From: an uncultured Ruminococcus sp.
Lineage (GTDB): Bacteria; Bacillota; Clostridia; Oscillospirales; CAG-272
DNA length: 45,677 nucleotides
NCBI GenBank assembly: GCA_902783905.1
Contig: CACZSP010000015.1
Coordinates: 1 to 45,677, forward strand
Direction: 5' to 3'
In this document: positions 1 through 45,677 of the stretch, piece after piece
Numbering within the stretch: position 1 is the first letter of the stretch
Layout of the letters: each line of letters begins with the position of its first letter
The notes under the pieces: model-generated
Seen by the model: the letters and a program-made list of their open reading frames with translations, nothing else
Database searches by the model: none
Told to the model about the DNA's origin: nothing
Translations under genes and position numbers: made by a program

Positions 1-1
1 A

Positions 2-124
2 TGCGATCTTGGACAGGTCGATATGCTGATCACCGATTCGGATGTATCGCAGCAAGTTATCGAAAGTATTCACGCCTGCGGCGTTGAAACAAAGGTTGTA
101 CCAAAGGAGAGTGCTCTGACATGA
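2..124 (+). CDS. DeoR-family transcriptional regulator, C-terminal fragment (5' part outside the window)
   Basis: Frame open from the window edge gives CDLGQVDMLITDSDVSQQVIESIHACGVETKVVPKESALT*, a typical tail of DeoR-type effector domains. Its TGA (122-124) overlaps the next ATG (ATGA). Confidence 0.5.
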   Translation, partial: CDLGQVDMLITDSDVSQQVIESIHACGVETKVVPKESALT

Positions 125-834
125 AGCGTAAAATACGCACCCCGTACTTCGAGATTGGTGTAAAGAACTACGTATACGGCGACGCCGTACTTGATATGGC
201 GCTGCACGCAGACGCCTGCGCGGAGAAATACGATGTTGACGTCGCCATGATCGTTCCATATACAGAGATACGGCGCGTCTGTGAGCAGACGCGGCATCTG
301 CATGTATTCGCGCCGTATATGGATACACTGCGACCCGGACGCGGCATGGCCGATGTGCTGCCGGAAGCGATCAAGGCCGCCGGCGCCTGCGGCGTAGTCA
401 TCAATCACTGCGAAAAGCCGATGTCGCTCCCGCAGATAAAGAAGACGATAGACCGCGCCCGCGAACTTGATATGCTTGTCTTCGCGTGCGCCGACACCGT
501 CGCCGAGGCGAAGGCGATCGCCGAGCTGCACCCCGACATCATCAACCCCGAGCCGAGCGAGCTTATCGGCGGCACCGGAGCCGGCGTCAGCAGCATGAGC
601 TACGTCCGCGAAACGATTAAGGTCATCAAGGATATCTATCCCGACATACTTGTGGAACAGGCTGCCGGGATCACGAACGGTCAGCAGGTATACGACTTCA
701 TCATGGCGGGATCCGAGGCGGCGGGAGCCGCGTCGGGAATTATGAACGCCGCCGATCCGATCGCCATGATCGACGAAATGATCGCCGCGACCCGCCGCGC
801 CGCCGACGACCTGGCAGGAGGGAAAAAGCAATGA
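121..834 (+). CDS. Triosephosphate-isomerase-family (archaeal-type TIM-like) sugar-phosphate isomerase
   Basis: 237 aa. GVKNY (Lys loop), INHCEK (His loop, compare NHSE in TIMs), NPEPSELIGGTG (catalytic Glu loop). AAGGAG about 11 nt upstream of the ATG. Confidence 0.7.
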   Translation: MKRKIRTPYFEIGVKNYVYGDAVLDMALHADACAEKYDVDVAMIVPYTEIRRVCEQTRHLHVFAPYMDTLRPGRGMADVLPEAIKAAGACGVVINHCEKPMSLPQIKKTIDRARELDMLVFACADTVAEAKAIAELHPDIINPEPSELIGGTGAGVSSMSYVRETIKVIKDIYPDILVEQAAGITNGQQVYDFIMAGSEAAGAASGIMNAADPIAMIDEMIAATRRAADDLAGGKKQ

Positions 835-1325
835 CCTACGCAAAGCAGTACAAACTTCAGTCGGACGACAAGACCGTCACCTTCCACAACGTGACTGCGC
901 AGGCGCGCGACGCGCTAGCCGAATCGGGTATAAAGAACGGCATCGTCACCGTTTATTCCCATCACACCACCTGCTCGGTGATAACGCAGGAGGCGGCCTT
1001 CGATATGTCGATGACGGGGCTCGAGACCCTTCAGCAGGATCTCGTCGACGTTATGTACAAGATCGCGCCGATCTGCTCGCGCGAAGGCATATATCTTCAT
1101 CCCGGTCCCAAGGCCCTGAAATTCGCCGAGGAGCACGGAGAGGACGCACGGGGCTGTCACAACACCGACGCGCATCTGATCTCATCGATCATCGGTCGCA
1201 GCGTCACCTGCGCCGTCATAGACGGCGATATCGACCTCGGCGAGTTCGGTTTCATCTATTTCATCGACTTCGACCGCACGAGAGCGAGAAGCAGAACAGT
1301 CGACGTCGTCGTGATCGGAGACTGA
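831..1325 (+). CDS. YjbQ/UPF0047 family protein (secondary thiamine-phosphate synthase-like)
   Basis: 164 aa. Family core VYSHHTTCSVITQE and C-terminal GEFGFIYFIDFD. ATGA overlap with the upstream gene; GGAGGG RBS. Confidence 0.8.
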   Translation: MTYAKQYKLQSDDKTVTFHNVTAQARDALAESGIKNGIVTVYSHHTTCSVITQEAAFDMSMTGLETLQQDLVDVMYKIAPICSREGIYLHPGPKALKFAEEHGEDARGCHNTDAHLISSIIGRSVTCAVIDGDIDLGEFGFIYFIDFDRTRARSRTVDVVVIGD

Positions 1326-1326
1326 T

Positions 1327-1923
1327 ATGGACGAAAAGATCATCGACCGCGCCTACGACTCCTTCCGGATCGAGGCAGAATCCCTCGCGGCTACGGCTGA
1401 AGTACTTGACAGAGGCGAATTCGCCCGCGCGGTGGAGGCGCTGTCGACCGCCGAACGCATCGGCGCGTCGGGCTGCGGACACTCGGGGATCTGCTGCCAG
1501 CACTTCTGTCACCTTATGTGCTGCATCGAACGTCCGGCAAGGTTCATCTACCCCTCCGAAGCGGTCCACGGGGCTCTCGGCTTCATCCAGAAGGGAGACG
1601 TTATGGTCCTTGTTTCCCGCGGCGGAAAGACCGACGAGCTGATGCAGATCGCCGATATCTGCCGGGGCAAGGGCGCGACGCTTATAGCGGTCACCGAAAA
1701 CCTCTCCTCTCCCCTTGCCGAAAAATCGGATATCGTCCTCGCGATGAAGGTCACCCGCGAGTGCGATATCTACAACTGCCAGGGGACGACGAGCTTCGCC
1801 GTTACAAGCGCGATATTCGACGCTCTTCAGGCGGCGGTACTCGAGAATACCGGATTCCGGAACGAAAAATTTGCCGTAATCCACCCCGGCGGAGCGGTCG
1901 GTAAAAGACTCAACAAAAAATAA
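1327..1923 (+). CDS. SIS-domain sugar-phosphate isomerase (KpsF/GutQ/hexulose-phosphate-isomerase-like)
   Basis: 198 aa. GASGCGHSG, VMVLVSRGGKTDEL and GATLIAVTEN are characteristic SIS-domain blocks. Starts 1 nt after the upstream stop. Confidence 0.75.
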   Translation: MDEKIIDRAYDSFRIEAESLAATAEVLDRGEFARAVEALSTAERIGASGCGHSGICCQHFCHLMCCIERPARFIYPSEAVHGALGFIQKGDVMVLVSRGGKTDELMQIADICRGKGATLIAVTENLSSPLAEKSDIVLAMKVTRECDIYNCQGTTSFAVTSAIFDALQAAVLENTGFRNEKFAVIHPGGAVGKRLNKK

Positions 1924-1944
1924 CAAACCGAAAGGAAAAATAAA

Positions 1945-2565
1945 ATGGAATTCAAAGTTTTCCAGAAAGAACTCGAGCTCCAGTCCCGCGGCTGGATCCC
2001 CACCTTCCACGACGTTTCCAAGGAGATCCGTGAGATCGTCGCCGCTTCGGGAGTCAAAAACGGCACAGTCTGCATCGCCTCCCATCACACCACCTGCTCC
2101 GTCATGGTCCAGGAGTGCTCGCACGACATCGATTCCTTCGATCTCGAATTCCTTCAGCACGATCTGCTCGACATCATGCGCAAGCTCGTCCCCGATTTCA
2201 AGGAGGAGCATCAGTACCGTCATCCCGGTCCGATCCACGCCCAGTTCGGCAGATACGTCGACGAGCCCGGCGACTTCACCTCGATGAACACCGACGGACA
2301 TCTGCGCAGCGTTTTCTTCGGCAGAAGCGAAACGATGACCATCAAGGACGGCGTCCTTGACGGCGGAGAGTTCGCTCACGTCTATTTCATCGACTGGGAT
2401 CAGGTCAGAGCCCGTCACCGTCAGCTCAACGTCACCGTTATGGGAACGACCGAGGACGTCGGCGACAGAAAGTGGAACAACGGCGAGGTCATCAACACCC
2501 TGCACAAGTTCACCGACGAGGAAAAGGCCTACGATCTTCACTACGATCTCCAGCTGAAAAGATAA
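1945..2565 (+). CDS. YjbQ/UPF0047 family protein, second paralog with a C-terminal extension
   Basis: 206 aa. IASHHTTCSVMVQE and GEFAHVYFIDWD match the first copy, plus 39 extra C-terminal residues. Confidence 0.8.
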   Translation: MEFKVFQKELELQSRGWIPTFHDVSKEIREIVAASGVKNGTVCIASHHTTCSVMVQECSHDIDSFDLEFLQHDLLDIMRKLVPDFKEEHQYRHPGPIHAQFGRYVDEPGDFTSMNTDGHLRSVFFGRSETMTIKDGVLDGGEFAHVYFIDWDQVRARHRQLNVTVMGTTEDVGDRKWNNGEVINTLHKFTDEEKAYDLHYDLQLKR

Positions 2566-2571
2566 GCGGTA

Positions 2572-2625
2572 TTTCGGAGGCGATGATAACCCTCAGGGTT
2601 GTCACCGCCTCCGAAACTGTTTTTG
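2572..2625 (+). terminator. Rho-independent terminator of the DeoR-linked operon
   Basis: TTTCGGAGGCG (2572-2582) pairs with CGCCTCCGAAA (2606-2616). The loop contains an inner AACCC/GGGTT stem. Followed by TTTTT at 2620-2624. Confidence 0.6.
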
Positions 2626-2634
2626 TACGGAAAA

Positions 2635-4341
2635 ATGATGATCAACGAAAAAATGCGCTCCCCGGTTCCGGACAAAGCCGCCGATCCGGGCTTCTGGGAA
2701 AAAGTAAGAACGGACGAAATATACGAAAGGTTCCGCTCACAGCTTCGCTCGCTGTGGGACGCGAACGCCGCGGGCGGCGTGGCCGATCCTCTTACCTATT
2801 CGGAATTCAAGCTGTTTTTTACGACGGGAGACCGTTCGGTTTACGAAGGGCGCTATTTCAAACGCCGCCGGGCCCTGGCTTCGGCGGCACTGATGTCGCT
2901 TTTATATCCCGAAAAAGACGAGTATCTTACCGTCCTGACGGATACCGTCTGGTGCGTATGCGACGAATACACCTGGTGCCTTCCCGCGCATCAGAAGCAG
3001 ATCGAACGCAGCGACCGGTCGGTCATCGACCTGTTTGCCTCCGAGACCGGCTTTGCGCTTGCCGAAATCGACGCGCTGCTCGGAGACCGGCTCGATCCTT
3101 TGATCCGCGACAGAATAGCGGTCGAAATCAGGCAGAGGATCGAAGAGCCCTTCCTCGCGAAGGAGCCGTACTCCTGGTGGGAAACGGGGACGAACAACTG
3201 GACGGCGGTGTGCACCGGGTCCGTCGCCTGCACGCTGATGCTGACCGATCCGGAAACGGCGCGGCGTCTGATACCGAGATTCGAGCGGTCGATGGACCGC
3301 TTTCTCACGGGCTTCAGCGACGAAGGAATATGCTACGAGGGTCCGGGCTACTGGAAATACGGTTTCGGCTTCTTCACCGTTTACGCGGATATGCTCCGCC
3401 GGTTCACGGACGGAAAGATCGACCGTTTCGGCGATCCCAAAGTCAAAAAAATCGCCTCCTTCCTGCAGAAGATCTTTCTGTCCGGAAAATCGGCGGCAAG
3501 CTTCTCTGACGGCGGGGCTTTCCAGGACTATCAGCTGGGACTTCAGCACTTCCTGAAAGTCGAATATCCCGGCGACGTCGACGTTTTCGATCCCGGTTAT
3601 TCCTATTGCTGCGACGGATGCGCGAGATTCTGCCTTTTCCTCCGCTCCGCTCTCTGGCTTGACGAAAAGATATACGAAGACTCGGTCGGCAGGCTCCCGG
3701 GACCGGCGGAATACCGCTTCCCCGAGGCGCAGTGGATGATAAAACGTACCGAAAAATACGGTTTTGCCGCCAAGGGCGGAACGAACGACGAACCGCACAA
3801 TCAGAACGACGTCGGTTCTTTCATATTTGCGAAAAACGGCGTTCACTGCCTGACAGACCCCGGAGCCGGAAGATACACCCGCCAGTATTTCGATCCGAAG
3901 GAGCGTTATTCCTTTACCGAATGCTCGTCGCGCGGGCACAGCGTGCCGATCGTCGGCGGCGGATATCAGAAGGAGGGAGCGGCATACCGAGCGGAAGACG
4001 TGCGGTTTGAAGATAACGCCTTTTCGCTCGATCTTGCTCCCGCGTACGGCATTCCCGAACTGAAAAAACTCCGCCGGACCTTTACCTTCACAGACGACGG
4101 GGTGCGCGTCGAAGACGAATTCGGATACTCGGGCGCGGGAAGGATCACCGAGAGATTCGTGACGAGAACCGAGCCGGAGATATTCCACGATTACGTAAAA
4201 ATCGGAGACGCCCGCCTTTACCGGATCACGCCCGGGGTCGCGCCCGCGGTCTCCTGCGACAACGCCTCCTCCGGGGTGATCTGGTTTGTTGATTTCGTTC
4301 TGCCGGAAGGATCGGAAAGGTTCTGCGCAGAAATACGCTGA
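2635..4341 (+). CDS. Heparinase II/III-like (polysaccharide-lyase-like) protein, no signal peptide
   Basis: The ORF opens with TTG at 2599 inside the terminator, so the first ATG (2635) was chosen. EPHNQNDVGSFIFAKNGVHCLTDPGAGRY resembles the HxHxDxGSF...D.G block of heparinase II/III C-terminal domains. The N-terminus is hydrophilic. The start codon is uncertain (2635, 2638 or 2653). Confidence 0.55.
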   Translation: MMINEKMRSPVPDKAADPGFWEKVRTDEIYERFRSQLRSLWDANAAGGVADPLTYSEFKLFFTTGDRSVYEGRYFKRRRALASAALMSLLYPEKDEYLTVLTDTVWCVCDEYTWCLPAHQKQIERSDRSVIDLFASETGFALAEIDALLGDRLDPLIRDRIAVEIRQRIEEPFLAKEPYSWWETGTNNWTAVCTGSVACTLMLTDPETARRLIPRFERSMDRFLTGFSDEGICYEGPGYWKYGFGFFTVYADMLRRFTDGKIDRFGDPKVKKIASFLQKIFLSGKSAASFSDGGAFQDYQLGLQHFLKVEYPGDVDVFDPGYSYCCDGCARFCLFLRSALWLDEKIYEDSVGRLPGPAEYRFPEAQWMIKRTEKYGFAAKGGTNDEPHNQNDVGSFIFAKNGVHCLTDPGAGRYTRQYFDPKERYSFTECSSRGHSVPIVGGGYQKEGAAYRAEDVRFEDNAFSLDLAPAYGIPELKKLRRTFTFTDDGVRVEDEFGYSGAGRITERFVTRTEPEIFHDYVKIGDARLYRITPGVAPAVSCDNASSGVIWFVDFVLPEGSERFCAEIR

Positions 4342-4442
4342 ACCGCCCGGATGAGCGGGGGGCGAGTTGAATTGATTATGAACAGGAACTGTTCACGGCT
4401 CTCGCGTCAGGCGCGAAGCTTCTTCGAATGCACTGACAGTTC

Positions 4443-4495
4443 AAAACGGTGCTGCCGGGAAACTCGTGTTTCGAGTTTCCCGGCAGCACCGTTTT
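4443..4495. terminator. Bidirectional intrinsic terminator between convergent genes
   Basis: Perfect 24-bp stem AAAACGGTGCTGCCGGGAAACTCG / CGAGTTTCCCGGCAGCACCGTTTT. The A-run and T-run give a U-tract on both strands. Confidence 0.85.
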
Positions 4496-4524
4496 ATAAT
4501 TGCCTTAAACCGAACGGATTCGCG

Positions 4525-6252
4525 TCAGCTGTTATACAGCGTTCTCGCGCCGATGTATCCGCCCGAGGTGTAGCAGTATACCACGCTGTCGGATTCATCG
4601 GTGATCTGCTTCAGCTTTCCGTCATAACAGTACAGTCCGCCGTCGGTATCGATGACCGCGATCTTTCCGTCGGAAAGGAATCTGATCTCGTCCAGTTCGT
4701 CAATCAGTTTTGAGCCCTTCTTTCCGGAAGAGACCTTCAGTCCGACGTCGTCGGTGGAATAGAAGAACTTTCCGTCGCTCTTTCCGCGGTAACGCGCGAC
4801 GTCGCTGTCGACAAGCGTTCCGTTGATGAACATATCGGTCTTGTCCTTGAAATAGACGACCTGCTTTCCGTCTTCCGATACGGCAGAGATTTTCTCGACC
4901 TCAGACGCTATCTTTTTGGGAGCGGACGGGCTGTTTTTGATCGCAACCTTGTAAAGCGTGCCGGCCGACGCCGTGTCGTCGTACTCGTCGAGGTAGTAAA
5001 GCGTGCTTCCGTCAGAGGACAGGACCGTCCGGCTGATCTCGGCTCCCGACGTCTTGACGGTATAATCCTTCCCGCCGATCGCGATATGGAGCGTGCTCTC
5101 GCCGTCCTCGTCGGAGACCCTGAAGATGACCAGCGATCTGTCCGAAAACGACGTCAAAACGTAGGTCGATCCCTCGCAGACGACGGAGGATTTCTTTCCG
5201 TCGAACCGGCAGAGACCTTCTTCGGTCTTGTAGTAGAAGGAACCGTCGCTGTTTATAGATCCGACGGTGGACGTTATATCCTCGACAAGAAGAGTTTTCT
5301 TGCCTTTGGAGTATTTGTACATTTCGGTCTTTTCGCCGTTTTGGCTGCGGAAATAGACTGTTTCAAGGCCGGTGTCTCCCGAGGCGAAGGAGATGCCCGT
5401 CACGTCGGAATCGATCTTTTCGTTTTCGTCTTTCGACAGATCGCGCAGATACAGGCCTTTTTCGGTCGTGAACACGATCCTCGAAATGTCTTCCGAAACG
5501 CGCATGTTCTTGACTTCCGACGTCACCTTTACGGGATCGGCGCCGGCGGACTTTTTATAAAATACGCCTTCGTCGGTCTGGTAAATAATTCTCGAGCCCT
5601 TCTCGTCGGTTACGAACTGCGAGACGTTCTTGGCGATCGCTTCGCTCTTTTCCTCTTTTCTCACGTTGAACTGATAGAGGTTCCCCGAGGAGTTGAGGAA
5701 GGTGACGAGATTTCCGTTTGCGCTGAGGAAAAAGGATTTTACGTCGGACGCGCATTTTATCGGATCGGCCTTCCCGTTTTTCAGCGAAGAACGGTATACG
5801 TTCTGGGATTCTCCGTCTCCCGAGAAATAGAACAGGTATTTTTCGTCGTCGCTGACAAGCGCTTTCGTTACCTTTCCCTTGACGTTTATTTTGACGGAAT
5901 CGCCGTCAAGCGCGGTGAAATAAGTGTCTCCGTCTTTCGTATAGACGGCAAAAGATTCGGCGCCCGCGGGCTTCGATACTCCGACTATGACCGAAATCAA
6001 CATAATCAGAGCAAGGAGTCCGGCCCCACCCGCGATAATAATCTTTTTCAGCTTCGGTGTCAGAGCGAAGGCAGGCTTCGAATCTCCGGTCGCGTCCGGC
6101 TTTTTTTCCGGTTCGGCGGCAGGAGCGGCCTCATCTGCGGCGGCGGGGGCGGCGTCCTGCTTTTTTTCTTCAGGCGCGAACGGTTCGCCACATGCGGTGC
6201 AGAAAAGCGAATCGTCGGGCGCTTCGGCGCCGCATTTTGCGCATTTTTTCAT
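4525..6252 (-). CDS. Membrane protein: N-terminal zinc ribbon, one TM helix, large extracytoplasmic repeat (beta-propeller-like) domain
   Basis: 575 aa. CAKCG...CTACG zinc ribbon, a Pro/Ala/Glu-rich linker, TM segment IIIAGGAGLLALIMLISVIVGV, then at least 10 degenerate repeats. GAAAGGAG RBS before the ATG. Confidence 0.6.
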   Translation of the reverse strand: MKKCAKCGAEAPDDSLFCTACGEPFAPEEKKQDAAPAAADEAAPAAEPEKKPDATGDSKPAFALTPKLKKIIIAGGAGLLALIMLISVIVGVSKPAGAESFAVYTKDGDTYFTALDGDSVKINVKGKVTKALVSDDEKYLFYFSGDGESQNVYRSSLKNGKADPIKCASDVKSFFLSANGNLVTFLNSSGNLYQFNVRKEEKSEAIAKNVSQFVTDEKGSRIIYQTDEGVFYKKSAGADPVKVTSEVKNMRVSEDISRIVFTTEKGLYLRDLSKDENEKIDSDVTGISFASGDTGLETVYFRSQNGEKTEMYKYSKGKKTLLVEDITSTVGSINSDGSFYYKTEEGLCRFDGKKSSVVCEGSTYVLTSFSDRSLVIFRVSDEDGESTLHIAIGGKDYTVKTSGAEISRTVLSSDGSTLYYLDEYDDTASAGTLYKVAIKNSPSAPKKIASEVEKISAVSEDGKQVVYFKDKTDMFINGTLVDSDVARYRGKSDGKFFYSTDDVGLKVSSGKKGSKLIDELDEIRFLSDGKIAVIDTDGGLYCYDGKLKQITDESDSVVYCYTSGGYIGARTLYNS

Positions 6253-6287
6253 TTTGAACTCCTTTCGTATGTTACTGCCGGTAAATA

Positions 6288-6328
6288 CCGCGGGACGGTT
6301 AAAAACAGTTTTTCTAACCGCCCCGCGG
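6288..6328 (-). terminator. Probable terminator after the surface-protein gene
   Basis: On the minus strand CCGCGGGGCGGTTA pairs with TAACCGTCCCGCGG (14 bp, one G-U), followed by TATTT. The U-tract is weak. Confidence 0.45.
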
Positions 6329-6358
6329 CGTATAACGTTTCAGTCGGTCAGCCGCTTA

Positions 6359-7984
6359 TCAGTCGGTGACTCTTCTGCGGATGATGATACCTGTCGCGAG
6401 AGCGGCGATGACGCCGATCACGACGAATACGACGACGCTGTCGCCGGTGGGAACGACGGTTCCCTGCTGGCCCGGCTCATAAGTCTCGGAGACGGTGAGT
6501 CCCTTGTAGACGGCGGCGTCCTTGACCGAGAAGGTAAGGTTCTTGTTGTAGGTGTAAATGATGAAGGCGAGGTAATCGCCGGTGACCGCCGGTCTGCCCT
6601 GCTCGTCGGCAAGCGTCTTGACGTCGACCGTCTGGATCGGAACGAGAGCGCCGTCCTTGTTCTGGTCCTTCATATAGATGGTCCACTTCCAGCCGTCCAG
6701 TTCAACGGCAATATCGGTGTAACCGTCGGCGTCGACGACCGGCTTGACAGCTTTGAAGACGGCCATATTTTCGTCGCCGTAGTTGTAGTTGGTGAAGTTG
6801 GTTCCGTTATAGGCGAACTTCGTTGCAGGGGCGTCGGCGGCGACCCATCTGCCGTACCAGTTGTATCTGTTGATACCGGGAGCTGCCGGAAGCGTGTTGT
6901 AGGCAACGCATCCGGTGTAGGTGGTGTCAACAAAGGTATCCTTCAGTTTGTAGGTAAAGGTGAACTTGGTGCTGTCGGTGATCCGGAGATTTCCGACGAT
7001 TCCGCCGAACCAGTGAGCACCCACGTCGCCTTCGTTGTCGGTGACGGTGATGGTCTTTCCGTCAGCCGAGATTTCTCTCGAAACGGATCCGGCTTTGGCT
7101 TCCTGCATAACGTCGGCAACGAAAGCGCCGGAAGTAGCGTTGAAGAGCAGGTCGGTGATCTTGTCGCCGAGATTGAAGCTGTTGTAATCAAGAGTCGTCT
7201 CGTGAGCAGGAGACTTTTCGACGTCGCAGCCCTTCTTGATGACGACGTCCTTGACCGTGAACTTGGCGTTGTTGTTGTAAAGGTAGATCGAGAAGCCGAG
7301 TTCAGGGCAGAGCTCGATAGCGCTCTGAGGGATGTACTGCTCGTCGTAGAGCTTGTCGTTGAACCATACGCTGAAGAAATCGTCGTTGATCTTTATGGTG
7401 ACGTCGACGAATCCGTCCGCGTCGTTGGCGACGCCCTCAGGTACCGGAGAGTAGGCGCCCGACTGAGAGATCTTCTTCAGACCGTTGAGCTTGGCGCCCG
7501 CAGCATAGGAGAGCGTCATGCAGTTGCCGGCTTTGATCTGACCGTAAAGACCGTAGATACCGTTGTAGGTAAGGTCCTTGGTGGGATCGTAACCTTCGGA
7601 CTGTGCGATGTCGGCGATATTGAAATATACGCCGGCGTTTCCGGTCGGGAAGGCCGCCTTCATGGTGATGGTGTACTTTCTGCCGCCTCCGATCTTGAGG
7701 CCGTTGATCTTGCCGCCCCAGAAATAAGCGGATCCGGCAGCGGCGGGAGCGGTGGCGACGAGGGTCTTTCCGCCGTCCAGAACTTCGATCGTCGTGGCAG
7801 CCATCTTAGCGGCGCCGTTCCTGAAGTTGAACGGTTTGTAGTTTTCGTCTCCGTTGAAGTTTACTTCATAGAGAACGGCTCCGTCTGCCGCTGAGTCATA
7901 GTTCGGGGCGGCGGCGCCGGCGAATACCGTGACCATGCCGAGAACCATAACGAGGGCAAGGAGGAGAGATAACGTTTTTTTCAT
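6359..7984 (-). CDS. Secreted surface protein with two tandem beta-sandwich (concanavalin/LamG-like) halves and a C-terminal VPTG + TM + RRR anchor
   Basis: 541 aa. Signal peptide MKKTLSLLLALVMVLGMVTVFAGAAA. Similar strand motifs in both halves (DVTIKINDDFFSVWFNDKLY and DIAVELDGWKWTIYMKD; AKFTVKDVVIKKG and LTFSVKDAAVYKG). C-terminus is VVPTGDSVVVFVVIGVIAALATGIIIRRRVTD. Confidence 0.6.
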   Translation of the reverse strand: MKKTLSLLLALVMVLGMVTVFAGAAAPNYDSAADGAVLYEVNFNGDENYKPFNFRNGAAKMAATTIEVLDGGKTLVATAPAAAGSAYFWGGKINGLKIGGGRKYTITMKAAFPTGNAGVYFNIADIAQSEGYDPTKDLTYNGIYGLYGQIKAGNCMTLSYAAGAKLNGLKKISQSGAYSPVPEGVANDADGFVDVTIKINDDFFSVWFNDKLYDEQYIPQSAIELCPELGFSIYLYNNNAKFTVKDVVIKKGCDVEKSPAHETTLDYNSFNLGDKITDLLFNATSGAFVADVMQEAKAGSVSREISADGKTITVTDNEGDVGAHWFGGIVGNLRITDSTKFTFTYKLKDTFVDTTYTGCVAYNTLPAAPGINRYNWYGRWVAADAPATKFAYNGTNFTNYNYGDENMAVFKAVKPVVDADGYTDIAVELDGWKWTIYMKDQNKDGALVPIQTVDVKTLADEQGRPAVTGDYLAFIIYTYNKNLTFSVKDAAVYKGLTVSETYEPGQQGTVVPTGDSVVVFVVIGVIAALATGIIIRRRVTD

Positions 7985-8030
7985 AACTTACGTCCTTCCT
8001 TTTATGGAGTTTTTTTGATTATACGATATT

Positions 8031-8059
8031 ATTATAACCGCTTTACCGTTTTATGTCAA
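8031..8059 (-). promoter_or_regulatory. SigA-type promoter of the surface-protein gene
   Basis: Minus strand reads TTGACA (8059-8054), exactly 17 nt, then TATAAT (8036-8031). A second TATAAT lies 7 nt downstream. AAGGAAGGA RBS before the ATG at 7984. Confidence 0.7.
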
Positions 8060-8119
8060 CAAAAAAGTAAAACAACGTGAAATTTATTTCCGTTTTCTGT
8101 GAAAAAACTGAAAATTCCG

Positions 8120-9916
8120 TCATTTCGACGTCACGGCGTCCTTTTCCGGACCGCAGGCGAGGATGACGGTGTTGACGACAGAGCGGGAGGAACCGTCGCT
8201 GGGTTTGTTGACCGTTTTGTACTCCCCGTCGATCAGATTGACCATTTCGGCCGATCCGCCGCCGTCGAGTATGAAGGCGGTGACGATGCCGAGACCGCGG
8301 CACAGCTTGTCAAGCATGCCGATCCTGATCCCTTTGCTCCAGTCGTCCTGCCTGCCGTCGTTGGTCAGCATGACCACGTTTCCGTTTTCCTTGATGCCGA
8401 GAACAGTCATCGGGTACTCGGTGTTGTTCGATACTCCCTGGGACTTGCCGTCGATAATGACCGGGATGTGTCCGCCGACGGCGTTCTGAACTCTCTGCCA
8501 GAAATCGTCGTGGCGCATCGAGTCGGTTATCTTCACGTCGATGGTGACGGTGTCGCCGACGGCAAATCCTTCGAGAGAATTCAGTCTTGAGCCTCTCGCC
8601 GTCAGTATGATCCGGTTCGGGATCATATCGTACTTCTGCCCGCCGGGCTCGGTCACGGCGGTGACTTTTCCCGACAGCGAGGCGCCGTGGCAGAATTTAT
8701 AATCGGCGTCGAAGTCGATGACGATCTCCCGCGCGTCGGAAAGCGAGTAGTTGGACTTTGCGTAAACGTCGGTGTAAACGACGAGAGCGTTGTTGGCGGG
8801 AAGTCGGTTGACCCCGTCGGCCGTCGTCGACAGATTCTTTTCGACGTCCTTTATCGTGACTTTGACCTGCGGGTTGCCGAGGCGCGCCTCGCCGTCGTCG
8901 GTTATGCCGAAGGAGTAGAAAGCACCTTCGTAAGGCGTTTCCTGCGTCATGTGGGCCGACGTGATGATCTCGCCGTCGTACATGTTGAAGCCGCGCGGAA
9001 CCGACAAAGGCTTTGTCACCACGTAGTCGCTGTAGTCCTTGTAGGTCGTCGTTCCTCCCTCGACCCGGGCGTGAGCGTAGCTCACCATCCACAGGTCTCC
9101 GTTGACAGCGGCGATGGTCTTCAGCCCTTCGGTGTTTTCCGAATTGTATTTTTCGAGGGTGCTCTTTACCGTCACCAGCTTTGCGGCGTAGTCTCCTCCG
9201 CAGGTGACGCGGAAATAGAGATCCGGCTGCTTGGGATCGAATTCGACGACGGTAAACTTCTGCAGACCGAATTCGGAGGTGCTCTTGAGCGAATAGAAGG
9301 TGGACGTGACTCCGGGATAGAGCTCGGTCACCTTATGGGCGCTCTCGTCCTCGTCAGCCAGATAAACGGTACGTTCACTCACCGGTATCTCCCCCTCGTA
9401 ATAATAGTCCGACGGAAACTCCGGACTGTCCGGAAGCGCCGAGACAAGGTAGCGGACGGCGGCGAGCGTCGCCTGGTCGCTGCCTCCGCATATCACCAGC
9501 TTGGTTCCGGACACTCCGATGGAATAGGCGTACTTGCCCTCGATCTTTCCGGACATTTCTCTCGATTCGTCCCGGTCGGCGTTCCCGAGGATTATCTCCT
9601 TCGCGGGAGCCGTCTCGCCTCCCCTGACGTTGAGCCAGTCGGTCTTCGGCGTGAGATCGAGTCCGTATTTTTCCTTTATCGCCGCCCTCAGCTCGGAAAG
9701 AGCCGTAATGACGGCGTTCGTCGTATTGTCGGGACGGACCACGAGATATTCCGCGTCGAGTTTCAGACCTTGATCCGGCTTTTCGGTCGCGGGTCCGGTC
9801 GGCTCCGCGGTCGCGGCGGCGCTTTCGGTCGTCGACTCGGGCGCATCACCGCCGCAGGCGGAAAAGGAAAGAAGGATAAGAGCGGCGGCAAGGAGCGCCG
9901 CTGTCGTTTTTTTCAT
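8120..9916 (-). CDS. Phosphodiester glycosidase (NAGPA/DUF2233-like) family lipoprotein
   Basis: 598 aa. Lipobox LLSFSAC-GG. AAVNGDLW and AFILDGGGSAEMV resemble the conserved blocks of the phosphodiester glycosidase domain. Confidence 0.6.
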   Translation of the reverse strand: MKKTTAALLAAALILLSFSACGGDAPESTTESAAATAEPTGPATEKPDQGLKLDAEYLVVRPDNTTNAVITALSELRAAIKEKYGLDLTPKTDWLNVRGGETAPAKEIILGNADRDESREMSGKIEGKYAYSIGVSGTKLVICGGSDQATLAAVRYLVSALPDSPEFPSDYYYEGEIPVSERTVYLADEDESAHKVTELYPGVTSTFYSLKSTSEFGLQKFTVVEFDPKQPDLYFRVTCGGDYAAKLVTVKSTLEKYNSENTEGLKTIAAVNGDLWMVSYAHARVEGGTTTYKDYSDYVVTKPLSVPRGFNMYDGEIITSAHMTQETPYEGAFYSFGITDDGEARLGNPQVKVTIKDVEKNLSTTADGVNRLPANNALVVYTDVYAKSNYSLSDAREIVIDFDADYKFCHGASLSGKVTAVTEPGGQKYDMIPNRIILTARGSRLNSLEGFAVGDTVTIDVKITDSMRHDDFWQRVQNAVGGHIPVIIDGKSQGVSNNTEYPMTVLGIKENGNVVMLTNDGRQDDWSKGIRIGMLDKLCRGLGIVTAFILDGGGSAEMVNLIDGEYKTVNKPSDGSSRSVVNTVILACGPEKDAVTSK

Positions 9917-9919
9917 AAT

Positions 9920-10849
9920 TCAGTTGCCTTTGATCTTTTCTATAAAGACTCTGCCGGTCTCGGCGATCAGCTGCAGCCACGGGCGGGCCATCCTGCTCTC
10001 GGGCATGCGGTTCTTGCCGTACTGACGGAAGGTCTCGAAATCGATGTCGCCGTCGTAACCGATCTCGCGGACGGCGCGGCAGAAGCCCTCCCAGTCGACC
10101 GTTCCGGTATAGGGGGCGAGATGAAGGTCGCTCTTGCCGTCGTTGTCGTGGATGTGGAACGCCTTGATGCGGCTTCCGAGCGCCTTTATGTATCCGTACT
10201 GGTTGCGTCCGCATATATTGAGATGCCCGGTATCGACGCATATACCGAAGACTTCCTTCCCCGCCTTTTCGTTGAGACGGTCGATATAGGCGGTCGCTTC
10301 GTGAGGATCCGAGCAGTGTCCGGCGTAGATGGTCCCGTCGTATCCCGAGAAAAGATTTTCAAGGCAGCAGACGACGTCGGTCTCTTTGAGCGTATCGATC
10401 AGCCCCTCGTACAGACGGTCGTTGACCCGGTCTATGTCCTCCTGGGTGTGCTTTTTGTCGTCGCGCGTGAGCGTCACGCCGTGGACTACGAGGCGGCGGC
10501 AGCCGATCTCCTGACAGAAGAGTATGCACTTTTTGTGTATCTCAACGCAGAAATCGGTGAATTCCGGGATGTCCTTCATATATGACGGGAAGGGAGAGTG
10601 CGCCTGATAGACGTAAAGTCCCGCGTTCTTTATGGCGTTCAGTTCTCTTTCGAAATGCGCCATTATCTCGGGCATGCTCCGCTCGAATATGCAGAGCCCC
10701 TCGTTCATGTGAGCGCGCATGACGTTGCGGTCGAATTCGGTGTCGATGTTGAGATCGATAGACGAAAAACCGAGATCGGCGAGGAGACGGTAGCCCTCCT
10801 CGAGACTGTAGTGGCCGAAAACGCCGCCGGACTGGATACAAAGATTCAT
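9920..10849 (-). CDS. Sugar phosphate isomerase/epimerase (xylose-isomerase-like TIM barrel)
   Basis: 309 aa. FHIHDNDGKSDLHLAPYTGTVDW and CLENL are typical metal-site blocks of this fold. Starts with an ATGA overlap on the upstream gene. Confidence 0.75.
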   Translation of the reverse strand: MNLCIQSGGVFGHYSLEEGYRLLADLGFSSIDLNIDTEFDRNVMRAHMNEGLCIFERSMPEIMAHFERELNAIKNAGLYVYQAHSPFPSYMKDIPEFTDFCVEIHKKCILFCQEIGCRRLVVHGVTLTRDDKKHTQEDIDRVNDRLYEGLIDTLKETDVVCCLENLFSGYDGTIYAGHCSDPHEATAYIDRLNEKAGKEVFGICVDTGHLNICGRNQYGYIKALGSRIKAFHIHDNDGKSDLHLAPYTGTVDWEGFCRAVREIGYDGDIDFETFRQYGKNRMPESRMARPWLQLIAETGRVFIEKIKGN

Positions 10850-11796
10850 AGCTCTTTCTCCTTGATATTTGTTACCGCCCCGAGCCGGAAAAGCCCGCCG
10901 AGCGGTTTTGAATTCGTGTTCACGTACAGCTCCCCGTGCCAGAAGGCGCAGGACTCGATCTCCTCGGCGGCAAGCGCCGACGCGGAAAGATCGATCGAGG
11001 CGAGCAGGCGCCTCTCTTTTATCCCGTACACCCTGACCGCGTCGGGGTAGTGATCCTTCCCGGCGCCGAAAGTGTAAATAATCCTTCCGTCCGCAAGAAG
11101 TCCGCCCTGTGTGAAGACGGCGTCGTACGGGTAGAGAGTCTGATCGAGAATATCCCCTGCTTTAAGAACGGTGAGACCTCCGTCCGCCGGATCGGGCAGA
11201 CGGAATTTCGTAAGGATATAGCTGTTTTTATCGTAGAGATGAAAAAAATCCTTCGTCGTGCGGTAGCGCGCCGAAAAAATATAAATAAACCCGTTTTCCG
11301 GGTCGGGGAACCACGCGGGGCACCCCCAGGCCGGTTCTTCGCATCCCGGGGGAAGCGGATCTCCGGCAAGGTAGGATACCGTCCGGAGCGTGCGGGCCGT
11401 GCCGCCCGTCACCCGTCCGCCTTCGCGGGTCAGCGTTATTTCCTCCGCCGAGCACCTGTAAAAGAAGCCGTCGGCGTCGGAGCCGGTGCCGGCGCCCGAC
11501 GTCACCCAAAGAAGCGGAAGTCCTCCCGCCCGCCGCGGACCGGCAAACATGCACTGGTTCGAGTGATTCTTGTAATTTCTGTCCGGCACTCCCTCGTTGT
11601 ACGATCCCAGAGGGAAGACGCAAAGCGGCTCGGGGGAGCGGGAAACGGGATCGAAAACGGCGCAGAGTCCGGTATCGAAAAGCTGGAAAACAAGGTCGTC
11701 CAGTATCGCCATTCCCTGAAAGGCGTGACCCTGCCGCTCCATCCGCATATATTCCGCGGCGCAGTCGCCGCCGATTTTCAACACGTCGTTATCCAT
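10846..11796 (-). CDS. Hypothetical protein (no motif recognised)
   Basis: 316-aa ORF with normal composition, translationally coupled on both sides (3-nt gap to cls, 4-nt overlap downstream). No signal peptide or TM segment seen. Confidence 0.5.
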   Translation of the reverse strand: MDNDVLKIGGDCAAEYMRMERQGHAFQGMAILDDLVFQLFDTGLCAVFDPVSRSPEPLCVFPLGSYNEGVPDRNYKNHSNQCMFAGPRRAGGLPLLWVTSGAGTGSDADGFFYRCSAEEITLTREGGRVTGGTARTLRTVSYLAGDPLPPGCEEPAWGCPAWFPDPENGFIYIFSARYRTTKDFFHLYDKNSYILTKFRLPDPADGGLTVLKAGDILDQTLYPYDAVFTQGGLLADGRIIYTFGAGKDHYPDAVRVYGIKERRLLASIDLSASALAAEEIESCAFWHGELYVNTNSKPLGGLFRLGAVTNIKEKEL

Positions 11797-11799
11797 TGT

Positions 11800-13350
11800 T
11801 CAGAGAAGTTCGGCAAACAGCCGCAGAAACATCTGTCCGAAGGAAAGAAAGCGGTTCTTCCCCTCCCTGTACTCTCCGGTGACCTCGTCGCTTTCCTCCA
11901 TCGTCGAGAGGAAATCTTTCTTTATTTCGTCAATGACGGGAGTGCAGACCATAAAAACGTTGTTTTCAAAATGATGGTAAAGACTGCGGTAATCGAGATT
12001 GATCGTCCCGCATGTCGCCATACAACCGTCCACGATGCACATTTTCGCGTGGCAGAAACCCGGGGTCCACTGAAAAATCCTCACTCCGTCCTTAACGAGA
12101 TGAGTGTAAAAAGAACAGGTAACTTTGAATATCAGCTTCTTGTCTGGAATGCCCGGGGTTATTATCCGCACGTCCACTCCTCTTTTTGCCGCGAGACGGA
12201 GGGCGTGCTCCATCTCGTCGGTTATTATGAGATATGGCGTCATGAACCAGCAGTACTCCCGCGCCGAGTTGACGAGATTGATGTATACCTCCTCGCCCAC
12301 GTGCTCGCTGTCGAGCGGGCTGTCGGCGTAGGGCTGGAAAAATCCTCCCGCCACCGACGTGCGCGCCGGAGGCGGCAGAAAGCGCCCGATGTCCTCTTCG
12401 GCCCCGTCTATCGCCTTCCACATCTCGAAAAAGGTGACGGTCAGACTGTTAACGGCATCCCCGAAAAGGCATATTCCGGTGTCCTTCCACCTGCCGTACG
12501 GGCTGTCGATATTAAAATACTCGTTTGCGATATTGTATCCGCCGGTAAACCCGATAACTCCGTCGATAACCGTGATTTTGCGGTGATCGCGATTGTTGAG
12601 GAAAAGACTTCTGCCCAGATGGAAGGGATTGAAGATCCTGCATTTTATCCCAAGCAGCTCCATCTCCTCGGCAAAGTCGGTGTTTACGAAGCCGATGCTG
12701 CCCATATCGTCGTAAATGACTCTGACGTCGACTCCGGCTGCGCATCTGTCGGTCAGCACGTCGCGGACCCGGCTCCAGCTTTCCTTGTTTTCTATCGCGT
12801 GATATTCAAGGAAGATAAAGCTTTCGGCCTTCGCCATGGCCTCGATCTGGGCGTCGAACGCCTCCTTCGCGTCGGAAAAATAGACGGCGTCGGTGCCCCG
12901 CCGGACGGGATAGCCGGAGCAGCCGGTCAGGTATCTCGAAATCGCCGCGGCTTCGGGGCACGCTTCGGCAAGAGCGGCCGCGTCGGACGGGTTTTCCGTC
13001 ATATAAGGCATTATCTCGCCGTCGATCCGCTCGTATTTCCTCTTCATCTTTTTTACCGAGGGATTGAATATGACGAGCAGATAAAGGACCATGCCGACCA
13101 CCGGGAAAACCATTATCAGAAGGATCCACGGAGTTTTGATCGCGGAAATGCTGTCCTTCGAATAGATCATCAGAACGAAGAAAAGCGCGATTATCGAGGT
13201 GCCCGCCTCTATCCAGCGCGCAATTCCGCTCAGCCAGGTGAAAAGACTGATGATGAACAGCGCCTGAAGGATAACGGACAGACAGACGATCGCCATACGA
13301 AGTATGCCGTTCTTGCTTTCGTTCTTTTGTTCGGATTTGTTAGTGTTCAT
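11800..13350 (-). CDS. cls: Cardiolipin synthase-type phospholipase D family enzyme
   Basis: 516 aa. N-terminal TM helices and two HKD motifs (DHRKITVIDG and CHAKMCIVDG). Confidence 0.85.
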   Translation of the reverse strand: MNTNKSEQKNESKNGILRMAIVCLSVILQALFIISLFTWLSGIARWIEAGTSIIALFFVLMIYSKDSISAIKTPWILLIMVFPVVGMVLYLLVIFNPSVKKMKRKYERIDGEIMPYMTENPSDAAALAEACPEAAAISRYLTGCSGYPVRRGTDAVYFSDAKEAFDAQIEAMAKAESFIFLEYHAIENKESWSRVRDVLTDRCAAGVDVRVIYDDMGSIGFVNTDFAEEMELLGIKCRIFNPFHLGRSLFLNNRDHRKITVIDGVIGFTGGYNIANEYFNIDSPYGRWKDTGICLFGDAVNSLTVTFFEMWKAIDGAEEDIGRFLPPPARTSVAGGFFQPYADSPLDSEHVGEEVYINLVNSAREYCWFMTPYLIITDEMEHALRLAAKRGVDVRIITPGIPDKKLIFKVTCSFYTHLVKDGVRIFQWTPGFCHAKMCIVDGCMATCGTINLDYRSLYHHFENNVFMVCTPVIDEIKKDFLSTMEESDEVTGEYREGKNRFLSFGQMFLRLFAELL

Positions 13351-13401
13351 TGAAGGTCCCCTTTGTCAGCGCCGCGCGCGAATGCCCGGCGCGGACGCGC
13401 T

Positions 13402-14418
13402 TCAGTGAAGCTGATCGAAGAAAAACGCGTTGGAATTCGCGTGTTTTCCCTGCGCGTCGATCACGTCGACACGCACCCAGTCGAATTCGTCTCTGAGTTT
13501 GAAATCGGCGGCTGTCACCGGAACTCCGTCCCGGATGAGCGCGCACTGCGCGGATCTGATGCCGTAAATGACGTTGACCCTGACGGCTTCGGAGCAGCCG
13601 ACGTGAAGCACTCCGTCCTCGTACCAGAGTTCTCTGATCTCGGGTCCCGTGGACGCGTAAAAATTCCCCTTTTCAAGGGCGGACGTCAGAGCGCGGTACT
13701 CGAGTTTTTCGGCTTTTATCACCGTCCATCCGCCGAGCGAATCGCATTCGGGATCGCCCTCCGGGTGCTTGTTGTGGTTGTCGTCGGTGGCTATGCAGAA
13801 AATGCGCTTGCCCCCGCGGAGCATATCGTCGTAGACGCGGTCGTTGTAGTCGTTGTATCCCATGGAGAGACAGCTGTTGTTTGCTATCTCCATGGCGTTC
13901 ATGCCCTCGTATTTCATGTAGTCGCCGAAGTTCTCACGGGACCAGCTCGGATGGTTGTAGGTCACGAAATATCCGGCGTCCCTCGCCGCCTTAATCATAG
14001 TGTTGACGCACTCCGGGGTGTACTCGCGGACGAAGCGGATGCAGTCGGGATCGTAATCGGCCATAAAGAGGTTGTTTACGTACTTTTTGTTGATATATTC
14101 CTCCGAAAAACAGGGCGGATTCGGGGCGTCCTCCTCAAGCGAAACGAGGCAGAAATGGCAGGTCTTGAACTGCTTTCCGGGATATCCCGGCTGGTTTACG
14201 TTGTATTCGACGCCGATCAGCGGGATAAATCTATCGTCCTTGAGTTCGGGATGGGTCACCTGCATGTTGTGATCGGTGAAGGCGACGGCGGAATATCCGT
14301 GCCTTACGTAAAGATCCTTTACCTGGGCTGGAGTGAGACGCCCGTCGGATACGGTGGTGTGGCAGTGCAGATTGACCTTGTAAAAGCTGCCTTTTTCCGG
14401 AAGAAGATATTTTCTCAT
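13402..14418 (-). CDS. PHP-domain metal-dependent phosphoesterase
   Basis: 338 aa. VNLHCHTTVSDG and AVAFTDHN are the N-terminal PHP His/Asp motifs. Confidence 0.7.
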   Translation of the reverse strand: MRKYLLPEKGSFYKVNLHCHTTVSDGRLTPAQVKDLYVRHGYSAVAFTDHNMQVTHPELKDDRFIPLIGVEYNVNQPGYPGKQFKTCHFCLVSLEEDAPNPPCFSEEYINKKYVNNLFMADYDPDCIRFVREYTPECVNTMIKAARDAGYFVTYNHPSWSRENFGDYMKYEGMNAMEIANNSCLSMGYNDYNDRVYDDMLRGGKRIFCIATDDNHNKHPEGDPECDSLGGWTVIKAEKLEYRALTSALEKGNFYASTGPEIRELWYEDGVLHVGCSEAVRVNVIYGIRSAQCALIRDGVPVTAADFKLRDEFDWVRVDVIDAQGKHANSNAFFFDQLH

Positions 14419-14454
14419 ATCGTTGCCTTTCTGATTCGGAGCCGTCTGAAATAA

Positions 14455-15177
14455 TCAGTATTCGGTTCCGGTTATATACATTTTTACCTTTTGTCCGCCG
14501 GCGTGAAGATGTCCGACGTCACCGTAAGTCAGCAGATACGGCAGACAGGGTATGCCGTCCTCTCTTTTTTCGGCGGCGAACTCGAGGACGGTCACGCCGG
14601 TGAAATTGGACATCACGGTCGACGCGATATACTGCATCGGAACGTTCAGCAGGTGCGAAAGCAGCATCCGCATCATCCCGACGTGACAGAAAAGAGCGAC
14701 GCGCTCACCGTTCGGAGAGACCGGATCGTAAAAACCGTCCTCCGTCCGCTCGTAACCGAGGCGCGAAAGAAGTCCGTCGATCCCGGCGGCGATCTTTTCG
14801 TATTTTCTCTGATATCCGCCGTCGTTGAGACCGTCGACCAGCTCGAAGCTGTCTTTCATTCCGATCTCACGGGTGCGCGGCGTGTTGATCAGCGCCGGCT
14901 GAAGGCGGGCGACGTTGTGCGGATATCCGTAAGGGTAGAGCGTCATGCAGGTCTCGTCAGTCTCGGTCGCCCACTCTTCGATTCCGACGGGAAGTCCCGA
15001 CATCCTCGACAGCGGCTGCGCCGTCTCGATCGCCCGTCCCATCGGGGACGAGAAAATCCTGTCTATTCCGACGGAGTTGAGCCGTTTTCCTACGAGCTCC
15101 GCCTGTTCGATACCCTCAGGAAGGAGAGTGTCGGTTTTGTAGTCGGGTCTGCCGTGTCTGATAATATAAAGAATCAT
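14455..15177 (-). CDS. Histidine phosphatase (phosphoglycerate-mutase-like) family protein
   Basis: 240 aa. Starts MILYIIRHGRPDY (RHG catalytic motif), with a later FCHVGMM His block. Confidence 0.8.
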   Translation of the reverse strand: MILYIIRHGRPDYKTDTLLPEGIEQAELVGKRLNSVGIDRIFSSPMGRAIETAQPLSRMSGLPVGIEEWATETDETCMTLYPYGYPHNVARLQPALINTPRTREIGMKDSFELVDGLNDGGYQRKYEKIAAGIDGLLSRLGYERTEDGFYDPVSPNGERVALFCHVGMMRMLLSHLLNVPMQYIASTVMSNFTGVTVLEFAAEKREDGIPCLPYLLTYGDVGHLHAGGQKVKMYITGTEY

Positions 15178-15206
15178 AAAACGTCCCTGAAAGAAAATAT
15201 TATAAT

Positions 15207-15235
15207 ATTATACATTTCATCGCCGCGTTTGTCAA
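15207..15235 (-). promoter_or_regulatory. SigA-type promoter of the phosphoesterase operon
   Basis: Minus strand reads TTGACA (15235-15230), exactly 17 nt, then TATAAT (15212-15207). The -35 hexamer contains the TGA stop (15234-15232) of the GH13 gene. Confidence 0.65.
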
Positions 15236-16893
15236 CAGCGTTCGATCGAAACCCGGTCGCCGTCGACGGTCAGCGAGACGCGCCGGGCCGAGTCAAAACG
15301 GCTGACGGTCAGTATTCCGCCATCCGCCGAAACCGAAACGTCGCCGTGCGAAAGGAGCGGTTCCTCCCGCCGCAGGGAAAGATATTTTGCGTATATCTCC
15401 CGGAAGGGTCCGCCGTCTTCCGGGAAGGAGAAGAAGGCGCGGTTGAAGGGGTCGGCGCCTCCGCTCATCCCGGTCTCGTCTCCGTAATAAACACACATGA
15501 TCCCCGGCAGAAACGCCTGCATCGCCGCCGCCTTTTCAAAGGCGGAAAGCGAATCTCCGAGAGCGGTCCTGATGCGCGGTATATCGTGAGACGAAAGGAA
15601 CACGGTGGAACAGAAAAGCGCGTCGCGCGGGTAGTTCTCGATTATCGCGGTCACGGCATATTCGAACTCCTCCGCGGATATCCTGCCCGCGGCAAAATCC
15701 GCGACGGCGTTGCGGAAGGGATAGTTCATGACCCCGTCCAGCTCGCCTCCGGTGAAGTATTCTCTTCGCTTTCCGTAACTGATCTTGTTCGAAGCGTCCT
15801 CCCAGACCTCTCCGATGAGAAGTCCGTCCTCCCTGCACGCCTTCACCCTGCGCCGCACGGCACGGATGAATTCGTCTGGCAGCTCGTCGGCCACGTCAAG
15901 CCGGAAGCCGGCGGCTCCGAGTCTCATCCATTTCTCGATCACCCCGCCCTCTCCGGTTATGAACTCCAGATATGAGGGCTCGGTCTCGTTTACGCAGGGG
16001 AGACTTTTCACGTCCCACCAGCAGACGCAGTCGTCGGGATAGCGCCTGAATTCGTACCATTTGCGGTAAGGCGACTCCGGATCGCTCACGGCGTCGCGGA
16101 AATAGACCGAATCCGAACCGGTATGGGAAAAAACCCCGTCGAGAATTACCGATATGCCTCTTTTTTCCGCCTCGCGGCAGAGGGCCGAAAAATCCTCCTT
16201 GGTCCCCAGCATCGGGTCGCACTCAAGAAAATCGGCAACGTCGTAGCGGTGGTTCGAACGCGCTTTGAATATCGGATTCAGATATAAGATATCCGCTCCA
16301 AGCCCGGCTATGTAATCGAGTTTTTCTGTTATTCCCCGGAAATTTCCCCCGAAAAAGTCGGCGTTCCAGGTGCCGTCGGGATCGGGCTGCGGGTCGGGAG
16401 GTTCCGACGCCGACCGGTGAACCCGGAAGGGCTTCATTTTTCCTTCGGTGATCACTTTTCCGCCGACGGCGAATCTGTCGGGGAAGATCTGATACATCAT
16501 CCGGCCGCAGAATCCGCGGGGAACGGCATAATCCTCCGCAAAACAGGTGATCTGCCAGCGCTCCCCCGCCTCCATGTTCGTGTCGTGAAGCCCCTCGCGG
16601 TAAAGCCGGAACTCTCCGTCCGGCTTCACTATCCGGAAGCGGTACCGGTAAATTCCCCTTTCGTAAAGGGTGAACCCGAAGGAAAACCGGACGTATCCCG
16701 CTTCCGGCTCCTCTTTTTTCGCCGGAACCGTAAGGACGAGTCCGTCGTCTCTTTCGATCTCGGCGAACGCCTCTTTCGCGGGGCAGGAGACGGGGACCTT
16801 CACCGTCAGCCGCAGGACGGTCTTTTCGCGAACGGCTCCGAAGGGCTCGCGGTACTCCGCCGAAAAGCTGTCGTGGAGAATCCGGTCAGACAT
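15232..16893 (-). CDS. Glycoside hydrolase family 13 alpha-glucan hydrolase (neopullulanase/amylase-like)
   Basis: 553 aa. GH13 regions GADILYLNPIF..HRYDVADF, ILDGVFSHTG, GFRLDVADE, GEVWED and FLSSHD. 8-nt overlap with glgP. Confidence 0.8.
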   Translation of the reverse strand: MSDRILHDSFSAEYREPFGAVREKTVLRLTVKVPVSCPAKEAFAEIERDDGLVLTVPAKKEEPEAGYVRFSFGFTLYERGIYRYRFRIVKPDGEFRLYREGLHDTNMEAGERWQITCFAEDYAVPRGFCGRMMYQIFPDRFAVGGKVITEGKMKPFRVHRSASEPPDPQPDPDGTWNADFFGGNFRGITEKLDYIAGLGADILYLNPIFKARSNHRYDVADFLECDPMLGTKEDFSALCREAEKRGISVILDGVFSHTGSDSVYFRDAVSDPESPYRKWYEFRRYPDDCVCWWDVKSLPCVNETEPSYLEFITGEGGVIEKWMRLGAAGFRLDVADELPDEFIRAVRRRVKACREDGLLIGEVWEDASNKISYGKRREYFTGGELDGVMNYPFRNAVADFAAGRISAEEFEYAVTAIIENYPRDALFCSTVFLSSHDIPRIRTALGDSLSAFEKAAAMQAFLPGIMCVYYGDETGMSGGADPFNRAFFSFPEDGGPFREIYAKYLSLRREEPLLSHGDVSVSADGGILTVSRFDSARRVSLTVDGDRVSIERC

Positions 16894-19288
16894 GCCAGAT
16901 ATTCCGGGCGTATTCGCCGACCGCGCGGTCGGCCGAGAAAACGCCCGCCTTCGCTATATTGACCAGCGACATGCCGAAGAAGCGGCGGCTGTCGGGATAG
17001 GTGCGGGAAATTTCATCCTGCGCGCGTTTGTAATCCGAAAAATCGGCCAAAGACATATAAGGGTCGGCGGGACCGTAGTCGCCGCGCAGGAGCGAGCGGA
17101 GAATATCGTCGAAGCGCTGTCCGCAGAATCCGCCCATCAGCAGCGAGATGACCCCCTCGAGCTCGGGATCATTCCTGATGAAGGGAGTCGGGTCGTATCC
17201 GCGCCTCCAGAGGTCCTCGACCTCGGCGGCGTTCATTCCGAACAGGAACATGTTCTCCCGTCCGACCTGCTCGAGGATCTCCACGTTGGCGCCGTCGAGG
17301 GTCCCCACCGTGACGGCTCCGTTTATCATAAACTTCATATTGCCTGTCCCCGACGCCTCCTTGCCGGCGACCGAGATCTGCTCGGAGATATCGGCGGCGG
17401 GTATGATGACCTCGGCGAGCGAGACTCTGTAATCCTCCATGAAGACCACCTTCAGGCGGTCGCGCACGGCGGGATCTTCTTCGATAAGCCGGGAAACGGC
17501 GCAGATGAGTCTTATGATCTGCTTTGCCATAACGTATCCGGGAGACGCCTTCGCCGCGAAAACGAAGGTGCGCGGAGGGCATTCGAATGACGGATCGTTT
17601 TTGATCCGCAAATAGATGCGCAGGATCTGAAGAACGTTGAGAAGCTGGCGCTTGTATTCGTGCAGACGCTTGACCTGAACGTCGAATATCGACGAGGGAT
17701 CGACCTTTGTGCCGTTCTTCTCTTCGATGAGCGCCGCGAGTCTTTTTTTGTTTTCGAGCTTTATCAACGCAAGAGCGTCGAGTACTGCCGCGTCACCCCC
17801 GAAGGCGAGCAGCTTTTCAAGCTCCCGGGCGTCGGTCCTGAAACCGTCTCCTATAAGGGACGAGATCAGTGACGAAAGCCCCGGGTTCGCCTGGCAGAGC
17901 CAGCGGCGGTAGGCGATTCCGTTTGTCACGTTGGTAAACCTCGAGGGGTCCATCGCCGCCCAGTCGCGGAATATGCTTTCGGTCAGTATCCTGGAGTGGA
18001 GTTTCGATACGCCGTTGACGCAATGGCAGGCGGCAAGGCAGAGATTTGCCATCCTGATCTCTCCGCCCGATATGACCGCCATATAATCGAGCTTCGGGAT
18101 GTCGTCGCCCCAGAAAGAGCGCAGGCGGGCGTACTGACGTCTGTTGATCTCGCAGACTATCTGGTAAACGCGCGGCAGCTGCTCTTCGAAAAGAGTGACC
18201 GACCAGCGCTCCAGCGCCTCGCTCATGACGGTGTGGTTGGTATAGGAAAGGGTGCGGCAGGTTATATCCCACGCGCGGTCCCATCCCATTCCGTACTCGT
18301 CCATAAGCAGACGCATGAGTTCGGGAACGCAAAGGGCCGGATGGGTGTCGTTGATATGTATCGCTATCCTGTCGGGAAGCGCTTCGAGAGAATCGCCGCG
18401 TCCGAGGTGGTCGCAGATGATCTGCTGAAGCGAAGCCGAGACGAAGAAATACTGCTGGCGCAGGCGCAGGCGTTTTCCTTCGATATGATTGTCGGCGGGA
18501 TAGAGGACCTTCGAGATGACCTCCGCCATCGTCTCCTGCTCGAGCGCCTTCGAATACTCGCCGCGCGCGAAGGCGGCCATATCGATGGACGAGTCGCTTT
18601 TCGCCTCCCAGAGGGTGAGCTTGTTGACGTCTCCGCCGTATCCCGAGATATACATATCGTAGGGGACGGCGACGACCGTCGAAAATCCTGTGTGCTCGGC
18701 GTGATATCTTCCGTCGATATCGAAATATCCGTCGGTCCTGCCGCCGAATCTGACCTTGCGCGAATCGTCGTATCGCGGGACAAGCCAGACTCCTCCGAGG
18801 TCGAGCCAGTCGTCGGGAAGTTCGGTCTGCCATCCTTCGTCGATCTTCTGGCGGAAGATGCCGAACTGATATTTGATCGAAAAACCGGTGCAGGATATGC
18901 CGAGGGAGGATGCCGCATCCATATAGCAGGCGGCGAGGCGTCCGAGGCCGCCGTTGCCGAGGCCGGCGTCGGGTTCGATCTCAAAAATATCCGCGAGATT
19001 TTTCCCGGCCTCCGAGAAGGCGCGCTCCGCCTCTCCGGTCAGCCCCAGATTGTAAAGATTGTTGCGGAGCGAAGTGCCGACGAGAAATTCCATCGACATA
19101 TAGTAAACTCTTTTCGAGCCTTCCTCGCGCAGACGGCGGCGGAAGTCGTGGTTTTTTTCGACGAGGCGCTCGCGCACCGCTATGCAGAGCGCTCTGTATG
19201 CTTCGGTCGGCGTCGCGGCGTCGAGAGTGCAGCCGAAATTGGCGAGGCAGGCGGCGCCGATCGATCTCTGAAAGTCTGTTTTTTCCAT
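16886..19288 (-). CDS. glgP: Glycogen/maltodextrin phosphorylase
   Basis: 800 aa. PLP-lysine block EASGTGNMKFMINGA plus GNGGLGRLAAC. Confidence 0.9.
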   Translation of the reverse strand: MEKTDFQRSIGAACLANFGCTLDAATPTEAYRALCIAVRERLVEKNHDFRRRLREEGSKRVYYMSMEFLVGTSLRNNLYNLGLTGEAERAFSEAGKNLADIFEIEPDAGLGNGGLGRLAACYMDAASSLGISCTGFSIKYQFGIFRQKIDEGWQTELPDDWLDLGGVWLVPRYDDSRKVRFGGRTDGYFDIDGRYHAEHTGFSTVVAVPYDMYISGYGGDVNKLTLWEAKSDSSIDMAAFARGEYSKALEQETMAEVISKVLYPADNHIEGKRLRLRQQYFFVSASLQQIICDHLGRGDSLEALPDRIAIHINDTHPALCVPELMRLLMDEYGMGWDRAWDITCRTLSYTNHTVMSEALERWSVTLFEEQLPRVYQIVCEINRRQYARLRSFWGDDIPKLDYMAVISGGEIRMANLCLAACHCVNGVSKLHSRILTESIFRDWAAMDPSRFTNVTNGIAYRRWLCQANPGLSSLISSLIGDGFRTDARELEKLLAFGGDAAVLDALALIKLENKKRLAALIEEKNGTKVDPSSIFDVQVKRLHEYKRQLLNVLQILRIYLRIKNDPSFECPPRTFVFAAKASPGYVMAKQIIRLICAVSRLIEEDPAVRDRLKVVFMEDYRVSLAEVIIPAADISEQISVAGKEASGTGNMKFMINGAVTVGTLDGANVEILEQVGRENMFLFGMNAAEVEDLWRRGYDPTPFIRNDPELEGVISLLMGGFCGQRFDDILRSLLRGDYGPADPYMSLADFSDYKRAQDEISRTYPDSRRFFGMSLVNIAKAGVFSADRAVGEYARNIWHV

Positions 19289-19297
19289 TGAATTCCT

Positions 19298-20734
19298 TTA
19301 TCCGGTGATCGATTTGTATAATTCGGAATATTCCTTCACCGACGCGCCCCAGGAAAGGTCAAGGGACATGTCGCGTGAACGCAGACGCAGGAAGGCGTCG
19401 CGGTCGGAGCGGAAAAGCTCCGCCGCCCGCAGCACCGCGTCCTTCATATCGTGGGCGTTGCAGGTCTCGAAGGTGAATCCTCTTCCCTCGCCGGTCGACG
19501 GGTCGTACGGCGGGACGGTATCCTTCAGTCCGCCGGTTCGCCGAACGACCGGCACCGCGCCGTAGCGCATGGCGACCAGCTGGGACAGCCCGCAGGGCTC
19601 GCTCAGAGACGGCATCAGGAAAAGATCGCTTCCCGCGTATATCTTCGACGCGAGCGCGTTTGAAAATGCGATATTCGCCGAAATCATCCCGGGGCGGTCG
19701 GCGGCGGCGCGGCGGAAAAAGTTCTCGAACCTTTCCTCGCCGGTTCCGAGTATCGCGAACTGCACTCCGGTGTCGGCAAGCTCGTAAAGCACCCGCGCGA
19801 CAAGGTCGAAGCCCTTGTGGGAGGCGAGCCGGCTGACGATCCCGCAGAGCGGTATATTTTCGTCGACTTCAAGTCCCAGTTCGCGCTGCAGCTCACGCTT
19901 GCAGACCGCCTTTCCCGACTGATCCCCGGCGGAATAATTCCGGGCAATCGATCCGTCCGACGCGGGATCGTAAAGCCGGGTGTCGATCCCGTTGACTATC
20001 CCGCGCAGCTTTTTGCTGTTCTCCCGGAGCACCGGGTCCAGCCCGTGGGAAAAGAAGGGATCGAGTATCTCTTCGGCGTAGGTTTTCGAGACGGTGCTCA
20101 CGGCGTCGGAGCGCACGATCGCCCCCTTCATCAGATTCGTACAGCCGGAAAACTCGAGATCCCGGGCGGCGGCGTCCGAAAGTCCCATCACGTCGCCGGC
20201 AAACGACTGCGGCATTATCCCCTGGTATTCGATATTGTGTATCGTGAAAAGGGTCCGCGTCCCGTCGAATCCCGGATAGAACTCCCGGAGAAAAACGGGA
20301 AGCGCCGCCGTCTGCCAGTCGTTGCAGTGGATGACGTCGGGAGAAAGTCCGAGCGACGCGACGGCGTCTATCGCCGCCTTCGAAAAGAAGGCGAAGCGCT
20401 CCCCGTCGTCGTACTCGCCGTAGATCCCGCCGGGACGGTCGAAGTAATACTCGTTGTCGATAAAGACGAAGGTCAGCCCCTTCGCCGCGGTCAGGGTGTA
20501 GATACCGGTATACTGGCGGCGCCATGACAGCTCGGTCATGAACCACCGGATGAATTTCATCTTCCCGAAATACTCCGAGCGCTTTATGCGGCCGTAAAGG
20601 GGAAGCACGACGGTGACCCGGTTCCCCGCCGCCGCGAGGGCGGCCGGAAGGGCGTACGCGACGTCCCCGAGTCCTCCGGTCTTTATGAAAGGCGCCGCTT
20701 CGGATGCGCAGAATACAACGTTCATCTTATTCAA
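19298..20734 (-). CDS. glgA: Glycogen synthase (ADP-glucose type)
   Basis: 478 aa. N-terminal EAAPFIKTGGLGDV signature and GT5-type C-terminal PSLSEPCGLSQL. Confidence 0.9.
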   Translation of the reverse strand: MNKMNVVFCASEAAPFIKTGGLGDVAYALPAALAAAGNRVTVVLPLYGRIKRSEYFGKMKFIRWFMTELSWRRQYTGIYTLTAAKGLTFVFIDNEYYFDRPGGIYGEYDDGERFAFFSKAAIDAVASLGLSPDVIHCNDWQTAALPVFLREFYPGFDGTRTLFTIHNIEYQGIMPQSFAGDVMGLSDAAARDLEFSGCTNLMKGAIVRSDAVSTVSKTYAEEILDPFFSHGLDPVLRENSKKLRGIVNGIDTRLYDPASDGSIARNYSAGDQSGKAVCKRELQRELGLEVDENIPLCGIVSRLASHKGFDLVARVLYELADTGVQFAILGTGEERFENFFRRAAADRPGMISANIAFSNALASKIYAGSDLFLMPSLSEPCGLSQLVAMRYGAVPVVRRTGGLKDTVPPYDPSTGEGRGFTFETCNAHDMKDAVLRAAELFRSDRDAFLRLRSRDMSLDLSWGASVKEYSELYKSITG

Positions 20735-21845
20735 GGTCGCTCCCCTTGCCGACGATCACCGGCACGCCGGGAGTCCCTGACAGCCGGCATCCGCCGTGTA
20801 CGGTAATATTCTTGTCGAGGATTGCGTTTTCTACGACGGCGCCCGATTTTATCACGCAGCCGTCCATGATCACCGAATCGGATACGCACGCCCCCTCCTC
20901 TATGACGGCGCCGCGGAAAAGGACCGTGTTTTTCACGCTGCCGCAGACTCTGCAGCCGTCGGCGATTATGCATCCCGAAACGCTGCAGTTTTCCCCGTAA
21001 TAAGCCGGCTGTTCATCCCGGACGGCGGTGTAGACCGGACGGTCGGGACGGAAAAGGCCCCTGTGCACCTCTCCCGAAAGCAGCGCCATCGAGTTGCGGA
21101 AGTATTCGGCAATCGAGCGGTTTTTGAGCATCACTCCGCCGAAGGGACTGAGTCCGATCGTCATCCTGCCCGAATTGAAGCCCGTCTGTATGAGATCCCT
21201 CTCCAGGTGAAAATGTCCGAGCGAGGAGTGCTTTTTTATCTCTCCGACGAGGTAGTCGCGTCTGAAAACGTAAATGCCTATACTCGAATACTGTCCCTCC
21301 CTCGCCGGGTAGTTCAGATATACGTTCCGTACCTCCCCCGCGCCGTCGACGTCGAAGACCAGCTCGGATTCGCCGTTTTCGTCCTTCGCGATCCTTCCGC
21401 AGACAACCGTCAGGTCTCTTCCCGACGCCGTATGGGCGGCGATGACGGGGCGCAGATCGATATTGCATATCGTGACGGTGTCGGCGACGACGACGTAATC
21501 GGGCAGATGCTCCTCGAGGAAGGGCAGAGCCGCCCGCAGCTCCTCGATCTTTCCCCGGTAGTCGCCGTAGTGCCCCGTCGCAAAGGGCGGTATGATCTTG
21601 ACTCCGCCTATCTTGCGGTTCAGATCCCAGTCCTGACACGATCCGAGATGATCGATCAGAGACTGATAATGATATTTCGTGATTATTCCGATGTCGACGA
21701 TGCCCGAATTGACCATATTCGACAGTATGAAGTCGATCTGGCGGTATCTTCCTCCGAAGGGAAGCGAGGCCACAGTGCGTTTTCCGACGATCGGATCCAG
21801 TCCGTCGCTGTAAATTCCCGAAAGTATTATTCCTGCCGCTTTCAT
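20727..21845 (-). CDS. glgD: Glucose-1-phosphate adenylyltransferase regulatory subunit GlgD
   Basis: 372 aa. GlgC paralog lacking the GGxGxRL loop (starts MKAAGIILSG...) with a C-terminal left-handed beta-helix repeat. Sits between glgC and glgA, as in Firmicutes. Confidence 0.8.
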   Translation of the reverse strand: MKAAGIILSGIYSDGLDPIVGKRTVASLPFGGRYRQIDFILSNMVNSGIVDIGIITKYHYQSLIDHLGSCQDWDLNRKIGGVKIIPPFATGHYGDYRGKIEELRAALPFLEEHLPDYVVVADTVTICNIDLRPVIAAHTASGRDLTVVCGRIAKDENGESELVFDVDGAGEVRNVYLNYPAREGQYSSIGIYVFRRDYLVGEIKKHSSLGHFHLERDLIQTGFNSGRMTIGLSPFGGVMLKNRSIAEYFRNSMALLSGEVHRGLFRPDRPVYTAVRDEQPAYYGENCSVSGCIIADGCRVCGSVKNTVLFRGAVIEEGACVSDSVIMDGCVIKSGAVVENAILDKNITVHGGCRLSGTPGVPVIVGKGSDLE

Positions 21846-21855
21846 GACTGCCTCC

Positions 21856-23031
21856 TCATATTATGCTTCCCGGAAGAACGGTCTGTCCGGGCTCCACCTT
21901 TTCACGGTGTCCGACGACCGTCAGTTCTTCTGCGCCGCTCGCTCCGACAGCCGACCGGCGCCCGACAACCGTTTCCTCGCCGATCATCGCGTGCCAGACC
22001 GACGCGCCGTCTTCTATGACGGCGCCCGGCATTATGACCGAATCGCGTACGACGGCTCCTTTTCCGACGCTGACTCCGACGGAAACGACCGAATTTTCGA
22101 CCGTTCCCCCGATCACGCAGCCCTCGGCGATATATGAGTTTACGACCTGCGCCCCGTCGGATACCACCGTCGACGGCATGGCGTAGTTGCGCGAATAGAT
22201 CCTGAACGACGAATCCTCTCCCTCTCCGATCGGACAGGAGGGATCGAGAAGGTCCATGTTTGCCTGCCAGAGAGACGGAAGCGTTCCCACGTCCCTCCAG
22301 TATCCTCCGAAGGTGTAGGCGAACATCCTCTCCCCCGCCCCCAGCATCGCCGGAATGACGTTCTTGCCGAAATCGTTGTCCGAGGAGGGATTGTTTTCAT
22401 CCTCCTCGAGATATTTCTTCAGCAGCTTCCAGTCGAAAACGTAAACTCCCATCGAGGCGAGATCGCTCTTCGGGTGCTTAGGCTTTTCTTCGAAATCGGT
22501 TATCCTGCCCTCTCCGTCGGTGCTCATGATGCCCATGCGGGTGGCGTCTTCAAGCGGTACCGTCCGCACGGCGATGGTACACGCCGCCCGGTTCTTTTTG
22601 TGCGCCGCGATCATCTTCGAATAATCCATCTTGTAGATGTGATCCCCCGAAAGGATGAGAACGTACTCGGGCGAGTATTTTTCGACGAAAGGTATGTTCT
22701 GGTAGATGGCGTTTGCCGTCCCCTTGAACCAGTTGCTGCTTCCCGACGTGGTGTAGGGAGGCAGTATGTGAACGCCGCCCCAGTTGCGGTTGAGATCCCA
22801 GGGCATTCCGTTCCCTATGTAGTCGTTGAGCTCCATCGGCTGATACTGGGTAAGAATACCTACCGTATCGATCCCCGAATTGACGCAGTTGGAGAGCGAG
22901 TAATCGATGATCCTGTATTTTCCCCCGAAGGGTACAGCGGGCTTCGCGGTGTTCTCGGTAAGAACGTACAGTCTGCTTCCCTGCCCTCCGGCGAGAAGCA
23001 TGGCTATGCATTCCTTTTTGCGTGAATTCAT
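21856..23031 (-). CDS. glgC: Glucose-1-phosphate adenylyltransferase
   Basis: 391 aa. [10 protein letters not shown] nucleotide-binding loop, [15 protein letters not shown] and [12 protein letters not shown]. Confidence 0.9.
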
Positions 23032-24878
23032 ATCGTTCTGCTCCTTTCATCCCGACGTATCTTATAATAAACCGCAGACAGCGGATAAAGATCGAAAACG
23101 GCCGAATCGGAAAAACCGTCGAAGCTGCCGCGCTTCGTCCTGACGGTCCTTCTTTTTGCCCCGTCCGACGAAAACACCGGCCGCGCCCAGCCGGCCGCGG
23201 GCATACCGATCCGGTATTCCTCATACCTTCTCGGCGCGAAATTGAATATGCAGACGAGGCTCTCCCCCGCGCGCCCCCGTCTTTCGAAGGCGATGACGCA
23301 GTTTTCCCTGTCGTCCACCTTAAGCCAGGAAAAGCCGTCCCATCCGGAATCCTTCTCCCAGAGTTCGGGAGTTTCCCGGTAGAAACGGTTAAGTCCGGCG
23401 AAATAACCGCAGAAATCCCTGTGCGCGTCGTAGGCAAGCAGAAGCCAGTCCAGTTCCCGCCGGTAGTCCCATTCGATGAACTGGGCGAGTTCGTTGCCCA
23501 TGAAATTCAGTTTTTTGCCCGGGCGGGCGAACATATAGGCGTAGGTCAGCCGCAGAGCCCGGAATTTATCCTCGTAGGAGCCCCGCATCCTGCCGATCAC
23601 CGACTTTTTGCCGTGGACCACCTCGTCGTGAGAAAACGGAAGGATGTAGTTTTCCGAAAAGGCGTAGGTCATACCGAAAGTCAGCCGTTCGTGCATGCCG
23701 GGACGGTATATCGGATCGGCCGACATATAGTCGAGGGTGTCGTGCATCCAGCCCATGTCCCATTTGAAGCCGAAGCCGAGACCCCCGTCGTACGGGGGCT
23801 TCGTCACTCCCGGGAAAGAGGTGCTCTCCTCGGCGATCATAAGCACCGAAGGATCGGTCGCGTAGGCCGCCGTGTTCATTTTTCGCAAAAAATCGACCGC
23901 GGCCCGGTTCACGTTCCCTCCGCCGGGAGCCGGACGCCACTGCCCGGGTTTTCTCGCGTAGTCGAGATAAATCATTGAAGCCACGGCGTCGGCGCGGATA
24001 CCGTCGATATGGTATTCGTCTATCCAGAAGGCGACCGACGAACAGAGGAAGGATACGACCTCCCTGCGCGAAAAATCGAATATTTTAGTCCCCCATTCGG
24101 GATGCTCCGACATGAGCGGATCGCCGCTTTCGAAGCAGGTCGTCCCGTCGAACAGCGCCAGGCCGTGAGAGTCCTTCGGGAAATGCGCCCCGACCCAGTC
24201 GAGAATAACTCCTATTCCCTCGGCGTGGAAGGCGTCCACAAGCGCCTTGAACCCGTAGGGCGTGCCGTATCTTGACGTCGGCGCGAACCAGCCGGTCACC
24301 TGATATCCCCAGGATTCATCCAGCGGATACTCGGTCACAGGAAGAAGCTCGACGTGGGTAAAGCCCATGCTTTTTACGTAGGGAACCAGCTCTTCGGCAA
24401 GCTTTTCGTATGAAAAGGGACTTCCGTCCGCGTATCTTTTCCAGGAGCCGAGGTGCACCTCGTAAATGCTGACCGGAGAGGAATACGGGTCTTTTTTTCT
24501 TTTTTCTTCGAGATATTCCGCGTCGTGCCAGACGTATCCGCCGACGTCGCAGATCTTCGACGCGGTCCCGGGACGGGTCTCGGAATGGCGGGCGAAGGGA
24601 TCGCACTTTTCCCTTTCGACTCCGTCGGCGCCCTCTACGACGAATTTGTAGCAGTCGAACTCCCGGGCGGCGGAGGAGCGCAGCTCCCAGAGCCCGTCGC
24701 GTCTGCCCATTTCCTCTCTGCCCCAGCCGTTGAAATCCCCCGAGAGAAATACCTTTGAGGCGTTAGGAGCCCAGACGCGGAAAACGTAGCCGTCCCCTTC
24801 ACGCAGGCAGCCGAGAATACGGTAGGCGGAAGACGACGTCCCGTCGTAAAACTCTTTGATTTCACGCGACAGATCCAC
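23028..24878 (-). CDS. glgB: 1,4-alpha-glucan branching enzyme
   Basis: 616 aa. [42 protein letters not shown] and [12 protein letters not shown] start preceded by GGAGAGGGGGAAAG. Confidence 0.9.
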
Positions 24879-24948
24879 GCTTTCCCCCTCTCCCCGGCCT
24901 CTCTGAAACCGGCCGGATTCCGCTCCCGAGCCCGGATGCGGTCGTCCT

Positions 24949-24957
24949 ATTATACCA
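24949..24957 (-). promoter_or_regulatory. Possible second, extended -10 promoter P2 of the glg operon
   Basis: Minus strand reads TGGTATAAT (TGnTATAAT) 10 nt downstream of the P1 -10 box. No good -35. Confidence 0.35.
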
Positions 24958-24964
24958 TCTTTTT

Positions 24965-24993
24965 ATTATAACTATTTCAGCAGGTTTTGTCAA
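24965..24993 (-). promoter_or_regulatory. SigA-type promoter P1 of the glg operon
   Basis: Minus strand reads TTGACA (24993-24988), exactly 17 nt, then TATAAT (24970-24965). Confidence 0.7.
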
Positions 24994-25087
24994 TACGTAT
25001 ACCGGGGCGCCGGGAGGTTTTTGTCAATAATTCCGGTTCGGGAAGCGCCCGCACGGCCAACTGTTCGTTTTTTCCTTTCGCTTATTA

Positions 25088-25116
25088 TTGACTTGTTCTT
25101 TTATTTATGTTATACT
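25088..25116 (+). promoter_or_regulatory. SigA-type promoter of the RDD gene, divergent from glg
   Basis: TTGACT (25088-25093), exactly 17 nt, then TATACT (25111-25116), preceded by TGT. Confidence 0.7.
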
Positions 25117-25146
25117 ATTATAAACCTTGAAAGCGAGGACGCCGCG

Positions 25147-25890
25147 ATGGAATTCTCTCTGGAAAAAGCAGGGATCGGAAAGAGGATATCGGCTTTTCTT
25201 TTCGATTTCATTATTTTTTCGGTGATCGCGACCGGTCTCGCTTTTCTCGTTTCGGTGATAACCGGTTACGACTCCCACAGCGAGCGGCTGGGAGAGATTT
25301 ACGAAAAATACGAAAAGGAGTACGGAATCTCCTTCCAGCTGTCGGCGGACGAGCTTGCCGCCATGACGGATGATGAGCTTACCGCCTACCGGGAGAAATA
25401 CGCCGCCGCCGAATCCGCGGTCGCCGGCGACCCGGAGGCGTCCCGGGAGTTTTCGACCGTTGTCGACCTTTCTCTCATCATCACGTCGGTCTCTCTTTTC
25501 ATCGCGACGTTTTTATCCGAGTTTATCCTGCCGCTCCTCCTCGGGAACGGTCAGACTCTCGGCAAAAAGATTTTTTCCATCGGGGTGATACGTCCCGACG
25601 GCGTACGGCTGTCGCGCATACAGCTTTTCACCCGCGCGATACTCGGCAAATACGCGGTCGAGACGATGATCCCCGTTCTTTTGATTATGCTCTTCTATTT
25701 CCGCGGCATGAACGCCCTGCTCACCTTTGCTCCGGTTGCGGCGATCGCCGCAGCGCAGCTGATCTTCTTCTGCGCGAGCGGCAGACGCGCGCTGATACAC
25801 GACGTCCTCGCCGGATCGGTCGCCGTCGACGCGCAGACGCAGATTATTTACGCGGACGAGAAGGAAAAGGAAATGAATAATGAAAAATGA
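25147..25890 (+). CDS. RDD-family integral membrane protein
   Basis: The ATG at 25147 was chosen because the ORF track's start at 25021 runs across the promoter. GKRISAFLFDFIIFSVIA and GQTLGKKIFSIGVIRPDG are RDD-type blocks. Several TM segments. Confidence 0.65.
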   Translation: MEFSLEKAGIGKRISAFLFDFIIFSVIATGLAFLVSVITGYDSHSERLGEIYEKYEKEYGISFQLSADELAAMTDDELTAYREKYAAAESAVAGDPEASREFSTVVDLSLIITSVSLFIATFLSEFILPLLLGNGQTLGKKIFSIGVIRPDGVRLSRIQLFTRAILGKYAVETMIPVLLIMLFYFRGMNALLTFAPVAAIAAAQLIFFCASGRRALIHDVLAGSVAVDAQTQIIYADEKEKEMNNEK

Positions 25891-25940
25891 AAAATGAATA
25901 GTTGATCTTTACGATTTTTCATTTTTAACTTTTCATTCGT

Positions 25941-25968
25941 TTGATCCAAATAAACGAAAAAATATAAA
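25941..25968 (+). promoter_or_regulatory. Possible promoter of the ABC/nuclease operon
   Basis: TTGATC (25941-25946), 16 nt, then TATAAA (25963-25968), about 20 nt before the GGGTGA RBS. Both boxes are imperfect. Confidence 0.35.
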
Positions 25969-25989
25969 CCAAATAAAAAAGGGTGAAAC

Positions 25990-27090
25990 ATGAAAGTTGA
26001 ACTTCAGAACCTGACAAAAATCTTTCCCAGCCGGAACAAGAAATCAAAAGAGGAAGTCGTCGCGGTAAACGATTTCACCTTTACGATCCCGGACGGAAAG
26101 CTCGTCGGACTTCTCGGACCCTCCGGATGCGGAAAGAGCACCACGCTCTATATGATCTGCGGACTCGAAAAACCGACGAGAGGCAAGATCTTCTTCGGAG
26201 ACGACGACGTGACCGACCTGCCGCCCGAGCACCGCGGAGTCGGACTCGTCTTCCAGAACTACGCGCTTTACCCGCACATGACGGTCAAGCAGAACATCCT
26301 TTTCCCGCTTGAAAACCTCAAGGGCGCCGAGCGCCCGACCCGTCAGCAGATGCTCGATCGCGCCTACGAGGCGGCAAAGCTGGTTCAGCTCGACAAGCTG
26401 ATGGACCGCAAGCCGAACGAACTGTCCGGCGGACAGCAGCAGCGCGTCGCCATCGCCCGCGCCCTCGTCAAAATGCCGCGCGTTCTGCTTCTCGACGAGC
26501 CGCTTTCAAACCTCGACGCCCGTCTGCGTCTCCAGACCCGCGAGGAGATCCGCCGGATACAGAAGGAAACCGGCATCACCACCATCTTCGTCACCCACGA
26601 CCAGGAAGAGGCGATGAGCATCTCCGACGTCATCGTGGTCATGAAGGAGGGCGTCCTCCAGCAGATCGGCAAACCGCAGGACGTCTACGAGGATCCTGTC
26701 AACCTCTTCGTGGCAAAATTCCTCGGCACGCCTCCCATCAACGTCTTCGACGGAACAGTCGCCGAAGGACGCCTCTTTATCGGCGACAACAACGTCCTCG
26801 CCGTTCCGGGCGCCCGCGACGGAAAGGTCTTCGTCGGAATCCGTCCCGAGGGCTTCATCGTCGATCAGGGGGGACCCTTCGTCTGCAACCTGACCAACGT
26901 GGAGGTCATGGGACGCGACTGCAGCGTCGTTTCGACGCACCCGGCCTCTCTCAACCCGACGGTCCGCTCGATAATCGACTCCGACGTAAAAATCGACCCG
27001 TCGGCGGAAAAAGTGTGCTTCTCGCTCAAGCCGCACAAAACCTATCTGTTCGACGCCGAAACGTCGGAACGCATTTATTTCGGTGGTTGA
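25990..27090 (+). CDS. ABC transporter ATP-binding protein, MalK/MsmX/UgpC type
   Basis: 366 aa. Walker A GPSGCGKST, signature LSGGQQQRVAIARA, Walker B LLLDEPLSNLD, plus a C-terminal MalK-like regulatory/OB domain. Confidence 0.9.
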   Translation: MKVELQNLTKIFPSRNKKSKEEVVAVNDFTFTIPDGKLVGLLGPSGCGKSTTLYMICGLEKPTRGKIFFGDDDVTDLPPEHRGVGLVFQNYALYPHMTVKQNILFPLENLKGAERPTRQQMLDRAYEAAKLVQLDKLMDRKPNELSGGQQQRVAIARALVKMPRVLLLDEPLSNLDARLRLQTREEIRRIQKETGITTIFVTHDQEEAMSISDVIVVMKEGVLQQIGKPQDVYEDPVNLFVAKFLGTPPINVFDGTVAEGRLFIGDNNVLAVPGARDGKVFVGIRPEGFIVDQGGPFVCNLTNVEVMGRDCSVVSTHPASLNPTVRSIIDSDVKIDPSAEKVCFSLKPHKTYLFDAETSERIYFGG

Positions 27091-27091
27091 T

Positions 27092-28048
27092 ATGGTCGAA
27101 AGCAAAAACCAGTGGAAGGCGTGGGTCTACCTTTCGCCCGCTCTCTTTCTGCTCCTCATTTTCACCGTATGGCCGATCGTTAACACCCTTCGCATGGCGT
27201 TTCTGAACGAATACGGCACGTTGAGCGAGGCGGGAGGCGCATCATTCACCTTCGGCATTCAGAACTTCATATCGGTCCTGAAGTACAAGAGATTCCTCCT
27301 CTGCCTCGGCAACACGATGCTTCTGACGGTCCTGACGGTACCGATCTCGACGCTCCTCGCGCTGATCATATCGGTCTGCCTCAACTCGATAAAAAAGCTC
27401 GGCCGGCTGCTTCAGACGATCTATTTTCTTCCCTACGTCACCAACTCGATAGCCATCGGAATGGTTTTCGCCGCCATGTTCAACATAGTCGGCAACGTGA
27501 CCAGCCCCGATCTTTCCGATCCCGCCAACATAATCGTCACGTCAGGTATAATAAACAACATTATCCAGTTCTTCGGCGGACAGCCGATAAACTGGGTCAA
27601 CGTGGGTTCCTCCTACGTCGCCAATATCGCCGTGATGGTGATCTACATAATATGGAACGCCCTTCCCTTCAAGATCCTCATTCTTCTGGGCGGACTCCAG
27701 TCGGTCAACAAGCAGTACTATGACGCCGCAAAGGTCGACGGCACCTCGCGCGTACGCACCTTCACCCGCATCACCGTACCGCTCCTCTCCCCGATGATCG
27801 CCTACGTAGTCATAACCGGATTTATCGGCGGATTCAAGGAATATTCGAGCATAATCGGTATATTCGGTGAAAACCGCGGACCGGTCGGAGAACCGAAGCG
27901 CCTCAACACCATGGTCGGATTCATCTACGACGCTCTCGAATCCGACGCCCAGGGCCGCGCCAGCGCGGCGGCGCTCATACTGTTCGTCATTATTCTCGCC
28001 GTGACGCTTCTCAACCTCTACGTGAGCAAGAAGCGCGTGCATTACTGA
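27092..28048 (+). CDS. CUT1-family ABC transporter permease (MalF/UgpA-like)
   Basis: The first ATG (27092) lies just after the upstream stop. Six TM segments and an EAA-type loop (YYDAAKVDGTSRVRTFTRITVPLL). Confidence 0.85.
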   Translation: MVESKNQWKAWVYLSPALFLLLIFTVWPIVNTLRMAFLNEYGTLSEAGGASFTFGIQNFISVLKYKRFLLCLGNTMLLTVLTVPISTLLALIISVCLNSIKKLGRLLQTIYFLPYVTNSIAIGMVFAAMFNIVGNVTSPDLSDPANIIVTSGIINNIIQFFGGQPINWVNVGSSYVANIAVMVIYIIWNALPFKILILLGGLQSVNKQYYDAAKVDGTSRVRTFTRITVPLLSPMIAYVVITGFIGGFKEYSSIIGIFGENRGPVGEPKRLNTMVGFIYDALESDAQGRASAAALILFVIILAVTLLNLYVSKKRVHY

Positions 28049-28058
28049 GAGGTGCAAA

Positions 28059-28946
28059 ATGAACAGAACAGTTACGGCAGAGACAGATATCGGCAGAAAA
28101 ACGAAAACCCAGAAGGTGTTCGGGACTCTGGTCAAGGTTGTTATATACGCTTTTCTCATCGCTGTGGCGATAAGCGTAATTTTCCCGTTCTACTGGATGG
28201 TCATTTCCTCTCTCAAGGGCCGCGCCGAGTACGAACTCAGCGTTCCGACCCTTTTCCCGAGGAAGATTCTCTTCTCGAACTACCTCGAAGCCTTTGAAAA
28301 GGGCAACCTCGGCAGGCTTTTCCTCAACACGGTGTTCGTCGGAGTCGTGTCCACCCTTCTTTCCCTCGTCATAACCGTGCTTACGGCTTTTGCCTTCGCG
28401 CGCCTTGAATTCAAGGGCAAGAATCTCCTGTTTGCCGCGTTGCTTGCCACCATGATGATACCCGGCGAGCTCTTCACCATCACCAACTATATCACCGTCA
28501 ACTCCCTCGGATGGATGAAGTCCTACAGAGTTCTCATTATTCCCTTCCTCGTCAGCGTGTTTTACATCTACCTGTTGCGCCAGAACTTCCTGCAGATACC
28601 CAACGAGCTTTATCTCGCGGCGAAGGTGGACGGCACCAGCGATATAAAATACCTCTGGAAGGTGATGATCCCGCTTTCTCTCCCGACTCTCATCTCTATC
28701 ACCATTCTGAAAATGATGGGCGCCTGGAACTCATACGTGTGGCCGCGCCTCGTCGCCAACGACGAAGCCCACAAGCTCGTCACCAACGGTCTTCGCGGCG
28801 CCAACCTCATCTACGAGGACGGCACGACGAACTTTCCCGTCCAGATGGCGGCGGTCGCCCTCGTTTCGATCCCTCTCTTCCTTGTATTCATCTTCCTGCG
28901 CAAGTACATCATGAAAGGCGTCAGCCGCAGCGGAATCAAGGGATAA
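28059..28946 (+). CDS. CUT1-family ABC transporter permease (MalG/UgpE-like)
   Basis: 295 aa. EAA loop LYLAAKVDGTSDIKYLWKVMIPLS; multiple TM segments. Confidence 0.85.
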   Translation: MNRTVTAETDIGRKTKTQKVFGTLVKVVIYAFLIAVAISVIFPFYWMVISSLKGRAEYELSVPTLFPRKILFSNYLEAFEKGNLGRLFLNTVFVGVVSTLLSLVITVLTAFAFARLEFKGKNLLFAALLATMMIPGELFTITNYITVNSLGWMKSYRVLIIPFLVSVFYIYLLRQNFLQIPNELYLAAKVDGTSDIKYLWKVMIPLSLPTLISITILKMMGAWNSYVWPRLVANDEAHKLVTNGLRGANLIYEDGTTNFPVQMAAVALVSIPLFLVFIFLRKYIMKGVSRSGIKG

Positions 28947-28981
28947 CAACGATATTAATTCAAAACGGAAGGAATACCGAC

Positions 28982-30400
28982 ATGAAAAAAATCAGGACTG
29001 CATCGCTTCTTCTGGCAGCCGTAATTCTGCTTCTCTCCTTTACCGGATGCGGCGGATCAAAAGCTCTCCCGAACTTCGACGTTCCCGAAGGCGGATACGA
29101 CGGAAGCGAAGTAACGATCAAATTCTACCACACCATGGGCTCCAACCTTCACGACGTCCTCATGATCTACATCGAGGAATTCAACAAGCTCTATCCTCAG
29201 ATCCACATCGAGGAGGAGCAGGTCGGCGGATACGATGACGTCCGCGACCAGATAAGCAAAGAGATCTCGGTAAAGGGACAGCCCAACATCGCGTACTGCT
29301 ATCCCGACCACGTCGCTCTTTACAACATAGCCAAGGTCGTCGCGACGCTTGACAACCTCATTGACAGCAAACTCGAGGTCACCCGCGCCGACGGAACGAC
29401 CGAGATACTCGGTCTTACCGACGAGCAGAAAGCCGATTTCATCGAGGGCTACTACAAAGAGGGACAGCAGTTCGGAGACGGACTTATGTACACCATGCCC
29501 TTCTCGAAATCGACCGAGGTCCTTTACTACAACAAGACCTTCTTCGATGCCAACAACATCCGGGTTCCCACGACCTGGGACGAACTCGAGCAAGTCTGCG
29601 CGAAGATAAAGGAAATCGATCCCAAATCCATCCCGCTCGGATACGACAGCGAAGCTAACTGGTTCATCACGATGTGCGAACAGTACGGCTCTCCCTACAC
29701 CAGCGCGACCGGCCGGAAATATCTCTTCGACAACCAGACCAACCGCGATTTCGTCAAAAAATTCCGCGAGTGGTACAAGAAGGGTTATCTGACGACCCAG
29801 AGCATTTTCGGAGCGTACACCTCCGGTCTGTTCACCGCCACCGACGCCGACGCCGTCAAGAGCTATATGTCGATCGGCTCCTCCGCCGGCGCGACCCATC
29901 AGCGTCCCACCAAGGGCAGCGACGACAAGTACCCCTTCGAGGTAGGCATCGCGACTATACCTCAGGTCGACACGTCCAACCCGAAGGTCATCTCCCAGGG
30001 ACCGTCGGTCTGCATATTCAAGAAGGACAACCCGCAGGAGGTCCTGGCTTCCTGGCTCTTCGTCAAGTTCCTGACGACAAGCGTTGAGTTCCAGGCCGAG
30101 TTCTCAATCGCCTCCGGATACGTTCCCGTCATCAAATCGGTTTCCGAGAACGAGGTTTACAAGGAATTCCTCGCCAAGGCCGACGGCGGCGACTTCGTAT
30201 CCGCTCTTTCGGCAAAGATCTGTCTCGAGCAGGAAAAGGCCTACTACACCTCTCCCGCCTTTAACGGATCTTCCACCGCCCGCAGCCAGGTCGGCGATCT
30301 TATGGCAAAGGTACTTACCGCCGACGACGGCGGAAACGTCGACAATATGATTGCGAAGGCGTTTGCCGACGCAATCGACGAATGCGAGTACAACGGATAA
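28982..30400 (+). CDS. ABC transporter extracellular solute-binding lipoprotein (family 1)
   Basis: The internal ATG at 28982 gives MKKIRTASLLLAAVILLLSFTGC-GG (lipobox). Size and composition are typical of a CUT1 solute-binding protein. The upstream part of the tracked ORF overlaps the permease out of frame. Confidence 0.85.
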   Translation: MKKIRTASLLLAAVILLLSFTGCGGSKALPNFDVPEGGYDGSEVTIKFYHTMGSNLHDVLMIYIEEFNKLYPQIHIEEEQVGGYDDVRDQISKEISVKGQPNIAYCYPDHVALYNIAKVVATLDNLIDSKLEVTRADGTTEILGLTDEQKADFIEGYYKEGQQFGDGLMYTMPFSKSTEVLYYNKTFFDANNIRVPTTWDELEQVCAKIKEIDPKSIPLGYDSEANWFITMCEQYGSPYTSATGRKYLFDNQTNRDFVKKFREWYKKGYLTTQSIFGAYTSGLFTATDADAVKSYMSIGSSAGATHQRPTKGSDDKYPFEVGIATIPQVDTSNPKVISQGPSVCIFKKDNPQEVLASWLFVKFLTTSVEFQAEFSIASGYVPVIKSVSENEVYKEFLAKADGGDFVSALSAKICLEQEKAYYTSPAFNGSSTARSQVGDLMAKVLTADDGGNVDNMIAKAFADAIDECEYNG

Positions 30401-30416
30401 ACTCCGCGGAAAACGA

Positions 30417-31760
30417 ATGAAAAAGCGTTTACTGATTTTAACTGCGGCTCTTCTCGCCCTCGTTCTCATCCTCGTCTCCTGCCAGCGCGGGAGCGGGGAC
30501 GGGACGGACAGCGGCTCGGGCCAGTCCGGCGACGCCGTCGACTACGCCGCGAGCGTCACACTCGATCCGGGATCGGGCACCCTGCGCGCCGAAGTCACGG
30601 TAAAAACTTACGTCGACGGCGACACGACGCATTTCAACATTCCCGAAAACGTATACGAGACCGGACTGCTCAAGGCGAGATATATTGCCGTCAACACCCC
30701 CGAATCGACCGGAAAAGTCGAGGAATGGGGCAAGAAGGCGTCGAATTTCACCAAAGAGAAGCTGTCCGGCGCCGAATCGATAGTCGTCGAATCGGATACG
30801 GCAAACTGGGACATCGACTCGACGGGCACCCGCTGCCTCGTATGGGTCTGGTATAAGCCCGCCGGCGGCGACGCCTACCGCAACCTCAATATCGAGCTTC
30901 TTCAGAACGGGCTTGCCATCGCCTCCTCCTCGGCCAACAACCGCTACGGAAGCGTCTGCATGCAGGCGATCGATCAGGCGAAGGCGCAGAAGCTCAACAT
31001 CTATTCCGGACAGAAGGATCCCGACTTCTATTACGGAGACGCGCGCGAGATAACTCTCGCCGAGCTGCGTATAAACACCGAGGCGTACAACGCACAGAAG
31101 GTCGCTTTCGAGGGAGTCGTCGTTCTCAACAACAACAACGGCGTCTACGTCGAGGAGTTCGATCCCGAAAACGGACTGTACAACGGCATTTACGTCTACT
31201 ACGGCTTCGGCCTCTCGGGAGAAGGGCTTCAGATACTGTCGGTCGGCAACCGCGTTCGCATCGTCGGCACCGTTCAGTATTACGAGGCAGGCGGGACCTG
31301 GCAGGTTTCCGGTCTTACCTACCGTCAGATGAAGCCGAACGACCCGGGCAACATACAGAAGCTCGGCGAGGGCTTCAACGGCGCTTTCGTTGAGATCGAT
31401 CCGGCGCAGTTCGCCTCCGGCAAGGTGACCGTCACCGTCGGAGAGGACGAAAAGAAGGAATTCGACTATGCGGCTCTCATCCTCAACTCGAGCGTGTCGG
31501 CAAAATCGCTTAAGGTAAAGTCGATCTACACGACCAACAACGAGACGAGCTCGTCCAACGGAGCGATGACGCTCACCTGCGAAGCGCCGGACGGAACGAA
31601 GATCCCGGTCCGCACCGTCGTTCTTTACGACGCCGACAACCGCATCATCACAGCCGACAGATACGAAGGAAAAACGATCGACGTCCGCGGGATAGTCGAT
31701 TACTACAGCGGAGACTACCAGATCAAGGTCTTCTCCGACAGCGACATAACAATTCACTGA
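30417..31760 (+). CDS. Staphylococcal-nuclease (thermonuclease) family lipoprotein with a C-terminal OB-fold-like domain
   Basis: The ATG at 30417 gives MKKRLLILTAALLALVLILVSC-Q (lipobox). It aligns by eye to SNase: VDGDTTHF (DGDT), KARYIAVNTPES (RLLLVDTPE), GTRCLVWVW (YGRGLAYIY), NIELLQNGLAIA (NEALVRQGLAKV), AKAQKLNIYS (AKKEKLNIWS). Confidence 0.75.
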   Translation: MKKRLLILTAALLALVLILVSCQRGSGDGTDSGSGQSGDAVDYAASVTLDPGSGTLRAEVTVKTYVDGDTTHFNIPENVYETGLLKARYIAVNTPESTGKVEEWGKKASNFTKEKLSGAESIVVESDTANWDIDSTGTRCLVWVWYKPAGGDAYRNLNIELLQNGLAIASSSANNRYGSVCMQAIDQAKAQKLNIYSGQKDPDFYYGDAREITLAELRINTEAYNAQKVAFEGVVVLNNNNGVYVEEFDPENGLYNGIYVYYGFGLSGEGLQILSVGNRVRIVGTVQYYEAGGTWQVSGLTYRQMKPNDPGNIQKLGEGFNGAFVEIDPAQFASGKVTVTVGEDEKKEFDYAALILNSSVSAKSLKVKSIYTTNNETSSSNGAMTLTCEAPDGTKIPVRTVVLYDADNRIITADRYEGKTIDVRGIVDYYSGDYQIKVFSDSDITIH

Positions 31761-31775
31761 AGAGGTAGAAAAGCA

Positions 31776-34037
31776 ATGAAAAAATTCCTCGCGTTACTTT
31801 TATCGGTAATGCTCGTGCTCGGCGCTCTTGCCGCCTGCAACAATCAGGAACAGCCCGACAACGAAAAGGACGGACTGACGCTCGCGAAGGACATGGTCCG
31901 CGCGATGTACAAGGACGCCCCCGAAGCGACCGCGTCGGATTATCAGGTGATCGCGTCGACAAATATCGACAACGTTAAATACGACATCACTTGGTCGGTC
32001 GACGTTGCGTCGGGAGTCACAGTCGGAACGACCGTGACCGACAACCAGATCACCGTCGACGTCGATGAAAAGACCGAGACCGAGATCGTTTACGTCCTGA
32101 AGGCAACGATAACCGGACCGGACGGAAAGACCGCGGAAACCACCTTCAACCACAAGGTCCCGGCGTTCCGCGAGCTGTCGTGGCAGGAATACGTCGACGC
32201 TCCCGCCAAATCCACGGTGGTCGTCAAGGGCGTTATCACCGGCATCATGGCAAAATCGAAGGGCAACTCCTACAACTGCATTTATCTGCAGGACAAGGAC
32301 GGCGGATATTACGTTTACGGTATGGCCACCGACCCCGTGACCGACGACAAGCTTGAAGTCGGAATGGAGATCCGCGTCACCGGAGCCCGCGACACCTACA
32401 GCGGCACCTACGAGATCGCACAGGGCACCGCCGTCGTCGAGATAATCAACTCCGAAAAGACCGCCGTCACCCCCGCCGACTACACCGAAGCGTTCAAGAA
32501 CGCGAAGGATCTTAAAGACAAGTCCCTTGTCGAAAAACAGGCGCTTCTCGTGACGATCAAGGGCGTCGAGATCGTAAAGCAGACCGAATCCGACGCCAAG
32601 AGAGGTTACTTCAGGTTCAAGCTCGGCGAAAACACGAGCTACATCCGCATCTCCTCTTCCGTCTGCCCGCTCACCAAGGACGAACAGACCGCCTTCAAGA
32701 GCGAATTCGAATCCCACACCGGCTGGATAGCCGACGCGACCGGCGTCATCTGCGTTTACGACGGCGCCTTCTATCTGACCCCCGTCACGGCCGACGCCTT
32801 CAGATACGTAAGTCTGCCCGAAAAATCGGACGCCGAAATGGTCGCCTATGAAAAGGAAAATCTCACAATTCCCGCCAACGTGACCGAGGATTCCGAGATC
32901 GATCTGCCGGCGACCGGCGGCACATATTCCAAGGTCGCCGTCACCTGGACGTCCGACAAGGATTGCGCCAAGGTCGACGGAGGCAAGCTCAAGGTCACCC
33001 TCCCCGAGGAGGAGACAAAGGTCAAGCTCACCGCCGAGCTCAAGTGCGGAAGCGTGACCGAGACCCGTGAATTCGAGATCACCGTCGACGCCGCCGCGAA
33101 AGCAAACTACAAGACGACCGTCGTCGACGCTCCCGAGCCCGGCAAGTCATACAAGTTCGCCATGGATCAGAACAAGCTCGGCAAGACGCTCTACTTCACC
33201 GGCGAGATGGACGGCAACTACCTTGCGACCTCCGACAAGGCCGAAAAAGCGGTGGATCTGACCGTCGAGCAGGTCGAGGGCGGCTACCGCGCCTACTTCG
33301 TAAAAGACGGCAAGAAGATCTATATCGATATCTACGAGTACACCCAGGGCAAGGTAGGCGTTCAGCTGACCGAAACTCCGACCTGCGTCTTCAACTGGAA
33401 CGAGGCTCTGGCGATCCCGACCGTTTCTCTCATAGGCAACACCTATTATCTCGGCGCCTATAAGGAATTCGCGACTATGAGCGTATCGCTCATCAAGTAT
33501 CTGACCGACGATCCGACAGCCGTCGGCGTCTCCCAGTTCCCCTCTCACCTTGTGACCGTTGAAGAAGTGGTCCTCAAGGCCGAGGCAGTCACTTCTCCCG
33601 AAGTCGGCAAATCCTACAAGTTTGCCATAGAACAGGCAAAGCTCGGCAAGACCCTCTACTTCACCGGCGAGATGGACGGCAACTACCTCGCGACCTCCGA
33701 CAAGCCCGAAAAGGGCGTCGATCTGACGCTCGAGCAGGTCGAGGGCGGCTACCGCGCCTACTTTGAAAAGGACGGCAAAAAGACCTACGTCGACATTTAC
33801 GAGTACACGTCCGGCAAAGCAGGAGTCCGTCTGACCGATACTCCGACCGCCGTCTACGTCTGGAACGCGGCGCTTTCGATACCCACGGCGGAAGTCGCGG
33901 GCGGAACGTATTACCTTGGCTCCTACAAGGAGTTCGCGACGATGAGCGCGTCTCTCATCAAATACCTGACCGACGACCCGAGCGCCGTCGGCGTCTCCCA
34001 GTTCCCGTCGCACCTCGTCGTGCTTGCGGAAGGATAA
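31776..34037 (+). CDS. Large multidomain lipoprotein: OB-fold-like domain, Ig-like domain and two tandem 138-aa repeats
   Basis: 753 aa. Lipobox LGALAAC-N. The segment VVVKGVITGIMAKSKGNSYNCIYLQDKDGGYYVYG...MEIRVTGARDTYSGTYEIA parallels the nuclease C-terminal domain. An Ig-like module is present (IDLPATGGTYSKVAVTWTSDKD...KVKLTAELKCGSVTETREFEITV). Confidence 0.7.
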   Translation: MKKFLALLLSVMLVLGALAACNNQEQPDNEKDGLTLAKDMVRAMYKDAPEATASDYQVIASTNIDNVKYDITWSVDVASGVTVGTTVTDNQITVDVDEKTETEIVYVLKATITGPDGKTAETTFNHKVPAFRELSWQEYVDAPAKSTVVVKGVITGIMAKSKGNSYNCIYLQDKDGGYYVYGMATDPVTDDKLEVGMEIRVTGARDTYSGTYEIAQGTAVVEIINSEKTAVTPADYTEAFKNAKDLKDKSLVEKQALLVTIKGVEIVKQTESDAKRGYFRFKLGENTSYIRISSSVCPLTKDEQTAFKSEFESHTGWIADATGVICVYDGAFYLTPVTADAFRYVSLPEKSDAEMVAYEKENLTIPANVTEDSEIDLPATGGTYSKVAVTWTSDKDCAKVDGGKLKVTLPEEETKVKLTAELKCGSVTETREFEITVDAAAKANYKTTVVDAPEPGKSYKFAMDQNKLGKTLYFTGEMDGNYLATSDKAEKAVDLTVEQVEGGYRAYFVKDGKKIYIDIYEYTQGKVGVQLTETPTCVFNWNEALAIPTVSLIGNTYYLGAYKEFATMSVSLIKYLTDDPTAVGVSQFPSHLVTVEEVVLKAEAVTSPEVGKSYKFAIEQAKLGKTLYFTGEMDGNYLATSDKPEKGVDLTLEQVEGGYRAYFEKDGKKTYVDIYEYTSGKAGVRLTDTPTAVYVWNAALSIPTAEVAGGTYYLGSYKEFATMSASLIKYLTDDPSAVGVSQFPSHLVVLAEG
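33141..34019 (+). repeat. In-frame tandem duplication (2 x 414 nt, period 465 nt) inside the 753-aa lipoprotein gene
   Basis: Copy 1 is 33141-33554 and copy 2 is 33606-34019. Both run from GKSYKFA... to ...VSQFPSHLV. 112/138 aa are identical by my manual alignment. Confidence 0.9.
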
Positions 34038-34070
34038 CGAGTAAAACACTGTAACAAAACAATTGATCTC

Positions 34071-34140
34071 GGGGCTGTTTAAAAAGTCAACTTTTTAAAC
34101 AGCCCCGCAAATTCGGCGGGCGGGATTCCGCCGAATTTGC
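34071..34140. terminator. Two adjacent GC-rich hairpins ending the (+) operon
   Basis: Hairpin 1 is GGGGCTGTTTAAAAAG / CTTTTTAAACAGCCCC (34071-34106). Hairpin 2 is GCAAATTCGGCGG / CCGCCGAATTTGC (34107-34140). U-tracts are poor or distant. Confidence 0.5.
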
Positions 34141-34228
34141 GCGAGAATTTCGGTTTTTGCCGGAAAACATAAGATAATCCAGCATAAATGAGCAAAAACT
34201 GCGCTGTCTCGCGCCGAGAAAAAGTCGA

Positions 34229-34272
34229 CGGGGGATGTAAAAAACTCGTGACCCGAGTTTTTTAACATCCCC
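34229..34272 (-). terminator. Terminator of the nadE...permease operon
   Basis: Minus strand reads GGGGGATGTTAAAAAACTCG / CGAGTTTTTTACATCCCCC (one bulged A), followed after 6 nt by TTTTT. Confidence 0.55.
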
Positions 34273-34309
34273 CTACTGTTGTTTCAGATATTCTGTTGTT
34301 TCACGTCAG

Positions 34310-35452
34310 CTATCCGATCTTAACGAGCAGATACGCCGCGGCGCCGAGAACGAAAAGGAAGACGGCGTTGAGCAGCGTGAAGACTTTCATATATCTTCCT
34401 CCCTGTCCCGGATAGAGAAGCTTGAATTCGCTGTAGGTTATAATGCTCGCCAGCGACGCGATAAGCGTCCCGGTCCCTCCGATATTGACGCCGTAAAGCA
34501 ATTCCCGGTAATTGTCGGTAAAGCGCGAAAGGAGGACGGCTGTCGGCACGTTGCTTATGAACTGGCAGGACGCGAGCGACGGCAGAAGCACTCCGCCCGA
34601 CAGAAGTTTTTCCATCACCGTCTTAACGCCTTCGGTCCTCGCGAGATTCCCCGAGAATATAAAAAAGAAGAAAAAAGTGAAAAGCAGCGGGTAGTCGACC
34701 GAAAGGAGGGCGCGTCTGTCGGCGACGATTATCCCGACCGTCACTACGGCGAGAGCGATCCGGTAGTCGATCAGACGGAAAACGCAAAGGACCGAAACGG
34801 CAAAAAGGCAGAGAAGAAAAACCGTTTTCTTCACCTTCAGCCGGTCGGCAAGGTCTTCGGTAAGCAGGATCTTTTCCGGCTTCAGGAAAAAGCAGCAGCC
34901 GACGAGCATTGCGACGGCAAGCAGGAAAAGCGGGAGCATTATCAGGGTGAACTCGCCGGCGGGGATATTGAATTTCGTGTAGATATAAAGGTTCTGCGGG
35001 TTGCCGAAGGGAGTCAGCATCCCGCCGAGGTTTGCCGAAATATTCTGCAGAACGAAAACGAAGGCGCTGTATTTTTCCTTTTTCGCGACCGAGAGAGCGT
35101 AATATCCGATCGGAAGGAAGGTGATCAGCGCCATGTCGTTGGCAAGCACCATCGAGCCGAGGAAGGTCATTACGACGAGCACTATCGCCAGCACCCGCAG
35201 ATTTCCCGTCAGGTTGACGGTCTTACGGGCGATTATGGTGAAGAATTTGACGTTGCGCAGGGCGCAGACGACCGCAAGCGTGATGAAAAGGCAGGAAAGC
35301 GTTTTCCAGTCGAAATAGCCGAGATATTCCCGGTCGGGAGGAACGAAAAAGCAGGTAACGAGCGCCGCGGCCGCCGCTATGCAGACGACCGCGTGATTTT
35401 TTACAAAAAACTTCAGTCTGTGACCGAGACCGATTTTTTCTTTTGAAGACAT
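34310..35452 (-). CDS. ArsB/NhaD/citrate-transporter-superfamily anion permease (YbiR-like)
   Basis: 380 aa, about 10 hydrophobic segments. The N-terminal pattern FFVPPDREYLGYFDWKTLSCLFITLAVV resembles YbiR-type permeases. The call rests on general resemblance only. Confidence 0.55.
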   Translation of the reverse strand: MSSKEKIGLGHRLKFFVKNHAVVCIAAAAALVTCFFVPPDREYLGYFDWKTLSCLFITLAVVCALRNVKFFTIIARKTVNLTGNLRVLAIVLVVMTFLGSMVLANDMALITFLPIGYYALSVAKKEKYSAFVFVLQNISANLGGMLTPFGNPQNLYIYTKFNIPAGEFTLIMLPLFLLAVAMLVGCCFFLKPEKILLTEDLADRLKVKKTVFLLCLFAVSVLCVFRLIDYRIALAVVTVGIIVADRRALLSVDYPLLFTFFFFFIFSGNLARTEGVKTVMEKLLSGGVLLPSLASCQFISNVPTAVLLSRFTDNYRELLYGVNIGGTGTLIASLASIITYSEFKLLYPGQGGRYMKVFTLLNAVFLFVLGAAAYLLVKIG

Positions 35453-35468
35453 TCAGCGCTTCCTTCTG

Positions 35469-36446
35469 TCAGAAAACGTTCGGGTTGGCGGATTTGAATT
35501 CGGCGCAGAGGCGGTCGGCGTCCGAAAGGAGGTCGCCGATCTCGCTTCTTTCGTAAAGAGTCGCTCCGCAGGCGCATTCGTGTCCGCCGCCGCGGTATTT
35601 TTCCGCCAGCCGGTTGACCGGGACGAATCTTGAGCGCAGACGCACGCGTATGCTCCCGTCCGGATTGTCTATAAAGGCGATCCAGATTATGCTTCCCCGT
35701 ATGTTTTCCATATAGGAGACCGACGCGCTGGCGTCCTCCTGCGAAATTCCGAAGCGGGATATGACGTCGGACGTTACCGTCAGATACGCGACTCCGGATC
35801 CTGTGCGCTTTATTTCCCCGAGCGCGAACGCCTTGAAGGCGACCGCCTCGAAATCGTCGAGATTCAGCTGTGAAAAGAGGGTCTCGGTGTCGATCCCGGT
35901 GTCAAGGAGCGTTCCGGCAAGCCGCAAAGTCTCGCCCGAGACGTCCCTTGTGCGGAATCTGCCGGAATCGGTGACCATTCCGCAGAAGAGAAGAGCCGCG
36001 GCTCTTTGGTTCAGCACGAGCTCGTCCGGAAATTCCGCCCGGAAAGCCGCGATCATCTCGCAGGTCGACGAACGCCGCTCCTCAACCCAGGCGCATTCGC
36101 AGTAGGGTCTTATATCCACGTGATGGTCGATCCGGATCCGATCTCCCGCCGACGCAAAATACGGATTTGCCAGGCGGTCCTCGGTCGCCGTGTCGAGAGC
36201 TACGGCAAGATATCCGGGATAATCCTCCTCGGGAACGGGAGCGTCCTCATTCCCCATAAAGGCAAGATGCTCGGACGAATCCGAGTTGACGCACACCACC
36301 GTCTTTCCGGGGAAGGACGCGCGAAGGATCTCCCGCAGTCCGTAGGAGGCGCCGAGTGCGTCTCCGTCGGGCCGCCTGTGTCTTACTATGACGATCTTTT
36401 CGTGTTTTTTTATCTTTTCCAGTATCCGTGCGGTTATTTCCGGCAT
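35469..36446 (-). CDS. DHH/DHHA1 phosphoesterase, NrnA-like (paralog 2)
   Basis: The ATG at 36446 (MPEITARILEKI...) lies 7 nt after the upstream stop. Motifs: VRHRRPDGDALGAS, IRIDHHVD (DHH), YRGGGHECACG (DHHA1 GGGH). Confidence 0.75.
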   Translation of the reverse strand: MPEITARILEKIKKHEKIVIVRHRRPDGDALGASYGLREILRASFPGKTVVCVNSDSSEHLAFMGNEDAPVPEEDYPGYLAVALDTATEDRLANPYFASAGDRIRIDHHVDIRPYCECAWVEERRSSTCEMIAAFRAEFPDELVLNQRAAALLFCGMVTDSGRFRTRDVSGETLRLAGTLLDTGIDTETLFSQLNLDDFEAVAFKAFALGEIKRTGSGVAYLTVTSDVISRFGISQEDASASVSYMENIRGSIIWIAFIDNPDGSIRVRLRSRFVPVNRLAEKYRGGGHECACGATLYERSEIGDLLSDADRLCAEFKSANPNVF

Positions 36447-36453
36447 TTTCCCG

Positions 36454-37395
36454 TCATTCCTTTCCCGACTGCAGCGCGTCAAGATCCGCAAGGAGGGCGC
36501 GCATTTCGTCCTCGTCCCGGAGGGTGCATCCGCTCGCCTTTGCGTGTCCGCCTCCGCCGTATTTGACCGCTACCGGGTTGATATTGTATTCGGCCGACCT
36601 TATCTCGCAAAGGATCCCGCCGTCGGTCGCGGTGAAGTTGACCCAGACTCCGACGCCCCGGATGTCCCCCATGACTCCCACCATTCCGCGGGAGATCGCA
36701 AACGGATCGGCTCCCGAGGACTCAAGTTCCTCCCTGGTCGTGTATATATAAGCGGTGTTGGCCGGAGTGAAGCGGATCTTGAGGATATATTCGGCTCGGC
36801 GCTTCACGTTCTCGAATTTTTCGGCGTAAAGCTCCCGGTAGACACGTCCGATATCCGCTCCGGCGTCGGCGAGCCGGGCGGCGCGAAGGAAGGTCGCGCT
36901 CCCCGTAGAGTCGTATCTGAAACGCCCCGAATCGGTCACGAGCCCGGCGTAAAGAGCGGTCGCCGCGTCGGGAGTCAGCGAAAGGTCCGCTTCGGCGGCA
37001 AGATCGCAGATCATCCCGCAGCAGCTTTCGGCCGAAGTATCGGTTATTTCGGTCGAACATATCTTTTCAACGAAAATATGATGATCGATCCGCAAGGTCT
37101 CCTTTGCGCCGAGGACCCGGGCGTCGCTCACGAGAGACGCCGCCGAGCAGTCGAGCAGTATACCGAGAGCCCGGGAATACTCCCCGTCCCCGATACCGTC
37201 GGTCCCGGAGCCCGGAATGAAGGAATATCTTCCCGCGGGATCTCCCGCGCAGAGCACCTTTTTGCCGGGGTAGTTTTCCCTTATAACAGCGGCAAGACCC
37301 GCCTGACTGCCCACGGCGTCTCCGTCGGGACGCGAGTGGCGGTGGATAATTATTTCGTCGTATTTTTCTATCAGCTTTATCGCGCTTTCATACAT
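36454..37395 (-). CDS. DHH/DHHA1 phosphoesterase, NrnA-like (paralog 1)
   Basis: 313 aa. Motifs: IHRHSRPDGDAVGSQ, LRIDHHIF (DHH), YGGGGHAKASG (GGGH). Confidence 0.8.
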   Translation of the reverse strand: MYESAIKLIEKYDEIIIHRHSRPDGDAVGSQAGLAAVIRENYPGKKVLCAGDPAGRYSFIPGSGTDGIGDGEYSRALGILLDCSAASLVSDARVLGAKETLRIDHHIFVEKICSTEITDTSAESCCGMICDLAAEADLSLTPDAATALYAGLVTDSGRFRYDSTGSATFLRAARLADAGADIGRVYRELYAEKFENVKRRAEYILKIRFTPANTAYIYTTREELESSGADPFAISRGMVGVMGDIRGVGVWVNFTATDGGILCEIRSAEYNINPVAVKYGGGGHAKASGCTLRDEDEMRALLADLDALQSGKE

Positions 37396-37413
37396 TTTTC
37401 GCAGATCTCCGGT

Positions 37414-38208
37414 TTATTTCGTTCCGAAAAACTTTCCCCACAGCCCGAAAAGCAGCAGATGGAGCGGGTAGATCGAGTAGTAAACGTATTTGTTCATCTG
37501 ACGCCCGCGCTGCCCGTTGTAGGCGGTGAGCAGCGGTATCACCAGCAGCCCCATCGCCTCGGTGACGGTGTAGTCGAGCATGACGCCGAGATATTTGTTC
37601 GTAAAAACGGCGGAAAGTCGGTCGATATTGTTTAAAATCAGCATCAGAGGGCATCCGGCGAGGGTCACCGCGACCAGAACGCTGTATTTCAACCCTTCGT
37701 CGGCGTCGTGCAGATAATAAAGACAGAGTATGACGGCGACCCCGAAGAAGGAATAATCGGTACTGAGCAGGTGCGCAGCGAGTCCGGCGAGAATGCCGGT
37801 CAGGGGAGCCAGCACCTTTTTGCATTCGGGAAAAGCCTCGGTTACGGTAACAGCCGCGGCGGCGAGAAAGTGGGTTATGAAAACGTTCTGATTTCCCGGC
37901 GACCAGAAGGTCCCGTAAAAGCAGAAATCGAAGAAGGGTTCGGATATAAAGGCGAAAAGCGCGAGCCGGAAAAGATATTTCGGGCGGCTGCGGGTGTGGA
38001 TCAACCCCTCGGCGATAAGAAAAGCGAAAATGAAAAAGGAGGGACGGGTCACGTACCACATAAGATCCTCGAGCCAGTCGGGGCCGTCGGCGAAACGGTC
38101 GAACCAGACGTATCCCATGTGATTGATTATCATCAAAACAATGGCGATATACTTCAGGGCGGCGCCCGATAGCCATCCTTTTTTCTCTGTCAGCGGCGAA
38201 CCGTTCAC
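37414..38208 (-). CDS. TraX-family membrane protein
   Basis: 264 aa. GTG start in a GTGA overlap with the nadD stop. LKYIAIVLMIINHMGY is the TraX-type N-terminal block. Polytopic. Confidence 0.7.
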   Translation of the reverse strand: MNGSPLTEKKGWLSGAALKYIAIVLMIINHMGYVWFDRFADGPDWLEDLMWYVTRPSFFIFAFLIAEGLIHTRSRPKYLFRLALFAFISEPFFDFCFYGTFWSPGNQNVFITHFLAAAAVTVTEAFPECKKVLAPLTGILAGLAAHLLSTDYSFFGVAVILCLYYLHDADEGLKYSVLVAVTLAGCPLMLILNNIDRLSAVFTNKYLGVMLDYTVTEAMGLLVIPLLTAYNGQRGRQMNKYVYYSIYPLHLLLFGLWGKFFGTK

Positions 38209-38810
38209 TTTTTTGCTCTCCGTTTCGGATATAGTCTGTGTTTTTTGATATATTCCTCCGCCGCCGCGGGAAGTCCCGCGTCGGCCGTTCCGTCCCGCAC
38301 GCCCGTCGAACTGACGACCAGGGGGTCTTCGGTGTAAAGCGTCACCCGCGAGCCGGTCTCGTCCTCTATCGCGCGCGCCTCGGCCAGCGCCGCCTCAAGA
38401 TCTCCCGCGTCCCGCAAAACGGCAAAAAGCGGCGAGATCGAAAGGATACGGCGCCATTCGTGCCATTTTCTGAATGAGATCAGCTGATCCGACCCGATGA
38501 CGAGGAAAAAGGTGTCGTCGGGATATTCGTTTTTAAGCGCCTCGAGTGTATCGACTGTGTAGCTCGTCCCTCCCCGGCGTATCTCGTCGTCCCTGACCTC
38601 GGCTCCGGGTATCCCGGAAAAAGCGAGACGGCAGAGTTCCAGGCGCCCGGCGTCGGTCGGCTGACCGCGGCGCCTTTTTTTAAATGGGGATACGGCCGCG
38701 GGAATAATGAAGATCCTGTCGGCGCCCAGTTCTTTCACGGCAAGAGAGGCGGCCCGCAGGTGCCCCGCGTGCGGAGGATCGAAGCTGCCCCCGTAAACGG
38801 CGGTCAGCAT
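38205..38810 (-). CDS. nadD: Nicotinate-nucleotide adenylyltransferase
   Basis: 201 aa. YGGSFDPPHAGH (HxGH nucleotidyltransferase motif) and a C-terminal SSTGVR block. Confidence 0.85.
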   Translation of the reverse strand: MLTAVYGGSFDPPHAGHLRAASLAVKELGADRIFIIPAAVSPFKKRRRGQPTDAGRLELCRLAFSGIPGAEVRDDEIRRGGTSYTVDTLEALKNEYPDDTFFLVIGSDQLISFRKWHEWRRILSISPLFAVLRDAGDLEAALAEARAIEDETGSRVTLYTEDPLVVSSTGVRDGTADAGLPAAAEEYIKKHRLYPKRRAKK

Positions 38811-39586
38811 CCCGGATCGAAGGACGCCATCGGCAACGTTTTAAATAGATTTGCCCTGTGCTTTGCGTCGATAAGACGGCGGGCGTCGGCGTCGGGACAT
38901 ACGCCTGTCAGTATGTAAGTGTCAAGCGTCTCGTATGAAAAGCCGAGATTGTCCTCGTCGGTCTTTCCTGTAAGTCCGTCGAACGGGGGCTTGTGCACGA
39001 AGCGCGTCGGAAGTCCGAGAGCCTCGCCGACCAGCCGCACCTCGGTCACCGTCAGTCCGGCAAGCGGCGCGAAATCACCCGCCGTGTCTCCCCAGACCGT
39101 CATATAGCCCACGTACCGCTCCGAGCGGTTGCCGTTGTTGGAGACCCTGCCTCCGAGCGACTGCGAGACGGCGTAAAGAGTCGACATCCGGATCCGCGGC
39201 GCGAGGTTGACGAGCGTCTGCGTCCCCGGCTCGATACCGGCGCCCCGCATCGACGCGACCACGCCGTCGTAAGCTTCGTCGATATTGATCTCGGCGTATT
39301 TTATACCCAGGGTCTTCACGACGTCGTAGGACGTCCCGATGTCCGGCTGCAGCCCGTTGGGCATAAGTACGCCGAAGACCCGCTCCTTCCCGAGCGCGCG
39401 CACGCAAAGCGCGGCGACGACCGTCGAGTCCTTTCCTCCCGAGATACCGATCACGACGGGAGAATCCTTCCCGTTTTTTTCGAACCAGGCGGCGATCCAG
39501 TCGGCGGCGCGTCCGGCGACGGCGGCATAGTCCCGCTCGGATAAATATTCTTTCAGAAATTCGTTCACGGCGGCAGATCCTTTCAT
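38804..39586 (-). CDS. nadE: NH3-dependent NAD+ synthetase
   Basis: 260 aa. PP-loop GISGGKDSTVVAAL. The ATG at 39586 has no SD, so the GTG at 39568 preceded by AAAGGA is an alternative start. Confidence 0.85.
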   Translation of the reverse strand: MKGSAAVNEFLKEYLSERDYAAVAGRAADWIAAWFEKNGKDSPVVIGISGGKDSTVVAALCVRALGKERVFGVLMPNGLQPDIGTSYDVVKTLGIKYAEINIDEAYDGVVASMRGAGIEPGTQTLVNLAPRIRMSTLYAVSQSLGGRVSNNGNRSERYVGYMTVWGDTAGDFAPLAGLTVTEVRLVGEALGLPTRFVHKPPFDGLTGKTDEDNLGFSYETLDTYILTGVCPDADARRLIDAKHRANLFKTLPMASFDPGC

Positions 39587-39610
39587 ACAATACGCTTTTT
39601 ATAACATTTT

Positions 39611-39639
39611 ATTATATATCAAAACGTCCGATCAGTCAA
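39611..39639 (-). promoter_or_regulatory. SigA-type promoter of the nadE operon
   Basis: Minus strand reads TTGACT (39639-39634), exactly 17 nt, then TATAAT (39616-39611). The -35 contains the TGA stop (39638-39636) of the pseudouridine synthase gene. Confidence 0.6.
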
Positions 39640-40310
39640 TCATTTTTTACCGTCGGGCGCTGTTCGGACGCCGCAACGTACGCCTCTATAATCTTTCTTT
39701 CGCCTTCGTTCAGCGGCCTGTACTCTCCCTCGGGGAGGGATTCGTCGAGACTGATGCCTCCGACGGAGATCCTGCGCAGGTAAACGACCCGGCAACCGAC
39801 GGCACGCATCATCAGCTTGACCTGATGCTTCCTTCCCTCGCTTATCTCCAGCTCCGCCGAAAAGGCGGCGCCGTTCGGATTTTTCAGATATCTCGTCTTC
39901 CGCGACGGCGGAAGGTATCCGGCTATCTGTGAAACGGTGAATACGCCGGTCCGGCGGAAAACAGCGGGACGGGACATGACTCCGCTGCCGCCTATGAAAA
40001 CTCCGCTTGCGATCTTTTCGGCCATTTCGGGAGTCACTTCGCCGATGGCGTAAAAAAAGTACTTTTTCGGCACGTGCCTCTCCGGCTCCAGCAGGGCGCG
40101 GTCGACCCGGCCGTCGTCGGTGAAAAGAAGGAGTCCCCGCGTATCTCTGTCAAGTCGTCCCACAGGATGGAGCCGGCCGGCGGTCCCTTCGGGAAAAAAC
40201 TCCATTACCGTCGCCCCGTACGGATCCCGGCAGGAAGTGAGATAGCCGGCGGGCTTGTTGAACATGTATATTTCGCCGAGCGGCGGCGAGATCAGGGGGA
40301 AATCCGTCAT
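39636..40310 (-). CDS. Pseudouridine synthase, RsuA/RluB/RluE/RluF family
   Basis: 224 aa. Catalytic block HPVGRLDRDTRGLLLFTDDG and KHQVKLM. No obvious N-terminal S4 domain. Confidence 0.8.
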   Translation of the reverse strand: MTDFPLISPPLGEIYMFNKPAGYLTSCRDPYGATVMEFFPEGTAGRLHPVGRLDRDTRGLLLFTDDGRVDRALLEPERHVPKKYFFYAIGEVTPEMAEKIASGVFIGGSGVMSRPAVFRRTGVFTVSQIAGYLPPSRKTRYLKNPNGAAFSAELEISEGRKHQVKLMMRAVGCRVVYLRRISVGGISLDESLPEGEYRPLNEGERKIIEAYVAASEQRPTVKND

Positions 40311-40391
40311 TTCAGCTTCTCCGTATCGTCTTTATACAAAAATATGTCGTTGTTCTGTTTTTCCTTATCATTTCACCACTTTTCCGGCAGT

Positions 40392-41669
40392 TTACAGAAG
40401 TTCAACACGATTCATCAGGAAATCAAGCAGGTTACAATTAAATACCCCGCTGTCGTCATAAAAACTCGTCGGGATATCCCGCCTGATAACGATTTTCTTA
40501 AAGAAGTCTCCGGTAAGCCGCAGCGAATCAAGTTCCGCATCCGCCTTTTCCTGTTCTTCCATTCTCAAAGCGGATTGAATATAGATCCTTTTGTCAGAAT
40601 AATTGACGACAAAATCTATCTCTTTCAGCTTTTTATCACCGCCTCTTCTGTCTTCCACAACACCGACGTCCACGGAATACCCGCGCCTTATCAGTTCGTT
40701 ATAAATGACGTTTTCCGTCATGTGTCCGGGGTCGATTTGCCGATAGTTCAAGCGGACGTTGCGTAGGCCGATGTCCGTGTAATAATACTTATTCGGGTAG
40801 TCAAAATACTTTTTCCCCTTCACGTCATACCTCTTTGCCTCGGAAATGAGGAAAGCGTCCATCGTATGCCTCAAGTACCTGGAGACCGTATCATCGGTTA
40901 TTTTCGCTGTCAACCTTACGTTAAGCGCTCCGGTTATTTTGCTTGCATTTGTTAACGACCCAATCTGCGAGGCCAGATAGTCAAGCATGTTTTCCAGTAC
41001 GTCTTCCCGTTGAATTTTCGCGTGCTCCACCAGGTCTTTGATATAAATCTCATCATACAGATTTTTCAAATACGCACGCTTTCTTTCGGGCGTAGGCTCG
41101 TTTACAAGTCCCGGCATCCCGCCGTAAAGCATATATTCATCAAACGCTTCACTCTCCACGCCTCCCCGGTAAGCGTAAAACTCCTCAAAAGACAGGGGAT
41201 AAACTTTTATCTGACTGGATCTGCCCCTGAATTCCGTAGCAATGTCGCTGGATAACATTCTGGAATTGCTTCCCGTAACGTAGCAATCGAGGTTAGGGTA
41301 TGCCCTCAATTCATTGAGCATATCATATATCGTGACCTCAATATTGCCGTTTTCTTTATCCGCTGCCGTTGTCGTGTATTGCACCTCGTCGATAAAAAGA
41401 TAGTATTTCGTGCTTTTATCCCCGGTGACAATCTCTTCGACGTATTCACACAGATCGATTGGATTTCTGTACCTGTAAAACTTTCTCTTATCCAGTTCGA
41501 TTTCAATGATTTGTCTTTCATTCACGCCCGTGGAAAGCAGGTATTCTTTAAACAGTATAAAAAGAAGAGTGGACTTACCTCCCCTTCTGATTCCGGTAAT
41601 AACTTTAATATTCCCATCCCACATCCTTTCGATGATTTGGTCAAGGTAAAAATCTCTTTTAATAATCAT
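40392..41669 (-). CDS. AAA+ ATPase with a C-terminal DUF4143-type (restriction-endonuclease-like) domain
   Basis: The ATG at 41669 has GGAGG 7 nt upstream, whereas the tracked ORF starts at GTG 41681. Walker A GIRRGGKST, Walker B YLFIDEVQ. C-terminal ENVIYNELIRRGYSV...KEIDFVV...IYIQS. Lies in a visibly AT-richer segment. Confidence 0.8.
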   Translation of the reverse strand: MIIKRDFYLDQIIERMWDGNIKVITGIRRGGKSTLLFILFKEYLLSTGVNERQIIEIELDKRKFYRYRNPIDLCEYVEEIVTGDKSTKYYLFIDEVQYTTTAADKENGNIEVTIYDMLNELRAYPNLDCYVTGSNSRMLSSDIATEFRGRSSQIKVYPLSFEEFYAYRGGVESEAFDEYMLYGGMPGLVNEPTPERKRAYLKNLYDEIYIKDLVEHAKIQREDVLENMLDYLASQIGSLTNASKITGALNVRLTAKITDDTVSRYLRHTMDAFLISEAKRYDVKGKKYFDYPNKYYYTDIGLRNVRLNYRQIDPGHMTENVIYNELIRRGYSVDVGVVEDRRGGDKKLKEIDFVVNYSDKRIYIQSALRMEEQEKADAELDSLRLTGDFFKKIVIRRDIPTSFYDDSGVFNCNLLDFLMNRVELL

Positions 41670-41698
41670 AAGAGCCTCCACAATCGGAATTTAAGACG

Positions 41699-41718
41699 TT
41701 TCTGCCGTAAGTTTCGAC
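41699..41718 (-). repeat. 20-bp direct repeat, promoter-proximal copy
   Basis: Minus strand GTCGAAACTTACGGCAGAAA starts 3 nt downstream of the -10 box of the ATPase promoter. Identical to 41785-41804. Confidence 0.9.
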
Positions 41719-41721
41719 TAT

Positions 41722-41750
41722 ATTATACCTCCTCCAATCATAAAAATCAA
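41722..41750 (-). promoter_or_regulatory. SigA-type promoter of the AAA+/DUF4143 gene
   Basis: Minus strand reads TTGATT (41750-41745), exactly 17 nt, then TATAAT (41727-41722). Confidence 0.6.
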
Positions 41751-41784
41751 GTACTTTGCCAACGGTTGTTCGAAAGTTTTGTCA

Positions 41785-41804
41785 TTTCTGCCGTAAGTTT
41801 CGAC
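41785..41804 (-). repeat. 20-bp direct repeat, distal copy
   Basis: Minus strand GTCGAAACTTACGGCAGAAA, 34 nt upstream of the -35 box. Lies at the transition from AT-rich to GC-rich sequence. Confidence 0.9.
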
Positions 41805-41915
41805 CGGTTGCGGTGCTTCCGGAACGACGCCGCCTATCGATTGTTCCAATCCGGCATTTGAGACGCCGGCACGTCACAATCAAATGAATAAGGGACGCAA
41901 ACCATATTGTGAAAC

Positions 41916-41957
41916 ACGAAAAATCGCGCGCCGGACTCATCGGCAGTCCGGCGCGCG
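41916..41957 (-). terminator. Rho-independent terminator of hsp20
   Basis: CGCGCGCCGGACT / AGTCCGGCGCGCG, a 13-bp GC-rich stem (41925-41957), followed on the minus strand by ATTTTTCGTGTTT. Confidence 0.75.
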
Positions 41958-41989
41958 CAGCTTATTCGTTTGTTGCAGTGATCAGAAGA

Positions 41990-42430
41990 TCATTTGATCT
42001 CGAGTCTTCTCGTTTCGGGTTCTTTTGCTGACTTTTTGGGAAGAGTCAGGGTCAGGACGCCGTTGTCGTAGGCGGCGGTGATGTTCTCCGAGTCGATCCC
42101 CGTGATGTCGAAGGCGCGGCTGTAGGAACCGTAGGACCTTTCGACACGCACGTATTTCGACTTCTTGTCGTCCTTTTCGTAGTTGCTGTGCCTTTCGGCG
42201 CTGACCGTCATGGTGTCTCCCGCGATATCGATCTTGATGTCGTCCTTGTTGAATCCGGGCAGATCGGTCTCGACGGTGTAGGAGTCGCCGTTATCGGTGA
42301 TATCGGTGCTGAAGGTGTGGATGCGCTCTCCGAAGAAGGAGCGCTCAAAATCGTCGAGTTCGCGGAACGGATCGTATACGTTCACGCCTCTCTGGTGACG
42401 GTTGTGAAAATAAGGTGTAAGTTCAAACAT
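41990..42430 (-). CDS. Hsp20/alpha-crystallin small heat-shock protein
   Basis: 146 aa. Alpha-crystallin-domain blocks YTVETDLPGFNKDDIKIDI, GSYSRAFDI and AAYDNGVLTLTLPK. GGAGG RBS. Confidence 0.9.
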   Translation of the reverse strand: MFELTPYFHNRHQRGVNVYDPFRELDDFERSFFGERIHTFSTDITDNGDSYTVETDLPGFNKDDIKIDIAGDTMTVSAERHSNYEKDDKKSKYVRVERSYGSYSRAFDITGIDSENITAAYDNGVLTLTLPKKSAKEPETRRLEIK

Positions 42431-42437
42431 AATAAAT

Positions 42438-42463
42438 ACCTCCGTGTATTTTGTTCGGAGGGT
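42438..42463 (-). promoter_or_regulatory. SD-sequestering hairpin in the hsp20 leader (RNA-thermometer candidate)
   Basis: The minus-strand RNA reads ACCCUCCG-AACAAAAUACA-CGGAGGU. CCUCCG pairs with CGGAGG, the Shine-Dalgarno sequence that sits 7 nt before the AUG. Confidence 0.35.
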
Positions 42464-42513
42464 GGCTGCCGGCTTCCGGACGCCCGCAGCGCCTCTCTTT
42501 TGTTTACGACAAT

Positions 42514-42519
42514 ATTATA
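42514..42519 (-). promoter_or_regulatory. Possible -10 box for hsp20
   Basis: Minus strand reads GGTGTATAAT. Only a weak -35 (ATAAAT/CATAAA) at 17-18 nt. Confidence 0.3.
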
Positions 42520-42569
42520 CACCCCAATTGTGAATAATTTATGTTTTTTCTATGTCGTTTTTGTAAATG

Positions 42570-42596
42570 TTGGCAGTCTTTTTATAAGAGTGCTAA
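42570..42596. promoter_or_regulatory. CIRCE-like inverted repeat (putative HrcA operator)
   Basis: TTGGCAGTC-N9-GAGTGCTAA versus the consensus TTAGCACTC-N9-GAGTGCTAA. One arm is perfect, the other matches 7/9, and the 9-nt spacer is correct. Lies 140-166 nt upstream of the hsp20 ATG. Confidence 0.45.
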
Positions 42597-42752
42597 ATAT
42601 TGCGCCTCATTATGTGGCATTACATTGATTATCGCGAAATAATTCGGCATATCCGGCTCCGATGTGCCAACGCCTGGCGCGTTTCGGCATGTTCCTTTTC
42701 ATGCGGCGGGACAGATGACAAACGGCAATTTCACCGGCCGTCATCTTTTCTC

Positions 42753-42781
42753 TTGACTTTTTTTATTATTTCACATATAAT
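42753..42781 (+). promoter_or_regulatory. SigA-type promoter of the SGNH lipoprotein gene
   Basis: TTGACT (42753-42758), exactly 17 nt, then TATAAT (42776-42781), about 70 nt before the ATG at 42855. Confidence 0.65.
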
Positions 42782-42854
42782 TAAGCCGTACAGAACGGTA
42801 CGCCCGGGTTTCTCCGCGGCACGTATCAATACTCTGCTGAAAACGGTGAAAAAA

Positions 42855-44954
42855 ATGAAATCAGACAGAAAAAAAACGGTTGGCCGCCCCGCCGGAACGC
42901 GCGCCCGCGGCTCTGTTCATCCGGTGTCCTCTTCCCTGACTCTTCGCGGGATCCTCACGGTCATTCTTGCTCTGGCCTGCGTGATTCCGCTTGCCGGATG
43001 CGGAGGCACGGGCACCCCCGATACCTCCTCCGGAGCCGGAACCTCCTCTTCTGGACCCGAATCCCGTGATCCGGAGATTTCATCCGATGAAACGGCGGTC
43101 GATTCCGCGACCGAAGAAACCGGGACGACAGTCTTCCCGCCCGTGCCGACCTCGGATGAGCCGACGTCGGCCGCCGACGGCACGGCAGATTATCCTCTCG
43201 AGCTGAAATGGCATCTTGGATACGTGGGATCGTCTTCCCACTCATCCTGGAAGGACACCCTCAACCTCACCGGAGGCTACTACTCGGTGTCCGAGATCTT
43301 CACCGTCCCCGCAGCCGGATCGACGGTGACCTTCACCGACGACAACACCAACAGCAACGGCGACTCAAACTTTGCGTCGGCGTCCGCATACGTCTTCTCA
43401 AGCTGGAAGGAAACAAGCCCGGGCAACTGGTCGATCGATCTTGACGGATACAACGCATCCGGAACCGAAGCCGAGTACACCGACGCCGGAGGCGCCAGAA
43501 CCTACGTCTATACTACGAAAAAGGATAACGAATCGCTGAGAATCTCCTTCAGATCGGGCGAGACGTCCTCCTTCGTTCCGTCCAAATACCCTGTAATAAC
43601 GGTCACCGGCAAAGCGCCCGCCGTCGTGCCATCTCAGCAGGCGATGGACGGGACCGCCAAAAACGACCGGCTCTTCGATCTTGCGTCGTGGGCAGAAACC
43701 GACCGCTCCCGCGCCTATTACGAGAATCTGCGCGGACTGACGGTAAACTTCATCGGCGACAGCTACTTTGCCGGCGACGGGATCGACACAAGATACGTCT
43801 GGCCGGCGCTGCTCGGTCTGAAATACGATATGACCGTCGTCAACCAGGGGCGCAACGGATCGGCAATATCCGACTACGACTCGTCGAAGAACCCGATGTG
43901 CCGCCGGTACACCTCCCTTCCCGACAACAACCCGGACGTCGTCGTGCTCCAGGGCGGAAAGAACGATTTCAACGTGAACGCCCCGCTGGGATCCGCCGAC
44001 TCGACCGACACCAAGACCTTCCGCGGAGCTGTCAGGACGACGATCGAGGGACTTCGTAAAAAATATCCTTCCGCCGTCATAATCTGCGTGACCGTATGGG
44101 AGATCGGCAACCAGACCAACAGCCTGGGACTTGCCGTAAGAGACTACGGAAACGCGATGATATCGCTCTGCGCCGACATGGGCGTTCCCTGCATCAACGC
44201 GATGTCGTCCGAATCGGGGATCATTATGACCGACGCCTCCTTCAGAGCCCAGTACTGCAGATCGGCGGGCGACATCTCACACCTCAACGCCGAGGGTCAC
44301 GCCCTTGCCCTTAAATATTTCGAAAAGCAGATCAGCGAAAACCTCGGGCAGCCCGCAGTCACCGGCGAGGAGACGACCGCCGAGATCACCTCCCCCGCCG
44401 AAATAACGACGGAACCGGTCGAAACGACTCCCGCCGAAATAACGACGGCGCCGGTTGAAACGACTCCCTCCACGGGCGGCGACGAAACGGTCGCGCTGAG
44501 ATGGCACCTCGGATACGTCGGATCGTCGACCCATTCGTCGATGAAGAACACGCTGAATCCTACGGGAAGCATGTACTCCTTCTCGGAGATATTCACCGTT
44601 CCGAAGGCCGGATCGACGATAACTTTCACCGACGACAACACCGACAGCAACGGCGACAAAAACTTCGCGTCGGCGGCGGCATACGTATTTTCAAGCTGGA
44701 AGGAAGAGTCGCCCGGCGTCTGGGTGATCGATCTTGACGGCTACAACGTATCCGGCACCCAGGCCACCTACACCGACGCGGACGGCGCCAGAACCTACGT
44801 CTACGTCACGACGAAGGACAACGAGAACATACGGATATCCTTCAGATCGGGACAGTCGGCGTCCTTCGTGCCGTCCTCCTACCCGGCCGTCACCGTGACC
44901 GGCGGCGAGCCGGCTCACGCCGTCAGCGACTCAACTTTCGACGCGCTGAGCTGA
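42855..44954 (+). CDS. Lipoprotein: SGNH/GDSL hydrolase flanked by two copies of a 138-aa beta-rich domain
   Basis: The ATG at 42855 gives MKSDRKK...LACVIPLAGC-GG (lipobox). SGNH blocks: NFIGDSYFAGDG (block I), QGRNGS (II), VLQGGKNDF (III), DISHLNAEGH (V). The tracked ORF start at 42600 crosses the promoter. Confidence 0.75.
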   Translation: MKSDRKKTVGRPAGTRARGSVHPVSSSLTLRGILTVILALACVIPLAGCGGTGTPDTSSGAGTSSSGPESRDPEISSDETAVDSATEETGTTVFPPVPTSDEPTSAADGTADYPLELKWHLGYVGSSSHSSWKDTLNLTGGYYSVSEIFTVPAAGSTVTFTDDNTNSNGDSNFASASAYVFSSWKETSPGNWSIDLDGYNASGTEAEYTDAGGARTYVYTTKKDNESLRISFRSGETSSFVPSKYPVITVTGKAPAVVPSQQAMDGTAKNDRLFDLASWAETDRSRAYYENLRGLTVNFIGDSYFAGDGIDTRYVWPALLGLKYDMTVVNQGRNGSAISDYDSSKNPMCRRYTSLPDNNPDVVVLQGGKNDFNVNAPLGSADSTDTKTFRGAVRTTIEGLRKKYPSAVIICVTVWEIGNQTNSLGLAVRDYGNAMISLCADMGVPCINAMSSESGIIMTDASFRAQYCRSAGDISHLNAEGHALALKYFEKQISENLGQPAVTGEETTAEITSPAEITTEPVETTPAEITTAPVETTPSTGGDETVALRWHLGYVGSSTHSSMKNTLNPTGSMYSFSEIFTVPKAGSTITFTDDNTDSNGDKNFASAAAYVFSSWKEESPGVWVIDLDGYNVSGTQATYTDADGARTYVYVTTKDNENIRISFRSGQSASFVPSSYPAVTVTGGEPAHAVSDSTFDALS
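43197..43610 (+). repeat. Domain repeat copy A in the SGNH lipoprotein gene
   Basis: LELKWHLGYVGSSSHSS...SKYPVITVTG. 106/138 aa identical to copy B by manual alignment. Confidence 0.9.
44394..44465 (+). repeat. Tandem 36-nt repeat (2 copies) encoding a Thr/Pro-rich linker
   Basis: CCCGCCGAAATAACGACGGAACCGGTCGAAACGACT then CCCGCCGAAATAACGACGGCGCCGGTTGAAACGACT (33/36 identical). Encodes PAEITTEPVETT / PAEITTAPVETT. Confidence 0.9.
44490..44903 (+). repeat. Domain repeat copy B in the SGNH lipoprotein gene
   Basis: VALRWHLGYVGSSTHSS...SSYPAVTVTG, exactly 1293 nt downstream of copy A. Confidence 0.9.
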
Positions 44955-44970
44955 CAATTCTTTTACACTA

Positions 44971-45010
44971 CAATACCGCACGGTTCGCTCTGGCGAACCG
45001 TGCGGTATTG
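44971..45010. terminator. Long hairpin between convergent genes (probable bidirectional terminator)
   Basis: Perfect 18-bp stem CAATACCGCACGGTTCGC / GCGAACCGTGCGGTATTG with a 4-nt loop. U-tracts are imperfect on both sides. Confidence 0.65.
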
Positions 45011-45011
45011 T

Positions 45012-45037
45012 ATTAATGAAGCACATTAATGAAGCAC
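45012..45037. repeat. Perfect tandem 13-bp duplication
   Basis: ATTAATGAAGCAC twice (45012-45024 and 45025-45037), immediately after the hairpin. Confidence 0.9.
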
Positions 45038-45078
45038 TTAAAATTTCAGTTTCGTGCCGTCCGGTGCGAAGGCGCGCT

Positions 45079-45677
45079 TCATTCGCCGAACACGACGATT
45101 TCCCTTGTGTTTATCTCCTGCAGACCCGTCAGGTTGGAAGAGATCGATCCGCCGCGTATGATGCCGATGCGCACGTATTTTCCGGATACGCCTCCCATAG
45201 AGAAGAGCACCTCCACCGTCGCCTTGTTATTGTTCCAGGGATCGGGACAGGCCGAGGTGTCGAGAGACGCAAGCTCGGTTTTCGAGGCGTCGTAGCACGC
45301 CGACGGCACCTTTGTCCAGTTTTCTCCGTCGTCGCTGACGAAGACCTCCTGGGCTTTCGCGAAGCCGTCAAGACTTCCCGAAAAATATCCGATCGCTTCA
45401 AAAATCTTTTTTTCTCCGAAATTCAGAGTTATTATGCCGGTATACGGAGCGTCTTCCTCTTTTACGCCGCCGATATTGTAGGTCGCCTTGTCGAAGAACA
45501 TCGCCGCCATATAGGACGAACCCCAGTGACCGTTGACCAGGTTTCCGACCGAAGTCATCTTCCCCGCCGCCGACTCAAAGGAGGTTCCTTTTTTCGACGA
45601 GTCCATATATTCGATGCCGATGACCGAGACTCCGTAACCTTTGTCGGCGATGTCCGCCTTCTGGGCGTCGGTCAGCG
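45079..45677 (-). CDS. Discoidin (F5/8 type C, CBM32-like) domain protein, C-terminal part (5' end outside the window)
   Basis: The frame stays open from 45606 to the window edge (...LTDAQKADIADKGYGVSVIGIEYMDSSKK...). EVFVSDDGENWTKV and GKYVRIGII are typical discoidin-domain strands. Confidence 0.55.
   Translation of the reverse strand, partial: LTDAQKADIADKGYGVSVIGIEYMDSSKKGTSFESAAGKMTSVGNLVNGHWGSSYMAAMFFDKATYNIGGVKEEDAPYTGIITLNFGEKKIFEAIGYFSGSLDGFAKAQEVFVSDDGENWTKVPSACYDASKTELASLDTSACPDPWNNNKATVEVLFSMGGVSGKYVRIGIIRGGSISSNLTGLQEINTREIVVFGE

What the first reader, a model, noticed from the sequence alone, without database searches (positions are those of the whole stretch)
25990..34037. Sugar-type ABC importer co-operonic with a surface SNase nuclease and an OB-fold lipoprotein: candidate extracellular-DNA capture, degradation and uptake system
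Seen directly:
- Six same-strand genes have gaps of only 1-35 nt (27090/27092, 28048/28059, 28946/28982, 30400/30417, 31760/31776), and there is no hairpin until 34071.
- Three of the six products (solute-binding protein, nuclease, 753-aa protein) start with lipoboxes, so they would sit together on the outer face of the membrane.
- The nuclease aligns block by block with staphylococcal nuclease.
- The nuclease and the 753-aa protein share a similar roughly 100-aa segment that looks like an OB fold. The nuclease has VAFEGVVVLNNNNGVYVEEFDPENGLYNGIYVYYG...VGNRVRIVGTVQYYEAGGTWQVS. The 753-aa protein has STVVVKGVITGIMAKSKGNSYNCIYLQDKDGGYYVYG...VGMEIRVTGARDTYSGTYEIA.
- The transporter components are CUT1 or sugar type, yet the operon has no glycoside hydrolase and no regulator.

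From memory, and needing a literature check: in Mollicutes, SNase-like membrane lipoproteins (for example M. hyopneumoniae mhp379 and M. genitalium MG186) lie next to ATPase-first ABC transporter genes and were proposed to feed uptake of nucleic-acid precursors.

Inference: this is an elaborated version in a walled, high-GC Firmicute, with an extra large receptor-like lipoprotein. I do not know of a description of such a module.
Basis: partly seen in the sequence, partly recalled or inferred. Interest (0 to 1): 0.7.

Follow-up and report, generated by a model that had tools for sequence, protein, structure and literature searches.

The report
Surface nuclease coupled to nucleotide importer
This is a seven-gene operon, conserved in hundreds of gut and rumen bacterial species, that most likely binds nucleic acid outside the cell, cuts it with a membrane-anchored nuclease and imports the small phosphate-bearing fragments; it resembles an operon known in mycoplasmas and has apparently not been described in walled bacteria.

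Summary
Six tightly spaced + strand genes (25990-34037) encode a UgpC-like ATPase, two permeases, a lipoprotein binding protein, a lipoprotein staphylococcal-type nuclease and a 753-aa lipoprotein. An 18-bp perfect hairpin follows at 34070.

Refinements:
- **Operon:** an upstream RDD membrane-protein gene (25147-25890) belongs to it.
- **Linkage:** in 35 of 35 well-flanked loci from other species (Clostridia, Bacilli, Spirochaetes) the order RDD-ATPase-permease-permease-binding protein-nuclease is kept.
- **Binding protein:** it is Ugp-like, not sugar-like. Its best solved relative is the Thermus dinucleotide (UpG)-binding protein 7C0F. It keeps the four phosphate-contacting residues and has 7C0F's residues at UgpB's two glycerol-clamp positions.
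- **Nuclease:** it keeps D21, R35, E43 and R87; D40 is always Asn.
- **Shared segment:** it is real and is related to nucleic-acid-binding OB domains.
- **Neighbours:** two NrnA-like short-oligonucleotide hydrolase genes lie nearby here and in 25 of 35 loci. SurE, a 5'/3'-nucleotidase, lies nearby in 24 of 35 but not here.

Best reading: capture, cleavage and import of mono-, di- or short oligonucleotides, finished in the cytoplasm. The concept is published for mycoplasmas, so this is a new variant of a known kind. No substrate or transcript data exist.

The parts
25088..25116 (+). Promoter-like site (TTGACT, 17 nt, TATACT, with TG) upstream of the RDD gene; candidate operon promoter
   Evidence: This is a consensus match only. 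No promoter-like site was found between the RDD gene and the ATPase gene.
25147..25890 (+). RDD-family membrane protein (247 aa from the ATG; the open frame starts at TTG 25021). Conserved first gene of the operon; role unknown.
   Evidence: Pfam RDD, E 2.8e-15. Present directly upstream of the ATPase gene in 35 of 35 well-flanked loci. The gap to the ATPase gene has a median of 44 nt in relatives.
25990..27090 (+). ABC ATPase of the UgpC/MalK type, with a C-terminal regulatory barrel
   Evidence: Pfam ABC_tran, E 7.5e-38, and OB_MalK. Best NCBIfam match is UgpC, E 3.8e-101.
27092..28048 (+). Permease 1 (UgpA-like)
   Evidence: Pfam BPD_transp_1, E 1e-17. Best NCBIfam match is UgpA.
28059..28946 (+). 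Permease 2 (UgpE-like)
   Evidence: Pfam BPD_transp_1, E 5.9e-17. Best NCBIfam match is UgpE, E 1.1e-31.
28982..30400 (+). Lipoprotein solute-binding protein of the UgpB / UpG-binding branch of CUT1; predicted binder of small phosphodiester or phosphomonoester products
   Evidence: Lipobox FTGC. Pfam SBP_bac_8 and SBP_bac_1. Best solved relative is 7C0F, E 2e-17, which is the UpG-binding protein. Y84, S177, S301 and Y380 are kept, and A225 and F228 match 7C0F.
30417..31760 (+). Lipoprotein nuclease, 447 aa: staphylococcal nuclease domain followed by two beta-barrels
   Evidence: Lipobox LVSC. More than 6,600 homologues of about 60-65% identity. Predicted structure has mean pLDDT 83.
30579..31016 (+). 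Staphylococcal nuclease catalytic domain (residues 55-200)
   Evidence: Pfam SNase, E 1e-12. Foldseek TM 0.80-0.86 to staphylococcal nuclease structures. D69, R88, E96 and R139 are invariant, and N93 replaces Asp40 in all 40 sequences.
31074..31331 (+). Nuclease barrel 1 (residues 220-305), OB-fold-like
   Evidence: Predicted strand-strand-strand-helix-strand-strand order. hhalign to PF01336-type OB repeats gives probability 79.5%, E 1.5e-5; to barrel 1 of the 753-aa protein, probability 92%, E 7e-7.
31470..31757 (+). Nuclease barrel 2 (residues 352-447); OB topology predicted, sequence evidence weak
   Evidence: for the topology. hhalign to OB repeats gives E 0.003, probability 10%. The whole C-terminal half spans the DUF5689 profile weakly (E 0.021).
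31776..34037 (+). 753-aa multidomain surface lipoprotein; candidate nucleic-acid capture protein
   Evidence: Lipobox LAAC. Predicted structure has mean pLDDT 90.5. A protein of this family follows the nuclease in most related loci.
31869..32165 (+). Conserved N-terminal helix plus beta-sandwich domain (residues 32-130)
   Evidence: Also present in the short Spirochaete and Clostridia variants. No Pfam match.
32193..32471 (+). Barrel 1 of the 753-aa protein (residues 140-232), OB-fold-like
   Evidence: hhalign to PF01336-type OB repeats gives probability 85%, E 6e-6. It is part of a DUF5689 match at 28.4 bits, against a cut-off of 28.6.
32523..32810 (+). Barrel 2 of the 753-aa protein (residues 250-345); fold assignment open
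   Evidence: Beta-rich with one long helix. No significant profile match to OB repeats.
32874..33089 (+). Ig-like domain (aBig_2)
   Evidence: Pfam PF20578, E 7.2e-8; matched in 38 of 40 family members.
33096..34025 (+). Two tandem 155-aa beta-rich repeats (residues 441-595 and 596-750) of unknown function
   Evidence: The two copies are 77% identical. No Pfam match. About 1 to 3 copies in homologues of about 600, 750 and 900 aa.
34070..34107 (+). Perfect 18-bp inverted repeat 33 nt after the last stop codon; likely transcript end
   Evidence: No T-run follows it, so intrinsic termination is inferred, not shown.
35469..36449 (-). NrnA-like DHH/DHHA1 phosphoesterase 1; candidate cytoplasmic short-oligonucleotide hydrolase. 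Linked by position, not in the operon.
   Evidence: Pfam DHH and DHHA1. NCBIfam NrnA, E 1.1e-61. The gene pair lies near the module in 25 of 35 loci.
36454..37395 (-). NrnA-like DHH/DHHA1 phosphoesterase 2
   Evidence: Pfam DHH and DHHA1. NCBIfam NrnA, E 3.3e-63.

Best explanation
This is a nucleic-acid scavenging operon. Each step below is marked as shown or inferred.

1. **Operon.** Seven genes are transcribed together, from the RDD gene to the 753-aa lipoprotein gene. (Inferred from spacing and conserved order.)
2. **Surface location.** Three products are lipid-anchored on the outer face of the membrane. (Lipoboxes are shown; localisation is inferred.)
3. **Capture.** The 753-aa lipoprotein uses an OB-type domain to hold extracellular DNA or RNA. 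(Inferred.)
4. **Cleavage.** The anchored nuclease, which carries its own OB-type domain, cuts the polymer into 3'-phosphorylated mono-, di- and short oligonucleotides. (The fold and catalytic residues are shown. The product chemistry is taken from established knowledge of staphylococcal nuclease.)
5. **Binding of products.** The binding protein has the phosphate-contacting residues of the UgpB group and a pocket like that of the Thermus UpG binder. It would pick up these small phosphate esters. (Residue conservation is shown; the ligand is inferred.)
6. **Import.** It would hand them to the UgpAEC-like importer. (Inferred.)
7. **Cytoplasmic finish.** Two NrnA-like phosphoesterases would finish hydrolysis to nucleotides and nucleosides. 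In most relatives SurE, a 5'/3'-nucleotidase, would take part as well. (Gene linkage is shown; the roles are inferred.)
8. **Unassigned.** The role of the RDD protein is unknown.
For: **Conserved linkage.**
- RDD, ATPase, both permeases and the binding protein were found upstream of the nuclease in 35 of 35 loci with enough flank. The loci come from different species of Clostridia, Bacilli and Spirochaetes.
- A lipoprotein of the same family follows the nuclease in most loci. In many of them it consists of repeated OB domains matching PF01336, with E down to 4e-14.

**Nuclease.**
- Staphylococcal nuclease fold, TM 0.80-0.86.
- The counterparts of D21, R35, E43 and R87 are invariant in 40 homologues.

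**OB relationship.** Barrel 1 of both proteins matches PF01336-type repeats (E 6e-6 and 1.5e-5). Three unrelated domains used as controls did not match.

**Transporter and binding protein.**
- All four transporter parts have Ugp proteins as their best match.
- The binding protein's best solved relative is 7C0F (E 2e-17), which binds the dinucleotide UpG (PMC12718374 SI Table S5).
- That paper reports two Tyr and two Ser as conserved in phosphate-ester binders but not in glucose binders. All four are kept here: Y84, S177, S301 and Y380.
- UgpB's two glycerol-clamping Trp residues are replaced by Ala and Phe, exactly as in 7C0F.

**Cytoplasmic neighbours.**
- An NrnA-like gene pair lies near the module in 25 of 35 loci and SurE in 24 of 35, in varying positions and orientations.
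- One Sphaerochaeta locus and one Bacilli locus carry them too.

**Mycoplasma precedent.**
- A staphylococcal-type nuclease is co-transcribed with an ABC transporter and a binding-protein-like lipoprotein (PMC3585158).
- In M. genitalium the permease gene MG189 is directly followed by MG190. Its M. pneumoniae counterpart MPN140 (a correspondence I recalled, not one read in a paper) is an NrnA (PMC3004944, PMC7373297).
Against: - No experimental datum exists for this family: no transcript, no nuclease assay, no ligand.
- The binding protein resembles 7C0F only over about 300 aligned positions at E 2e-17. That is enough to show homology but not to fix a ligand.
- The four conserved residues bind a phosphate ester in general, so glycerophosphodiesters or other organophosphates are not excluded.
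- Asp40, a calcium ligand of staphylococcal nuclease, is Asn in every member, so the metal dependence and rate are unknown.
- Barrel 2 of the 753-aa protein gave no profile match to OB repeats and barrel 2 of the nuclease only a weak one. The whole-chain structure search of the 753-aa protein was uninformative.
- The two 155-aa C-terminal repeats have no known function and could bind something other than nucleic acid.
- The NrnA pair and SurE are housekeeping genes in many bacteria. They are absent near the module in about 30% of loci. This window has no SurE at all.
- The link to the mycoplasma P68 lipoprotein family is weak (best E 5e-8, far below that model's cut-off).
Confidence: 0.6

Rival explanations
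1. This is a Ugp-type importer for glycerophosphodiesters or other non-nucleotide organophosphates, for example breakdown products of teichoic acids or phospholipids. The nuclease-like lipoprotein would act as a general phosphodiesterase, or would serve only to release phosphate.
For: All four transporter components have Ugp proteins as their best match. The four phosphate-contacting residues are shared with UgpB and with the glycerophosphocholine binder.
Against: - UgpB's two glycerol-clamping Trp residues are missing (A225 and F228, as in the UpG binder).
- The best solved relative is the dinucleotide binder, by seven orders of magnitude in E-value over the next family.
- The operon has no glycerophosphodiesterase gene of the UgpQ or GlpQ type.
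- The enzyme that is always adjacent has an intact nuclease site and an OB domain of a type that binds nucleic acids.
- The linked cytoplasmic genes act on oligonucleotides and nucleotides.
Confidence: 0.12
2. This is a sugar or oligosaccharide importer, as automatic annotation would say. The two lipoprotein genes would be linked for an unrelated reason, such as biofilm DNA remodelling, escape from DNA traps, or defence.
For: Pfam assigns only generic 'extracellular solute-binding protein' families. Weaker matches include chitin-oligosaccharide and galacto-oligosaccharide binders.
Against: - Adjacency was found in 35 of 35 loci across three phyla, with 70-80% identity of the transporter parts. 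That is hard to explain without a shared function.
- No glycoside hydrolase or sugar kinase lies in the operon.
- The phosphate-contacting residues are reported as absent from glucose binders.
- The defence-system library gave only generic matches.
Confidence: 0.06
3. Nucleic acid is degraded outside the cell all the way to nucleosides or free phosphate. The transporter would import nucleosides, deoxyribose or ribose rather than phosphorylated fragments.
For: This is the usual route in other bacteria that feed on extracellular DNA: nucleases plus surface nucleotidases plus nucleoside or phosphate uptake (PMC8289736). CUT1 systems commonly carry sugars.
Against: - No nucleotidase or phosphatase with a signal peptide lies in the operon.
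- The binding protein keeps phosphate-contacting residues.
- The linked NrnA-like and SurE genes encode enzymes that act on phosphorylated substrates. B. subtilis NrnA processes short RNAs in vivo (PMC9757072), which places it inside the cell, and I recall SurE as cytoplasmic too.
- To my knowledge, known nucleoside ABC importers belong to a different binding-protein family (BmpA/PnrA type).
Confidence: 0.12
4. The surface proteins serve DNA uptake for transformation or for adhesion. The 753-aa protein would be an adhesin, and the transporter link would be incidental.
For: The 753-aa protein has Ig-like and repeated beta domains, typical of adhesins. Mycoplasma homologues of the nuclease and MslA are virulence factors (PMC12115388).
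Against: - No competence genes are present.
- A non-specific nuclease destroys transforming DNA.
- The variable part of the lipoprotein is replaced in many species by arrays of OB domains of a type that binds nucleic acids, not by adhesin modules.
Confidence: 0.05

Closest known systems
Mycoplasma 'putative nucleotide transporter' operons: staphylococcal-type nuclease lipoprotein (mhp379, MG186, MPN133, MAG_5040, MBOVPG45_0310) + lipoprotein P80/MslA + ABC ATPase + two permeases
   Same: - A lipoprotein staphylococcal-type nuclease lies next to a Ugp-like ATPase and two permeases, together with a binding-protein-like lipoprotein.
- Co-transcription was shown in M. agalactiae.
- The published model is the same: bind the polynucleotide, cut it, import the products (PMC3585158, PMC4045577).
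- An NrnA homologue gene follows the permease gene in M. genitalium (PMC3004944, PMC7373297).
- The binding-protein family here gives weak but repeated matches to the mycoplasma P68 lipoprotein model (18 of 20 orthologues).
   Different: - The gene order differs: lipoprotein-nuclease-ATPase-permeases in mycoplasmas, against RDD-ATPase-permeases-binding protein-nuclease-lipoprotein here.
- The hosts here are walled Clostridia, plus Spirochaetes.
- The nuclease carries two extra barrels.
- There is a separate large OB-bearing lipoprotein in addition to the binding protein.
- An RDD gene is always present.
- The sequence relation of the binding proteins is far below the family cut-off, so common descent of the whole module is plausible but not shown.
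Thermus thermophilus UpG (uridylyl-3'-5'-phosphoguanosine)-binding protein, PDB 7C0F (Chandravanshi et al., FEBS J 2021, cited in PMC12718374)
   Same: - It is the best solved relative of the binding protein (E 2e-17).
- It has the same two Tyr and two Ser at the phosphate site, and the same Ala and Phe where UgpB has its Trp clamp.
- It belongs to the same CUT1 branch.
   Different: - The similarity is distant.
- The window protein is about 65 residues longer, with insertions, and is a lipoprotein.
- As far as I recall, the Thermus protein's physiological context was not tied to a nuclease.
- The ligand of the window protein is untested.
Ugp system of E. coli and M. tuberculosis (UgpB-UgpAEC; glycerol-3-phosphate and glycerophosphodiester uptake)
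   Same: Ugp proteins are the best NCBIfam match for all four components. The phosphate-contacting Tyr and Ser residues are conserved.
   Different: The Trp clamp for glycerol is absent. There is no UgpQ-type diesterase. Scores are far below the equivalog cut-offs (48 bits against 411 for UgpB), so this is not a UgpB orthologue.
Bacillus subtilis YhcR, a wall-anchored non-specific nuclease with OB domains + staphylococcal nuclease domain + 5'-nucleotidase domain (from memory; Oussenko et al. 2004)
   Same: OB-type nucleic-acid-binding domains are combined with a staphylococcal nuclease domain on the cell surface of a Firmicute.
   Different: YhcR is one large sortase-anchored protein with its own nucleotidase and, to my knowledge, no dedicated ABC importer. 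Here the domains are spread over two lipoproteins and coupled to a transporter. I did not test this comparison with tools.
Extracellular-DNA degradation loci of Izemoplasma and marine sediment bacteria
   Same: Extracellular nucleases (including a thermonuclease in Izemoplasma) are clustered with transporters and phosphohydrolases. These loci are interpreted as feeding on DNA (PMC8397711, PMC8289736).
   Different: Those loci pair nucleases with nucleotidases and with phosphate or nucleobase transporters (a phosphate ABC transporter in PMC8289736). They are not reported to include a Ugp-like importer with its own binding protein next to the nuclease. I did not compare the sequences.

Membership tests
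Staphylococcal nuclease (SNase, Pfam PF00565) | Sequence profile match and the OB-plus-helices nuclease fold | tested here: met
   Pfam match E 1e-12, 48.8 bits against a cut-off of 21. Foldseek TM 0.80-0.86 to many staphylococcal nuclease structures.
Staphylococcal nuclease (SNase, Pfam PF00565) | Catalytic Arg35, Glu43 and Arg87, and the calcium ligand Asp21 | tested here: met
   R88, E96, R139 and D69 align to these residues and are invariant in 40 homologues.
Staphylococcal nuclease (SNase, Pfam PF00565) | Calcium ligand Asp40 | tested here: not met
   The residue is Asn93 (motif VNTPES) in all 40 sequences. The side-chain oxygen could still bind a metal. The effect on activity is unknown.
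CUT1 ABC importer (binding protein + two permeases + MalK/UgpC-type ATPase) | SBP_bac_1/8 binding protein, two BPD_transp_1 permeases, and an ATPase with a C-terminal MalK-type barrel | tested here: met
   All these domains were found at significant scores.
UgpB proper (glycerol-3-phosphate binding protein) | Two Trp residues clamping the glycerol moiety (E. coli W169 and W172) | tested here: not met
   The aligned residues are A225 and F228, in the window protein and in the orthologues (S or A, then F). The NCBIfam UgpB score is 48 bits against a cut-off of 411.
Phosphate-ester-binding branch of CUT1 (UgpB, glycerophosphocholine binder, UpG binder) | Two Tyr and two Ser that orient the phosphate oxygens (PMC12718374) | tested here: met
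   Y84, S177, S301 and Y380 align with E. coli Y42, S121, S248 and Y323 and with the 7C0F residues. They are invariant in 8 orthologues and in 20 orthologues.
Dinucleotide (UpG)-binding protein type (7C0F) | Binds a dinucleotide in an enlarged pocket | not testable with these tools
   7C0F is the best solved relative, and the residues at the two clamp positions are identical. Pocket size and ligand would need a structure with ligand, or a binding assay.
Mycoplasma nuclease-ABC 'nucleotide transporter' operon | A lipoprotein staphylococcal-type nuclease gene adjacent to ABC ATPase and permease genes and to a binding-protein-like lipoprotein gene | tested here: met
   for the window. Found in 35 of 35 related loci.
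Mycoplasma nuclease-ABC 'nucleotide transporter' operon | The binding lipoprotein is homologous to P68/P80/MslA | tested here: inconclusive
   The NCBIfam lipo_P68 model matches 18 of 20 orthologues, but weakly (best E 5e-8; 25.6 bits against a cut-off of 200 for the window protein) and over a short stretch. No mycoplasma sequences were available to align.
Mycoplasma nuclease-ABC 'nucleotide transporter' operon | Co-transcription of the genes, and polynucleotide binding by the lipoprotein | not testable with these tools
   This needs RT-PCR or RNA-seq, and a gel-shift assay.
OB-fold nucleic-acid-binding domain (Pfam PF01336 type) | Profile similarity to PF01336-type domains, and a five-strand barrel with a helix between strands 3 and 4 | tested here: inconclusive
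   - Barrel 1 of both proteins matches PF01336-positive repeats from orthologous lipoproteins (probability 85% and 79.5%).
- The predicted strand order fits.
- The window proteins themselves do not reach Pfam's threshold for PF01336.
- No domain-level structure search could be run.
- The second barrels are not supported.
Bacterial lipoproteins | Signal peptide ending in a lipobox with an invariant Cys | tested here: met
   FTGC, LVSC and LAAC at residues 20-23, 19-22 and 18-21. The Cys is invariant in the nuclease alignment.

The most novel reading that the evidence does not exclude
This is a dedicated importer for di- and short oligonucleotides. The products of the surface nuclease would enter the cell still phosphorylated, through a Ugp-derived ABC system, and be finished inside by NrnA-type enzymes and, in most relatives, SurE. 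On this reading it is a self-contained 'nucleic-acid utilisation locus'. It is widespread in gut and rumen Clostridia and shared across phyla with Spirochaetes, presumably by gene transfer. It would be the walled-cell counterpart of the mycoplasma operon, whether ancestral or merely related. It would also give the orphan Thermus UpG-binding protein a physiological meaning.
Probability: 0.4. Interest if true: 0.7.

Novelty: new variant of a known kind. Interest (0 to 1): 0.55.

Why it matters
**Ecology.** Dietary, host and microbial DNA and RNA are abundant sources of phosphorus, nitrogen and carbon in the gut and rumen. How the dominant Firmicutes use them is poorly described. This operon occurs in at least 359 species genomes, and the nuclease has more than 6,600 close homologues, so it may be a major route.

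**Transport biology.** Uptake of intact di- or oligonucleotides by a bacterial ABC importer is hardly documented. Confirming it here would:
- define a substrate class for a large set of transporters now annotated as 'sugar ABC transporters';
- settle what the long-discussed mycoplasma nuclease-linked transporters carry;
- explain why NrnA-type enzymes sit next to them.

**Annotation.** The practical lesson is that CUT1 binding proteins with the two-Tyr, two-Ser phosphate site should not be called sugar binders.

Tried and rejected
- **Whole-chain structure search of the 753-aa protein.** It returned only low-TM matches to multidomain Ig or S-layer proteins and an arabinanase, which is uninformative for a beads-on-a-string protein.
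- **Structure search of the nuclease.** The result list was filled by staphylococcal nuclease variants, so nothing was learned about its C-terminal barrels.
- **Homologue search with one 155-aa C-terminal repeat.** Only 2 hits came back, a limit of the word index. The distribution of this domain remains unknown.
- **Full-library search with the binding protein, then name look-up.** It found a large family (465 clusters at E <= 1e-30), but none of the ten proteins looked up carried a name or organism. The hoped-for link to named mycoplasma P68/MslA proteins could not be made.
- **Rfam scan of the window.** No riboswitch or other known RNA.
- **Defence-system library.** Only generic ABC-ATPase and nuclease-domain matches, so a defence reading was dropped.
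- **AT-rich inverted repeat between the RDD and ATPase genes.** It looked like a possible regulatory element, but it is not conserved in relatives, where the gap is often only 14-50 nt.
- **Literature searches.** No description of this module in walled Firmicutes was found. The library lacks most subscription journals, so absence is not proof.
- **Papers not held.** The FEBS J paper on 7C0F and the Infection and Immunity paper on MslA could not be read. Their content is cited through papers that quote them.

Full report
**1. What is in the sequence**

| Gene | Coordinates |
|---|---|
| ATPase | 25990-27090 |
| Permease 1 | 27092-28048 |
| Permease 2 | 28059-28946 |
| Binding protein | 28982-30400 |
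| Nuclease | 30417-31760 |
| 753-aa protein | 31776-34037 |

- The gaps between them are 1, 10, 35, 16 and 15 nt.
- Terminator-like hairpins inside the block are no more frequent than in shuffled sequence.
- A perfect 18-bp inverted repeat begins 33 nt after the last stop codon.
- The binding protein, the nuclease and the 753-aa protein each begin with a signal peptide ending in a lipobox: FTGC, LVSC and LAAC.

**2. The operon is one gene longer**

- Upstream lies an RDD-family membrane-protein gene, 25147-25890 (Pfam E 2.8e-15).
- The only good promoter-like site in the area sits in front of it, at 25088-25116.
- In related loci the gap between the RDD gene and the ATPase gene has a median of 44 nt and is often 14-25 nt.
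- The AT-rich inverted repeat in this window's 99-nt gap is not conserved.

**3. The transporter is Ugp-like, not sugar-like**

- Pfam gives only the generic families.
- In NCBIfam the best match of every component is its Ugp counterpart: UgpC at 3.8e-101, UgpA, UgpE at 1.1e-31, and UgpB. All score far below the equivalog cut-offs.
- Against all solved structures, the binding protein's best relatives are the 7C0F-7C1B series (E about 2e-17). A marine UgpB follows at 6e-10 (9LFF). After that comes a mixture of sugar binders and other UgpBs.
- 7C0F is the Thermus thermophilus protein that binds the dinucleotide uridylyl-3'-5'-phosphoguanosine (PMC12718374, main text and SI Table S5).
- That paper states that two Tyr and two Ser, which orient the phosphate oxygens, are strictly conserved in UgpB, in the glycerophosphocholine binder and in the UpG binder, but not in glucose binders.

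I aligned the window protein, eight orthologues, E. coli UgpB and the aligned part of 7C0F:

| Role in E. coli UgpB | E. coli residue | Window protein | 7C0F |
|---|---|---|---|
| Phosphate contact | Y42 | Y84 | Y58 |
| Phosphate contact | S121 | S177 | S129 |
| Phosphate contact | S248 | S301 | S243 |
| Phosphate contact | Y323 | Y380 | Y316 |
| Glycerol clamp | W169 | A225 | A176 |
| Glycerol clamp | W172 | F228 | F179 |

- All four phosphate-contact residues are present in every orthologue.
- At the two clamp positions the window protein has the same two residues as 7C0F.

The ligand is therefore most likely a phosphate ester that is not glycerol-3-phosphate. A nucleotide-type ligand is the best-supported guess. 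It is an inference, not a result.

**4. The nuclease**

- Residues 87-197 match Pfam SNase (E 1e-12).
- The predicted structure (mean pLDDT 83) superposes on staphylococcal nuclease crystal structures at TM 0.80-0.86.
- In the alignment to the enzyme and across 40 homologues, the counterparts of Asp21, Arg35, Glu43 and Arg87 are invariant.
- Asp40, a calcium ligand, is Asn in every sequence. This is a family trait of unknown consequence. One characterised mycoplasma homologue is Mg2+-dependent (PMC3585158).
- After the catalytic domain come two beta-barrels, at residues about 220-305 and 352-447. Their predicted order is three strands, a short helix, then two strands, which is the OB arrangement.

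**5. The 753-aa lipoprotein**

The predicted structure is confident (mean pLDDT 90.5). In order, it shows:

1. a helix plus beta-sandwich (residues 32-130);
2. two barrels (140-232 and 250-345), which together give a DUF5689 match at 28.4 bits against a cut-off of 28.6;
3. an Ig-like aBig_2 domain (367-438);
4. two 155-aa beta-rich repeats that are 77% identical to each other and match nothing in Pfam.

Homologues come in length classes of about 600, 750 and 900 aa, with roughly 1, 2 and 3 copies of this repeat. The whole-chain structure search was uninformative.

**6. Is the shared segment real, and is it an OB fold?**

- Pairwise BLAST is marginal (E 0.027).
- Profile against profile, nuclease 209-450 aligns with the 753-aa protein 144-353 at E 6.5e-6.

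In many related species the lipoprotein downstream of the nuclease is shorter. It has the same N-terminal domain, followed by three repeats of about 100 aa. In a Sphaerochaeta example these repeats match Pfam PF01336, the 'OB-fold nucleic acid binding domain', at E 1.1e-7. In another family member, P0202, three PF01336 stretches follow the Ig-like domain at E 4e-14.

I used 37 such repeats as a reference profile:

| Comparison | Probability | E-value |
|---|---|---|
| 753-aa protein barrel 1 vs OB repeats | 85% | 6e-6 |
| Nuclease barrel 1 vs OB repeats | 79.5% | 1.5e-5 |
| The two first barrels against each other | 92% | 7e-7 |
| Nuclease barrel 2 vs OB repeats | 10% | 0.003 |
| 753-aa protein barrel 2 vs OB repeats | 0.4% | 0.15 |
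| Three control domains vs OB repeats | 0.2-1% | 0.05-0.33 |

- The second barrels remain open.
- Scanning family members one by one gives PF01336 in 8 of 40 lipoprotein homologues. In the nuclease homologues it gives PF01336 in 9 of 40 and tRNA_anti_2 in 8 of 40, both weakly.

**7. Conservation of the module**

- The nuclease has more than 6,600 homologues, most at 60-65% identity over their full length.
- A scan of one genome per species found relatives in 359 genomes.
- The 80 best loci come from Lachnospiraceae, Oscillospiraceae, Faecousia, Christensenellales and other Clostridia, from three 'Bacilli' metagenome-assembled genomes, and from about ten Sphaerochaeta and other Spirochaete genomes. 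All are from gut, rumen or similar samples.
- By tblastn with the window's proteins, every locus with enough flank keeps the order RDD-ATPase-permease-permease-binding protein-nuclease. The transporter parts are 70-80% identical, even in the Spirochaetes, and the nuclease about 60-67%.
- Counting only loci with at least 7.5 kb upstream and 6 kb downstream, all five upstream genes are present in 35 of 35.
- Such high identity across phyla points to horizontal transfer of the whole block. That is an inference.
- A member of the 753-aa protein's family follows the nuclease in most loci, with very variable length. In some loci the slot holds proteins of 1,700-2,500 aa from a different cluster.

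**8. Linked cytoplasmic genes**

- In this window two divergently oriented genes lie downstream of the operon, at 35469-36449 and 36454-37395 on the - strand. They encode DHH/DHHA1 proteins whose best NCBIfam match is the oligoribonuclease / pAp phosphatase NrnA (E 1e-61 and 3e-63).
- The same pair lies within the fetched flanks (up to 8 kb each side) in 25 of 35 loci.
- It is usually next to a gene for the 5'/3'-nucleotidase SurE (24 of 35; TIGR00087 at 155 bits against a cut-off of 135). A dGTPase-like HD protein is present in 10 of 35.
- The position and orientation of this group vary: upstream in L008, L025 and L061; downstream on either strand elsewhere. It is also present in a Sphaerochaeta locus (L072) and a Bacilli locus (L058).
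- This window has no SurE gene. A CitMHS-family transporter gene sits between the operon and the DHH pair.
- NrnA enzymes degrade 2-5-nt oligonucleotides (PMC9757072).
- M. bovis has a tandem pair of such genes with dinucleotide and nanoRNA activities that matter for nucleotide supply (PMC7373297).
- In M. genitalium the permease gene MG189 of the nuclease-linked transporter is directly followed by MG190 (primer coordinates in PMC3004944). Its M. pneumoniae counterpart MPN140 is an NrnA (PMC7373297). The MG190-MPN140 correspondence is my recollection, not something read in a paper.
- This parallel supports a functional link, although these are also housekeeping enzymes.

**9. What is already known**

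- In mycoplasmas a lipoprotein staphylococcal-type nuclease sits next to an ABC ATPase and two permeases. A further lipoprotein, P80/MslA, has been modelled as a solute-binding protein.
- In M. agalactiae these genes are co-transcribed. The authors proposed that the nuclease feeds nucleotide precursors to the transporter (PMC3585158).
[quoted passage not shown] A 2025 review says the same (PMC12115388).
- Izemoplasma and marine sediment bacteria have nuclease-containing DNA-degradation loci (PMC8397711, PMC8289736).
- I found no description of this module in walled Firmicutes or Spirochaetes, within the limits of the library.
- The binding-protein family gives repeated but weak matches to the mycoplasma P68 lipoprotein model (18 of 20 orthologues, best E 5e-8). 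That is compatible with common descent but does not prove it.

**10. Most likely mechanism, and confidence**

Surface capture by the OB-bearing lipoprotein, cleavage by the anchored nuclease, binding of the small phosphorylated products by the UpG-binder-like protein, import by the Ugp-like permease and ATPase, and cytoplasmic completion by the NrnA-type enzymes and SurE.

- **Shown:** gene order and its conservation; domain identities; catalytic and phosphate-site residues; lipoboxes.
- **Inferred:** co-transcription; localisation; nucleic-acid binding by the lipoprotein; the nature of the imported molecule; the roles of the linked genes.
- **Unexplained:** the RDD protein, the 155-aa repeats and the Asp40-to-Asn change.

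I put about 0.6 on the general mechanism and about 0.4 on the specific claim that di- or oligonucleotides are the imported species.

**11. Verdict**

- The system is best filed as a new variant of the known mycoplasma-type nuclease-plus-ABC nucleotide-scavenging module.
- The features that are new here, and testable, are: a Ugp/UpG-type binding protein, OB-bearing surface proteins, a conserved RDD gene, linkage to NrnA and SurE, and spread across phyla.
- Interest is moderate to good (0.55). A specialist would not be astonished, but the module is very widespread and currently mis-annotated as a sugar transporter. It also offers a direct route to an open question: what these nuclease-linked transporters carry.

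Noticed in passing
window 25147-25890 (+): An RDD-family membrane-protein gene is the conserved first gene of the module (35 of 35 loci), yet it has no known role in transport or nucleic-acid metabolism. It gives no NCBIfam match.
   Followed up: partly
window 35469-37395 (-); loci L004, L016, L017, L072, L058 and others: A tandem pair of NrnA-like DHH/DHHA1 genes lies near the module in 25 of 35 loci. It is usually next to SurE (24 of 35) and sometimes next to a dGTPase-like HD gene (10 of 35). This window has the pair but no SurE; a CitMHS-family transporter gene (34310-35452, - strand) sits in between.
   Followed up: partly
window 33096-34025 (+), residues 441-750 of the 753-aa protein: Two tandem 155-aa beta-rich repeats are 77% identical and have no Pfam match. 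The copy number varies from about 1 to 3 among homologues. In other species the same position holds arrays of canonical OB domains instead.
   Followed up: partly
window 30693-30695 (codon of Asn93 of the nuclease): The calcium ligand Asp40 of staphylococcal nuclease is replaced by Asn in all 40 aligned family members (motif V/I-N-T-P-E-S). This may change the metal preference.
   Followed up: no
window 25872-25937 (+): A 24-nt AT-rich inverted repeat (88% complementary) spans the RDD stop codon and the gap before the ATPase gene. It is not conserved in related loci, where the gap is usually much shorter.
   Followed up: yes
loci L039, L064, L066, L072, L074, L076, L077, L084 (Sphaerochaeta and other Spirochaetes): The whole RDD-to-nuclease block occurs in Spirochaete genomes, with 70-77% identity of the transporter parts to this Clostridia window. 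That suggests horizontal transfer between gut or rumen phyla. Their downstream protein is a short form of about 380-470 aa; the one examined (L072) has three OB repeats.
   Followed up: partly
proteins P0244, P0253, P0270, P0274, P0363 (relatives of the binding protein): Many cluster representatives of the binding-protein family are 570-1,535 aa long, with the binding domain preceded by 130-900 residues. Most of these extensions have no Pfam match. One has BspA-type leucine-rich repeats and one has Listeria-Bacteroides repeats. Some may be mis-called starts, like the spurious 629-aa frame 28511-30400 in this window.
   Followed up: partly
window 15232-24878 (-): A glycogen metabolism cluster lies just upstream: alpha-amylase-family enzyme, glycogen phosphorylase, glycogen synthase, two glucose-1-phosphate adenylyltransferase-like genes and a branching-enzyme-like gene. 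It is unrelated to the finding. The adenylyltransferase-like and branching-enzyme-like labels come from reading the translations, not from a domain search.
   Followed up: no
window 40000-43000: G+C drops to about 46-47%, against 55-60% elsewhere in the window. The dip lies around an AAA_14/DUF4143 ATPase gene (40392-41681, - strand) and just before a 784-aa GDSL-lipase-domain protein gene (42600-44954, + strand). It may be recently acquired DNA.
   Followed up: no
window 8120-9916 (-) and 11800-13350 (-): Genes for a phosphodiester glycosidase (NAGPA domain) protein and a PLD-type (cardiolipin synthase-like) protein lie further upstream. Neither shows any conserved link to the module.
   Followed up: no
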